From contig PXUA01000019.1 of the NCBI GenBank assembly GCA_003022435.1, forward strand, positions 283,427-315,426: DNA of 32,000 nt. Reading direction: 5' to 3'. A model generated the notes under the pieces. It searched no databases. It was given only the letters and a program-made list of their open reading frames with translations, and was not told the DNA's origin. Positions 1 through 32,000 of the stretch are shown one piece after another. Source of the stretch: Bacteroidetes bacterium SW_9_63_38 (lineage in GTDB: Bacteria > Bacteroidota > Rhodothermia > Rhodothermales > Salinibacteraceae). Positions within the stretch are counted from its first letter, which is position 1; each line of letters opens with the position of its first letter. The translations under genes and the position numbers were made by a program.

Positions 1-1
1 G

Positions 2-2245
2 GCGCTGTGCGACGAGCAGCGGGCCGTGGTGACGGAGCTACTCTCCGGCGAGGAAGCGGCCCCGCTCCTTCGGGCGCTGGATGCGGACGTGGACGACGTG
101 GACGACGTGCTGCGGGCCACGCGGCTCATGAGCACCGCCCCTTCCACGGCCCGCGACCTCATTGCTGGCTACGGGGAGCTCTGGTCGGCGCGTCTTCTGG
201 CGGGCGTTTTGCATGCGCGCGGAGTCTCGGCGGCAGCCTGTAATGCGCGCGACGTGCTGGTCGTGGAGCACGGCAAGCTCGGGCCAGTGGTCAACTGGGA
301 GAAGACGCGTGCTCGCTTTGCCGAGTGGCGGGCCGAAATGGGCGCCGACGTGTACGTCATCACCGGCTTCATCGCCTCCACGCCCGACGGCGTTCCCACG
401 ACCCTCGGACGAAACGGCTCCGACTACTCCGCCGCCATCTTCGCGGCGCTGCTGGACGCTCAGGATCTCAATATCTGGACGGATACGGACGGCGTGATGA
501 GCGCCGATCCCCGCTACGTGCCCGACGCCCAGACGCTCGACGCCCTCACCTACGAGGAGGCCATGGAGCTGGCCTACTTCGGCGCGCGGGTCATTCATCC
601 CCGCACCATGGCTCCGGCCATCGACCACGAGATTCCCATCACGATCCGAAACACCTTTGCCCCCGAGGAACCGGGCACGCAAATCCACCTGGAGAGCAAC
701 GGGGAGCCGTCCGTTGTGAAAGGATTTTCGACGGTCGACAACGTGGCGCTTCTCAACCTGGAGGGCACGGGCATGATCGGAGTCCCGGGCATTGCACGAC
801 GACTCTTCGATGCCCTCGAGGACGAAAACATTTCGGTGATTCTCATCTCGCAGGGGAGCTCGGAGCACTCCATCTGCTTTGCGGTACCGCAGGAGCAGGC
901 CGACGCCGCCCGCGCAGCGACCGAGCAGGCCTTCTACGCCGAGATGGACCGGGGCCAGATCGAACGGGTGGAGGTCGCGTCCGACTGTAGCATACTGGCG
1001 GTGATCGGCGATCGTATGTCCGGCACACCAGGCGTGGCGTCGACGTTCTTCGGGGCCCTCGGCGACGCCGGGGTGAACGTGCGGTCCATCGCACAGGGGT
1101 CCTCGGAGCGCAACATCTCGGCGGTGGTGGACGGCGACGACGCGCAGCGCGCCCTCCGGGCTGTGCATGCCGGCTTCTACCTCTCGAAGCGGACGCTCTC
1201 GATCGGTGTCATCGGCGCCGGCAACGTTGGGGCCGCCCTTCTCGACCAGATTGGGGATCAGGTGGAGCGCCTGCGCGAGGAGCAGGACATCGACCTGCGC
1301 GTTCGAGGGGTCACGACCAGCAGCCGGATGGTTCGCGCCGAGCAGCGCATGGACCTCACGTCCTGGCGCGACCAGTTGGCCGACGGCGAGGAGGCCGATC
1401 TGGAGACTTTTGTGGACCACGTACAGACCGACTACCACCCACACACGGTCCTCGTGGACTGCACTGCGAGCGATCACGTCGCACAGCACTACGAAGAGTG
1501 GCTGGCGGACGGCATCCACGTGGTCACGCCCAACAAGCGGGCCAACACGGCGTCGATGGAGGTCTACGAAGGATTGAAGGCGGCCAGCCGAGGCACGCGG
1601 CCCGACTATTTGTACGAAACGACCGTTGGGGCGGGGTTGCCCATCGTCCAGACCCTGGAGAACCTTACCGAAACCGGAGACCGGGTGCATCACATAGAAG
1701 GCATTCTATCGGGCACGCTGTCGTATCTTTTCAACGCCTTCGACGGGGACCGCCCCTTTTCGGATATTCTGACGCAGGCGAAGGAGGAAGGCTTTACCGA
1801 GCCGGATCCGCGGGACGACCTTTCGGGAATGGATGTGGCCCGAAAAGTGGTAATTCTGGCCCGCGAGATGGGCCTGTCGCTGGAGCTGGACGATGTCGCG
1901 ATTGAAGGCCTCGTGCCCGACTCGCTGAAGGAGGGCACGGTGGAGGAGTTCTTGGAGCAGCTTCCGGAGCACGACGACGCGATGACCGACATTCTCCGGG
2001 ACGCCAAGGCAGAAGGCAAGGTCCTACGGTTTGTGGGGAGCGTAGAGCGAGACGGTACCGCCTCGGTGAAGCTGCGTCGCTACCCGACCGACCACGCCTT
2101 CGCCCGGATCAGCCACACCGACAACATCGTCCGCTTCCAGACGGACCGTTACCAGAAAAACCCGCTTATTGTGCAAGGACCGGGCGCAGGGCCGGAGGTC
2201 ACCGCGGCCGGCGTATTCGCCGATTTGCTCCGTCTCATGACATAG
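2..2245 (+). CDS. thrA: bifunctional aspartokinase / homoserine dehydrogenase, 5' end cut by the window edge
   Basis: The frame is open from base 2 to TAG at 2243-2245. The product has an amino-acid-kinase region ([30 protein letters not shown]), an ACT-like middle region, an NAD-binding [13 protein letters not shown] motif, and a homoserine dehydrogenase C-terminal domain ([32 protein letters not shown]). At about 740 aa visible it is roughly 80 aa short of typical ThrA, so the true start lies upstream of the window. Confidence 0.93.
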
Positions 2246-2341
2246 TGCAGCTTCAACTGGTCCGTTGTGCAATCGAGATACCTCAAGCTGGAGCGTGGAG
2301 CAATAGCAAACTGCTTTCCCCAAAAGATCGTTTGAAGCTGC
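2243..2341 (+). repeat. MITE-like inverted-repeat element, copy A (97-bp core 2245-2341)
   Basis: 2245-2277 is identical to 20222-20254, and 2278-2341 matches 20278-20341 at 63/64 positions. The termini GTGCAGCTTCAA and TTGAAGCTGC are inverted repeats. No ORF. The left end overlaps the thrA TAG stop. Confidence 0.8.
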
Positions 2342-2396
2342 GATTAACCACTCGAACAACGGATCAGAGGAGGCAACGGTCTTTGCGCCCGCCTCC

Positions 2397-3308
2397 ATGG
2401 GCAACGTGGCCGTGGGCTACGACGTGCTGGGAAGCGTTCTCAACTGCATGGGGGACCGGGTCACGGTGCGGCGGCTGGACGATCCGACGGTGCGGATTGG
2501 GCGCATCACGGGCCGCGTGCCGGATCTGCCGACGGCGCCCGCCGACAACACAGCCACGAAGGCGCTGCTCGATTTGCAGGCGGCACACCACCTCGACACC
2601 GGGTTCGAGGTGGATATCGAAAAGGGCATCCCGCTCGGGTCGGGCCTCGGGGGATCGGCGGCCTCGGCGGTCGGGGCGGTCGTAGCGGCGGCGGAGCTTC
2701 TGCCCGGAGAGTGGACGGAGGAGGATCTGCTTCCGCACGCGCTGATCGGAGAGGAGGTGGCCAGCGGGGCGATTCACCCGGACAATGTGGCGCCCTGCCT
2801 GTACGGCGGGCTGGTACTCACGCGCGAGATCGATCCGCCCGACGTGGTCCCGATTCCGGTTCCCGAGAGCATTCAGTGTGTGCTCGTGCGCCCCGATCAG
2901 GTGATCGCTACTCGCGATGCTCGCGCGTGCCTGCCGACCGAGCTTCCGCTTCCCGAATCGGTGCGCCAAACCGCCCACCTGGGCGCGTTCGTGGCGGGAT
3001 GCTACCGCAACGACATCGGGCTGATCGGCCGGTCCCTCCGCGACCTCATCGTGGAGCCGCACCGGGCGGGCCTCGTGCCCGGCCTCGCGGAGGTGCAGTC
3101 GGCGGCGATGGAGGCGGGAGCGCTCGGATGCTCGCTCTCCGGAGCGGGGCCGACCCTGTTTGCCTGGAGCGAAGCCGGAACCACGACCGAGGCGGTCCGC
3201 GAGGCCATGGTGTCGGCGTTCGCGGGGCACGACATTCCGACGGAAGCGTGGGTCTCGCGGATTCCGGAGCAGGGGGCGCGGATCGTGGAGCCTACGCCGG
3301 CGCAGTAA
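2397..3308 (+). CDS. thrB: homoserine kinase (GHMP kinase family)
   Basis: GHMP motif PLGSGLGGSAASAV is present, and the N-terminal GNVAVGYDVLG matches the ThrB consensus. The conserved first strand (VFAPAS) is encoded in-frame upstream of the first ATG, at 2379-2396. The real start is therefore probably non-canonical, near 2376 (see findings). Confidence 0.9.
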   Translation: MGNVAVGYDVLGSVLNCMGDRVTVRRLDDPTVRIGRITGRVPDLPTAPADNTATKALLDLQAAHHLDTGFEVDIEKGIPLGSGLGGSAASAVGAVVAAAELLPGEWTEEDLLPHALIGEEVASGAIHPDNVAPCLYGGLVLTREIDPPDVVPIPVPESIQCVLVRPDQVIATRDARACLPTELPLPESVRQTAHLGAFVAGCYRNDIGLIGRSLRDLIVEPHRAGLVPGLAEVQSAAMEAGALGCSLSGAGPTLFAWSEAGTTTEAVREAMVSAFAGHDIPTEAWVSRIPEQGARIVEPTPAQ

Positions 3309-3363
3309 GTCGGCTTCCGAGGAACGAAACCTGCCGCCGCAGATGAGTATGGGTTGTCTCGCT

Positions 3364-3391
3364 TTACGTTGAACGTTTGAACGTTGTACGT
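3364..3391. repeat. CGTT array with 7-8 nt period (4 units)
   Basis: ttACGTTgaACGTTtgaACGTTgtACGT has CGT at 3367, 3374, 3382 and 3389. It lies between the convergent thrB and xseB genes. Confidence 0.6.
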
Positions 3392-3392
3392 C

Positions 3393-3590
3393 CTAGTCAT
3401 CGCTGATCGAGAGCTCACTCACGCGCTGCTCCGCGTCGTTCAGGCGAGAGAGGCACTCGTTGGCGAGCTCGACCCCTTCCTCATAGGTATCCAGCGCTTC
3501 TCCCAGGGAGGGGGGATCGTCTTCGAGCGATTCAACGATCTCTTCGAGTCGGTTGAGGGCGTCTTCAAAAGAGTGGTTGTCGGTGGCCAT
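3393..3590 (-). CDS. xseB: exodeoxyribonuclease VII small subunit
   Basis: 65-aa product with the typical XseB sequence FEDALNRLEEIVESLEDDPPSLGEALDTYEEGVELANECLSRLNDAEQRV. ATG at 3590. Confidence 0.93.
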   Translation of the reverse strand: MATDNHSFEDALNRLEEIVESLEDDPPSLGEALDTYEEGVELANECLSRLNDAEQRVSELSISDD

Positions 3591-3825
3591 AGGGCGAGTC
3601 GATTCGTTGGGATGTGCGGAATATGAGAGGTAGGGCAGCGGCGGCGGTTTGTCAAGCGTCGCGGGGCGTTTCTGCCGTTTTGCACAGATCCGTCACCTTC
3701 GGTCCCGGACCTGTCCAAATGATCTGAAAATTCGGCGTGGCGGTGAGGGCGGGTGGACGCTTTCAGGGGTGCTCGCTACGTTCAAGTATACATGCTTTCA
3801 TCTTATTGTCAGACTACCGACCCTC

Positions 3826-4599
3826 ATGGATCTCGGATTACAGGATCGCGTTGCCATCGTCACCGGTGCCAGTCAGGGCATTGGCAAGTATATCGCTCAG
3901 GCCCTCGCGCGTGAAGGATGTGACATTGCCATCTGTGCCCGCACCGAGTCGGATCTGGAGGACGCAGCGGCGGAGATTGAAGACGAGGGGACTGAGGTGT
4001 TGGCGCTGCCGATGGATGTGACCGACGACGGCGAGCCGGAGCGGCTGGTGGAGGAAACCGCCGAGAAATTCGGCCGCATCGATACGTACGTCGGCAACGT
4101 GGGCGGCAACCGGCGCGGTGATTTTGAGGAGCTGTCCGACGAGGACTGGGAGGACCTCATCAATCTCAACTTTATGTCGCACGTCCGCGTCAGCCGGGCG
4201 GCCATTCCGCACATGAAGGAGGTGGACGGCGCCTCGATTTGCTACATTTCGTCCATCTTCGGGCGGGAACTGGGCGGTGCGGGCCTGTCGCTCTACAACA
4301 CCACCAAGTCGGCGCTCATCAGCGTGAGCAAGGTCATGGCCCAGGAGCTGGCGCCGGAGATTCGCGTAAATAGCGTCGCACCGGGCTCGATTCGGTTTCC
4401 GGGCGGCAGCTGGGATCAGCGTGTGAAGGAGAAGCCGGACGAGATGGAGGAATTCGTCCGGGAGAACATCGCCATTGAGCGGTTTGGGCGCGCGACGGAG
4501 GTGGCCGACGCCGTGACCTTCCTCTGCTCCGAGCGGGCCAGCCTCATCACCGGTTCGTGCATCAACGTGGACGGGGGCCAGTCGCACTCGCTCATTTAG
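3826..4599 (+). CDS. short-chain dehydrogenase/reductase (classical SDR, FabG-like)
   Basis: TGASQGIG cofactor motif, YNTTK (YxxxK) catalytic motif and NSVAPG. I chose the ATG at 3826 (MDLGLQDRVAIVTGAS) because the 59-codon upstream extension of the ORF track has no SDR-like sequence. Confidence 0.9.
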   Translation: MDLGLQDRVAIVTGASQGIGKYIAQALAREGCDIAICARTESDLEDAAAEIEDEGTEVLALPMDVTDDGEPERLVEETAEKFGRIDTYVGNVGGNRRGDFEELSDEDWEDLINLNFMSHVRVSRAAIPHMKEVDGASICYISSIFGRELGGAGLSLYNTTKSALISVSKVMAQELAPEIRVNSVAPGSIRFPGGSWDQRVKEKPDEMEEFVRENIAIERFGRATEVADAVTFLCSERASLITGSCINVDGGQSHSLI

Positions 4600-4692
4600 G
4601 TGTGTGTGTACGTTGTGGGTTGTGCGTTGTGGGTTGTGCGTTTTTGCGTTGTACGTTGTTACGTTGAGCGTCTGCACGTTGAGCGTTGCGGG
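4600..4692. repeat. degenerate CGTTG heptad/octad tandem array (about 11-13 units)
   Basis: (GT)5 is followed by CGTTGTGGGTTGTG repeated twice perfectly (4611-4638). The array continues as CGTTTTTG CGTTGTA CGTTGTTA CGTTGAG CGTCTGCA CGTTGAG CGTTGCG. CG positions are 4611, 4625, 4639, 4647, 4654, 4662, 4669, 4677 and 4684. Confidence 0.75.
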
Positions 4693-4889
4693 GGTAGGGA
4701 TTTGGTCACTGGTTCGGCGAGGACCGTCATCGGTGCGTGCGAGGGCAAACGCGGAACTGGGATGTTCACAAACGCCCCAACGCACATACACCCATACTCC
4801 TATACCGACATACATTTCACGGCACAGTGGGGAGGAGAGGCCCATGAGCCGCCCCCTTTGTGGAAGAGCCGTACCTGTCCCGGCCGCCC

Positions 4890-7697
4890 CTATCCTTCGC
4901 AGTTCTTGCAGCCCAGAATGTCGCGGGAGAAGGCCTGGGCGGCATTCACGCCGTGCTGGTAGTACAGGCTCTTGATGCCCGTTTTCCAGGCTTCGATGTA
5001 CAGACGGTTGACGTCCTTGGCGGGCGTTGCGTTCGGGTCGATGGCCAGGTTCAGCGACTGCGACTGGTCGATGTGGGTTTGCCGGGCGGCCGCCTGATTG
5101 ATGATGGCCATCTGGCTGATTTCGCTGAACGTCTTGAACACCTCCTTCTCGTGCTCGCTGAGAATGTCGAGGTGTTGCACCGAGCCGTCGCGCAGGGCAA
5201 TTTGCTCCCACACCTCGTCGGTGTTTTTGCTCTTCTCGTCCAGCAGGGCTGTCAGGTACGGATTCTTGTAGGTGACCTTCATCTTGGCCCGGTCCTGCAC
5301 GTGGTAGTTGCTCTTGATGGGCTCGATGGACGGGCTCACCTGCCCCAGGATGAAGCTGCTCGACTTGGTGGGGGCCACCGCCATGGTCGTCGCGTTGCGC
5401 CGTCCGCAGCCCTCCAGGACCGGCGGCTCGCCGAACCGGTCGGCCAGCTCCGCAGAGGCCGCGTACGACCGGTCCTTGATCGTCTTGGCGATGTCCGCGC
5501 CGATCGTCGTGGCCTCCGCCGACTCGAACGGGATCATATTCGACTGCAGGTAGGAGTGCCAGCCCAGGATGCCGATCCCGATCGCTCGGTGCCGCTTCGC
5601 AAAGCGAACGGCCCGGTCCATATGGGCCATGCCCTCGGCGCCCTCAATGAACTCTTGCATCACTGCGTCGAGGAAGTAGGTGAGCGTCTCCACCGCGTTG
5701 GTGTGCTTCCACTCGTCGAAGTGGAGGGCATTCATCGACGACAGGCAGCAGACAAAGCTCTCGTCCGGGCCGCATGGAAGCGCGATTTCGGAGCAGTTGA
5801 ACGTCAATACCCCCTGCGAGACAAACACGCTTTCGTCCGTTTCCGTCGTTGGGCAGTAAACGGGCTCGGTGCCTACATGCTCAATCTCAACAACCTCGTA
5901 GGCTTTCTTCGTATTGTCGCGGTAGTGGCGCCTCTCAAGTTCAATGCCCTTTCGGCTGAGAAAGCCAGTATACTTCTCGATTTCCAGGGCGGCGTTTTTG
6001 TTGCCGACGATGAGCCGGTAGCAGTCCTGGACTCTGTATTCGTCGTTCCTGCCTTTTCCGTTTGGAAGCATTTTCGAACCTCCCTCTTGGAGAAGGCGGA
6101 TCTGAGAACTGAGCCCGAGATTGTTGAAAAGAAGCTGAAGCTCCTGGAGAAAGTCGCGGTCGACATCGGCATAATTGATCTGGATCGGGTTGCCCCGGCT
6201 TTCAGACATGTGGACGCTGCCGTCTGCAACAAGCAGACCGCGCACATACGACCACTGCGTGTCCTCGTCGGATTCCCAGATCCATTCAGGTACGGCGCCT
6301 TTTTCGAAACCGAGCTTTGTGAGAGCGGTGGTGCTTAGACGCTTTTTGGCGTCGTTGGAGTGGCTCGCTTGTACGTCGCGGAACGTCGGGACTTCGCGGC
6401 GACGGGTCGCGGTCGTGGTTCCGTGCTGATTCGAGACTGCGTAGGTGTCGAAGCCATGCGTCTCGTAGACGTGATCGAGGGGGGTCTCCACCTCTTCCAC
6501 AATGTCGAAGTCCGACTCCCACACGTCGATCATCTTCCGATCCTCGTGCTGGGTGCCGTCAGATTGCCATAGGCCGAGCAGAAACGCTTCATCCGGCATG
6601 TGACGGTTCCCGAACAAGCCCTTGTTCTTCTGAATGACGATGCGATCCCCAATCTCGAGGTTTTGGGCGTCCTCTCGGTGATATTCGCCCTGGCCGTCAT
6701 AAACGGGAATTCCATGATAGGCCGTCACTTTTTGCTCCAGTCCGTTGTCGAGTGTGATCCGGTACACATCTGCCTCCTCCTCGCGAAGCTTCATCCGTGA
6801 GGCGCTGATCGCCTTTTCTCCGTCGAAGAGCGTAAGGGCGTCTCCTTCTTCGTGCAGGTCCTCCGCCGTCTTGTACCCACGGTCGGTGACGACACGCTGA
6901 TCGCCGGCAAGACAGAGGTTGCTCGCGTGCACGTCGTAGCCCTGGTCCTTGTAGACCTGCGGCCGCCCGTCCTGCACGTTGCCGCGAAAAAGAATGTAGG
7001 GGATGCCGAGGTTCATGCGCTGCTCGATCACCCGCGCCCAGAGGTCGCGCTTTTCGGTGTCGCCGTCAATCATCGCTTCCATCCAGTCGTCGCCCACCAC
7101 GACCCCATACATCATGGTCTGGATGGCGTCGCCCTCGGTTTGGATGTTGAGCCACTCCTCGATGTCGGGGTGTTCGATGTCGATGTAGCCGGCGAAGTGG
7201 CCGCGGCGCGTCTCGCCCTGGCTCACGACATTGATCACCGTGTCGAACAGCTGGGCGAAGGGATAGGTGCCGTTGGAGGTGCCGTTGTTGGTAATGGGGG
7301 CGCCGCGGGGGCGGATGTCGCCGAAGTAGCCGCTGGTGCCGCCGCCCACCTTCGTCATCATGCCCACTTCCGCGTGGGTGTCGAGGATGGAGGTCATCGT
7401 ATCCTCAAAATAGGAGCCGAAGCAGGAGATCGGCAGGCCGCGGTCGAGGCCGAAGTTGGCCCACACGGGACTGGCGAGGCTGTAGTAGCCCCGGCTCATG
7501 TACTCGTAGAAGCGGTCGGCAAAGCCGTCGATCTCGAGGATCGACTCGGCGTGCTCGGCAATCTCGCGCACGCGCTCCGTCGGACCGGTGTCGTCGAGCA
7601 GGTAGCCGCGGCGGAGAAACGTTCGGGCATCGTCATTGAGCCAGGCGAAGTCGGTGGAGGAGTCGGTGTGAGGGGCGGAAAGGGTGTCCGGAGACAT
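4890..7697 (-). CDS. nrdA: ribonucleotide-diphosphate reductase alpha subunit, intein-containing (935-aa precursor, about 562-aa spliced extein, no ATP-cone)
   Basis: The extein junction restores the class I active-site motif ASNL|CSEIALP (SNLCxEI). The C-terminal part matches RNR large subunits, with a terminal CKNCEG Cys pair. An R2 gene lies immediately upstream on the same strand. Confidence 0.95.
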   Translation of the reverse strand: MSPDTLSAPHTDSSTDFAWLNDDARTFLRRGYLLDDTGPTERVREIAEHAESILEIDGFADRFYEYMSRGYYSLASPVWANFGLDRGLPISCFGSYFEDTMTSILDTHAEVGMMTKVGGGTSGYFGDIRPRGAPITNNGTSNGTYPFAQLFDTVINVVSQGETRRGHFAGYIDIEHPDIEEWLNIQTEGDAIQTMMYGVVVGDDWMEAMIDGDTEKRDLWARVIEQRMNLGIPYILFRGNVQDGRPQVYKDQGYDVHASNLCLAGDQRVVTDRGYKTAEDLHEEGDALTLFDGEKAISASRMKLREEEADVYRITLDNGLEQKVTAYHGIPVYDGQGEYHREDAQNLEIGDRIVIQKNKGLFGNRHMPDEAFLLGLWQSDGTQHEDRKMIDVWESDFDIVEEVETPLDHVYETHGFDTYAVSNQHGTTTATRRREVPTFRDVQASHSNDAKKRLSTTALTKLGFEKGAVPEWIWESDEDTQWSYVRGLLVADGSVHMSESRGNPIQINYADVDRDFLQELQLLFNNLGLSSQIRLLQEGGSKMLPNGKGRNDEYRVQDCYRLIVGNKNAALEIEKYTGFLSRKGIELERRHYRDNTKKAYEVVEIEHVGTEPVYCPTTETDESVFVSQGVLTFNCSEIALPCGPDESFVCCLSSMNALHFDEWKHTNAVETLTYFLDAVMQEFIEGAEGMAHMDRAVRFAKRHRAIGIGILGWHSYLQSNMIPFESAEATTIGADIAKTIKDRSYAASAELADRFGEPPVLEGCGRRNATTMAVAPTKSSSFILGQVSPSIEPIKSNYHVQDRAKMKVTYKNPYLTALLDEKSKNTDEVWEQIALRDGSVQHLDILSEHEKEVFKTFSEISQMAIINQAAARQTHIDQSQSLNLAIDPNATPAKDVNRLYIEAWKTGIKSLYYQHGVNAAQAFSRDILGCKNCEG
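5796..6914 (-). mobile_element. intein (373 aa) with LAGLIDADG homing-endonuclease domain, inserted at the RNR catalytic Cys
   Basis: It starts at CLAGDQRVV (Cys262; codon 6914-6912 is aca, reverse complement tgt). It contains a block-B TxxH (VTAYHG) and two dodecapeptide motifs, FLLGLWQSDG and YVRGLLVADG. It ends at VLTFN, followed by the +1 Cys (CSEIALP). G+C is visibly lower than in the flanking extein DNA. Confidence 0.9.
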
Positions 7698-7761
7698 AGT
7701 AGGTGTATGGGACCAGCAGAGAGAAGGAGAAGGAAGAGAGAATCCGGCGTGGGGGAGGAGA

Positions 7762-8733
7762 CTAGAAGAGATCGTCGCTGCTTACGCTCTGGGTCATCTT
7801 CGAGTAGCTAGTGCTCCGCTTCGAGAAGAAATCGTTGCCCTTCGTCAGCAGGATTTCTTCGTAGAACCAGCGGGTCTCGTCGCGCCGCTCCGGGTCGACC
7901 TCAAAGATCGGGGACACGTCCACATTGCGGAGCGATTCGTTAAACTTGTCGCGCAGGAAGGCATCGACGACCGGGCGCGGGAGAAAGTCCAGGTCGCCGT
8001 CCGCAAAAATCCAGTCGAGCACATTCTGCTCGGCCCGATACGCCCGGCGGCAGGCCGCCTGGACCTCCTGTTCAAAGTCGTCGTCGAACCACGCGGGGTG
8101 CTCCTCGCGGATCACGTCGATCAGCTCCACCCCGAAGAGGCCGTGGATCTGCTCCTCCTTGGAGGTGGCCTCGACGGCGTTGGCGACGCCTTTGAATTTC
8201 TTCTCGTATTTGTCGAACGAGAGCATGATGAGGAACTGGCTGAACAGGCTCACATGCTCGATGAAAATCGAGAACAGCAGGATCGAGAATGCGAAGTCGC
8301 GGTCGGCGCCCTCCTCGGGACCGAGGTAGTCATTCAGGTATTCGATGCGATCGGCAATCGCGGGAATTTGTTCGACGCGTTCAAACTCGTCGTTGAGGCC
8401 CAGCAGGTCGAGGAGATGGGAGTAGGCGTCCATGTGGCGCACCTCCGACTCGGCGAAGGTCATGCCCACAGCCCCGATCTCGGGCTTCGGCATGCGGTGG
8501 TAGAGGTCCGCCCAGAACGTTTTGACGGACACCTCGATCTGGGCGATGGCGAGCATCGTCTTGGTGATGACGCTGCGCTCCATGTCGGTGCAGTTGACGT
8601 GGAAGTCCTGCACGTCGCCCTCGAAGTTGAACTCGTCGTGGACCCAGTAGGAGTGCCGGATGGCGTCCTTGAAGTCCAGCAGGTGCGGGTACTCGTACGG
8701 CTTCAGGTTGATGCGCTCGTCGAAAATGCTCAT
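7762..8733 (-). CDS. nrdB: ribonucleotide reductase beta (R2) subunit
   Basis: Ferritin-like di-metal protein with an ExxH motif and Tyr four residues after the His (ESEVRHMDAYSH). A second EExxH motif is EEQIHG, and the acidic C-terminal tail SSDDLF is typical of R2 binding to R1. The start is ATG at 8733 (MSIFDERINLKPYEYP). The 67-codon upstream extension in the ORF track overlaps the riboswitch expression platform. Confidence 0.93.
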   Translation of the reverse strand: MSIFDERINLKPYEYPHLLDFKDAIRHSYWVHDEFNFEGDVQDFHVNCTDMERSVITKTMLAIAQIEVSVKTFWADLYHRMPKPEIGAVGMTFAESEVRHMDAYSHLLDLLGLNDEFERVEQIPAIADRIEYLNDYLGPEEGADRDFAFSILLFSIFIEHVSLFSQFLIMLSFDKYEKKFKGVANAVEATSKEEQIHGLFGVELIDVIREEHPAWFDDDFEQEVQAACRRAYRAEQNVLDWIFADGDLDFLPRPVVDAFLRDKFNESLRNVDVSPIFEVDPERRDETRWFYEEILLTKGNDFFSKRSTSYSKMTQSVSSDDLF

Positions 8734-8905
8734 GGAAGGAGAGGCTGGGGAAGGCAGATATCGAAGAACCAGTCGGGGGGCATCAGACGACGGAGGGCGG
8801 GGCACGCGAGGCCAAGTGAAGGCCGCTGGGAGAATACCAGCAGGAATAATCCGGTCGGCCACGACGGGCATCGGGACGAAAACGATGGGACATACGGTGC
8901 TCCGG

Positions 8906-8950
8906 AAATAGAAAAGACCTTCGGATGCAATCACGCATCACGAAGGCGGG
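8906..8950 (-). terminator. intrinsic terminator (probable riboswitch expression platform)
   Basis: The - strand RNA reads GCCTTCGTGATGC-gtgatt-GCATCCGAAGG followed by tCTTTTCTATTT. It sits between the B12 aptamer and the nrdB start. Confidence 0.6.
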
Positions 8951-9004
8951 GGAGCACGCGGGACGACGTGAGAAGACCGCTACGACCGTACGAAGGGGCC
9001 GAAG

Positions 9005-9195
9005 GGGTACGCGGTCACCCGACACGATTTCACGTTGCGGACCGCAAACCTCATGACGCGTGAGGTGTCCCCACCGAGGGATCGGAAGGGGACAGGGTCG
9101 CTCTCCGAGCAGGCATTCGGACTGTTACCGTTGCGCGACAGCACCGGAATTCCACCGGACTTTCCCCGAGACGCCGCCCCGATGAGAATCGGGAC
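9005..9195 (-). promoter_or_regulatory. cobalamin (B12) riboswitch aptamer upstream of nrdB-nrdA
   Basis: The - strand reads GGGGAAAGTCCGGTGGAATTCCGGTGCTGTCGCGCAACGGTAACAGT. This matches the conserved core GGGAA..GGTG.AA.TCC..GCTG.C.CGCAACGGTAA. A downstream B12-box-like GTCGGGTGACCGCG maps to + strand 9010-9023. Boundaries are approximate. Confidence 0.8.
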
Positions 9196-9250
9196 GACCG
9201 CCGCGCCACGACAGCGCGGCCCCAGAGAGATCGTTTTATATGTGAGGAAT

Positions 9251-9279
9251 ATGGTAAGCGGTACTCAGGGCAGTGTCAA
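9251..9279 (-). promoter_or_regulatory. candidate sigma70-like promoter for the nrd leader
   Basis: On the - strand, TTGACA (9279-9274) is separated by 17 nt from TACCAT (9256-9251), about 55 nt upstream of the aptamer. The promoter consensus for this lineage is not known to me, so confidence is low. Confidence 0.3.
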
Positions 9280-9402
9280 GGGCAATCGCGTCGGCAGGGG
9301 GAAACGAAGCAGATGGAAGCCCTGACAGATCTGGAGGACACGGAGCTGCAACAGCGCGCTCGAATCGGGAAAACGGGCCCGCCAATACGTACAGAAACGG
9401 GA

Positions 9403-10479
9403 CTACTCGAAGCGCGTGAATCGGACGCGGAGGCGGCGCTTCTGCGACGACGACTTGCGCCACTGGACAAGAATAGGACTCTGGTAGCGGCCCTGCACGA
9501 TGGTGCCCTCGACGTTGGCCTCGTCTTCGGTGACCAGAAGAGAGACCGACCGCTTCATGCGAAGGAAGCGCTCGGCGGGAACCGCCAGACACTTGTCGAT
9601 AATTCGCTCGACGAGCGACTCGCTGAGGCCGAGGGTGTCGACTACCTTGTTGACGAGACGGACGAGGTCGTACTTGGCGTAATTTTTTGCCTTGTCGGGG
9701 ATTGCACCGGGGTCGGAGATCATGTTGCGGCCCTTCCGCGCCATGAAGCGCAGCGGGTCGCGCAACACCTCGGCGAGGTCGTACTTCATAAGCAGGGTTT
9801 CGTACTCGTTGACCGTGAGGCCCGCGTGGTGCTCGTCGGGGGGCAGCTCGATGGTGACGCGGCCCGTGGTGATGCCCCGATCGGCCAACATCTCGTGCAG
9901 TTGGTCGAAGATCCCGAGGCGGGGATCGCGCAGGCTCACCGAGTCAATGCGGTGGTTGGATACCGGGACGACCATTTCTGTTTCCTCCACCGCCCGTTCG
10001 TCGTCGAAGCCGATTATGGTCGTTCGCCGCTCGCGCCGATCCTGGTTGTCCTTATTGATCCCATCGAGATCGACGAAGAAGACCGGCCGGGACGGATCGC
10101 TCGGGTAGGTGACGCAGTTTTCGAGGCCCGACCCGATGAAGGTGAGGTGCGAGTCCGCGTTGCGCGGCTCCGTCTGCCGCTGCTCCGGGCTTAGCTCCCT
10201 GCGCAGGTGCAGCTGATCGTGTTGGTAGCTGGCCCCGAACGGAAACAGCTCCCGAAACGGCGCCAGAAACTCTTGCACTTGATCGGGGTGGCGGTCGAGG
10301 CGATTGCAGATTGTTTCTTCGAGAAAGCCCGCCGTCGTGTGATGCGAGCAGTACAGCGCCCTGGCGTGCGCCTCAAGAAATCCATCAGCTTCCGCCTCGA
10401 CGTGCTCGTTCACGTCGATGACATCAACGCGCCGCTCGGGTTGAAAGTGGACCGTAAGTTGGCTCGGGTCGGAAGCCAT
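9403..10479 (-). CDS. YjbQ/UPF0047-like protein with an internally duplicated domain
   Basis: The N-terminal half has the UPF0047 signature CSHHTTAGFLEE, followed by NADSHLTFIG. The C-terminal half repeats it in degenerate form (DEHHAGLTVNEYE, then GRYQSPILVQW). I preferred the ATG at 10479 over the GTG at 10536. Confidence 0.75.
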   Translation of the reverse strand: MASDPSQLTVHFQPERRVDVIDVNEHVEAEADGFLEAHARALYCSHHTTAGFLEETICNRLDRHPDQVQEFLAPFRELFPFGASYQHDQLHLRRELSPEQRQTEPRNADSHLTFIGSGLENCVTYPSDPSRPVFFVDLDGINKDNQDRRERRTTIIGFDDERAVEETEMVVPVSNHRIDSVSLRDPRLGIFDQLHEMLADRGITTGRVTIELPPDEHHAGLTVNEYETLLMKYDLAEVLRDPLRFMARKGRNMISDPGAIPDKAKNYAKYDLVRLVNKVVDTLGLSESLVERIIDKCLAVPAERFLRMKRSVSLLVTEDEANVEGTIVQGRYQSPILVQWRKSSSQKRRLRVRFTRFE

Positions 10480-10731
10480 AGGAACAGAAAACTGTGACAA
10501 GAAGTCGGCCCATTGGGAGAGCACCGACGACGCCACGATTCAGAACAGAATCGTAGCAGAATGAGACAGGAGAAGACACAAGTAGCTTGTCCAAAACCCG
10601 TCCGGTGTACAAGTGGGCTGTAGGTCAGTTCCTGTTTGGAAGCCCTTCCAAATTGAAGGGTTTGCACTGAAAATGCCAGTGCAGAATGTAATTTCACCGT
10701 GCAGTTCCCTGAAGAGGGAGGAGAGCCGTAC

Positions 10732-11955
10732 TCAATCGGCGTCGGGGACTACCTCGGTGACGCAGTGGCCGTCGTGAAAGCGGAGGCGGAGGCGCTCGCC
10801 CGACGCGAGGGCGTCGACCGATTCGACGGGGTTGCCGTCGTGGGTCGGGTATGCGTAGCCGCGGCGCAGGGGCTGCTCGGGATCGGCAGCCTGGAGGCGA
10901 TCCGCCAACCGTTCGAGGTGCGACCGTGCCGAGTCGGTGAGACGGTTGCCGGTGCGGGTGAGACGGTCGACCATCGCATCGAGGTGTTGCCGGTGGTGCT
11001 CCAGGCGGCGGATCGGGGTGTGAAACGCGCGGGAGGACACGAGCGCGTCCACGCGCTGCCGGGCCGTGTCGATGCGGCCGGAGACGTGCTCCCGAAGGCG
11101 GTCGTGCAACTGGCGGATGTGGGCGGCGACATCGCGTCGATCCGGCACCGCGACCTCGGCGGCCATCGACGGGGTGGCCGCCCGCTCGTCGGCCACAAAG
11201 TCCGCAATTGTCACGTCGGACTCGTGCCCCACAGCGCTCACGACTGGGATGGTCGATCCGGCGACGGCGCGGGCTACAACCTCTTCGTTGAAGGCCCAGA
11301 GATCCTCGGTGGAGCCGCCTCCGCGACCGACGATCATGAGATCCGGGTGTTGGTCGGAGGTGTCGTCGAGGTCGTTGAAGGCCGCGACGGCGTCGGCGAG
11401 GGCCTGCGGCGCATCGAGTCCCTGCACCGGAACGGGACACAGTACCACCTCGGCGGGTGGAAAGCGACGCTTCAACACCGACAAAATGTCCTGCAGGGCG
11501 GCGCCCTCCCCGGACGTCACGATGCCGATGGTCTCGGGAAACGGGGGCAGCGGCTGCTTCCGGTCGGCATCGAACAGACCCTCCGCCTGCAGCTTCTGCT
11601 TGAGTTCCTCGTAGGCCTGCTGCTGAGCCCCCTTGCCGGCCTGCCGCATGGCCTGAGCCATAATTTGAAGGTCGCCCCGCCGCTCGTACACCGACGCGTG
11701 CCCGTTCACGCGCACCTGCATGCCCTCCTCCGGCTCGAAGTACACGTACTGCGTGAGGTGCTTCCACATCACGCACCGGATCTGCGCGTCGTCGTCCTTC
11801 AGGGTAAAGTAGCAGTGTCCGGACGCGGCCCGAGTAAAGTCCGAGAGCTCTCCCTCCACCCATACGTCGTCGTAGGCCTCCTCGACGAGTGCGCTGAGGC
11901 CGCGGGTGAGTTCGGTGACGCTCAGAACGTCGGAATCGGAGGCAGAAGACGGCAT
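10732..11955 (-). CDS. xseA: exodeoxyribonuclease VII large subunit
   Basis: An N-terminal OB fold (LSVTELTRGLSALVEEAYDDVWVEGELSDF, SGHCYFTLKD), the core motif GIVTSGEGAALQDIL, then RGGGSTEDLWAFNEE, PVVSAVGHESDVTIADFVAD, and a C-terminal coiled-coil region. ATG at 11955. Confidence 0.93.
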   Translation of the reverse strand: MPSSASDSDVLSVTELTRGLSALVEEAYDDVWVEGELSDFTRAASGHCYFTLKDDDAQIRCVMWKHLTQYVYFEPEEGMQVRVNGHASVYERRGDLQIMAQAMRQAGKGAQQQAYEELKQKLQAEGLFDADRKQPLPPFPETIGIVTSGEGAALQDILSVLKRRFPPAEVVLCPVPVQGLDAPQALADAVAAFNDLDDTSDQHPDLMIVGRGGGSTEDLWAFNEEVVARAVAGSTIPVVSAVGHESDVTIADFVADERAATPSMAAEVAVPDRRDVAAHIRQLHDRLREHVSGRIDTARQRVDALVSSRAFHTPIRRLEHHRQHLDAMVDRLTRTGNRLTDSARSHLERLADRLQAADPEQPLRRGYAYPTHDGNPVESVDALASGERLRLRFHDGHCVTEVVPDAD

Positions 11956-12506
11956 CGGATGGCAGGACGCACGTAAGAGGAAGGCCGAAAGAGGGCAACA
12001 TTCACCCCCAATGTGAGGAACGAATACAATGGGTCCCGGCGAGATCCTGTTCGGAGGGGGAGGAGAAGCCTCGATTGCATGCCGGCCGACGTCCGGGGAC
12101 GTGGGCGGCGATGTCACCGCTGAGCGTCCCCATTTGTCCGGGGACGCGGGGATGCATGGAGGCCCGTATCGCTGTGCTTCAATCCCCCCTCTTGTCTGCT
12201 GCGAAACGCAGAATGCGACTGCCGTGCAGGGCCCGAAAACGCTTTGGAAACTCAGTGGGCGCATCGCTATGTTTTGTAAATCCATGACGGTAGCACTCCC
12301 CCGAAGAACCGCAACCTGGGTTCAACAAACCCCCTTTTTACGCAGTCGGGGGAGGCGGTCTCCGGTGCCCTCTGTGCAGGAATCCAGTGCACGTCACAAT
12401 CCGACCGAGTGCATGTGTGAGAGGGGCGATCGGATTGTGGACACCCCCCGGAAAAGTGTATCTGCGCAGGTTGTGTAATTTTCCCGTACAGACGAAACGA
12501 CATGAC

Positions 12507-13614
12507 ATGAACAACGCTTCTGAGGGGCCCGACGACCCGCTGCAATTCCTAATGATGCATGGAGGGGTGCGCAACGAACGAGAGTTGCTTCACATTCTCC
12601 ATCGGGCCTTCAAAGACGCATCGGAGGCCATTGTCCTCACAGGCACAGAACTGGATCCTCCTGGTCCCCAAATTCTATGGGTGAACCCCGCCTTTACGGA
12701 GGTGACGGGGTACGAGCCGAGTGAGGTGCTCGGCCAGACGCCTCGTCTTCTTCAGGGGCCCGAGACCGATGAGAGCGAGCTCTGTCGTCTCCGACGGCGT
12801 CTGGACGCGGAGGAGCGATTCGAAGGAGAGACGGTCAACTACCGCAAGGACGGCACGCCGTACACCAACCACTGGAGTATTGCGCCGGTGTACGGGAAGC
12901 GCGGAGGGGTAAAGTACTGGGTATCGGTCCAGCGGGACGTGACGGAGAAGCGGAAGCTGGAAGAGCAGATGGTTCGAACGCTGGATGAGGAGCGCCGTCG
13001 GATTGGAATTTCCCTTCACGATTCCGTGGGGTCGTCGGTGACGACGGCCAGTATGAAGTTCGAAAACTTCATTCATCGCGAATCCCTGGAGTCCTCTCAA
13101 GAAGAGGAACTGGAGGAGATTCGCTCGACAATCAAGGAGGCATACGAGGAACTCCGGCGCATTTCACAGGGGCTGATCCCCGGTGGACCTGTCGGAAGGC
13201 GGGCTATCGGAGGGGCTGCAGCGGCTGGCGTCGATCACGGATCGGTGCCGTTACGACTCCGACATCGATCTCAACGCCCGGCTCTCGTCCGTCGGGGCGG
13301 ACAATTTGCTCAACCTCTACTGGATCGTGTACGAAGCCGTCACGAATGTAGACCGGCACGCTGACGCCGAGAATATTCGCATCCGTGTATACGAGGATGA
13401 GAACGAATGGGGCGAGCCGGTCGTGCACCTGGCTGTAGAGGATGACGGCGTGGGCTTTTCGGTCGAGGAGGCCCACGAGGAATCGTGGGGACTTCGACTC
13501 ATGAGGTACCGTGCGGATCTTCTGGACGCGGAGGTCGCGATCGATTCCGCGCCCGGAGACGGGACGCGGGTGGACTGTTCCCTGTACGTTGAGGACGGAG
13601 GAAACGGATCGTGA
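12507..13614 (+). pseudogene. cytoplasmic PAS / HisKA_3 / HATPase_c sensor histidine kinase, interrupted by a +1 frameshift near 13178-13183
   Basis: Frame 0 encodes the PAS domain (ILWVNPAFTEVTGYEPSEVLGQTPRLLQG) and the H-box (ERRRIGISLHDSVG). That frame stops being kinase-like at QGLIPGGPV. The sequence continues in frame +1 as VDLSEGGLSEGLQRL and then the ATPase domain (YEAVTNVDRHA, VEDDGVGF, GLRLMRYRA). Removing one base from the C4/G2 run at 13178-13183 gives a continuous LIPVDLSEGGL. Confidence 0.8.
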
Positions 13615-13773
13615 GAGGTTGTCGAAAGTGCGGGGCGAACCGGCACACCGCTGGGTCCGCTTCGTACAACGGATTAGTTGCTTTTCCCTGACTCAACCTG
13701 CAGGATCCCTACTGGTCCGCATGCAGGTTGGTAATCCCTCTCTCACTCGGTGGAAACCCATTCACGTATCAGT

Positions 13774-14283
13774 ATGTCCGACCCCATCCGCATTCGGTTC
13801 GTCTGTCTCGGCAACATCTGCCGGAGTCCGCTCGCCAAAGTCGTCTTTCGGGACAAGGTGGAGGCCCACGGGCTCGACGACCACTTCGAGATTCACTCGT
13901 CCGGCACCGGCAACTGGCACGTCGGTGACAAGGCCGACGACCGGATGCGCCGGACGGCGCAGCGTAATGACCTGTCGCTCGAAGCGCACCGGGCGTCGCA
14001 GTTTCAGGCCGAGGACCTGGAGGACTGCGATCATATCTTCGTGATGGATAAGAGCAACCTGAACGACGTGCTCCACCTCGACGAGAACGACGAGTACGGC
14101 GGCAAGGTGCGGCTCTTCCGCGAGTTCGATCCGCAGCCGGACGACTACCAGGTGCCCGACCCGTACCATGGGGGACGTCAGGGCTTCGAGAACGTCTTCG
14201 ACATCGTGGAGCGTACCTCGGAGATGTTGCTGCACCGGCTAATCGAGGAGTATGATCTGGCTGAGCAGGTCGAGGAGGCGTAA
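13774..14283 (+). CDS. low-molecular-weight protein-tyrosine phosphatase family protein
   Basis: P-loop CLGNICRS (CX5R-S) near the N terminus and a DPYHG (DP-Y) motif near the C terminus. ATG at 13774. Confidence 0.9.
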   Translation: MSDPIRIRFVCLGNICRSPLAKVVFRDKVEAHGLDDHFEIHSSGTGNWHVGDKADDRMRRTAQRNDLSLEAHRASQFQAEDLEDCDHIFVMDKSNLNDVLHLDENDEYGGKVRLFREFDPQPDDYQVPDPYHGGRQGFENVFDIVERTSEMLLHRLIEEYDLAEQVEEA

Positions 14284-14390
14284 CCATCCGAGTGTGAGAG
14301 CATAGGGAAAGGAGAGCGCGGGAGGAGAGGAGCGTGCAGATCCCGTTCTCGACCCTCTCGCTGATGCGTGAATGGGTTGCCACCGATCCT

Positions 14391-14655
14391 GGAAATCTCA
14401 GATTTCCTAGATCGAGCCAATCTGAGATTGGCAAAGACGATTGTCGCTGAGAAGCTGTTTGGTGGATTGATGTTCAGCCGAGACACAGTGGGCGACGCCG
14501 CAAAACGTCGCCCAAACGAGCCTTGTATACCGAAAGCTTTCGGTACAGGCGAGTGCAGAAGGCGTTTTGCGCAAGAACCACGAAGTCGCAGGTCACAGAA
14601 CGTCCGCCAAACAGCTTCTGATAGCACAACACGGTCCAGGGAATCTCGGATTCCC
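14391..14655. other. hairpin-dense, lower-GC non-coding element (foldback/MITE-like, or a structured RNA)
   Basis: There are three related palindromes: GGAAATC-tca-GATTTCC (14391-14407), CCAATC-tga-GATTGG (14417-14431) and GGGAATC-tcg-GATTCCC (14639-14655). A long-range inverted repeat pairs GAGAAGCTGTTTGG (14449-14462) with CCAAACAGCTTCTG (14607-14620). An 8-bp-stem hairpin lies at 14489-14512. A perfect 18-bp palindrome, TACCGAAAGCTTTCGGTA, lies at 14527-14544. Confidence 0.5.
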
Positions 14656-14770
14656 AAGATCTTGCCGGACGAGTCCGGCTGATCTCCTCACACGGAGGAT
14701 TTCGTTCCCCTACCCGTGCACGGATCAGTAGATTTGTATACGTCCATTCCCCTCACCGACGCGCGACTGT

Positions 14771-15643
14771 ATGTTGCCGAAGGTGCTTCGTGAGACACTG
14801 GAATCCCGGCTCGACGTTACGATCCACGGAGCCTCGCGGGTGGGGGGCGGCTGCATCGCCAGCGCCTGTCGGCTCGACACCGACGGGGGGACGCTATTTC
14901 TGAAGTACGGGGACGAACGCGTGGCGCGCACCTTTCCCGGCGAAGCGGCCGGGTTGGAGGCGATGCGAGCGGCGGCGAGTCCCCTGATAATTCCCGCGGT
15001 GATTGATCGGGCCTCGCCCGACGGAGACTGCCCGGGGTTTCTGGTGATGGAGTGGATCGAGACTGGGCAGGAGAGCGATTCCTTCTGGGCGGCGTTCGGA
15101 CGGGGACTCGCTCAGATGCACCGATACGCCGAGGCGCAGTACGGCTTCGAGCAGGATAACTTTATCGGTCGCCTGCCGCAGCAGAACGAGTGGATGGAGG
15201 CATGGCCGGCATTTTTTCGTACACAGCGGCTGGAGCCGCAGGTACGGATGGCCCGCGAGCGAAATCGCTGGCAGTCCGACTGGACCGAGGGGCTGGAAGC
15301 CCTCTACCGCCGACTGCCCGACCTGCTTCCAGACACGCCGGAAGCATCCGTGCTACACGGCGACCTCTGGAAAGGAAACTACATGGTGACGGCGGAAGGA
15401 ACGCCCGCTGTCATCGATCCCGCGACGTACTACGGCCACCGGGAGGCCGACCTGGCGATGACCGAGCTCTTCGGCGGTTACAAGGATCGGTTCTATGCTG
15501 CCTACCGAGAGGCGTGGCCGCTGGCGTCCGGATACGAGACGCGAAAAGACGTGTATAACCTCTACCACCTCATCAACCACCTCAATCTCTTCGGGGCAGG
15601 CTATGCCGGTTCCGTCGAGGAGATTCTACGCACCTTCCGGTAG
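14771..15643 (+). CDS. fructosamine/ribulosamine kinase family protein (FN3K-like)
   Basis: Protein-kinase-like fold with HGDLWKGN, PAVIDPATYYGHREADLAMTELFGG and YNLYHLINHLNLFG, all characteristic of the fructosamine kinase family. Confidence 0.9.
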   Translation: MLPKVLRETLESRLDVTIHGASRVGGGCIASACRLDTDGGTLFLKYGDERVARTFPGEAAGLEAMRAAASPLIIPAVIDRASPDGDCPGFLVMEWIETGQESDSFWAAFGRGLAQMHRYAEAQYGFEQDNFIGRLPQQNEWMEAWPAFFRTQRLEPQVRMARERNRWQSDWTEGLEALYRRLPDLLPDTPEASVLHGDLWKGNYMVTAEGTPAVIDPATYYGHREADLAMTELFGGYKDRFYAAYREAWPLASGYETRKDVYNLYHLINHLNLFGAGYAGSVEEILRTFR

Positions 15644-15721
15644 ACCGAGAACGGCGGCAGCGTCCGCCGGTGCGGGACGGACCCGCTTGCGCGCCGAGTA
15701 GAAACAGTGGACAGTAAGAAA

Positions 15722-15747
15722 GCCGATCCGCCGGAGAGCGGATCGGC
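15722..15747 (-). terminator. intrinsic terminator for the 15779-15985 gene (possibly bidirectional)
   Basis: Perfect 10-bp stem GCCGATCCGC-cggaga-GCGGATCGGC. On the - strand it is followed by TTTCTTACT. It lies between convergent genes. Confidence 0.6.
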
Positions 15748-15778
15748 CTGCAAACTTCTCGGAAAGCACCACGGTCGA

Positions 15779-15985
15779 TTAGGCAACGGCCTCGCCCTCT
15801 TCTTCCGGGATCGGTTCCGCCTCGAAGCGAACGCCGCGGTCGCCCGGATACGGCTCGTGGTGATCGTGTTGGTTGCGCCAAATTTCCTCCGGGATGCCTT
15901 CCGGGAAGGCCTCGCACACGGCCTCCTCGCGGTCCCGATCGAGATGGGTGCAGGACTTGCACATCGGTTCAATATCGTGGGCCAT
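15779..15985 (-). CDS. small acidic Cys-containing hypothetical protein (68 aa)
   Basis: CxxC plus a third Cys (CKSCTHLD...[14 protein letters not shown]...[14 protein letters not shown]). The segment looks like a conserved small-protein family, but I cannot name it. Codon usage is typical of the window and a terminator follows. Confidence 0.6.
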
Positions 15986-16074
15986 GGCTGCAGCGCTCGG
16001 TTTTTTGGTGGGAGCTGTCGCAAAACTTCACATATCATACCTCTGAGCCGACCACGAGGATCCAGAGCGCTGGA

Positions 16075-16092
16075 TATTTAGAGAGAGTCTAA
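16075..16092. promoter_or_regulatory. candidate operator, copy 1 of TATTTAGA-N4-GTCTAA
   Basis: TATTTAGAgagaGTCTAA contains the inverted repeat TTAGA-N5-TCTAA. It lies in the divergent 266-bp spacer between 15985 and 16252. Confidence 0.35.
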
Positions 16093-16203
16093 GTCCGATT
16101 GTGGCGGGCAATCAATGCCTGTATCGTCGAAAAGCCCCCCGTATTTCCCCCGATCTCGCCGGAAATTTCACGAAGACGAGTTGCGAATCACCGGGGTGCC
16201 AGC

Positions 16204-16221
16204 TATTTAGATTACGTCTAA
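16204..16221. promoter_or_regulatory. candidate operator, copy 2 of TATTTAGA-N4-GTCTAA
   Basis: TATTTAGAttacGTCTAA, in the same orientation, 129 bp from copy 1 and about 30 bp upstream of the 16252 start. Confidence 0.35.
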
Positions 16222-16251
16222 ACAACCCCCTAATGGCGATTCGACTGTCTT

Positions 16252-16533
16252 ATGCACCTGGAGGAGTTCAAGAAAGAAGCCCCGACCGACTTTTCCGTCT
16301 GTGATCGTCCGGGGCAGGACTGCTACAAGTACTGTTTGCAGGGAAAGGGATGTACGCTGGGGGTTCTCTTCGAAACGTCCACCTGCGTGTGCTTTGAGTG
16401 GCTGCGCGAAAACGGGCAGATGGTCGAGTATCGTCCGGAGATTCGGTATAAGGCGTGGTCGAAGCGGAAGGTGGCCCGGCTGGTGGCCGACGGCTGGTGG
16501 GAGCCAACCGATGCCGACGGCGTTGCCGCGTAG
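16252..16533 (+). CDS. hypothetical Cys-rich small protein (93 aa)
   Basis: ATG-initiated ORF with GC-rich third codon positions and no recognisable domain. It is the only plausible ORF in this interval. Confidence 0.4.
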   Translation: MHLEEFKKEAPTDFSVCDRPGQDCYKYCLQGKGCTLGVLFETSTCVCFEWLRENGQMVEYRPEIRYKAWSKRKVARLVADGWWEPTDADGVAA

Positions 16534-16580
16534 GAGAAGCGCGGCGCGCCGATGTTCAGGACCTCACTTCTACTGATATT

Positions 16581-16615
16581 GATAATGCCCGAACTGCTGA
16601 TAACGCCCGAACTGC
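16581..16615. repeat. tandem 18-bp direct repeat (2 units)
   Basis: GATAATGCCCGAACTGCt followed by GATAACGCCCGAACTGC (16/17 identical), downstream of the 16252-16533 ORF. Confidence 0.6.
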
Positions 16616-16788
16616 GGGTATATGAGGCGTGGGGGGGGCGAGAATGTCGTCGTTGTCCACTGCCTTGTCAATAGATCAAGGCAGGAGGCGATTGCCATGC
16701 GGAGGAAGAAGTTGACTCGGGGATCGGCTGATTGGACCCCGGAGACCGTCGCGGGGCCGGTTGGTGGTCCATTCAGATCAGATGGGAA

Positions 16789-17313
16789 TCAGGATGAGTC
16801 CTGAGGGCGGGGGTGCAGGTTGGTGTTGAGTAGGACGCCCCAGGTGCCGTTGTATGGGTGCACGGCCCGCACCGGTGTTCCGTCGCGCACAACTGTGCGG
16901 CCTTCGTCTGCCCACCGGAAGATGGAGCCGTTGAGATTGGTGACGTTCGTAAACCCCTGTTTGCGGAGGCGGGCCGTGACGCGGGCCGAGCGGTAGCCTA
17001 CGGAGCAGTACACTACAATTGGCGTGTCCCGAGACAGGGTGTCGACGCCCACAATCGGATCGGCGTCCGGCGAGATGCGCTGTGCGCCCGGGAGGTGACT
17101 CACGGCGTACTCGTCCGGCGAGCGGGCGTCCAGCAACACCGGCCGTGTCGCCGTCGTATCGGCGAGTCGGTGCGCCAGCGAGTCGGTTGTAATGGTGGGT
17201 ACCCCCGGAAACTTCGCTTCGATCATCCGGTCGACGACCCGCCACGTCAGGGTGTCCGAGCAACCGAGCTGGAGGGCGAGGGCACAGAGGGCGGAAACGG
17301 TGAACGCACGCAT
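16789..17313 (-). CDS. rhodanese-domain lipoprotein (sulfurtransferase-like)
   Basis: Signal peptide with a lipobox (MRAFTVSALCALALQLGCSD) and a rhodanese active-site loop region (IVVYCSVGYRSARV). Confidence 0.88.
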   Translation of the reverse strand: MRAFTVSALCALALQLGCSDTLTWRVVDRMIEAKFPGVPTITTDSLAHRLADTTATRPVLLDARSPDEYAVSHLPGAQRISPDADPIVGVDTLSRDTPIVVYCSVGYRSARVTARLRKQGFTNVTNLNGSIFRWADEGRTVVRDGTPVRAVHPYNGTWGVLLNTNLHPRPQDSS

Positions 17314-17331
17314 GGCACTGGAACGCCGTCA

Positions 17332-17625
17332 CTACAAAGAAATGACTCCTTCGATGTTGGACGCCTCCTGGTAGATGGACAGCACTTCTTCGCTCGACGA
17401 CATTTGAAGGTGGGCCGTCACGCTTTTGTAATTGCCCTTGCTGGACTCGCGTACCCGGACGGGGTGATCCCCAAATACTTCCTTCAGCTCCGACAACTGG
17501 CCGGACGGGGCAATAAACTTAAACGTGTAGCGAGTCGGCCATTCGTTCTGGTCGTCGAGGAGCTCTTTGAACCGACTCCACCATTCCTCGTCGTCTTCGG
17601 CTTCGGGCTGATTGATGAACTGCAT
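17332..17625 (-). CDS. DUF493 / YbeD-like protein
   Basis: 97-aa product (YTFKFIAPSG...VTAHLQMSSSEEVLSIYQEA) resembling the YbeD family. ATG at 17625. It ends 18 nt before the rhodanese start, so the two are probably co-transcribed. Confidence 0.75.
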   Translation of the reverse strand: MQFINQPEAEDDEEWWSRFKELLDDQNEWPTRYTFKFIAPSGQLSELKEVFGDHPVRVRESSKGNYKSVTAHLQMSSSEEVLSIYQEASNIEGVISL

Positions 17626-18193
17626 TGAGGGACGGGGCGGATACGAAAAACGTACGGATCCGCGTCGTACGTGCACGGCGCAAGGGTCGTTCGAGCCGGA
17701 CGGTCGATTCGTGGGACGTTGACTCGAGAACAAATGCGACCGACCGTGAGGTCGGGGGAAATCCTACCTGTGAAATGGGTTTTGCTTCGTGAAAAAGCGG
17801 GTCCACGACGGGGTTATGCACTATAGAGGAGGGGGACGCCCGCGAGTTCCGATTCGGGATGCCGTTCCGAAATTTTATGTCCTTCGTGGGAGACGGGCCA
17901 CATAAGCGGTACAGCTACTGGAAAAGAAAGAGCCGTGCCGGCACGACGCCGTCGGGTGGAGCGTTCAATCCCGTCGTGAGCATCGGACCGGCTTCAGCGG
18001 ACACGCTGAACGGACGCCTGCGCTTGTCGGTATGGCCCTGTTGGGACGAGAAAAATCGCATCTGGCCCGATGCAGGGAGAATTTAGGGGAAGCGCTCATC
18101 TACTCCCTCTGCGAGCGGGCGGGACATCTGGGGGCGAGGGGCTGAGCACAGCCGACAGCGAGACAAGTGTCAAAAGCGTATTCACGGACTGGT

Positions 18194-19111
18194 ATGTCCC
18201 TTCCTTCCCAGGTTACCCTGTGTGATGTCGGGCCGCGCGACGGCTTTCAGTTTGAGGAGCAGTTTATTCCGACGGAGGTGAAGGTCGAGATTATCACGGC
18301 CCTTGCCGAGGCGGGACTGCCGCGCATTCAGGTGACATCCTTCGTGCATCCGGAGTGGGTGCCGCAGATGCGAGACGCCGAGGCAGTCTGCGATCAGTTG
18401 CCGGCGCGGGACGACGTGATCTACGCGGGACTGGCCCTAAACCGAAAGGGCCTGGAGCGGGCCGTCGACGCCGGTCTCTCGCAGGTCGACCTTTCGATTG
18501 CCACCCACGACGAGCACAGCCGTGACAACGCCAACGTGACGGTGGAGACGGCGGTGCAGGAGGCAGAAGAGATGATCCGGTACGCTCACAAGCGGGGCGT
18601 CGACGTGCAGATGGGGTTCCAAACCGTGTTTGGATACCGAGCGCCCGGGGATACGCCGCTGCATCAAGTGCGTGAGATGAGCCAGCACTTTGCCGACATG
18701 GGCGTGGAGTCGCTTTCGCTGGCCGACTCGACGGGGCTCGCCAATCCGGAGATGATAAAGACCCGTGTGCGGGCGGTGCAGGACGGATCGGGGGACGTGC
18801 CGCTGGTACTTCACCTGCACGACACGCGCGGGCTGGGGCTCGCGAACGTCTACGCAGCCCTGCAGTGCGGCGTGCGACGATTCGACACATCCCTCGCCGG
18901 GATGGGGGGGTGCCCGTTTATCGAAGGCGCGACGGGCAACATTGCCACAGAGGATACGGTCTACCTGCTTGACGAACTGGACATTGAGACCGGCATCGAC
19001 CGGATGGCCGTGGGGCAGGTGTCAGGGCGGATTGAGTCGTTCCTCGACAAGCAGTTCCCGGGCACGCTACACCGGCTTCAACAGCGACCGTCGGCGTCCG
19101 GCGGCGACTAA
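18194..19111 (+). CDS. hydroxymethylglutaryl-CoA lyase (HMGL-like aldolase)
   Basis: N-terminal CDVGPRDGFQ motif and the TIM-barrel metal-site segment LHLHDTRGLGLANVYAAL. The ATG at 18194 is preferred over the GTG at 18167. Confidence 0.9.
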   Translation: MSLPSQVTLCDVGPRDGFQFEEQFIPTEVKVEIITALAEAGLPRIQVTSFVHPEWVPQMRDAEAVCDQLPARDDVIYAGLALNRKGLERAVDAGLSQVDLSIATHDEHSRDNANVTVETAVQEAEEMIRYAHKRGVDVQMGFQTVFGYRAPGDTPLHQVREMSQHFADMGVESLSLADSTGLANPEMIKTRVRAVQDGSGDVPLVLHLHDTRGLGLANVYAALQCGVRRFDTSLAGMGGCPFIEGATGNIATEDTVYLLDELDIETGIDRMAVGQVSGRIESFLDKQFPGTLHRLQQRPSASGGD

Positions 19112-19151
19112 CTGCAACGTTGGGAGAGACGCGCCGCGTTTGCTCCGAGAA

Positions 19152-19991
19152 CTATCGGGCTTCCACGTCGGAGTTGAGGGTATCGGCCGGGATGCGTTGG
19201 CCGTCGCGGCTGAAGGGGGCTTCCGTGGCGATGGCTTCCTGCACGCCGTGCCCGCTCGGGATCCAGCGGATGAGTTCCAGCCGTCCGTCGAGGTGCTCCA
19301 CGAGCGCCGTGCAGCTTTCGACCCAGTCGCCGGTATTGACGTAGTGAGTGCCCTCGAAGGTCCGGAGGCGCGGGTGGTGAACGTGGCCGCAGATGACGCC
19401 GTCGTACTCTTCCTCGGCGGCTTCCAGGGCTGCCGTCTCCTCAAAGTCCTCGATGTAGCTGAGCGCCTGTTGGGTCGAGTGTTTCAGGTAGCTGGAGAGC
19501 GACCAGTACGGGAGATCGAATTGCCGACGGATGTGGTTGAAGAGGCGGTCGATCTTCAGAACGCCGACGTAGGCCCAGCCGCCCAGAAATTCGAGCCACT
19601 TCGCGTGCCGGACGACGCCCTCAAACTCGTCGCCGTGGACAGTGATAAATCGGCGTCCGTCGGCGGTGGTATGAACGGCCTTCTCCTGGATGGTGATGCC
19701 GCCGAGTTGCAGGCCGGGATAGTCGCGGGCGACCTCGTCGTGGTTGCCGGGCACGTACGTGACCGTCGTGCTTTTGGCCTTTTCGAGGAGGGCCTGGATG
19801 ACGTCGTTGTGGGAGGACGGCCAGTACCAGGAGCGCTGCAGCGCCCAGCCGTCGAAGATGTCGCCGACAAGGTAGTAGCGGTCGGCCTCGTGGTGGCGAA
19901 GAAAGTCGAGGAGAAACTTTGCCTTCGCCTGAGGGGTCCCTAAATGGATATCCGAGATCCAGATTGTTCGGTAGTGGGTGGTCGGCTCCAT
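19152..19991 (-). CDS. LpxH-family metallophosphoesterase, PlcP-like (this family is often auto-annotated as UDP-2,3-diacylglucosamine diphosphatase)
   Basis: Calcineurin-like phosphoesterase motifs: ISDIHLG, VGDIFDGW, PGNHDE, VHGDEFE and CGHVHHP, plus the family-specific WALQRSWYWPSSHND and NTGDWVESCTALVEH. ATG at 19991 (MEPTTHYRTIWISD). Confidence 0.85.
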   Translation of the reverse strand: MEPTTHYRTIWISDIHLGTPQAKAKFLLDFLRHHEADRYYLVGDIFDGWALQRSWYWPSSHNDVIQALLEKAKSTTVTYVPGNHDEVARDYPGLQLGGITIQEKAVHTTADGRRFITVHGDEFEGVVRHAKWLEFLGGWAYVGVLKIDRLFNHIRRQFDLPYWSLSSYLKHSTQQALSYIEDFEETAALEAAEEEYDGVICGHVHHPRLRTFEGTHYVNTGDWVESCTALVEHLDGRLELIRWIPSGHGVQEAIATEAPFSRDGQRIPADTLNSDVEAR

Positions 19992-20218
19992 GTGGCGGAG
20001 AAAAGCTGTGTCGGCAGCAGTGCAGGGCGAAGCCGTCCAGCGAGGACGGAAGAAACTAGCAGTGGTCGAAAAGACGTACCGTGCCTTCTGTCCCTCCTTT
20101 CCACTGAATCCGGGGATTGACGATAGCTTCACGGAGGCCCCACGGCGTCTGCGAATGCTCGACACTGGGCTCGGCCGGGGACCGTCGCGGGGACCGTCGG
20201 TGTGGGAAAGGAGAGCGG

Positions 20219-20346
20219 CTAGTGCAGCTTCAACTGGTCCGTTGTGCAATCGAGCTTTGGACGGACCTCGTCCGTCCATACCTCAAGCTGGAGCGTGGAG
20301 CAATAGCAAACTGCTCTCCCCAAAAGATCGTTTGAAGCTGCACTAG
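20219..20346 (+). repeat. MITE-like inverted-repeat element, copy B (with nested hairpin module)
   Basis: Perfect 15-bp terminal inverted repeats: CTAGTGCAGCTTCAA (20219-20233) and TTGAAGCTGCACTAG (20332-20346). Relative to copy A it has 23 extra nt (20255-20277), which form TGGACGGAC-ctc-GTCCGTCCA (20258-20278). The right end overlaps the TAG stop (20343-20345, - strand) of the upstream metallophosphoesterase gene. Confidence 0.8.
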
Positions 20347-21173
20347 GCGGGGGCTACGTCGGGAGACGGAACGGAGGAGGCGTCCGGCTGGGTGCCGTCG
20401 CCGGTTGATTGATGTGCGCGCGGGGTAGGCTGGAGGTGGGGGGCAGGCGTTCCGCGTCGAAGCGTGAGACGCCCGTCCGGATGTTCGACGAGGGCTGTGC
20501 AGTTTTCCACCCAGTCGCCTGTGTTGGCGTAGGTGACGTTCCGGATGGGGCGGAGCTCCGGCACGTGAATGTGCCCGCAGACGATGCCGTCCACCTGTTC
20601 GCGGTGGGCCCGGTCGACGACCGCCTGCTCGAAGTCGGCGATGTACTGAACGGCGCGCTTCGTGGTTGTTTTGGCCGCGGCGGCGAGTGACCAGTGGGGC
20701 TTGTCCAGCCAGCGCCGGACGCGGTTGAGGGGACGGTTCAGGGCCAGGAGGCTGCGGTAGGCCCATCCCCCGACCTTGGACAGCCAGCGGGCATTGCGGA
20801 CGACGCCGTCGAACGCGTCGCCGTGCAGCACAAGGAGGCGACGTCCATCGGTGGTGGTGTGGACGGCCTGCTCCTGGATGGTGATGTCCCCGAGCTCCAG
20901 GCCGGGAAACTGGCGGGCAGCTTCGTCGTGGTTCCCGGGAATATAGGTGATCTCGGCGTCCTGCGCCCGGTCGAGCAAGGCCTGCAGCACCTCGTTGTGC
21001 GAGGAGGGCCAGTACCAGGAGCGCTGCAGGGCCCACCCGTCGACGATGTCGCCGACGAGGTAGTAGTGATCGGCCTCGTGGCGGTCGAGAAAGTGCAGAA
21101 GCCCCTCCACCTTCGCGGCGCGGGTGCCGAGGTGAAGGTCGGAGATCCAGATCGTCCGGTATTGGTCGGGCAC
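20343..21173 (-). CDS. LpxH-family metallophosphoesterase, PlcP-like, tandem paralogue
   Basis: Same motif set as 19152-19991 (ISDLHLG, VGDIVDGW, PGNHDE, LHGDAFD, CGHIHVP, NTGDWVENCTALVEH). By eye the two are roughly 60% identical. This copy has a Pro/Thr/Ser-rich C-terminal tail. Confidence 0.85.
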   Translation of the reverse strand: MPDQYRTIWISDLHLGTRAAKVEGLLHFLDRHEADHYYLVGDIVDGWALQRSWYWPSSHNEVLQALLDRAQDAEITYIPGNHDEAARQFPGLELGDITIQEQAVHTTTDGRRLLVLHGDAFDGVVRNARWLSKVGGWAYRSLLALNRPLNRVRRWLDKPHWSLAAAAKTTTKRAVQYIADFEQAVVDRAHREQVDGIVCGHIHVPELRPIRNVTYANTGDWVENCTALVEHPDGRLTLRRGTPAPHLQPTPRAHQSTGDGTQPDASSVPSPDVAPA

Positions 21174-21235
21174 GGGAGCGCGAGGAGCGACGCGGAAGAC
21201 AACGAGAAGCCATCTAACAGGGTATGGAGGCCGCG

Positions 21236-21997
21236 TTACGCCGGAATAAAGTCAGAACGATCAAATCGTTTTGATTCGGGCGGTGCGGCGGCGTCCAGGG
21301 GGTCGAGGGCCGCCGACGGCAGCGGGCCGGACCGGTGGAGCGTGGCTCGGTAGGCATAGCGTCGGGCAACGGGGGTGACCGTCGAGCTCAGATGGTCGCA
21401 ATCGTCCAGGGCACGGAGCGCCGCGACGAGTCCGGGACGCGGATACACGTCGAACAGGGCCAGCCATCGCTGCAGCCCGCCCGCCAGCCAGTCGGGAAGG
21501 GCAGCCTGGTCCCAAAAGTCGACAATGTACAGGCGGCCGTCCGGGGCAAGGTGGCGAAGGGCCGCCCGAAGCGCGACGGGCCAGTCCGGAATCATCGAGA
21601 GCACGTACGAGAAGAAGATGAGGTCGAACGGGCCGTCAGTGCGGAGTTGCTCGCTCGGGGAGAGGTGTTGCGCCACCCCGTGGCCGAGGGTGATCCGCTC
21701 GGTGCAGCCGGTACGATCCAGCTTCGCTCGGGCTGTGGCGAGCATTGAGAGGGAGGCGTCCAGGCCGTACAGGGTGTGCTGGGGCGCACGTTGGTCTAAG
21801 AGGCGTAAGTTACGGGCGGTTCCGCAGCCGATTTCCAGGACAGAGCCGGCGGGCTGCTCGGCAATGTCGTTCAGCATCGGGTCGCGGCCCAGCAGATAGT
21901 ACCGGCGCGTGGCGTCGTAGACGTGACGGGTCCACCGGTACATGTTGCTCATTTTCTGGACCGGATCGCGCGGGGGGGAGGAGGCAGACCGAGACAT
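21236..21997 (-). CDS. btaB: class I SAM-dependent methyltransferase, BtaB-like (start uncertain: 21997 or 21952)
   Basis: SAM-binding motif VLEIGCGTARNL and post-I acidic residue (YGLDAS). It lies directly downstream of a DUF3419/BtaA-like gene, which is the arrangement of the DGTS synthesis pair. Confidence 0.7.
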   Translation of the reverse strand: MSRSASSPPRDPVQKMSNMYRWTRHVYDATRRYYLLGRDPMLNDIAEQPAGSVLEIGCGTARNLRLLDQRAPQHTLYGLDASLSMLATARAKLDRTGCTERITLGHGVAQHLSPSEQLRTDGPFDLIFFSYVLSMIPDWPVALRAALRHLAPDGRLYIVDFWDQAALPDWLAGGLQRWLALFDVYPRPGLVAALRALDDCDHLSSTVTPVARRYAYRATLHRSGPLPSAALDPLDAAAPPESKRFDRSDFIPA

Positions 21998-22086
21998 AGG
22001 GGGAGGCAGAACGGTTGGAGGGCAGCAGGCGACACGGATCGGGCCTATATTCCCGCACTCGAGCGGTGGGGGTCACTTTTGGCCCT

Positions 22087-23319
22087 TCATCCCGCAAGCA
22101 CGTAGAGGTGAAACATGCCGTAGATTGCCGAGCGGTCGCGGGCGTGGAGGGCTTCGGAGCGTTCGCGCTCGTACGTAAACCGGTTCCGAAGAGCATCGGG
22201 CAGGGCCGGTTCGACGACCGAGTGGGGACCGGCGGTGCGGAAAATGATGCGCGTGCCGGGCTCGCCGACGCGCGCGAGCTCGTGCCAGAGGGCGGCAATG
22301 GACTCCGGGTCCATCCAGTCCATTGCATCGAGCAGAACGACGCTGTCAATGCTGCTGTCGGGCTGCTCGGTGAGGACGTCGGTGAGGGCGGCGATGCGGG
22401 TCTCGATGCGGTCGAGGTGGTAGCGGAGTTGCGAGTAATGGGCCTGTTTTAGGTACGGGGGCAGGGCCTGCCGGTGCTCGGTGTCGTACCGGCGCCCGAA
22501 GGCCTGCCAAGCGAAGTAGTTGTCGTGCAGCGGAAAGTCGCAGACAAGGCGTTCGAGCCGGTCGCGGTAGAGGTCGACGATGGAGGTGTCGGCGGCGGCC
22601 GACAGGCTCTGATATTGGCTCAGCGGAATCCCGAAGCTGTAGAGCGTGGCGGGCTGCCGCGCGATGCGACGGACGACGGGATGGTCGAAGAACGGGGCCA
22701 CGCATTCGTCGAAAAACTGCTTCTGCTCCGCGCGGGAGGTGGCGTTGAGAAGCTCTTCCGGGCGTCGGCCCTGTACGAGTCGGGACATCAGGCGTGCAAA
22801 CCCTTGAAAGCGAGCGAGGACGCCGTGCTCGTAGAATCCGTCGTCGAAGGCGTGGATGCGCGGACGACGCAGGCCGCCCCAAGGACGGTCGTCCCAGAAC
22901 TGACGGGCGGTGGCGTCGAGGTGGGGACGCACGTGTCGGCGGTAGGCATCGACGTTTTCCGGCCCGGCCCCCACCCCGAAGAATTGAAAGAATTGATCGT
23001 GGGAGGGGAGGTGTCGAAGCGCCTCGATCTTGAGACGCGTGAGCGCCATGTGGGCGGTGTTCAGGTCCACGGCCAGGATGCGCTCCGGTGCGTGCGTGAG
23101 ATAATTGAGCACGTTGCAGCCGGCCGACGAGATGGTGAGGAGGCGGCTGGTGTCGTCGAGCTGCAGGGCCTCGGCGTCAACGCGCGGATCCTCCCAGATT
23201 TGGGTGTAGACGAGTCCTTGAAACCAGAGCGTGAAGAGGCGTTCGAGCGCGCCGCTCTGGCTAAGGGGCTTGTTCTTGTGAACGGCGCGCTTGAGACGAG
23301 CCACCGTGGAGTCCGACAT
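22087..23319 (-). CDS. btaA: DUF3419 / BtaA-like S-adenosylmethionine:diacylglycerol 3-amino-3-carboxypropyl transferase
   Basis: Signature YTQIWEDPRVDAEAL...LTISSAGCNVLNYL...ILAVDLNTAHMALTRLKIEA...FFQFFG, which is typical of the DUF3419/BtaA family. About 410 aa, as expected for that family. Confidence 0.78.
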   Translation of the reverse strand: MSDSTVARLKRAVHKNKPLSQSGALERLFTLWFQGLVYTQIWEDPRVDAEALQLDDTSRLLTISSAGCNVLNYLTHAPERILAVDLNTAHMALTRLKIEALRHLPSHDQFFQFFGVGAGPENVDAYRRHVRPHLDATARQFWDDRPWGGLRRPRIHAFDDGFYEHGVLARFQGFARLMSRLVQGRRPEELLNATSRAEQKQFFDECVAPFFDHPVVRRIARQPATLYSFGIPLSQYQSLSAAADTSIVDLYRDRLERLVCDFPLHDNYFAWQAFGRRYDTEHRQALPPYLKQAHYSQLRYHLDRIETRIAALTDVLTEQPDSSIDSVVLLDAMDWMDPESIAALWHELARVGEPGTRIIFRTAGPHSVVEPALPDALRNRFTYERERSEALHARDRSAIYGMFHLYVLAG

Positions 23320-23477
23320 GAGAAGCCTCTGGGCCTACGTGAGAGAGCATGGACATCGTGTGCTTTCAACGTAGTGACGCGGGGTTATCTGGCCATTACG
23401 CCCGGATTATCGCTGAGTGACGGTTGGAAGGGGGGATTTGAAAAAGGGAAGGTTTGAACGTGGAAGGAGAAGGGAAA

Positions 23478-24500
23478 TTATTTCAGGAACGTGGAGCGGG
23501 GTTTGAAGACACCGTCCCAGCGGCGCTTTTGGAGCCGCGCCACGGACGGATAGTCGGAGGCCGTGCCGAGGTAGGTGTCGTTCGAGGAGGGGTCCGGATA
23601 GAGCTTGAGGGTGTGCTCTGAGCCGTCACTCAGACGAAGGCGGACCTTGTGGCGCGGATTTTTCAGCTGGTTCGGGGAAGTATGTTCGGCAAACCCGGAA
23701 GCTCGCGGTGAGGCGAGGGTCGTGAGGACAGAGGTGACAGCGTCGGTCGAGAGCGTGTCCCCGTTCGAAAGCCAGGTAGGCGGGCCGGTGGAGGCGGTGT
23801 CCGACGCCACGGCGCGTTGGAGGCTGAACGTGGTGTCGGCCGCGGCACTGTCGCCGGCCGTTGTCAGGTAGATGCGTTGAACGTTGGACTGGGCCGCGCT
23901 CCAGATCGTTTTATTTCGCCAGTCCTCTACGTTCTTGCTCAGCATCGACTCCAGAGAGGCCTCCACGGAGTACACGTCGGGCTGATTCGGCCTCCGGACG
24001 TACGTGACGGAGGTGCCCTGTCGGCGCATCCGCTGCATGGGACTGGTCTTCCCACTGTTTTCCTTGTTTCGACTCTGGAATTCGGTGCGCCCGACGAGGA
24101 GGCTGCCCAGCGTCTCGTCGCCGCTGTCCAGCAGGGTGACGGTGGTGCCGGTCGAGTCGACGCCGTAGCGGGGGTGCTTGTCGGACTGGCGGGCCGCCAC
24201 GGCCTTCACCGAGATGGACGGCAGGGTATTGAGCAGACGTGTGACCGCAGAGGATTGGGCCGGATAAGCGGTTTTCGCCTCGTCCGAACCGACGGTCCAT
24301 CCGCTCTCCGTCTTCTGGAGACGGATCGTGGAGCCGTCGTTCCGAGCAATCCGGACGGCCTTCACCGCACTGGTATCTACGGTGAGAAGCTTGGTCCGGA
24401 AGGAGGCGCCCGACGATCCGCTCCAGCTCCAGGAAGAGGCGACGGCGAGCGCGAGGGTGCCGGCGAAAATGAGGGCCAGCGACTTGGTCGCGTTCGTCAT
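23478..24500 (-). CDS. DUF4340-domain protein (auxiliary component commonly found after GldG-like genes)
   Basis: N-terminal membrane anchor (LALIFAGTLALAVA) followed by repeated beta-rich modules (IRLQKTESGWTV ...). The position after a GldG-like gene is typical. ATG at 24500. Confidence 0.78.
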   Translation of the reverse strand: MTNATKSLALIFAGTLALAVASSWSWSGSSGASFRTKLLTVDTSAVKAVRIARNDGSTIRLQKTESGWTVGSDEAKTAYPAQSSAVTRLLNTLPSISVKAVAARQSDKHPRYGVDSTGTTVTLLDSGDETLGSLLVGRTEFQSRNKENSGKTSPMQRMRRQGTSVTYVRRPNQPDVYSVEASLESMLSKNVEDWRNKTIWSAAQSNVQRIYLTTAGDSAAADTTFSLQRAVASDTASTGPPTWLSNGDTLSTDAVTSVLTTLASPRASGFAEHTSPNQLKNPRHKVRLRLSDGSEHTLKLYPDPSSNDTYLGTASDYPSVARLQKRRWDGVFKPRSTFLK

Positions 24501-24510
24501 GGCAGTGGCG

Positions 24511-24558
24511 AGTGTGGAATGTGGAATGCGGAGTGTGGCGTACGGAGTGTGGAATGAG
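24511..24558. repeat. degenerate tandem repeat (GAGTGTGG / GTGGAAT units)
   Basis: aGTGTGGAATGTGGAATGCGGAGTGTGGCGTACGGAGTGTGGAATGAG. On the - strand it lies immediately upstream of the DUF4340 start codon. Confidence 0.65.
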
Positions 24559-24657
24559 TAGCATGGGGGGAGGCACGGAGTCGGCACGCATTGATCTCCC
24601 GATGTCCGAACCCGACCCCCAGAAATTACACGAAGAGCCGATTCCAGACTGACCCGA

Positions 24658-26244
24658 TCAGGCGGGCACGCCTTCGTCTTTCCAGCGCTGACGGCGGGTT
24701 CGGTTGCGGCGGTAGCGGACGAGGCCGTAGCCCACGACAATGAAGATCGGAAGCAGCACGTTGAGGTACTTCAGGATGGTTTTCGTCGTCGGCTTCAGTT
24801 GCATGAGCGGGCGACTCGTGACGCGCTGTGTGCGCAGGGCCATCAGGCCCGTGTCGTCGGCCAGGTAGTCGATGCTGTTGGCGACGAGGTTGATGTTGCC
24901 GCTCGGCAGGCGCTGCTTGCGGTCGCCGGAGCCGTTGACGAGGAAGTCGCCGTCTCCCACAACGACCATTTTCGTCTCCGCGCTTTCGGTGCGCTCGACC
25001 GAGAGCGAATCGTTGCCGGCAAAGGGGGACGAGAAGGTGCCTTCCAGCAGCCCGGCGATCGGATAGGAGGACCCCGAGAAGTCGCTGATCGTCCACTCTT
25101 GCTGGGGACTGATGCCCGTGGGCAGCGACGCGGTGGCCGACTGCGATGACGAGCGCGCCAGCACCGTCAGGTCGGCCGACGAGGTATCCACGTCCGTAGT
25201 GTCGAGCGAGGACACGAAGCGAAAGACGGCCTGATCGAGCCCACTGCTAATGGGGTGCGACGAGAAGGACGATATCTTCGGGATGTACGGATAGCGGACC
25301 CGGTTCACCGTGCTGAATCCGCCGCGCTGCTGTCGGATGCGGACGGCGGTCGCGCTGCGGTCGCGCACCAGATTGGGCTGGATGGGAAGGCCGTAGGTGT
25401 CGAGCAGCGGCTCCAGACCGGTCGTCTGCGTCTGAGCGCGGTTGGTGCGGGGCTGCGCCTGGGCGCGATTGAGGGCGAAGACGACGCGTCCGCCGCGCAT
25501 GACGTACTGGTCGACGGCGAGTGCCGTCTGCGACGAGAGCGTCTTTTCGGGCCGGGCGATGAGGAGCACGTCCACGTCCGACGGTACGCCCGCGGATTTG
25601 ACGCTGGACAGCTCTTTGATCTCATAGCGGTCCTTCAAGACATCTCGGAGCTGGGGAATCGCGTTGAGTTTCGGTTCGCCGTGGCCCTGCAGTACCCCGA
25701 GGACGGCTTTCGTCTCTTGCGTCAGCGAACGCAGGGTGTTCGCGATCGTGTATTCCAGGGCCGATTCAGGCTCCACAAGAGGAATGACCTTCCGGTCGCC
25801 CTGGTACTGGAACACAGCCCCCAGAAAGGCCCGCTTCTGGGTCATCTTGTTGCGTTTCCGTACGTCGATCGTGATTGGACGGACGCCGGCCTGACGGGCC
25901 TCCCGGGCGGTGTCGTCGTTCTCATCCGGGTTTACGAACGTGAACTCGACGTTTCCGTCTGCAGCGGCGCGGAATTCCTGGAGCAGGGCCCGGAATTCTT
26001 GCTTCGTCTGTCCGAAGCGCGAGGGCAGGTTGCCGGAGAAGTAGGCCGTCACCGTCACCGGGTCGTCCAGGTCGCGCGCAATCTCGTGGCTCGCGAGGGT
26101 GTATCGGTTGTTCTCGGTGAGGTCGGCCCGCCAGAGGAACTGGTTGGCCGTGACGGTGAGGGCTGCGAGGCTGCCCACGATGAGCAGCACCTGCAGAATC
26201 GCTTCGCGTCGGTTCGCCAGAAAGCCTGCGAAGGCGGTCGACAT
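24658..26244 (-). CDS. GldG-like ABC-transporter auxiliary component (ABC_transp_aux family)
   Basis: N-terminal TM segment followed by DLTENNRYTLASHE...VTVTAYFS, then a C-terminal TM segment (VLLPIFIVVGYGLV), which is the GldG architecture. ATG at 26244 is preferred over TTG at 26253. Confidence 0.85.
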   Translation of the reverse strand: MSTAFAGFLANRREAILQVLLIVGSLAALTVTANQFLWRADLTENNRYTLASHEIARDLDDPVTVTAYFSGNLPSRFGQTKQEFRALLQEFRAAADGNVEFTFVNPDENDDTAREARQAGVRPITIDVRKRNKMTQKRAFLGAVFQYQGDRKVIPLVEPESALEYTIANTLRSLTQETKAVLGVLQGHGEPKLNAIPQLRDVLKDRYEIKELSSVKSAGVPSDVDVLLIARPEKTLSSQTALAVDQYVMRGGRVVFALNRAQAQPRTNRAQTQTTGLEPLLDTYGLPIQPNLVRDRSATAVRIRQQRGGFSTVNRVRYPYIPKISSFSSHPISSGLDQAVFRFVSSLDTTDVDTSSADLTVLARSSSQSATASLPTGISPQQEWTISDFSGSSYPIAGLLEGTFSSPFAGNDSLSVERTESAETKMVVVGDGDFLVNGSGDRKQRLPSGNINLVANSIDYLADDTGLMALRTQRVTSRPLMQLKPTTKTILKYLNVLLPIFIVVGYGLVRYRRNRTRRQRWKDEGVPA

Positions 26245-26280
26245 GGGAGGCAAGCGAGGCTGGTGTGAAAGTTCAGTTTC

Positions 26281-26322
26281 GCGTTGCGCGTTATGCGTTC
26301 AGCGTTATGCGTTCAGCGTTGT
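26281..26322. repeat. exact-period heptad array GCGTTNN x6 (AACGC x6 on the - strand)
   Basis: GCGTTGC GCGTTAT GCGTTCA GCGTTAT GCGTTCA GCGTTGT, with unit starts at 26281, 26288, 26295, 26302, 26309 and 26316. It lies 36 nt upstream (sense orientation) of the gldG-like ATG. Confidence 0.8.
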
Positions 26323-26478
26323 GGGGTCGGTGTTGAGCGTCGGGCGTCGAGTGTTGGGAAGGAATCGGAGTGCTGGCGGGATCGGACAGGGGAGACGCGC
26401 TCAATCCAGGGAGACACTCAACAACGCCCAATCCTCGATTCCAATCCCCGACCCAAAATCACCCCAATCCAAAATCAA

Positions 26479-27204
26479 TTAGTGCCAGCTTCGGCTCTTC
26501 AGGGAGACTGTCGCGGCGAGACCGCCGAGGACGGTAAGCGTGCCCACATAGAGGACCGCGGCAGCGTCGATGACCCCGCGCGACATAGTCTGGAAGTGGC
26601 CCTGCAAGTCGAGGAAGCTCGTCACGTTGGCGAGGGGCTCCGGGAGGACCGACGTCATCTCGCCGAACAGTAGATGGAGAAAGACCGCAAAGAAGAGGGT
26701 CAGCAGGAAGGCCACAATCTGATTACTCGTGAGGCTCGAGGCAAAAAGGCCGAGGCTCACGTACACGGCGCTTACCAGGAGCAGTCCGATGTAGCCGCTG
26801 ATTGTGGCGCCGTGATCGATGGGGCCGAGTTGGGCGACCGTGGCGTAGTAGGAGAGCGTGAAGCCGAGGGCGATGGCCACGAGTCCCCAGGCGGCGAGCC
26901 ACTTGCCGACCACAATCTGCAGGTCGTTGATCGGCTTCGTGGCCAGGAGTTCGAGGGTGCCGCTGCGCCGCTCCTCGGCGACCATGCCCATCGTCACGGC
27001 GGGGATGAAGAAGAAGAGCGTCCAGAACGCCACCTGGAAGAAGGTGTTCAGGGACGCCTGGCCGACGAAGAAGAGGTCGCCCTGGCCGAAAAGCCAGGTG
27101 AATGTGCCGCTGATGCCGAGAAAAATGACGAGCAGCACGTAAGCGGTCAGCGAGTCAAAGAAGGCGTTGATCTCGCGCTTGCAGATCGTCCAAACGGCGT
27201 GCAT
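26479..27204 (-). CDS. ABC-2 type transporter permease (GldF-like)
   Basis: 241-aa polytopic membrane protein with six hydrophobic segments, between the ATPase gene and the GldG-like gene. Confidence 0.88.
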   Translation of the reverse strand: MHAVWTICKREINAFFDSLTAYVLLVIFLGISGTFTWLFGQGDLFFVGQASLNTFFQVAFWTLFFFIPAVTMGMVAEERRSGTLELLATKPINDLQIVVGKWLAAWGLVAIALGFTLSYYATVAQLGPIDHGATISGYIGLLLVSAVYVSLGLFASSLTSNQIVAFLLTLFFAVFLHLLFGEMTSVLPEPLANVTSFLDLQGHFQTMSRGVIDAAAVLYVGTLTVLGGLAATVSLKSRSWH

Positions 27205-27283
27205 GGGTTGCAGACGAACGATGGGGGACTGATGAGTGGCGAGTGAGGCGTGGCTGGAAGTCAGTGTCCTGAGCAGTCTGTGC

Positions 27284-27329
27284 GAGTCATGAGGGCACGA
27301 GTCATGAGGGCAAGGGTCATGGAGGGCAC
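27284..27329. repeat. 15-16 bp tandem repeat x3
   Basis: GAGTCATGAGGGCAC / GAGTCATGAGGGCAA / GGGTCATGGAGGGCAC, in the spacer between the ABC ATPase and permease genes. Confidence 0.75.
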
Positions 27330-27367
27330 AGAGGGAAGGTCTACGCGAGCCGTCCGGGAATTGTACG

Positions 27368-28324
27368 TCAGTCGCCAGGGGCTTCCGTCCCGGCAGGCGT
27401 GTCCGGGGTTTCCGTGAGTTCGCGGAAGACGTCTTCGAGGCTCGATTCGAGCGGCGTGAGCTCTGTAAGGACCCAGCCGCGGTCGGCGCAGAGGCGGAAG
27501 ACGTTGGCAGCGGGGTCGGTCTCGCCCGAGGCAGCCAGTTCGTAGTGGCCGTTGGTGCGCTGGACGGAGGCCACGCCGTCGAGGGTCTCGAACGCCTCGT
27601 TCACGTCGGCGTTGTCCGGCGCGTCGACCCGCACGCGCAGTCGCGTGCCGCCCATGAACTGCTCGCGCAGCTCTTCCGTCGGCCCGTCGGCCACGATGCG
27701 GCCCTGGTCGATAATGAGGATGCGGTCGCACGTCATCTCCACTTCCTTCAGGATGTGGGAGCTGAGCATGACCGTTTTTTCCTGGCCGATCTCCTTGATC
27801 AGCTCCCGGATCTCGACGATCTGGTTGGGATCGAGGCCGGTGGTGGGCTCGTCGAGGATGAGCACGGGCGGGTCGTGCAGGAGCGCCTGCGCGAGGCCGA
27901 CCCGCTGCTGAAAGCCCTTGGAGAGCTCCCCGATGCGCTTATGGCGCTCGGGGCCGAGGCCGCACACGTCCATCATCTTCTGAATGCGACCTCCGATGGC
28001 GCCCTCCGGCACCGACTGCAGATCGGCCGACAGGCGCAAGTAGTCCACGATCGGCATGTCAGTGTACAGCGGCGTGTTTTCGGGCAGGTACCCAATGCGC
28101 CGCCGCACCTCCTCGGGCTGGGTCCGGATGTCATAGCCGTCGAGCGTCGCGGTGCCGGCGGTCGGCTCCAGATAGCACGTAAGCATACGCATCGTCGTGC
28201 TCTTCCCGGCGCCGTTGGGGCCGAGAAAGCCCAGCACCTCGCCCGTATTCATCTCAAAGCTGATGTCGTCGACGGCCTTCTGGGTGCCATAGACCTTCGT
28301 GAGGTTCGACGCAGCAATGCCCAT
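27368..28324 (-). CDS. ABC transporter ATP-binding protein (GldA-like)
   Basis: Walker A GPNGAGKST, ABC signature LSKGFQQRV, Walker B VLILDEPTTGLD and H-loop SSHIL. ATG at 28324 (MGIAASNLTKVYG). Confidence 0.93.
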   Translation of the reverse strand: MGIAASNLTKVYGTQKAVDDISFEMNTGEVLGFLGPNGAGKSTTMRMLTCYLEPTAGTATLDGYDIRTQPEEVRRRIGYLPENTPLYTDMPIVDYLRLSADLQSVPEGAIGGRIQKMMDVCGLGPERHKRIGELSKGFQQRVGLAQALLHDPPVLILDEPTTGLDPNQIVEIRELIKEIGQEKTVMLSSHILKEVEMTCDRILIIDQGRIVADGPTEELREQFMGGTRLRVRVDAPDNADVNEAFETLDGVASVQRTNGHYELAASGETDPAANVFRLCADRGWVLTELTPLESSLEDVFRELTETPDTPAGTEAPGD

Positions 28325-28482
28325 GAGACGGTGCGATCGCGCGTGGAGTGCAGAGTACGTGTGACGAAGGGACATGGGCCCGTGGAGAGGGTAGGACCCA
28401 GATTTCAGGATCTAATAAACGATGGGCCCGGACTCATATTTTTGCGCCTTGACGGAGATGCTGTGAAAATAGATTCGAGCAT

Positions 28483-28750
28483 TGATGAATGGAGGCGTGG
28501 ATGTGTGGAGGCAGGACCGCTGTGTTCGAATCGTTTTCCCAGTGCCGCGCACAGGGCAATCGTATGTTGAAACGCGTTCGGAAAAGCCGGAGGCACTTTT
28601 GCCGTTCATCGGTCCATCTGCCTGAAATGAATGGACGCCTGGAGGCATGGAGGCAAGAATGCTGTGCGCTACCGCTGTACTCATCATAGAGCAAGATACA
28701 ATTGCACTGGTTCCGCGCAGAGCAGGATGCGATTGACGCAGGGCAATCGT
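28483..28750. repeat. dispersed direct repeats within a 670-bp non-coding island
   Basis: A 41-nt segment at 28483-28523 matches 28625-28665 at about 31/41 positions (ATGAATGGAsGCsTGGA..TGGAGGCA.GA..GCTGTG). CAGGGCAATCGTA occurs at both 28551-28563 and 28738-28750. A 7-bp-stem hairpin GGGAGGC-tcattt-GCCTCCC lies downstream of this interval at 28773-28792. Confidence 0.55.
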
Positions 28751-28993
28751 ACATTACAGCGTTGATTGGAGGCGGGAGGCTCATTTGCCTCCCGGGGATC
28801 CGATTCCCCCGAGAACGAGTGCGAGAATGAGGGAGAGGGAGTGTAGAAGAAGAGTAATCTCGTCCTGAGGAGTTCTTTTTGGGAGCTAAATTGAAGGGGC
28901 GATTGCCTTGAGGCACGGAGCTTCCGAGGATCCATTGGGGACGAATCCGAGTTTGATCATCCCGCTTTTTGTCCCTAAATGTCCAGTTCTGCG

Positions 28994-29233
28994 ATGCCAA
29001 CCTACGAGGCCATTTACGAGAATGGACACCTCGAATGGATCGGGGACGAGCCGACGCCGGGGCGTCATAGGGTACAGGTCCGCGTGCTCGATTCGGAGAC
29101 CAATACGCACGATCGGGACGAGGTGCGACGAGCGTTCGAAAAAGCGCGGGGCGCGTGGGGAACGAACAAGTCCCTCGACGAGGTGGAGGCTGAGATACAG
29201 GAGCTTCGGGATGAGTGGGATCGTTTGAATTGA
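28994..29233 (+). CDS. DUF104 / AF2212-like antitoxin (VapB-type partner of a PIN toxin)
   Basis: N-terminal YEAIYENGHLEWIGDEP...RVQVRVL matches the AIYENGVxKPL signature of the DUF104 family. It is followed 45 nt later by a PIN gene. The start could instead be at 28979. Confidence 0.72.
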   Translation: MPTYEAIYENGHLEWIGDEPTPGRHRVQVRVLDSETNTHDRDEVRRAFEKARGAWGTNKSLDEVEAEIQELRDEWDRLN

Positions 29234-29278
29234 AAGTGACGATTTCCTGATGGTATCCAGACGCGTGAGGTTCGGGGT

Positions 29279-29674
29279 ATGCATCTTTTCGACAGCAACA
29301 TTCTCATCTATCGGCTCAACGATGTCCTGCCGCCCACTGCTTCGAGGCGAGCAGAGAGACGAGCGGCGGAAGGTGCATTCGTTTCCGTCGTGACCCGTAT
29401 CGAGGTGCTTGGATATTCCCACCAAACGCCGGAACAACGGCAGCGTGCGTCTGACTTCCACGAGTTTTTCGATGAGCTTCCACTCCGAGAGCCCGTCGTT
29501 CATTCGGCGATTCAGGTCCGACAGCGTCGGTCGATTCGGCTCGGAGACGCGATTATCGCGGCGACGGCTCTGGTGCACGATTTATCACTCGTAACCCGAA
29601 ATACGGACGACTTTGCGTGGATTGACGACCTTTCTCTCATCAATCCGTTTGACCGTGGCAAGACCGATGAGTGA
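29279..29674 (+). CDS. vapC: PIN-domain ribonuclease toxin
   Basis: MHLFDSNILIY (first acidic residue), TRIEVL, LGDAIIAATAL and LVTRNTDDF together give the classic VapC motif set. Confidence 0.88.
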   Translation: MHLFDSNILIYRLNDVLPPTASRRAERRAAEGAFVSVVTRIEVLGYSHQTPEQRQRASDFHEFFDELPLREPVVHSAIQVRQRRSIRLGDAIIAATALVHDLSLVTRNTDDFAWIDDLSLINPFDRGKTDE

Positions 29675-30350
29675 TTCGCCCCTGCCCGTCGTGGCCGATG
29701 ATCGGGAGGAGGGGAGCGGCGTGCCGGCGACGCTTGCGGGGCGGGACGGTGTGACCCTCACGGTGGATCGCCTCGATGTCGGCGATTATCTCGTGGACGG
29801 CCGGCTCCGCGTGGAGCGCAAGACGCTGCCGGACCTGGCACGGTCGACTGCCGACGGACGGCTGCTCCGGCAGGCGTCGCGGGTGGCCGCTGCTGCGATG
29901 CGGGCGGCGGTGGTGCTGGAGGGCACGACGCGCGATCTGACCCAGACCGACATGTCCCGAGCGGCCCTTCAGGGCGCCCTCATCACGCTCACGCTCAAGA
30001 TGGACCTCTCGCTTCTGCGGGCGAAGACGCCTTCGGAGACGGCGCGGCTCCTCTGCTACGCCGCCGGACAACTGCGGCGGACGCCGGACGGGGGAGCCCC
30101 GCACGCCTCCGGGGGAGCACGGCCGTCGGGCAAGGAACAGACGCAGTTGTACGTGCTGCAGGGGCTGCCCGGCGTGGGGCCGACGCGGGCCCGGCGACTG
30201 CTGGAGGCGCTTGGAAGTGTGGAGGCCGTGATGACGGCGTCGCCGGATGCGTTGAGGGCGGTGGACGGCATCGGTCCGAAGACCGCGGCGTCCGTGCGGT
30301 GGGCGGTCGAGGAGGCGACTGTGGACTATCGGCCCACGCTGTCGTCCTGA
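29667..30350 (+). CDS. short XPF/Mus81-type ERCC4 nuclease with C-terminal (HhH)2 domain
   Basis: ERCC4 catalytic signature VGDYLV...RVERKTLPDL (GDx(n)ERKx3D). The C-terminal tandem helix-hairpin-helix is LQGLPGVGPTRARRLLEALGSVEAVMTASPDALRAVDGIGPKTAA. The ATG at 29667 overlaps the vapC stop (ATGAGTGA, 8-nt overlap). Confidence 0.85.
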   Translation: MSDSPLPVVADDREEGSGVPATLAGRDGVTLTVDRLDVGDYLVDGRLRVERKTLPDLARSTADGRLLRQASRVAAAAMRAAVVLEGTTRDLTQTDMSRAALQGALITLTLKMDLSLLRAKTPSETARLLCYAAGQLRRTPDGGAPHASGGARPSGKEQTQLYVLQGLPGVGPTRARRLLEALGSVEAVMTASPDALRAVDGIGPKTAASVRWAVEEATVDYRPTLSS

Positions 30351-30432
30351 CCTATCTCTTGTTCGTGATGTCTGCATGGATCGGACGGATCGAGGCCTGG
30401 ATGATCGAGTTTTGATTTTGATAACAGCCTCA

Positions 30433-30457
30433 CGTGCAACGTTTTACGTTGAAACGC
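30433..30457. repeat. CGT array with 7-8 nt period (4 units)
   Basis: caCGTgcaaCGTtttaCGTtgaaaCGCc has CG at 30433, 30440, 30447 and 30455. It lies about 70 nt upstream of the HAD gene start. Confidence 0.5.
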
Positions 30458-30524
30458 CAGGAGGGCTTCTGTCTTACAGAAAAGGGACTCCCCTCGCTTC
30501 CCGAAATGCCCGGATGGGGTCCGC

Positions 30525-31217
30525 ATGATGTCTCTCGACGCCGCCGACTACGACGCGATCACGTTCGACTGCTACGGCACCCTCATCGACTGGAGACGCG
30601 GCATCACGCAGGTGCTGCGGCCCATCCTGGAGAATCACGATGTCTCGGTGGACGAGGACACGCTGTTCGAGCAGTATTTGGCCTTCGAGGCCGACGTGGA
30701 GGGCGGGGATTACGTGCCGTACCGCGAGGTGCTGCGGCGGGTGACGCGGCGGCTTGGGACCCACTTCGACTTCACGCCGACCAACGCCGACGCCGAGCGA
30801 CTAGCCGATTCGGTGTCCACTTGGCCGCCGTTTGCGGACACGAACGACGGGCTGCGCCGCTTGCAAGAGGACTTCCGGCTTGCCGTCGTGTCGAACGTGG
30901 ACGACGATTTGTTTGAAGAGACGGCCCGTCACTTTTCGGTGTCGTTCGACACGGTGGTGACCGGCGAGCAGGTGGGGCGTTCCAAGCCGGCCCTCGACCC
31001 GTTGGCGACGGCGTTCAGTCGGCTCGGCGCGCCGCCCAATCGTGTGCTCCACGTCGCGCAGAGCGTGTACCACGATCTCAATCCGGCCGGCCGCCTCGGC
31101 CTCGCCTGCGTGTGGGTCCGGCGCTACGACGGCCGCTTCACCGATGCCGAGCCCCGAACGGCCCCCGCGGCCACGGTCCCCGACCTCGCCACCCTCGCCG
31201 ACATGCTCCTCGTGTAG
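30525..31217 (+). CDS. HAD-superfamily hydrolase, haloacid dehalogenase type II-like
   Basis: Motif I ITFDCYGTLIDW (DxYGTLxD), motif II VVSNVD, and a motif III/IV region KPALDP...HVAQSVYHD. Confidence 0.9.
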   Translation: MMSLDAADYDAITFDCYGTLIDWRRGITQVLRPILENHDVSVDEDTLFEQYLAFEADVEGGDYVPYREVLRRVTRRLGTHFDFTPTNADAERLADSVSTWPPFADTNDGLRRLQEDFRLAVVSNVDDDLFEETARHFSVSFDTVVTGEQVGRSKPALDPLATAFSRLGAPPNRVLHVAQSVYHDLNPAGRLGLACVWVRRYDGRFTDAEPRTAPAATVPDLATLADMLLV

Positions 31218-31268
31218 TATTCCCACAGCGAGATCGGGTCAGTCCCCTTCTCCCCGAAAAAAGCGCCC

Positions 31269-31296
31269 AACGCAAAACGCAACAACGCACAAACGC
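31269..31296 (+). repeat. AACGC array with 7-8 nt period (4 units) directly upstream of a start codon
   Basis: ccAACGCaaAACGCaacAACGCacaAACGCaaatt-ATG, with AACGC at 31269, 31276, 31284 and 31292. The ATG is at 31302. Confidence 0.7.
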
Positions 31297-31301
31297 AAAT
31301 T

Positions 31302-32000
31302 ATGCCCGACGTTCTCATTCTGCAGCACGTTCGTCCCGAGCCGCCCGGCACCATCGCCGATGCGCTAGAGGATCGTGGACTCTCGTACGACACCGTGCAG
31401 GTGTACCGCGACGACCCGGTACCTGACACCTTAGAGGCCGACGGACTCGTCGTGATGGGCGGTCCGATGGGGGTGGGCGACATCGCGGACCGGCCCCACC
31501 TCCAGACCGAACTCGGCCTCGTCGAGCAGGCCCTGGATACCGACCGGCCCGTTCTGGGAACTTGTCTGGGCAGTCAGTTGCTGGCCCACGTGCTCGGGGC
31601 CGACGTGCATCCCGGCGACGGCAAGGAACTCGGCTGGGGCGAGGTCACACTTACCGAGGCTGCTGCAGGCGATCCGCTGTGGACGGGCGTGGAGGATCCG
31701 TTTACGGCCTTCCACTGGCACGGCGACGTGTTTGAGCTGCCGGACGGAGCGGTGCGGCTCGCGGCGTCGACGCAGACCGAGCAGCAGGCCTTCCGATACG
31801 GCGACCACGCGTACGGTATTCTTTTTCACCTGGAGGTGACGCCGAAGACGGTGGCGGGGATGACGACGGCCTTCCAGGACGAGCTGGCGGAGGAGGGGCT
31901 GGACGGCGCCGCGATCCGACGGGCCGCGATGACGCACGAAGATGCCGTCCGCGACACGGCTGCGACGGTGTTTGGCCGGTGGGCGGAATTGTGTGTGTAG
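31302..32000 (+). CDS. class I (type 1) glutamine amidotransferase-like protein
   Basis: Nucleophile elbow VLGTCLGSQLLA, then HWHGD and FHLE (His/Glu of the triad). Complete ORF ending at TAG 31998-32000. Confidence 0.88.
   Translation: MPDVLILQHVRPEPPGTIADALEDRGLSYDTVQVYRDDPVPDTLEADGLVVMGGPMGVGDIADRPHLQTELGLVEQALDTDRPVLGTCLGSQLLAHVLGADVHPGDGKELGWGEVTLTEAAAGDPLWTGVEDPFTAFHWHGDVFELPDGAVRLAASTQTEQQAFRYGDHAYGILFHLEVTPKTVAGMTTAFQDELAEEGLDGAAIRRAAMTHEDAVRDTAATVFGRWAELCV

What the first reader, a model, noticed from the sequence alone, without database searches (positions are those of the whole stretch)
2243..2341. Unrecognised ~100-bp inverted-repeat element present twice in the window (copy A, between thrA and thrB)
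2245-2277 is identical to 20222-20254 (33/33), and 2278-2341 matches 20278-20341 at 63/64 positions. The flanking DNA is unrelated: thrA/thrB at one site, two metallophosphoesterase genes at the other. The ends are inverted repeats (GTGCAGCTTCAA and TTGAAGCTGC). Inside is a GAGCA-N9-TGCTC hairpin. The 5' CAGCTT can pair either with an internal AAGCTG (2285-2290) or with the 3'-terminal AAGCTG, which allows two mutually exclusive folds. The single substitution between copies (C in copy B, T in copy A, at 2316) falls in the closing pair of that hairpin and would keep a G-U wobble pair in RNA. The size, terminal inverted repeats and length variants resemble Correia/ERIC-type MITEs, but I do not recognise the sequence as a described family. 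The two copies sit in opposite orientation relative to local transcription, which favours a DNA-level mobile element over an orientation-dependent RNA.
Basis: seen in the sequence. Interest (0 to 1): 0.65.

Follow-up and report, generated by a model that had tools for sequence, protein, structure and literature searches.

The report
New small transposon family in Salinibacteraceae
The repeated ~100-base sequence is a real but ordinary small "hitch-hiker" transposon (a MITE) of salt-loving Salinibacteraceae bacteria; it seems undescribed, and in this window the copy behind thrA lies next to a 70-base deletion that removed the start codon of thrB.

Summary

- **Structure.** The element proper is TGCAGC...GCTGCA, with 11-bp perfect terminal inverted repeats and a 4-bp direct target-site duplication (NTAN, mostly CTAG).
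- **Length forms.** The canonical form is 120 nt (copy B). Copy A is a 97-nt form lacking a 23-nt palindrome. The same deletion with intact ends occurs at other loci, so the short form also spreads. One copy is 152 nt.
- **Copies.** I found 16 insertion sites at DNA level, all with different flanks. They come from Salinibacter, Salinivenus and related assemblies. Seven more are visible only as element-derived tails in predicted proteins. Sites include operon-internal positions, gene 3' ends, one coding sequence and one transposase gene.
- **Empty site.** Four relatives have an unrelated ~60-bp thrA-thrB spacer and a GTG thrB start.
- **Deletion at copy A.** A contig identical to the window downstream keeps the full right end, the ATAG duplication, the spacer and GTG. 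The window has lost these 70 nt.
- **Not RNA, not coding.** There is no Rfam hit, no significant covariation and no codon-position bias.
- **Open points.** The autonomous transposase was not found. The central palindrome is as invariant as the inverted repeats, and this is unexplained.

The parts
2246..2341 (+). Copy A: short-form element (96 of 97 nt; TGCAGCTTCAAC...GTTTGAAGCTGC). It lacks the central palindrome and the last base (A) of the right inverted repeat.
   Evidence: The same short form with intact ends is at L027 11054-11158, L028 10047-10151 and L028 11930-12034.
2242..2245 (+). Left target-site duplication ATAG of copy A. Its TAG (2243-2245) is the thrA stop codon.
   Evidence: The matching right-hand ATAG is preserved in the same-strain contig L028 (12030-12033). 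Relatives have GTAG or GTAA at the empty site.
2340..2345 (+). Deletion junction lying between 2341 and 2342. The window reads GCG ATT where relatives and L028 read GTG ATT, the thrB start. Seventy nt are missing: the terminal A of the inverted repeat, the ATAG duplication, the 63-nt spacer and the GT of the start codon.
2246..2256 (+). Left terminal inverted repeat of copy A (TGCAGCTTCAA). Its partner at 2332-2341 is truncated by 1 nt.
20223..20342 (+). Copy B: canonical 120-nt long-form element.
   Evidence: It is 97% identical to L025, L026 and L029.
20219..20222 (+). Left 4-bp target-site duplication CTAG of copy B.
20343..20346 (+). Right 4-bp target-site duplication CTAG of copy B. Positions 20343-20345 (CTA) are the TAG stop codon of the upstream metallophosphoesterase gene on the minus strand.
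20223..20233 (+). Left terminal inverted repeat of copy B (TGCAGCTTCAA).
   Evidence: Only 1 of 22 inverted-repeat columns varies across 11 copies.
20332..20342 (+). Right terminal inverted repeat of copy B (TTGAAGCTGCA).
20258..20278 (.). Central palindrome TGGACGGAC-CTC-GTCCGTCCA. The 9-bp stem is invariant and the loop varies. It is absent from the short form; the 23 nt missing in copy A are 20255-20277.
   Evidence: One of 18 stem columns varies against 43 of 81 other interior columns, Fisher p=1.5e-4.
20302..20318 (.). Weakly conserved second hairpin (loop AAC). It is 79% paired across the family, with 2 compensatory pairs.
26..2245 (+). thrA (aspartokinase/homoserine dehydrogenase), cut at its 5' end by the window start. 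The element abuts its stop codon.
2343..3308 (+). thrB (homoserine kinase) reading frame without its native GTG. The first canonical in-frame start is ATG 2397, which is Met20 of relatives. ATT 2343 is a conceivable rare start.
20343..21173 (-). Upstream metallophosphoesterase paralogue, whose stop codon lies in the right duplication of copy B.
19152..19985 (-). Downstream metallophosphoesterase paralogue.

Best explanation
The sequence is a non-autonomous DNA transposon (MITE) family of Salinibacteraceae.

**Shown:**
- Each copy is TGCAGCTTCAAC...GTTTGAAGCTGCA. It has 11-bp perfect terminal inverted repeats and about 25 nearly invariant subterminal bases at each end.
- It has no coding capacity.
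- It is flanked by a 4-bp direct duplication of an NTAN target, mostly CTAG.

**Inferred:**
- A DDE transposase supplied in trans binds the two ends and makes 4-bp staggered cuts at the target. The target and duplication resemble those of the IS5 group, but the cognate element was not found.
- CTAG is about 12-fold depleted in this GC-rich genome and survives largely at TAG stop codons. Copies therefore often land exactly on a stop codon, and the duplication keeps that stop intact (thrA, a metallophosphoesterase gene, menA, ppk).
- A 23-nt internal deletion produced a 97-nt subfamily that still transposes.

**At thrA-thrB:** the short form inserted at ATAG, on the thrA stop codon. In the window's haplotype a later 70-nt deletion, starting 1 nt inside the right end, removed the duplication, the native spacer and the GT of the thrB GTG start.

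**When transcribed:** the element would fold into a very stable stem-loop on either strand. Any effect on host expression is inferred and untested.
For: **Copies at unrelated loci.** DNA copies come from four sources:
- the window;
- species-representative genomes: L007, L008, L013, L014;
- metagenomes: L020/L022 and L023;
- contigs reached through proteins that carry element-derived tails: L025-L031.

The contexts are all different: menA|menC, ppk 3' end, a histidine kinase 3' end, inside an aldehyde dehydrogenase coding sequence, inside an IS5/IS1182-like transposase gene, and between convergent genes.

**Target-site duplication.** Flank pairs are:
- CTAG/CTAG in five copies;
- TTAG/TTAG (L014);
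- CTAA/CTAA (L029);
- CTAT/CTAT (L031);
- ATAG (window left) with ATAG (L028 right).

The non-palindromic matched pairs show a 4-bp direct duplication and exclude a TA-only model.

**Empty site.** L015-L018 have an unrelated 57-60-bp thrA-thrB spacer and GTG ATT.

**Ends.** Inverted-repeat columns are invariant in 21 of 22 cases.

**Recent spread.** Long copies from the same sample are 97% identical. Short copies share identical deletion breakpoints and are 97-99% identical.

**Not coding.** Variable columns by codon position are 16/16/14.

**Not a known RNA.** No Rfam family matches.

**Target rarity.** CTAG occurs 9 times against 109 expected.

**IS5 precedent.** IS5 makes 4-bp 5'-YTAR-3' duplications (PMC5009759).
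Against: - No autonomous element with the same termini was found. The only transposase gene nearby (P0127, L025) is a victim of an insertion, and its upstream 6 kb has no matching end.
- Observed targets include ATAG, CTAT and ATAA, which lie outside strict YTAR. The termini are TG...CA, which from my own knowledge is not typical of the IS5 group, so the transposase family is uncertain.
- Three copies have mismatched flanks (L007 CTAG/CTGA, L023 CTAG/CTAA, L028a CTAT/CTAC). L028b has TTAG/ATAG, which needs recombination between copies or an assembly chimera.
- Copy number per genome looks low (no more than about 10 seen), and could only be sampled, not counted.
- Simple selfish spread does not explain the invariance of the central palindrome, because the short form moves without it.
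Confidence: 0.88

Rival explanations
1. The element is a MITE, but part of it (the invariant central palindrome, or the whole stable stem-loop) has been co-opted by the host or selected at element level. Possible roles are an orientation-independent binding site for a dimeric protein, or an mRNA 3'-end stabiliser or attenuator. This adds to the best explanation rather than replacing it.
For: - The palindrome stem varies in 1 of 18 columns while its loop and the rest of the interior vary freely (43 of 81 columns), p=1.5e-4.
- The half-site GTCCGT recurs in the left subterminal region.
- Both strands fold far better than shuffles: z -6.1 and -5.9, about -57 kcal/mol.
- Several copies sit directly after stop codons or inside operons.
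Against: - The short form lacks the palindrome and still spreads.
- No T-run follows the stems, and the scans found no terminator or promoter consensus within either copy; the single terminator-like hit lies inside thrA, upstream of copy A.
- Insertions inside coding sequences and inside a transposase gene look selfish.
- The stems are invariant, so they give no covariation evidence.
Confidence: 0.15
2. The element is a structured non-coding RNA or cis-regulatory RNA, riboswitch-like with alternative folds, that happens to be duplicated.
For: - Predicted folds are strong on both strands.
- Two compensatory pairs occur in one hairpin, and on the minus strand the intermediates are G-U pairs.
Against: - No Rfam match.
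- The covariation score does not stand out: 31 of 500 shuffles reach it, and slid controls are similar.
- The AAGCTG needed for the alternative fold is not conserved.
- Both orientations relative to transcription occur, and some copies lie inside coding sequences.
- The copies carry target-site duplications.
Confidence: 0.03
3. The element is a REP/REPIN-type or IS200/IS605-type palindromic element mobilised by a Y1 (HUH) transposase such as a RAYT.
For: In L007 the element lies 29 nt upstream of an ORF with a weak Y1_Tnp match (25.5 bits). The element also contains a strong hairpin.
Against: - Y1-mobilised elements make no target-site duplication and have no terminal inverted repeats (my own knowledge of the IS200/IS605 and REP/RAYT systems). 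Here a 4-bp duplication and 11-bp inverted repeats are present.
- Only one of 16 loci has such a neighbour.
- The hairpin is dispensable for spread, as the short form shows.
Confidence: 0.03
4. The two window copies result from local duplication or gene conversion and not from a mobile family.
For: None beyond the two copies lying 18 kb apart.
Against: Copies occur at 14 other DNA-level sites with different flanks, some in Salinibacter and Salinivenus assemblies. Relatives have an empty site.
Confidence: 0.01

Closest known systems
Correia repeat-enclosed elements (CREE/NEMIS) of Neisseria
   Same: Both are MITEs of about 100-150 bp with terminal inverted repeats. Both have a full-length form and an internally deleted form that both spread. 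Both insert in intergenic and operon-internal positions, form strong stem-loops when transcribed, and lack a known cognate transposase. These Correia properties are from my own knowledge.
   Different: From my own knowledge, Correia elements duplicate TA and have 26-bp inverted repeats. This family duplicates 4 bp (NTAN, mostly CTAG) and has 11-bp perfect inverted repeats. I see no sequence similarity. The host is Salinibacteraceae, not Neisseria, and the copy number appears far lower.
IS5-group insertion sequences (IS5 family) and MITEs derived from them
   Same: Both make a 4-bp direct duplication at a TA-centred target. IS5 uses 5'-YTAR-3' (PMC5009759). Here CTAG, TTAG and CTAA make up most sites.
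   Different: There is no transposase gene. Some targets (ATAG, CTAT, ATAA) fall outside YTAR. The termini are TG...CA, not the GG/GA ends that I recall for the IS5 group. No IS with matching ends was found, and the IS5/IS1182-like gene in L025 is an insertion victim.
IS630/Tc1-mariner-derived bacterial MITEs (e.g. Nezha of cyanobacteria)
   Same: Both are small elements with inverted repeats and a preference for CTAG-like, TA-centred targets.
   Different: From my own knowledge, those elements duplicate only TA. Here the bases on both sides of TA are duplicated too (TTAG/TTAG, CTAA/CTAA, CTAT/CTAT, ATAG/ATAG).
ERIC / REP-REPIN elements of proteobacteria
   Same: Both are short, structured, dispersed intergenic repeats.
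   Different: From my own knowledge, REP/REPIN elements are mobilised by Y1 transposases and leave no duplication, and ERIC elements are enterobacterial imperfect palindromes. Neither shares the 11-bp inverted repeat plus 4-bp duplication seen here.

Membership tests
Bacterial MITE (non-autonomous DDE transposon) | Small size (<~300 bp) and no coding capacity | tested here: met
   Copies are 97, 120 or 152 nt. Variable columns by codon position are 16/16/14 on either strand. ORFs are open on both strands only because of the symmetry of the inverted repeats.
Bacterial MITE (non-autonomous DDE transposon) | Terminal inverted repeats | tested here: met
   TGCAGCTTCAA / TTGAAGCTGCA is an 11-bp perfect repeat, and 21 of 22 columns are invariant in 11 copies.
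Bacterial MITE (non-autonomous DDE transposon) | Direct target-site duplication of fixed length | tested here: met
   The duplication is 4 bp. Eight copies have matched pairs, three of them non-palindromic (TTAG, CTAA, CTAT). ATAG/ATAG is reconstructed from the window plus L028. Three copies have one mismatch.
Bacterial MITE (non-autonomous DDE transposon) | Multiple copies at non-orthologous loci | tested here: met
   There are 16 DNA-level insertion sites and 7 more seen only in proteins (P0121, P0124, P0126, P0128, P0130, P0131, P0134). All have different flanks.
Bacterial MITE (non-autonomous DDE transposon) | Empty site in relatives | tested here: met
   The thrA-thrB junction of L015-L018 lacks the element. 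No relative's DNA was available to test copy B.
Bacterial MITE (non-autonomous DDE transposon) | Cognate autonomous IS with the same termini | tested here: inconclusive
   No lone inverted-repeat match was found in the held Salinibacteraceae loci; the only single matches lie in unrelated chance loci or at ends of copies cut by a contig end. The six-frame protein search found no intact transposase sharing element sequence.
Correia element (Neisseria) | TA target-site duplication | tested here: not met
   The duplication is 4 bp.
Correia element (Neisseria) | 26-bp Correia inverted-repeat sequence; Neisseria host | tested here: not met
   The inverted repeat is 11 bp. All true copies are in Salinibacteraceae assemblies. 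The Correia consensus is recalled from memory and was not aligned.
IS5-group-derived element | 4-bp duplication at 5'-YTAR-3' | tested here: inconclusive
   CTAG, TTAG and CTAA fit. ATAG, CTAT and ATAA do not. The reference for IS5 is PMC5009759.
IS5-group-derived element | Termini matching an IS5-family IS | not testable with these tools
   No ISfinder-type library was available. The IS5/IS1182-like element in L025 shows no matching end.
IS630/Tc1-mariner-type MITE | TA-only duplication | tested here: not met
   The bases flanking TA are duplicated as well.
REP/REPIN or IS200/IS605 PATE (Y1 transposase) | No duplication, no inverted repeats, association with a RAYT or TnpA(Y1) gene | tested here: not met
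   A duplication and inverted repeats are present. Only L007 has a weak Y1_Tnp neighbour.
Curated structured RNA family (Rfam) | Match to a covariance model, or significant covariation | tested here: not met
   No hit at the gathering threshold, and the best E-value under the lenient threshold is 2.7. Covariation does not exceed controls.

The most novel reading that the evidence does not exclude
The invariant central palindrome (TGGACGGAC-N3-GTCCGTCCA), and the GTCCGT half-site repeated near the left end, may be a functional module carried by the MITE. It could be a binding site for a host or transposase-related protein, or an orientation-independent RNA or DNA hairpin that affects expression of neighbouring genes. 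In that case the family would distribute a regulatory signal around Salinibacteraceae genomes, and recombination or deletion at copies would remodel operons, as at thrA-thrB.
Probability: 0.12. Interest if true: 0.5.

Novelty: new member of a known kind. Interest (0 to 1): 0.3.

Why it matters
- **A new family in this lineage.** I found no description of a MITE in Salinibacteraceae or Rhodothermales in the paper library. The consensus and the 4-bp NTAN target rule allow annotation of these repeats in hypersaline genomes and MAGs, where they break assemblies and create spurious ORF extensions.
- **Target scarcity.** The family shows how a rare target (CTAG is 12-fold depleted) channels insertions onto stop codons.
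- **A local consequence.** The thrB gene of this window has lost its native start codon and leader through a deletion beside the element. Anyone annotating or modelling threonine biosynthesis in this organism should check it.

Tried and rejected
- **Inverted-repeat pattern on viral contigs.** Scanning for the two ends separated by a gap gave only chance matches.
- **Other collections.** Left-end and right-end patterns on viral contigs, and blastn against plasmids, found nothing.
- **Chance hits in the capped scans.** Five of 9 genome-scan hits and 3 of 6 metagenome-scan hits were unrelated sequences, discarded after reading them.
- **TA-only duplication (IS630-like).** This was my first model. 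It was rejected once the non-palindromic 4-bp pairs appeared.
- **A 37-codon ORF from GTG in the left repeat to TGA in the right repeat.** Rejected: the opposite strand is equally open and there is no codon-position bias.
- **P0127 transposase as the parent element.** Rejected: its gene is interrupted by the element, and no matching end lies upstream.
- **Simple inversion between the two inverted short copies in L028.** This would explain the der-thrB adjacency, but the predicted inner flank (the reverse complement of the thrA end) is not there.
- **Look-ups that failed.** The window's 303-aa thrB and P0134 are not on record. I therefore could not see upstream of thrA, and no relative's DNA was available to test for an empty site at copy B.
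- **Literature.** No relevant paper was found for Salinibacter MITEs or for the repeat sequence itself.
Full report
**1. The observation**

The two sites are as described. Window 2243-2277 is identical to 20220-20254 (35/35), and 2278-2341 matches 20278-20341 at 63 of 64 positions. Copy B has 23 extra bases (20255-20277) between these two blocks. The 12-mer GTGCAGCTTCAA occurs only at the three intact ends, against 0.07 matches expected by chance.

The flanking genes are confirmed:
- thrA has aspartokinase, ACT and homoserine dehydrogenase domains.
- thrB is a GHMP-kinase homoserine kinase.
- Two tandem metallophosphoesterase paralogues lie on the minus strand at copy B.

No Rfam family matches either copy. 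The only Rfam hit in the window is an AdoCbl-II riboswitch elsewhere, and the best lenient E-value at copy B is 2.7.

**2. More copies**

- **Species-representative genomes.** One scan with a degenerate end pattern gave four true homologues, all in Salinivenus or Salinibacter MAGs (L007, L008, L013, L014). The other five hits were chance matches.
- **JGI metagenomes.** One scan gave two more sites, L020=L022 and L023.
- **Protein database.** Gene callers often run ORFs into such repeats. I therefore aligned the concatenated six-frame translations of five copies and searched the protein database with that profile.
  - Fourteen proteins carried element-derived segments.
  - Fetching their contigs gave L025-L031, with eight further copies.
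  - Seven other proteins show insertions whose DNA I could not fetch (P0121, P0124, P0126, P0128, P0130, P0131, P0134).
- **Host.** Three of the proteins (P0125, P0132, P0134) are named as coming from one NCBI MAG, 'Bacteroidetes bacterium SW_9_63_38'.
- **Same strain.** Contig L028, from the sample that also yielded L025-L027 and L029, is 100% identical to window 2342-10803 over 8,462 nt. That sample therefore holds the window's strain.
- **Other collections.** Nothing was found in the plasmid or viral collections. No paper in the library describes a Salinibacter MITE or contains the repeat sequence in a relevant context.

**3. Anatomy**

- **Length.** All long copies align without gaps. The element proper is 120 nt, from TGCAGCTTCAAC to GTTTGAAGCTGCA.
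- **Ends.** The terminal 11 bp are perfect inverted repeats, and about 25 bases at each end are nearly invariant.
- **Centre.** In the middle lies TGGACGGAC-N3-GTCCGTCCA. Its 9-bp stem is invariant, with one exception in 11 copies, while its loop varies.
- **Conservation.** Stem columns vary in 1 of 18 cases and inverted-repeat columns in 1 of 22. Other interior columns vary in 43 of 81 (Fisher p=1.5e-4).
- **Second hairpin.** A hairpin with loop AAC is 79% paired and has two compensatory pairs.
GAGCA-N9-TGCTC is only 67% paired. The internal AAGCTG needed for the proposed alternative fold is not conserved.
- **Covariation.** Overall covariation does not exceed the controls.
- **Folding.** Both strands fold far better than shuffled sequence, with z about -6 and about -57 kcal/mol.
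- **Coding potential.** A 37-codon ORF runs from GTG in one repeat to TGA in the other, but the same holds on the opposite strand. Variable columns show no codon-position bias (16/16/14), so the element is not coding.
- **Signals.** The scans found no promoter or terminator consensus within either copy; the one terminator-like hit lies inside thrA on the minus strand.

**4. Target-site duplication**

The 4-mers flanking TGCAGC...GCTGCA are:

| Copy | Left / right flank |
|---|---|
| Copy B, L013, L020, L026, L027 | CTAG / CTAG |
| L014 | TTAG / TTAG |
| L029 | CTAA / CTAA |
| L031 | CTAT / CTAT |
| L023 | CTAG / CTAA |
| L007 | CTAG / CTGA |
| L028a | CTAT / CTAC |
| L030 (degenerate copy) | CTGG / CCAG |
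| L025 (one side visible) | ATAA |

The non-palindromic matched pairs show a 4-bp direct duplication of an NTAN target, with a strong preference for CTAG. A TA-only duplication, as in IS630/Tc1, would need four separate coincident mutations at the ends of the repeats, so I rejected that model.

A 4-bp duplication at 5'-YTAR-3' is the known behaviour of IS5 (PMC5009759). Some targets here lie outside YTAR, and the termini are TG...CA. The transposase family therefore stays open.

CTAG is about 12-fold depleted in the window, with 9 found against 109 expected and two of the nine flanking copy B. This fits the low copy number. It also fits the habit of landing on stop codons: thrA TAG (copy A), a metallophosphoesterase TAG (copy B), menA TAG (L023) and ppk TAA (L014). 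In each case the duplication keeps the stop codon.

Other insertions lie:
- in a histidine kinase 3' end (L027);
- at an in-frame GAT-CTA-G inside an aldehyde dehydrogenase gene (P0124);
- inside an IS5/IS1182-like transposase gene (L025).

Both orientations relative to transcription occur. Copy A and L023 are both operon-internal but lie in opposite orientations.

**5. The short form**

Copy A lacks exactly the 23 nt holding most of the palindrome. The same breakpoints (…TCGAG|ATACC…), with intact ends and duplications, are found at L027 and at two sites in L028. They also appear in proteins P0132-P0134. The short form is therefore a spreading subfamily, 97-99% identical among copies, and not a one-off decay product. 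It follows that the palindrome is not needed for mobility, and its invariance in long copies is unexplained. L014 is a 152-nt variant with extra sequence inside the palindrome.

**6. The thrA-thrB site**

Four relatives (ThrB 80-91% identical) have an unrelated 57-60-bp spacer after the thrA stop codon, and a thrB that starts GTG ATT. That is the empty site.

In the same-strain contig L028 the short element is followed by ATAG, then a spacer homologous to that of the relatives, then GTG ATT AAC. The window's left flank is ACATAG. The original event was therefore thrA...ATAG[element]ATAG-spacer-GTG thrB.

The window itself reads ...TTGAAGCTGC|GATTAAC. Seventy nt (L028 12030-12099) are missing:
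- the last A of the inverted repeat;
- the ATAG duplication;
- the spacer;
- the GT of the start codon.

The window now has GCG at 2340-2342. No ATG, GTG or TTG lies in frame between the stop at 2304 and ATG 2397. That ATG is Met20 of the relatives and lies beyond the conserved VFAPAS strand. The junction has no shared sequence on its two sides, so it is unlikely to be a graph-assembly artefact. I could not check reads.

In L028 the left flank of the same element is the end of der (engA) followed by TTAG, not thrA and ATAG. That points to recombination between two short copies, or to an assembly chimera. A simple inversion between the two inverted copies in L028 does not fit the flanks.

**7. 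Interpretation**

Five lines of evidence identify a MITE:
- inverted repeats;
- a fixed-length duplication;
- many unrelated sites across lineages;
- an empty site;
- no coding or RNA signal.

It works like a Correia element: long and short forms both spread, it sits inside operons, it folds strongly, and it has no known transposase. It is not a member of that family, because the duplication and the inverted repeats differ. Its target behaviour is closest to the IS5 group.

The autonomous partner was not found. The only transposase gene near a copy is interrupted by it, and that gene has no matching end upstream. A REP/RAYT origin is unlikely: duplications are present, and only one locus has a weak Y1_Tnp neighbour.

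**8. Verdict**

This is a real feature and a new member of a well-known kind. It is of modest interest as a MITE. Three points add some interest:
- the loss of the thrB start beside the element;
- the signs of recombination between copies;
- the unexplained invariance of the central palindrome.

Noticed in passing
window 2340-2399: thrB has lost its native GTG start (now GCG) and its 5' spacer through a 70-nt deletion beside the element. The same-strain contig L028 and four relatives keep them. The only canonical in-frame start left is ATG 2397, which is Met20 of relatives.
   Followed up: yes
L028 10047-12100: In a contig 100% identical to the window downstream of 2342, thrB is preceded by der (engA), not thrA. 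The short element there has mismatched flanks (TTAG/ATAG), and a second inverted short copy lies 1.8 kb upstream. This is either recombination between copies or an assembly chimera.
   Followed up: partly
window 9112-9166 (-): An AdoCbl-II (B12) riboswitch (44.5 bits) lies upstream of a ribonucleotide reductase small-subunit gene (7762-8934, -) and a large-subunit gene (4890-7697, -). The large-subunit gene contains a LAGLIDADG intein.
   Followed up: partly
window 13747-13772 and 14361-14386: A 26-nt inverted repeat (92% complementary, 588 nt apart) brackets a low-molecular-weight phosphotyrosine phosphatase/ArsC-like gene (13750-14283, +).
   Followed up: partly
window 19152-21173 (-): Two tandem metallophosphoesterase paralogues lie 1188 nt apart and are 76-79% identical at DNA level. 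Copy B sits directly after the stop codon of the upstream one.
   Followed up: partly
L025 5965-5990 and 6001-6964: An IS5/IS1182-like (DUF772) transposase gene is interrupted by the element at ATAA, and the contig ends inside the element. Further upstream, a 16-nt palindrome GGCAAACTAGTTTGCC containing an in-frame TAG also breaks its N-terminal region.
   Followed up: partly
L007 1042-1521: An ORF with a weak Y1_Tnp (IS200-like/RAYT-like) match starts 29 nt from the element. This is the only such case among the loci.
   Followed up: partly
window, whole: CTAG is about 12-fold under-represented (9 found, 109 expected from base composition). TTAA, TTAG and CTAA are also depleted. Several of the remaining CTAGs coincide with ORF stop codons.
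   Followed up: partly
L014 1611-1770: A 152-nt variant of the element has about 32 extra nt inside the central palindrome region. It abuts the TAA stop codon of ppk.
   Followed up: no

Follow-up and report, generated by a model that had tools for sequence, protein, structure and literature searches.

A predicted PlcP/BtaAB-type membrane-lipid remodelling module in a Salinibacteraceae genome

The window, that is, the whole 32,000-nt stretch of DNA that was analysed, comes from the metagenome-assembled genome (MAG) SW_9_63_38, whose closest relatives are Salinibacter and Salinivenus, and all coordinates given here are positions within it. An earlier reading made from the letters only (the sequence-only reading) had placed four co-directional minus-strand genes in a high-GC host, and both points stood: the four open reading frames are present, and the GC content of the cluster region is 0.62–0.66. 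An identical cluster is carried by the cultured strain Salinibacter sp. 10B. In the direction of the genes, the locus contains the following features.

23384..23409, minus strand: three direct repeats, TAATC-N6-TAATG-N6-ATAAC, with TAAY recurring every 11 bp, in front of btaA; a candidate OmpR/PhoB-type regulator site
23366..23373, minus strand: TACGTTGA, a candidate promoter element (-7/-10) lying 10 nt past the repeats, with 46 nt between it and the btaA ATG
22087..23319, minus strand: btaA-like gene, 410 aa, whose PF11899 match and identity to rhizobial BtaA predict a SAM:diacylglycerol 3-amino-3-carboxypropyl transferase
21236..21997, minus strand: btaB-like gene, 253 aa, predicted diacylglycerylhomoserine N-methyltransferase on the basis of SAM methyltransferase domains and identity to S. 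meliloti BtaB
20343..21173, minus strand: plcP-C, 276 aa, the paralogue that evolves faster; predicted intracellular phospholipase C of the PlcP type
20064..20132, minus strand: conserved non-coding block GTGAAGCTATCGTCAATCCCC-N9-GGAAAGGAGGGACAGAAGGCACGGTAC... in the plcP-C/plcP-D spacer, the presumed regulatory region of plcP-D
19152..19991, minus strand: plcP-D, 279 aa, the other PlcP paralogue and the resident copy, beside a convergent HMG-CoA lyase gene

An alternative btaB start at 21952 would give a protein of 238 aa. The plcP-D reading frame could extend to 20279, but orthologues and nucleotide conservation favour the start at 19991.

The products of plcP-C and plcP-D are calcineurin-like metallophosphoesterases with weak similarity to LpxH. 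They are 52% and 54% identical, respectively, to S. meliloti PlcP (SMc00171), which is as close as the characterised PlcPs are to each other (44% as computed here; 46% as reported, PMC8528852). Global identity of both proteins is 47–48% to the PlcPs of S. meliloti and P. aeruginosa, compared with 23–27% to E. coli LpxH; for plcP-C, the values are ~47% to the orthologous PA3219-type PlcP of P. aeruginosa (formerly 'LpxH2') and 27% to E. coli LpxH. The metallophosphoesterase fold, the inserted lid and seven metal-binding positions are common to these proteins and the LpxH of E. coli, P. aeruginosa and H. influenzae. The full metal set and the catalytic histidine of the GNHD motif are present in plcP-C (D12, H14, D42, N81, H82, H117, H201 and H203) and in plcP-D (D14, H16, D44, N83, H84, H119, H203 and H205), in a pattern identical to that of the S. 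meliloti and P. aeruginosa PlcPs. Arg80 (GNRD), which is invariant in LpxH and binds the lipid X phosphate (PMC5016852), is replaced by histidine in both (H82 in plcP-C and H84 in plcP-D), as it is in PA3219.

The sequence-only reading had assigned the segments WxLxRSWYWPxxHN and NTGDWVESCTA to both phosphoesterases. The first, WALQRSWYWPSSHN, is indeed found in both, while the second is exact in plcP-D and occurs in plcP-C as the one-residue variant NTGDWVENCTA; both types of segment are also present in S. meliloti PlcP and missing from E. coli LpxH. Scores against the LpxH equivalog models were far below the cut-offs, at 46.1 (plcP-C) and 43.4 (plcP-D) bits against 134 for NF003743 and 37.6 and 31.2 bits against 190.35 for TIGR01854, and the characterised PlcPs of S. 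meliloti and P. aeruginosa fall in the same sub-threshold range. In a neighbour-joining tree with a single true LpxH as outgroup, the window proteins form one clade with the characterised PlcPs, separated from LpxH with 99% bootstrap. Identity, model scores, the histidine at the Arg80 position and the tree thus agree in placing both proteins in the PlcP group, as had been suggested, and not with genuine LpxH. Against this evidence, there is next to no chance that they are true LpxH enzymes of lipid A synthesis merely adjoining btaAB, even though in NCBI and JGI records they and their relatives are called UDP-2,3-diacylglucosamine diphosphatase/LpxH and a weak full-length similarity to LpxH structures exists (44 bits), since the missed cut-offs and the loss of Arg80 contradict two defining features of that enzyme. 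The same public mis-naming of PlcP as LpxH was seen for S. meliloti, P. aeruginosa and Parabacteroides.

The two phosphoesterases are 61% identical to each other and are lineage-specific paralogues. Between genomes of the clade, plcP-D is 86–94% identical and plcP-C 71–74%. The C-type clade has 100% bootstrap, and the D-type clade takes in the single plcP of MAG QH_7_62_13, which lies beside the same HMG-CoA lyase gene in a locus without btaAB. We propose that plcP-D is the older, separately regulated paralogue, the resident copy at the HMG-CoA lyase gene. Both proteins are predicted to have phospholipase C activity on PC and PE.

The intergenic gaps are 89 bp between btaA and btaB, 62 bp between btaB and plcP-C, and 351 bp between plcP-C and plcP-D. 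The four genes had been read as one operon; co-directionality holds, but the term is too strong for the fourth gene, as plcP-D follows a long spacer and has its own conserved upstream block. Most likely, btaA, btaB and plcP-C constitute a single transcription unit, with boundaries that we infer from spacing and conservation; sigma-70-type promoter and intrinsic terminator predictions on the cluster detected none. The btaA-btaB-plcP module recurs in other genomic contexts, in loci L095 and L096 as well as in Thiothrix and other proteobacteria, and plcP adjoins btaAB in the window, in L001, L011, L012, L091, L095 and L096, and in eight loci from other phyla.

On the same strand, 158 bp upstream of btaA as had been noted, end the genes of an ABC transporter and a DUF4340 protein. 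Their description as a GldA/F/G-like exporter proved right in order, strand and gap, but the proteins score below the NCBIfam equivalog cut-offs (371.9 against 402.6, 210.4 against 288.5 and 274.7 against 389.85 bits for the GldA-, GldF- and GldG-like proteins); they are related to Gld proteins but cannot be called as such. Coupling of the cluster to this transporter in a long operon, for example for lipid export or flipping, would fit the conserved gene order in the window, Salinibacter sp. 10B and the Salinivenus loci L012 and L091, and also the lack of a detected terminator between the DUF4340 gene and btaA. However, the gap holds a conserved regulator box and promoter-like element of btaA itself, btaAB occurs without these ABC genes in L092, L095, L096 and L097, and among 80 species loci no true ABC homologue is adjacent outside the clade. 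We therefore consider such coupling, which the sequence-only reading had itself called speculative, very improbable; the association is lineage-specific synteny.

The btaA product belongs to the DUF3419/COG5379 family by which BtaA is designated here. As the sequence-only reading had anticipated, it matched PF11899/DUF3419 (E 1.9e-104) over practically the full length of the profile, with residues 30–406 aligned to positions 7–383 of 385. It is 46.5% identical to R. leguminosarum BtaA and 45.1% identical to S. meliloti BtaA, with 96–98% of the query covered (96% for the S. meliloti btaA locus, where the match in strain Ak57 is split in two). The similarity is collinear and full-length, including common motifs such as SSAGCNVLNYL and LLDAMDWM, and relatives of 80–86% identity carry the JGI name of the same transferase. 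The btaB product contains class I SAM methyltransferase Pfam domains and has full-length similarity to S. meliloti BtaB (39% identity over 211 aligned aa, E 2e-46), with the N-terminal segment MYRxxRxxYDxTRxYYLxGRD inside the alignment; its relatives bear the JGI/KO name diacylglycerylhomoserine N-methyltransferase. A BtaB-like gene lies directly 3' of BtaA in 78 of the 80 species loci, making it a virtually universal partner. In S. meliloti and R. sphaeroides, BtaA and BtaB make diacylglyceryl-trimethylhomoserine (DGTS), in the sinorhizobial case under PhoB regulation (PMC3972451, PMC3596328). By homology, the btaA product is predicted to form diacylglycerylhomoserine from diacylglycerol and SAM, and the btaB product to carry out three successive N-methylations giving DGTS.

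It is conceivable, although quite improbable in our view, that the pair makes another product, such as a partly methylated homoserine lipid, or transfers the group to some other hydroxylated lipid of these bacteria. The validated enzymes are no more than 39–46% identical, an identity gap (80% down to 55%) sets the halophile BtaA clade apart from all other species representatives, and NCBIfam has no equivalog model for BtaA or BtaB, hence no equivalog call could be made. Against such a product stand the collinear similarity with motifs invariant from rhizobia to the halophile clade, the strict pairing of BtaA and BtaB, and the presence of PlcP, the supplier of diacylglycerol, next to them in several contexts.

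The TAAY triple repeat upstream of btaA is kept in otherwise unalignable spacers in the window, L001, L011, L012, L091, L092, L096 and L097, down to 62% BtaA identity, and is degenerate in L095. Across 150 kb of clade DNA it occurs nowhere else, and none of 200 shuffles gave one. Two repeats with the same spacing lie upstream of the plcP of Salisaeta longa, the only independent gene with the repeat, since nearly all other occurrences are orthologous btaA promoters. At the position of the promoter element, Salinibacter sp. 10B has TACATTTG, L011 and L091 have TACGTTGA, and L012 has TAGGTTGG; we take this element to resemble the Bacteroidetes TAnnTTTG element. Three repeats followed after 10 nt by the inferred promoter element TACGTTGA correspond to the defined Pho-box architecture and match the boxes of E. 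coli and Synechocystis (PMC1906773), while the TAAY core differs from the proteobacterial CTGTCAT box. The btaA repeat is a candidate Pho-type operator. The block upstream of plcP-D is different: it is ~90% conserved in the window, L001, L011, L012 and L091, where the rest of the spacer is unalignable, and a diverged copy lies 5' of the single D-type plcP in L093. It had no Rfam match, and neither an RNA structure signal (z -0.41) nor covariation was seen.

Because sites of PhoB-family activators are typically arranged in this way, the btaA/plcP-C unit is most likely controlled through induction by phosphate limitation, a prediction based on the Pho-box-like repeat. The same pathway might respond instead to another OmpR-family or an unrelated regulator, and to salinity, growth phase or another stress, or it might be constitutive in this extreme halophile, which we regard as unlikely but well worth keeping in view. 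Direct repeats spaced at 11 bp are a feature shared across the OmpR/PhoB family, the TAAY core is unlike the proteobacterial Pho box, plcP-D bears a different conserved element, and neither the window nor the compared relatives' loci contain pst/pho genes (pstS, phoX and phoU) with a promoter to match. What weighs against non-phosphate control is, in addition to the spacing of the repeats and the -10-like element, the similarity of the cyanobacterial Pho-box core CTTAACCT to the TAAY repeats (PMC1906773) and the behaviour of these genes elsewhere, as phosphate starvation induces plcP and btaAB in all organisms studied, where the genes are either PhoB-dependent or preceded by Pho boxes (PMC4796936, PMC3972451, PMC3596328, PMC8528852).

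Considering these data together, the region very probably represents a PlcP/BtaAB-type membrane-lipid remodelling module, in which the btaA-btaB-plcP-C unit is likely induced by phosphate limitation and plcP-D is separately regulated. The two PlcP-type metallophosphoesterases would hydrolyse glycerophospholipids to diacylglycerol and a phospho-alcohol, BtaA would move the 3-amino-3-carboxypropyl group of SAM onto diacylglycerol to give diacylglycerylhomoserine, and BtaB would methylate its amine three times, giving the phosphorus-free zwitterionic DGTS. The btaA-btaB-plcP-C unit would be driven from the promoter preceded by the three 11-bp-spaced TAAY repeats, with the older paralogue plcP-D under separate control. 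The sequence-only interpretation is thus supported by family membership, active-site residues, phylogeny, gene order and non-coding conservation, every computational test run having agreed with it, and the enzymatic activities, the DGTS product and the phosphate signal are what these features would predict.

The closest characterised proteins compared are those of S. meliloti, where PlcP and BtaA/BtaB are PhoB-regulated (52–54%, 45% and 39% identity for PlcP, BtaA and BtaB), yet plcP is there a single copy ~390 kb from btaAB, whereas the window has two copies beside btaAB. In P. aeruginosa, PA3219 is coupled with the Agt1 glycosyltransferase to glycolipid (MGDG/GADG) synthesis, not to a betaine lipid. 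The same three enzyme families are clustered in the type 1 plcP-btaA-btaB arrangement of Phaeobacter sp. MED193 and other marine roseobacters (Sebastian et al. 2016, PMC4796936), in which PlcP supplies diacylglycerol and BtaA/BtaB make DGTS, the roles predicted here; with btaAB adjoining plcP in Phaeobacter, deletion of PlcP abolishes DGTS. A Pho-box-type site is predicted upstream in both, although with a different core sequence here. The window also differs in its order, btaA-btaB-plcP instead of plcP first, in having two PlcP paralogues in tandem whose upstream elements differ, and in its host, an extreme halophile of the Salinibacteraceae and not an alphaproteobacterium. The sequence-only reading knew of no description of the pathway for this lineage, and the literature searched yielded no lipidomic study reporting DGTS in Salinibacteraceae; since the clustering of plcP with btaAB is already published for roseobacters (PMC4796936), only the lineage is new.

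As a broader proposal, which we advance tentatively and rate slightly short of an even chance, extremely halophilic Salinibacteraceae (Salinibacter sp. 10B, Salinivenus, Longimonas and SW_9_63_38) may make DGTS under a lineage-specific Pho box of three TAAY repeats before a Bacteroidetes-type promoter, with two separately controlled PlcPs, one in the btaAB unit and one under a different conserved operator, so that phospholipid could be turned into diacylglycerol by either of two routes with independent triggers. The cultured Salinibacter sp. 10B is a strain in which the prediction is directly testable, and the TAAY repeat offers a concrete candidate operator for locating the phosphate regulon in Salinibacteraceae genomes. 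The comparison also flags a systematic mis-annotation of PlcP as LpxH in public records. PlcP-mediated remodelling of phospholipids to betaine lipids is already established for rhizobia, roseobacters, SAR11, Pseudomonas and methanotrophs. In halophiles of the Salinibacter group, the charge and lipid make-up of the membrane are regarded as central to coping with salt. If confirmed, PlcP-mediated remodelling would reach the extreme halophiles of that group, and the locus would give the Salinibacteraceae lineage its first betaine-lipid pathway and its first defined Pho-type operator.

All four open reading frames of the minus-strand cluster proposed by the sequence-only reading were recovered, and the Pfam search confirmed that the first of them is a DUF3419 (PF11899) gene:

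22087-23319, minus strand: btaA, 410 aa, matching DUF3419 across essentially the whole model (E 1.9e-104)
21236-21997, minus strand: btaB, class I SAM methyltransferase
20343-21173, minus strand: plcP-C, 276 aa, calcineurin-like metallophosphoesterase
19152-19991, minus strand: plcP-D, 279 aa, calcineurin-like metallophosphoesterase

The successive intergenic gaps measure 89, 62 and 351 bp, and the GC content of the region is 0.62-0.66. Upstream, 158 bp separate btaA from a DUF4340 gene, and downstream of plcP-D a convergent HMG-CoA lyase gene lies 40 bp off. Of the named organisms among the matches listed, the closest are Salinibacter sp. 10B, a cultured strain, and MAGs assigned to Salinivenus.

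NCBIfam has no BtaA or BtaB model that would allow an equivalog test. Reference genes were taken from a 3.7-Mb S. meliloti replicon in PLSDB, evidently the chromosome. BtaA and BtaB of S. meliloti and R. sphaeroides constitute the established pathway to the phosphorus-free betaine lipid DGTS, and the sinorhizobial genes are under PhoB regulation (PMC3972451; PMC3596328). The BtaA-like protein of the window is 45% identical to the product of the S. meliloti btaA locus across 96% of its length and 46.5% identical to the R. leguminosarum orthologue. The methyltransferase aligns with S. meliloti BtaB, encoded directly downstream of btaA, at 39% identity (E 2e-46), including the N-terminal MYRxxRxxYDxTRxYYLxGRD segment. 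Among the matches listed from species-representative genomes, 78 of 80 loci have a BtaB-like gene immediately after btaA; these loci span Planctomycetota, Verrucomicrobiota, Acidobacteriota, Alpha- and Gammaproteobacteria and others. These data bear out the proposal that the DUF3419 gene is BtaA-like and the methyltransferase its BtaB partner; in the KO-based annotation of JGI, relatives of both proteins with 65-86% identity are already named as the two DGTS enzymes. Within Cytophagales, a plasmid of Chondrinema litorale (L009, 4947-6783) carries a pair annotated as 'BtaA family protein' and methyltransferase, the former 28% identical to the BtaA of the window. Since the BtaA proteins of the halophile clade are nearer to those of Planctomycetota and others (~55%, among the matches listed) than to this protein, sequence comparison hints that the btaAB genes of Salinibacteraceae are not of the Bacteroidota type.

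The identity of the two phosphoesterases had to be decided between the intracellular phospholipase C PlcP and LpxH, as which they are publicly named. Their best NCBIfam matches are indeed the LpxH equivalog models, but at 31-46 bits they stay far under the two cut-offs (134 and 190). Characterised PlcPs score alike on these models (38-55 bits) and also carry the public name 'UDP-2,3-diacylglucosamine diphosphatase'. plcP-C and plcP-D share 52% and 54% identity, respectively, with the S. meliloti PlcP reference, which adjoins sinR/sinI and is the sole LpxH-like gene of that replicon. The P. aeruginosa reference, adjoining a GT1 glycosyltransferase gene and cyaB in the PA3219-PA3218 arrangement already described (PMC8528852), is ~47% identical to both. 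These identities equal those between the characterised PlcPs themselves, reported as 46% (PMC8528852) and 44% in the present alignment. In contrast, the phosphoesterases of the window share just 23-27% identity with E. coli LpxH, and solved LpxH structures match them at no more than 44 bits. According to Okada et al. (PMC5016852), LpxH from all species carries Arg80 where metallophosphoesterases have their catalytic histidine; at this position histidine is present in plcP-C (H82), in plcP-D (H84) and in every PlcP aligned, and the seven metal-binding positions are intact in both proteins. A bootstrapped neighbour-joining tree unites every Salinibacteraceae sequence in a single clade (98.5%) that lies among the characterised PlcPs, and 99% support divides PlcPs from LpxH, represented by a single outgroup sequence. 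Identity, model scores, the Arg80-to-His difference and the tree all side with PlcP, and the LpxH identity is therefore rejected for both proteins, as the sequence-only reading had anticipated. The motif segments on which it relied occur in both, although plcP-C differs by one substitution (NTGDWVENCTA). The public LpxH naming is thus a systematic mis-naming, affecting the genes of the window and the PlcPs of S. meliloti and P. aeruginosa (comparison loci L003 and L004). In one gut member of the Bacteroidales, Parabacteroides distasonis (L010, 3983-5904; NZ_OY725790.1), a gene named 'LpxH' likewise encodes histidine at the Arg80 position and reaches only 45 bits with the LpxH model. It overlaps the glycosyltransferase gene downstream of it, a pair resembling plcP-agt; its product branches outside the PlcP clade.

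The two PlcP paralogues are 61% identical to each other, and the C and D types form sister groups in the tree (support 100% and 99.5%). The D type is much more conserved between genomes (86-94% identity) than the C type (71-74%). MAG QH_7_62_13 has one plcP, of the D type, which adjoins the same HMG-CoA lyase (convergent) and M16 peptidase genes but has no btaAB beside it; plcP-D is for this reason the resident copy at this position. Gain of plcP-C together with btaAB by horizontal transfer was considered and rejected: C and D are closest to each other inside one Salinibacteraceae clade, and therefore C did not come from another phylum along with btaAB. Salisaeta longa has a lone plcP, whose grouping with the C type is weak. 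In that genome (L006, 6013-10837), a wax-ester synthase/DGAT gene, a possible alternative diacylglycerol sink, lies ~2.6 kb from plcP, and btaAB is absent nearby.

The complete gene order (gldAFG-like ABC genes, DUF4340, btaA, btaB, plcP-C, plcP-D and the convergent HMG-CoA lyase gene) is kept in the window, Salinibacter sp. 10B, one Salinivenus MAG and a metagenome contig (L091), and a second Salinivenus contig begins inside the cluster. Longimonas and another relative (L096, from JGI metagenome 3300023197) carry btaA-btaB-plcP with one plcP, each in different surroundings, and two further relatives carry btaA-btaB without plcP. In L096 (1412-8876), the three genes adjoin those for a patatin, two PlsC-like acyltransferases, a FeeM-like protein and a DedA/VTT protein, which is a larger lipid-remodelling neighbourhood. 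Outside the clade, 8 of the 78 loci among the matches listed had a PlcP gene no further than 6 kb from btaA, and none of the 78 had two. Adjacency of plcP to btaAB was described as the 'type 1' context by Sebastian et al. 2016, who found that DGTS was lost upon plcP deletion in Phaeobacter (PMC4796936).

The 158-bp spacer upstream of btaA has a single alignable part:

23366-23409, minus strand: triple-repeat block TAATCCGGGCG TAATGGCCAGA TAAC, 10 nt, TACGTTGA

Its three TAAY units are spaced at 11 bp. The block precedes btaA in eight genomes, as far as 62% BtaA identity, nearly all instances being orthologous btaA promoters; in the Longimonas copy the middle repeat is degenerate. A search of both strands of 150 kb of clade DNA gave no further occurrence of the three-repeat pattern, and 200 shuffles gave none. 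The lone Salisaeta plcP is preceded by two repeats, spaced identically with respect to a TAtaCTTTG element. The E. coli Pho box is defined by tandem repeats of 8 bp, joined by 3-bp linkers, that end 10 bp ahead of the -10 element, and Synechocystis SphR requires three such repeats with the core CTTAACCT (PMC1906773). Because the layout upstream of btaA agrees with both, it fits a putative PhoB-type activator site, the regulator being named by analogy. The window and comparison loci contained no pst/pho genes for motif comparison. A second two-repeat box just before plcP-C (21235-21249, minus strand; TTAT-N7-TAAC, N10, TACCCTGT) is box-like in four of five clade genomes and resembles that of the Salisaeta plcP. 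Its first repeat falls within the last btaB codons and the TAA of its second coincides with the stop codon of that gene, which makes the box inseparable from coding constraint; it is not counted as regulatory evidence.

The spacer before plcP-D also contains a conserved element:

20064-20132, minus strand: ~70-nt non-coding block GTGAAGCTATCGTCAATCCCC-N9-GGAAAGGAGGGACAGAAGGCACGGTAC, inside the 351-bp spacer

The block is ~90% conserved in five genomes, the rest of the spacer being unalignable, and a diverged form precedes the single D-type plcP of QH_7_62_13. A structured RNA was rejected for this spacer, given no Rfam match, a z-score of -0.41 (single sequence) and no covariation (six sequences); the block thus probably acts at the DNA level, as promoter or operator of plcP-D. 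Scanning 18900-23700 for promoters and terminators was uninformative for this lineage: no sigma-70 promoter appeared, and the one terminator-like site lay on the wrong strand. Since btaA and plcP-D each have their own conserved upstream element, btaA-btaB-plcP-C likely forms one unit and plcP-D probably has a separate transcript, which retains three genes of the four-gene operon originally proposed and sets the fourth apart.

The speculative link between the upstream ABC transporter and lipid export gained no support. The GldA/F/G-like proteins score under the Gld equivalog cut-offs, their genes adjoin btaA in the closest relatives only, and a conserved element of its own precedes btaA.

Elsewhere in the window, the ribonucleotide reductase large subunit (4890-7697, minus strand) is split by an intein with a LAGLIDADG homing-endonuclease domain (Intein_splicing, residues 272-634; LAGLIDADG_3, 483-570), and the small subunit is next to it at 7762-8934. 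On the plus strand (28979-29674), a PIN-domain protein (29279-29674, E 3e-13) follows an 84-aa open reading frame (28979-29233); local GC dips to 0.57, and the pair looks like a VapBC-type toxin-antitoxin. A match to the Streptomyces sRNA scr5239 inside the DUF4340 coding region (24298-24466, plus strand; 28.6 bits against a gathering threshold of 64, E 0.14) is almost certainly due to chance.

The pathway, its enzymes and their clustering are already known, and KO annotation names BtaA and BtaB in close relatives. In agreement with the sequence-only reading, which was aware of no description for this lineage, the literature searched yielded no account of betaine lipids or of btaAB from Salinibacter or its relatives. 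We regard the functional assignment of the cluster as probable and its control by phosphate as somewhat favoured. What is new is the lineage, the tandem PlcP paralogues with their different flanks, and the candidate operator.

Follow-up and report, generated by a model that had tools for sequence, protein, structure and literature searches.

A VapBC toxin-antitoxin pair abutting a short XPF/Hef-type nuclease gene in Salinibacteraceae, probably as the result of an old deletion

We examined a 32,000-nucleotide stretch of DNA (called the window here) from the chromosome of Bacteroidetes bacterium SW_9_63_38, a member of the Salinibacteraceae (Bacteroidota, Rhodothermia), and observed three tightly packed genes on its plus strand. 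These are likely an ordinary two-gene VapBC module that was pressed against the gene of a resident XPF/Hef-type repair nuclease by an old deletion, and the two would abut because this deletion took out a gene that once lay between them. The first gene is a vapB-like antitoxin gene (28994..29233, 79 aa), the second a vapC PIN-domain toxin gene (29279..29674, 131 aa), and the third a short XPF/Hef-type nuclease gene, referred to below as ERCC4 (29667..30350, 227 aa). The ATG of ERCC4 at 29667 overlaps the TGA of vapC (29672-29674) as ATGAGTGA, and the three open reading frames and the 8-nt overlap described in the first-pass annotation were thus confirmed. The genes are preceded by a low-GC intergenic region of 618 nt (28376..28993), which separates vapB from an ABC-transporter ATPase gene on the minus strand. 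Two antisense open reading frames (28886-29578 and 29640-30377, both on the minus strand) were treated as high-GC shadow ORFs, since it is the plus-strand genes that show homologues, domains and GC3 bias.

Identity of the three genes

The antitoxin gene was assigned the start that its orthologues use, which is the second in-frame ATG (28994); the alternative ATG at 28979 would yield 84 aa. The gene lies 45 nt upstream of vapC, and the pair was conserved jointly in at least nine loci, including one in an unrelated context (L104), in keeping with the claim that a small antitoxin gene precedes a PIN toxin. Orthologues of vapB were found beside vapC in L003, L005, L085, L091-093, L103 and L106 (59-80% identity, A3 alignment), and in L104 (53% identity). 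The gene had previously been labelled DUF104, a label that we could not substantiate. No Pfam or NCBIfam match was seen at E<=0.1, and the PADLOC scan likewise gave no family. A PDB profile search returned nothing significant, and neither did Foldseek on the AF2 model, a low-confidence one (pLDDT 66) with three strands followed by two helices. The orthologues in L103 and L091 also had no Pfam match at E<=0.05, and all 18 homologues obtained from a homology search of 5.8 billion proteins were annotated as 'hypothetical', with no Pfam domain. The DUF104/AF2212-like (PF01954) identity was dropped, the sole likeness being a short 'YENG.LEW', although the antitoxin may be a remote DUF104 homologue, given the low confidence of the model. 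At its C-terminus the antitoxin has a 'GAW...EE(I/V)' motif, which it shares with the VapB of Zetaproteobacteria (see below).

The second gene was confirmed to encode a PIN toxin. It matched Pfam PIN (E=3.1e-13) and, in the PDB, VapC 7by2 (E=3.6e-11), and the acidic residues D5, E42, D90 and D110/D111 were present and conserved when it was aligned with its orthologues. The search yielded 942 homologues, and wherever these had a source name, it was that of a VapC family toxin. The toxin is predicted to act as a PIN RNase, with VapB neutralising it and autorepressing the operon.

The third gene matched Pfam ERCC4 (E=7.5e-21), HHH_5 (E=2.9e-13) and HHH_2 (E=3.7e-10). Its ERCC4 nuclease domain spans approximately aa 6-135 (nt 29682-30071) and is followed by a linker and by (HhH)2 at approximately aa 156-215 (nt 30132-30311). 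The intact GDY...ERK...D motif and the (HhH)2 that had been claimed for this protein were both found. The motif, whose conservation on proper alignment had been in question, was retained in an alignment of 22 diverse ERCC4 homologues, in which D11, D12, R13, E14, G39, D40, Y41, E50, R51, K52 and D56 were invariant. The protein thus has what defines the XPF/Mus81/Hef nucleases, namely the GDXn-ERKX3D motif with upstream acidic residues, the (HhH)2 and a restriction-endonuclease-like alpha/beta fold.

The match to the XPF of Aeropyrum pernix (2bgw) was full-length (E=1.7e-26, 34-35% identity), and Foldseek with the AF2 model (pLDDT 86) also recovered A. pernix XPF (E=2e-16). By Foldseek, the nuclease domain superposed on that of Hef with a TM of 0.87-0.88 and an rmsd of 1.9 A (33% identity; TM 0.87 for 1j24), and the (HhH)2 on the HhH2 of Hef (1x2i) with a TM of 0.87 (42% identity). 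The likeness to the short crenarchaeal XPF that had been noted earlier was seen in the shared architecture; however, the protein is not an orthologue, as it scored 84.5 bits with the NCBIfam crenarchaeal Xpf equivalog (NF040956), for which the cut-off is 300. By analogy with archaeal XPF, it is presumably a homodimer that cuts branched DNA (3' flaps, forks) in repair or replication restart.

The vapC-ERCC4 junction and its history

The relatives' loci were found by exact-protein look-ups, and a metagenome scan with the ERCC4 protein gave at least seven loci. The usual order in Salinibacteraceae is PyrdeC-[vapBC]-ridA-ERCC4-[other TA]-MFS-HAD-GATase, and in most of them ridA, or PALP plus ridA, stands between vapBC and ERCC4. 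The ridA gene is truncated in L005, L084 and L085. L001, L096 and L097 have no vapBC pair, and none was detected in L004, with ERCC4 intact in each, and the synteny of ERCC4 with the ABC, HAD and GATase genes held across the relatives. A homologous vapBC pair (53% and 55% identity) was also found beside a TPR gene in a genome of 6.4 Mb, where its 3-kb flanks contain no ERCC4. We suggest that vapBC has long resided in a variable segment upstream of ridA-ERCC4 and was lost in several lineages, while ERCC4 would be a resident, vertically inherited bacterial short XPF/Hef-type endonuclease.

Comparison of proteins and DNA with the orthologous loci placed a deletion junction at the tail and stop of vapC (29654..29674, plus strand). 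Orthologous VapC proteins are 125-126 aa long and end in NPF[E/A][D/E]*, and the VapC of the window carries a non-native C-terminal tail of approximately 5 aa (RGKTDE). On its way into the ERCC4 start, this tail crosses what is left of the ERCC4 leader (AAGACCG), and so creates the overlap at 29667-29674. The ancestral leader has a conserved ...AGACCG-ATG, and only about 8-10 nt of it were kept in the window. We read this tail as the mark of a deletion by which ridA and the stop codon of vapC were lost. A tblastn search of the window (E<=10) found nothing left of the genes for ridA, pyridoxal decarboxylase or MFS, and the deletion was therefore a clean one. We infer that the change ran in this direction in the ancestor of the clade, in which ridA, the end of vapC (one or two codons and the stop codon), and the greater part of the ERCC4 leader would have been deleted, leaving vapC to terminate 5 nt inside ERCC4.

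The overlap had been considered as possibly unique to this strain; it was instead found in five further contigs and is common to a monophyletic clade. The identical junction, as ATGACTGA, occurs in L102, L103, L106 and L108, which together with the window form one clade in the ERCC4 tree. L107, which has the compact arrangement with the same gene coordinates (vapC 5001-5396, ERCC4 from 5389), was not placed in this tree. The junction and the three open reading frames are intact across a nucleotide divergence of approximately 23% (about 77% identity within the clade), and the ATGAnTGA overlap has been kept although the second codon of ERCC4 differs (AGT vs ACT). As a deletion scar explains the overlap, we regard it as a historical by-product of genome compaction and not as the signature of a three-component system.

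The GC3 values were 0.70 for vapB, 0.60 for vapC and 0.85 for ERCC4, with 0.81-0.88 in the flanking genes, and the intergenic region 28376-28993 had a GC content of 0.534. The 'compositional island' reported earlier does exist as the 618-nt intergenic region plus vapBC (0.53-0.70), but ERCC4 lies outside it. The intergenic region, which presumably contains the promoter and operator of vapBC, carries a degenerate duplication with repeats at 28485-28524 and 28627-28666 (142-nt spacing). In the sister clade this region is approximately 305 nt long, and its match to that of the window was limited to a 46-nt stretch. The region was also considered as a mobile element or an RNA, and this was rejected, as nothing in Rfam matched above noise and the rest of the window and the other loci contain no further copies.

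These data bear on the proposal that ERCC4 was acquired horizontally and landed beside a TA pair. The chance adjacency that this proposal contained is closer to what we found, but its polarity is reversed, since vapBC is the compositionally atypical, patchy element. A recent acquisition of ERCC4, for instance from haloarchaea sharing the habitat, next to a pre-existing TA pair would agree with the archaeal origin of the closest curated models (Hef nuclease, 155 bits; crenarchaeal Xpf, 84 bits) and of the nearest solved structures. However, the composition of ERCC4 is native, and its syntenic position (ABC transporter ... HAD/GATase) is constant throughout the Salinibacteraceae. Its nearest relatives are bacterial (50-56% identity), those in Rhodothermales and Bacteroidota being the closest; the NJ tree of ERCC4 covers Salinibacteraceae plus two outgroups only, and the family-wide taxonomic pattern is outside its scope. 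We consider such an acquisition extremely unlikely.

Purifying selection acts on each of the three genes, with dN/dS of approximately 0.10 for vapB (vs L103), approximately 0.10 for vapC, and 0.32 for ERCC4. A likely side effect of the deletion is that ERCC4 came to be transcribed from the vapBC operon, and perhaps it is translationally coupled as well. This could mean that the deletion, by removing the promoter and leader of ERCC4, led to exapted regulation with no mechanistic partnership, ERCC4 being expressed only from a VapB/VapBC-autoregulated promoter and vapBC being kept mainly as a driver or stress-tuner. The lack of any intergenic space for an ERCC4 promoter, the short remnant of the ancestral leader (about 8-10 nt), the stability of the arrangement across the clade, and the repeated loss of vapBC in lineages where ERCC4 retains its own upstream region are all compatible with this. 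However, an internal promoter may lie within vapC, and a selfish addiction module equally predicts the dN/dS of approximately 0.1 seen for vapBC. We judge this explanation very unlikely.

The ERCC4 family in bacteria and its gene neighbours

ERCC4 relatives were found in at least 346 of 185,579 species genomes. The view that the family is uncommon in bacteria was therefore correct as a fraction, but phylogenetically the family is broad. The best 80 ERCC4 loci were all bacterial and came from many phyla, and the 148 clusters obtained (50% identity, E<=1e-30) consisted nearly entirely of proteins of 200-290 aa. A survey table from 2012 gives the family as 'Archaea & Eukaryota' (PMC3424549), an entry that could be cited in favour of the acquisition described above, and which the bacterial members (at least 346 species) contradict. 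Our literature search found no paper on the bacterial short-XPF members, and nothing relevant on bacterial XPF/ERCC4 in TA or defence.

We surveyed the gene neighbourhoods for a recurrent linkage of ERCC4 to PIN or TA genes, and no family-wide linkage was observed. The neighbours were heterogeneous and mainly housekeeping genes, the largest neighbour cluster being present in 6 of 83 loci. Immediately upstream on the same strand were RidA (4), RNase_T (4) and PIN (3), and then DnaJ, tRNA synthetase, RRF and others; downstream were HAGH (5), argG (2), Phd/YefM (2) and others. The three loci with PIN immediately upstream (out of 71) were all from Zetaproteobacteria, where another vapBC lies 2-11 nt upstream of ERCC4 in three of six loci. 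The VapC of these loci belongs to the same subfamily as that of the window (approximately 27% identity), and the N-terminus of the antitoxin is different. In the zetaproteobacterium L082, tyrS directly adjoins ERCC4. On the rough assumption that PIN genes make up 0.5-1% of all genes, two independent adjacencies with PIN upstream in approximately 40-80 lineages are mildly above expectation (p roughly 0.02-0.2, subject to the same assumption).

Some further features of the neighbourhoods were seen. A PIN gene lies convergently downstream of ERCC4 in L044, and some loci have other TA pairs beside ERCC4. ERCC3_RAD25_C had two matches among the downstream ORFs, which were not relocated in the 18 candidate ORFs scanned or by a motif search.

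The three genes had been proposed as a possible three-component unit of a new kind, serving as a TA or in anti-phage defence. We found no support for this, since ERCC4 persists where vapBC is missing and vapBC occurs where ERCC4 is missing. In a true functional module, whether a tripartite TA or an anti-phage system, VapBC would sense stress or infection, and the nuclease would be a second, DNA-directed effector or a repair factor for surviving the toxin, delivered on release of autorepression or by translational coupling. The conservation of the 8-nt overlap and of intact open reading frames in a clade that has diverged to approximately 77% nucleotide identity can be counted for such a module, as can the purifying selection on all three genes and the linkage between vapBC and the ERCC4 locus that many Salinibacteraceae show. 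The ATGAnTGA conservation is also compatible with selection for coupled expression, and the insertion of vapBC directly upstream of ERCC4 in Zetaproteobacteria was an independent event.

However, ERCC4 overwhelmingly occurs with no PIN gene, its immediate PIN neighbours being confined to one class. It is intact in the lineages that have no vapBC, and adjoins tyrS directly in one of the zetaproteobacteria. In most Salinibacteraceae the pair and the nuclease gene are separated by ridA or by PALP plus ridA, and the homologous vapBC elsewhere stands alone. The overlap itself is accounted for by the deletion scar. No PADLOC model matched at the locus and no phage homologue was found, and the flanking genes (ABC transporter, HAD hydrolase, GATase and protease) include none for defence, so that a defence-island context is also lacking. 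A module of this kind is very unlikely.

A small chance of functional coupling is left, because the overlap is clade-wide and a separate vapBC was inserted upstream of ERCC4 in Zetaproteobacteria. There is a slim chance that an XPF/Hef-type nuclease has become wired into a VapBC operon in this clade, and independently in some Zetaproteobacteria. If so, degradation of the antitoxin (under stress or phage attack) would set free the nuclease along with the RNase toxin, and the three genes would be a working unit, whether as a DNA effector triggered by the TA pair or as a repair function coupled to it.

On the preferred reading of a deletion, the locus has little import as a TA or defence discovery, as it is a standard VapBC pair pushed against its neighbour, and it cautions that a gene overlap does not by itself make a functional module. 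The wider interest lies in the short XPF/Hef-type nucleases, which form a broad and conserved family in bacteria that seems to be uncharacterised and could reveal a new flap- or fork-processing activity. ERCC4 expression could be under TA autoregulation in the clade of the window, which would then be a natural experiment on a repair nuclease that has been deprived of its leader and relies on a TA operon for its expression.

Comparison with known systems

The short XPF of crenarchaea (A. pernix 2bgw/2bhn and Sulfolobus XPF) shares with the third gene the ERCC4-linker-(HhH)2 layout, a length of approximately 220 aa and the lack of a helicase domain, and both have an intact GDXnERKX3D motif as well as the acidic residues (DxRE) upstream of it. 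Unlike these proteins, the one described here has a bacterial host. Its tail does not resemble a PIP box and has no obvious clamp-binding motif, ending in ...DYRPTLSS with a pLDDT below 50; the bacterial family has a conserved C-terminal tail of its own (W212...E216...Y221). To our knowledge, PCNA is absent from bacteria. Going by the NCBIfam scores, the protein is nearer to the C-terminal half of Hef, which gave 155 bits where the crenarchaeal Xpf model gave 84. The euryarchaeal Hef (P. furiosus 1j22-1j25, 1x2i) was the best curated profile match, with Hef residues 571-776 covered. However, the SF2 helicase half of Hef is wholly missing, and the 155 bits compare with an equivalog cut-off of 610.

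Type II VapBC systems (the 7by2 and 5k8j chains named 'Ribonuclease VapC'; FitAB) likewise consist of a small antitoxin followed by a PIN toxin of approximately 130 aa. The pair in the window has the same acidic quartet, co-inheritance, patchy distribution and atypical composition. It differs from them in the N-terminal domain of the antitoxin, which has no match to DUF104/AF2212-like, AbrB, RHH or Phd, and in its toxin gene, which has no native stop codon and ends inside the downstream nuclease gene.

Tripartite TA systems include the chaperone-assisted TAC/HigBA-SecB-like systems, the ParDE/PasABC-type systems and three-gene TAs that contain a regulator. In those known, the third component is consistently inherited along with the TA pair, and its target is the antitoxin or the toxin. 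The window resembles them in having three co-directional and tightly packed genes, with the antitoxin-toxin pair first. Here, by contrast, the third gene is mostly found where there is no such pair, and the pair is also found on its own.

The three genes and their products

We observed three ORFs one after another in the window (28979-30350, + strand). The first, the vapB-like gene (28979/28994-29233, +), encodes 79 aa from its second ATG (28994), the start used by its orthologues. The second, vapC (29279-29674, +), encodes 131 aa with a PIN domain (Pfam, E=3.1e-13). Its best solved relatives were VapC toxins (7by2, E=3.6e-11), and the acidic residues D5, E42, D90 and D110/111 were found in the alignment. 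The third gene, ERCC4 (29667-30350, +), encodes a 227-aa protein with an ERCC4 domain (E=7.5e-21) and a tandem HhH (HHH_5, E=2.9e-13), which aligned over its full length with the XPF of Aeropyrum pernix (2bgw, E=1.7e-26). The AlphaFold model (pLDDT 86) also matched A. pernix XPF (Foldseek, E=2e-16), and it resembled Pyrococcus Hef in both the nuclease domain (TM 0.87, 1.9 A) and the HhH2 domain (TM 0.87). Across 22 diverse homologues D11, D12, R13, E14, G39, D40, Y41, E50, R51, K52 and D56 were invariant, establishing that the ERCC4 catalytic signature is intact. The first-pass annotation of the second and third genes, as a PIN toxin and a short ERCC4-(HhH)2 nuclease of crenarchaeal-XPF architecture with a conserved catalytic motif, was borne out. 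The window carries a VapBC-type pair together with an XPF/Hef-type nuclease with its catalytic residues in place. By analogy with their families, VapC would be an RNase restrained by VapB, which would also repress the operon, and the ERCC4 protein would be a structure-specific endonuclease that works as a homodimer on flaps or forks during repair or replication restart.

Past the (HhH)2 region, the ERCC4 protein has a tail (aa 212-221) in which W212 is invariant, and E216 and Y221 nearly so, across the bacterial family. The tail was modelled with low AlphaFold confidence, and may be a partner-binding motif in place of the archaeal PCNA-binding tail.

The first gene had been labelled DUF104, and this label was not reproduced by any method. 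Pfam and NCBIfam scans of the protein and its orthologues gave no match, all 18 database homologues were unannotated, and nothing significant was returned by a PDB profile search or by Foldseek with the low-confidence model (three strands then two helices). We call it a VapB-type antitoxin because it is co-inherited with vapC and its C-terminal 'GAW...EE(I/V)' motif recurs, being also present in the unrelated VapB of Zetaproteobacteria loci.

Origin of the vapC/ERCC4 overlap

The overlap is present as annotated, the ATG of ERCC4 (29667) and the TGA of vapC (29672-29674) together forming ATGAGTGA. Orthologues of VapC are 125-126 aa long and end in ...NPF(E/A)(D/E), and the VapC of the window ends in ...NPFDRGKTDE. 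The extra codons traverse AAGACCG-ATG, the leader directly 5' of ERCC4, which is conserved in relatives (GAGACCG-ATG or AAGACCG-ATG). In the Salinibacteraceae the locus reads pyridoxal decarboxylase, vapBC (optional), (PALP), ridA, ERCC4, another TA pair (optional, DUF433/DUF5615), MFS, HAD and GATase; no ridA remnant was detectable in the window. The simplest reading is that the overlap arose by a single deletion. It would have begun in the final one or two codons of vapC and ended some 10 nt before ERCC4 begins, taking out ridA together with the stop codon of vapC.

The sequences of L102, L103, L106 and L108 (contigs from several samples) show this junction too, as ATGACTGA, and in L107 the gene coordinates are the same. 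The window and these further contigs share a compact synteny, ABC(-)/vapB/vapC/ERCC4/HAD/GATase, and in the NJ tree of ERCC4 the window and the four junction-bearing contigs form one clade. Hence the overlap is not confined to SW_9_63_38. We read it as a shared derived scar, which has lasted while nucleotide identity fell to about 77%; across this divergence dN/dS (window against L103) was 0.10 for vapB, 0.10 for vapC and 0.32 for ERCC4, indicating purifying selection on all three. The gene anatomy suggests that in this compact clade vapBC and ERCC4 probably share a transcript and may also be coupled in translation, and both would be by-products of the deletion. That the arrangement is instead a purely regulatory exaptation seems unlikely to us.

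The long retention of the junction leaves some room for a true vapB-vapC-ERCC4 functional unit, as do other TA pairs flanking ERCC4 in some loci. However, the two partners are separable. Orthologues of the window pair lie upstream of ridA in six loci (L002, L003, L091-093 and L101; antitoxin 62-79% and VapC 53-81% identical), while L001, L096 and L097 have an intact ERCC4 and no vapBC. ERCC4 is also intact in L004, where tblastn found no vapBC. A homologous vapBC (53% and 55% identity) adjoins a TPR gene in a 6.4-Mb genome, and no ERCC4 lies in its 3-kb flanks. Each partner thus exists without the other, which counts against a functional unit.

In three other loci (L005 4768-4980, L084 312-524, L085 1753-1965) ridA is shortened to its first 73 codons and abuts ERCC4 directly. 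Here the same segment has been eroded a second time, independently. In L084, vapC is missing and part of vapB is left. The DUF433/DUF5615 pair lies convergently downstream of ERCC4 in L091-L095, and HEPN and DUF4926/DUF6883 flank ERCC4 in L003 (3083-5043). The Salinibacteraceae ERCC4 locus appears to be a hot spot for TA pairs.

A compositional island had been taken to support horizontal acquisition. It exists, comprising vapB (28994-29233; GC3 0.70), vapC (29279-29674; GC3 0.60) and the 618-nt non-coding stretch upstream (28376-28993; GC 0.53), but ERCC4 (29667-30350) is not part of it, since its GC3 of 0.85 lies within that of the flanking ABC, HAD and GATase genes (0.81-0.88). This composition and the synteny in relatives speak against a recent horizontal transfer of ERCC4, which we regard as very unlikely, and we favour vapBC as the accessory element of the locus. 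Beyond position 28481 the intergenic stretch has no counterpart in sister-clade loci, whose intergenic is about 305 nt. It contains a degenerate direct duplication (28485-28524 and 28627-28666, 142-nt spacing, 80% identity), and CAGGGCAATCGTA occurs twice in it; no further copies of the stretch were found in the window or the compared loci. Elsewhere in the window (9112-9166, -) we observed an AdoCbl-II (cobalamin) riboswitch aptamer, which scored 44.5 bits (gathering score 36.5) and fits a bacterial chromosome.

The bacterial short-XPF family and its neighbours

The closest relatives of the ERCC4 protein came from MAGs of Salinibacter and Salinivenus (71-72% identity). On this ground, and given the riboswitch, we treat the window as part of a Salinibacteraceae chromosome. 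A word-index search gave 509 matches; relatives with E<=1e-30 formed 148 clusters at 50% identity, nearly all of 200-290 aa. At least 346 GTDB species genomes encode relatives, and the 80 best loci were all bacterial (Rhodothermales, Chromatiaceae, Desulfobacterales, Verrucomicrobiota, Zetaproteobacteria, NC10 and others). The protein is no oddity of the SW_9_63_38 genome. Source annotations read 'ERCC4-type nuclease' or 'ERCC4 domain-containing protein', and our literature search for bacterial ERCC4-(HhH)2 proteins found no characterised member; the family entry in a 2012 superfamily survey is 'Archaea & Eukaryota, no HGT observed' (PMC3424549). Plasmid homologues were all distant (34-39% identity; 152 records, 136 from Pseudomonas) and bore no annotation beyond 'ERCC4 domain-containing protein'; the listed P. 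aeruginosa records are plasmids of 320-410 kb. No phage homologue was found. In Thiocapsa (L042 4968-6881), a 638-aa ORF contains ERCC4, HhH and ArgG domains, continuing in frame with no stop before argininosuccinate synthase; this represents a genuine fusion or else the loss of a stop codon. ORF coordinates were near-identical in Thiocapsa marina and Thiocapsa sp. KS1 (L042, L064), the domains being read in L042 alone.

When neighbours from 83 ERCC4 loci were clustered all against all, no family occurred in more than six. A search of Pfam with 119 candidate ORFs, all on the strand of ERCC4 and ending at most 250 nt upstream of it (71 loci), gave RidA in 4, RNase_T in 4 and PIN in 3, besides DnaJ, tRNA synthetase, RRF, APS kinase and genes of that sort. 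On the downstream side the candidates were just as varied (glyoxalase II 5, argG 2, Phd/YefM 2, others), and PADLOC gave no match. Family-wide linkage to PIN genes was not seen, all three upstream cases (L015, L026, L068) belonging to one class, the Zetaproteobacteria.

In all six Zetaproteobacteria loci tyrS(-) and ERCC4(+) are divergent neighbours. The spacer holds an inserted vapBC pair in those three, unannotated ORFs of 236-279 aa in L025 and L057, and no insert in L082 (96 nt); it is a variable insertion site. This second, independent vapBC directly upstream of ERCC4, like a convergent PIN gene downstream of ERCC4 in L044, would suit a three-gene unit. However, two independent PIN-ERCC4 adjacencies in 40-80 lineages are only mildly unexpected (p about 0.02-0.2, on the rough assumption that PIN genes are 0.5-1% of genes), and TA modules tend to settle in variable intergenic spots. 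We consider such a unit quite unlikely.

In Chromatiaceae, a 205-aa DnaQ-like RNase_T exonuclease (L014 97-711, E=1.3e-30) ends about 30 nt upstream of ERCC4, and the other three RNase_T ORFs (L053, L056, L063) were assigned by identical length and gap. In that family the exonuclease-XPF pair could represent a genuine repair operon. Two ORFs downstream of ERCC4, in an alignment of such neighbours from GTDB loci, matched the C-terminal domain of the ERCC3/RAD25/XPB helicase (best E=5.4e-17), a hint of a pairing for repair.

Together, these observations make it likely that the locus is a VapBC pair beside a repair-type XPF/Hef nuclease, with overlap and co-expression as by-products of a deletion. 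The first-pass annotation was correct as to the genes, but its proposal of a new three-component TA or anti-phage unit over-reaches, the overlap being explained by the deletion. The worth of the locus lies mainly in drawing attention to a neglected bacterial short-XPF family, and in a natural experiment in which a TA operon has captured a repair nuclease. Neither part is of a new kind: one is a VapBC module, the other a bacterial ERCC4-domain nuclease.
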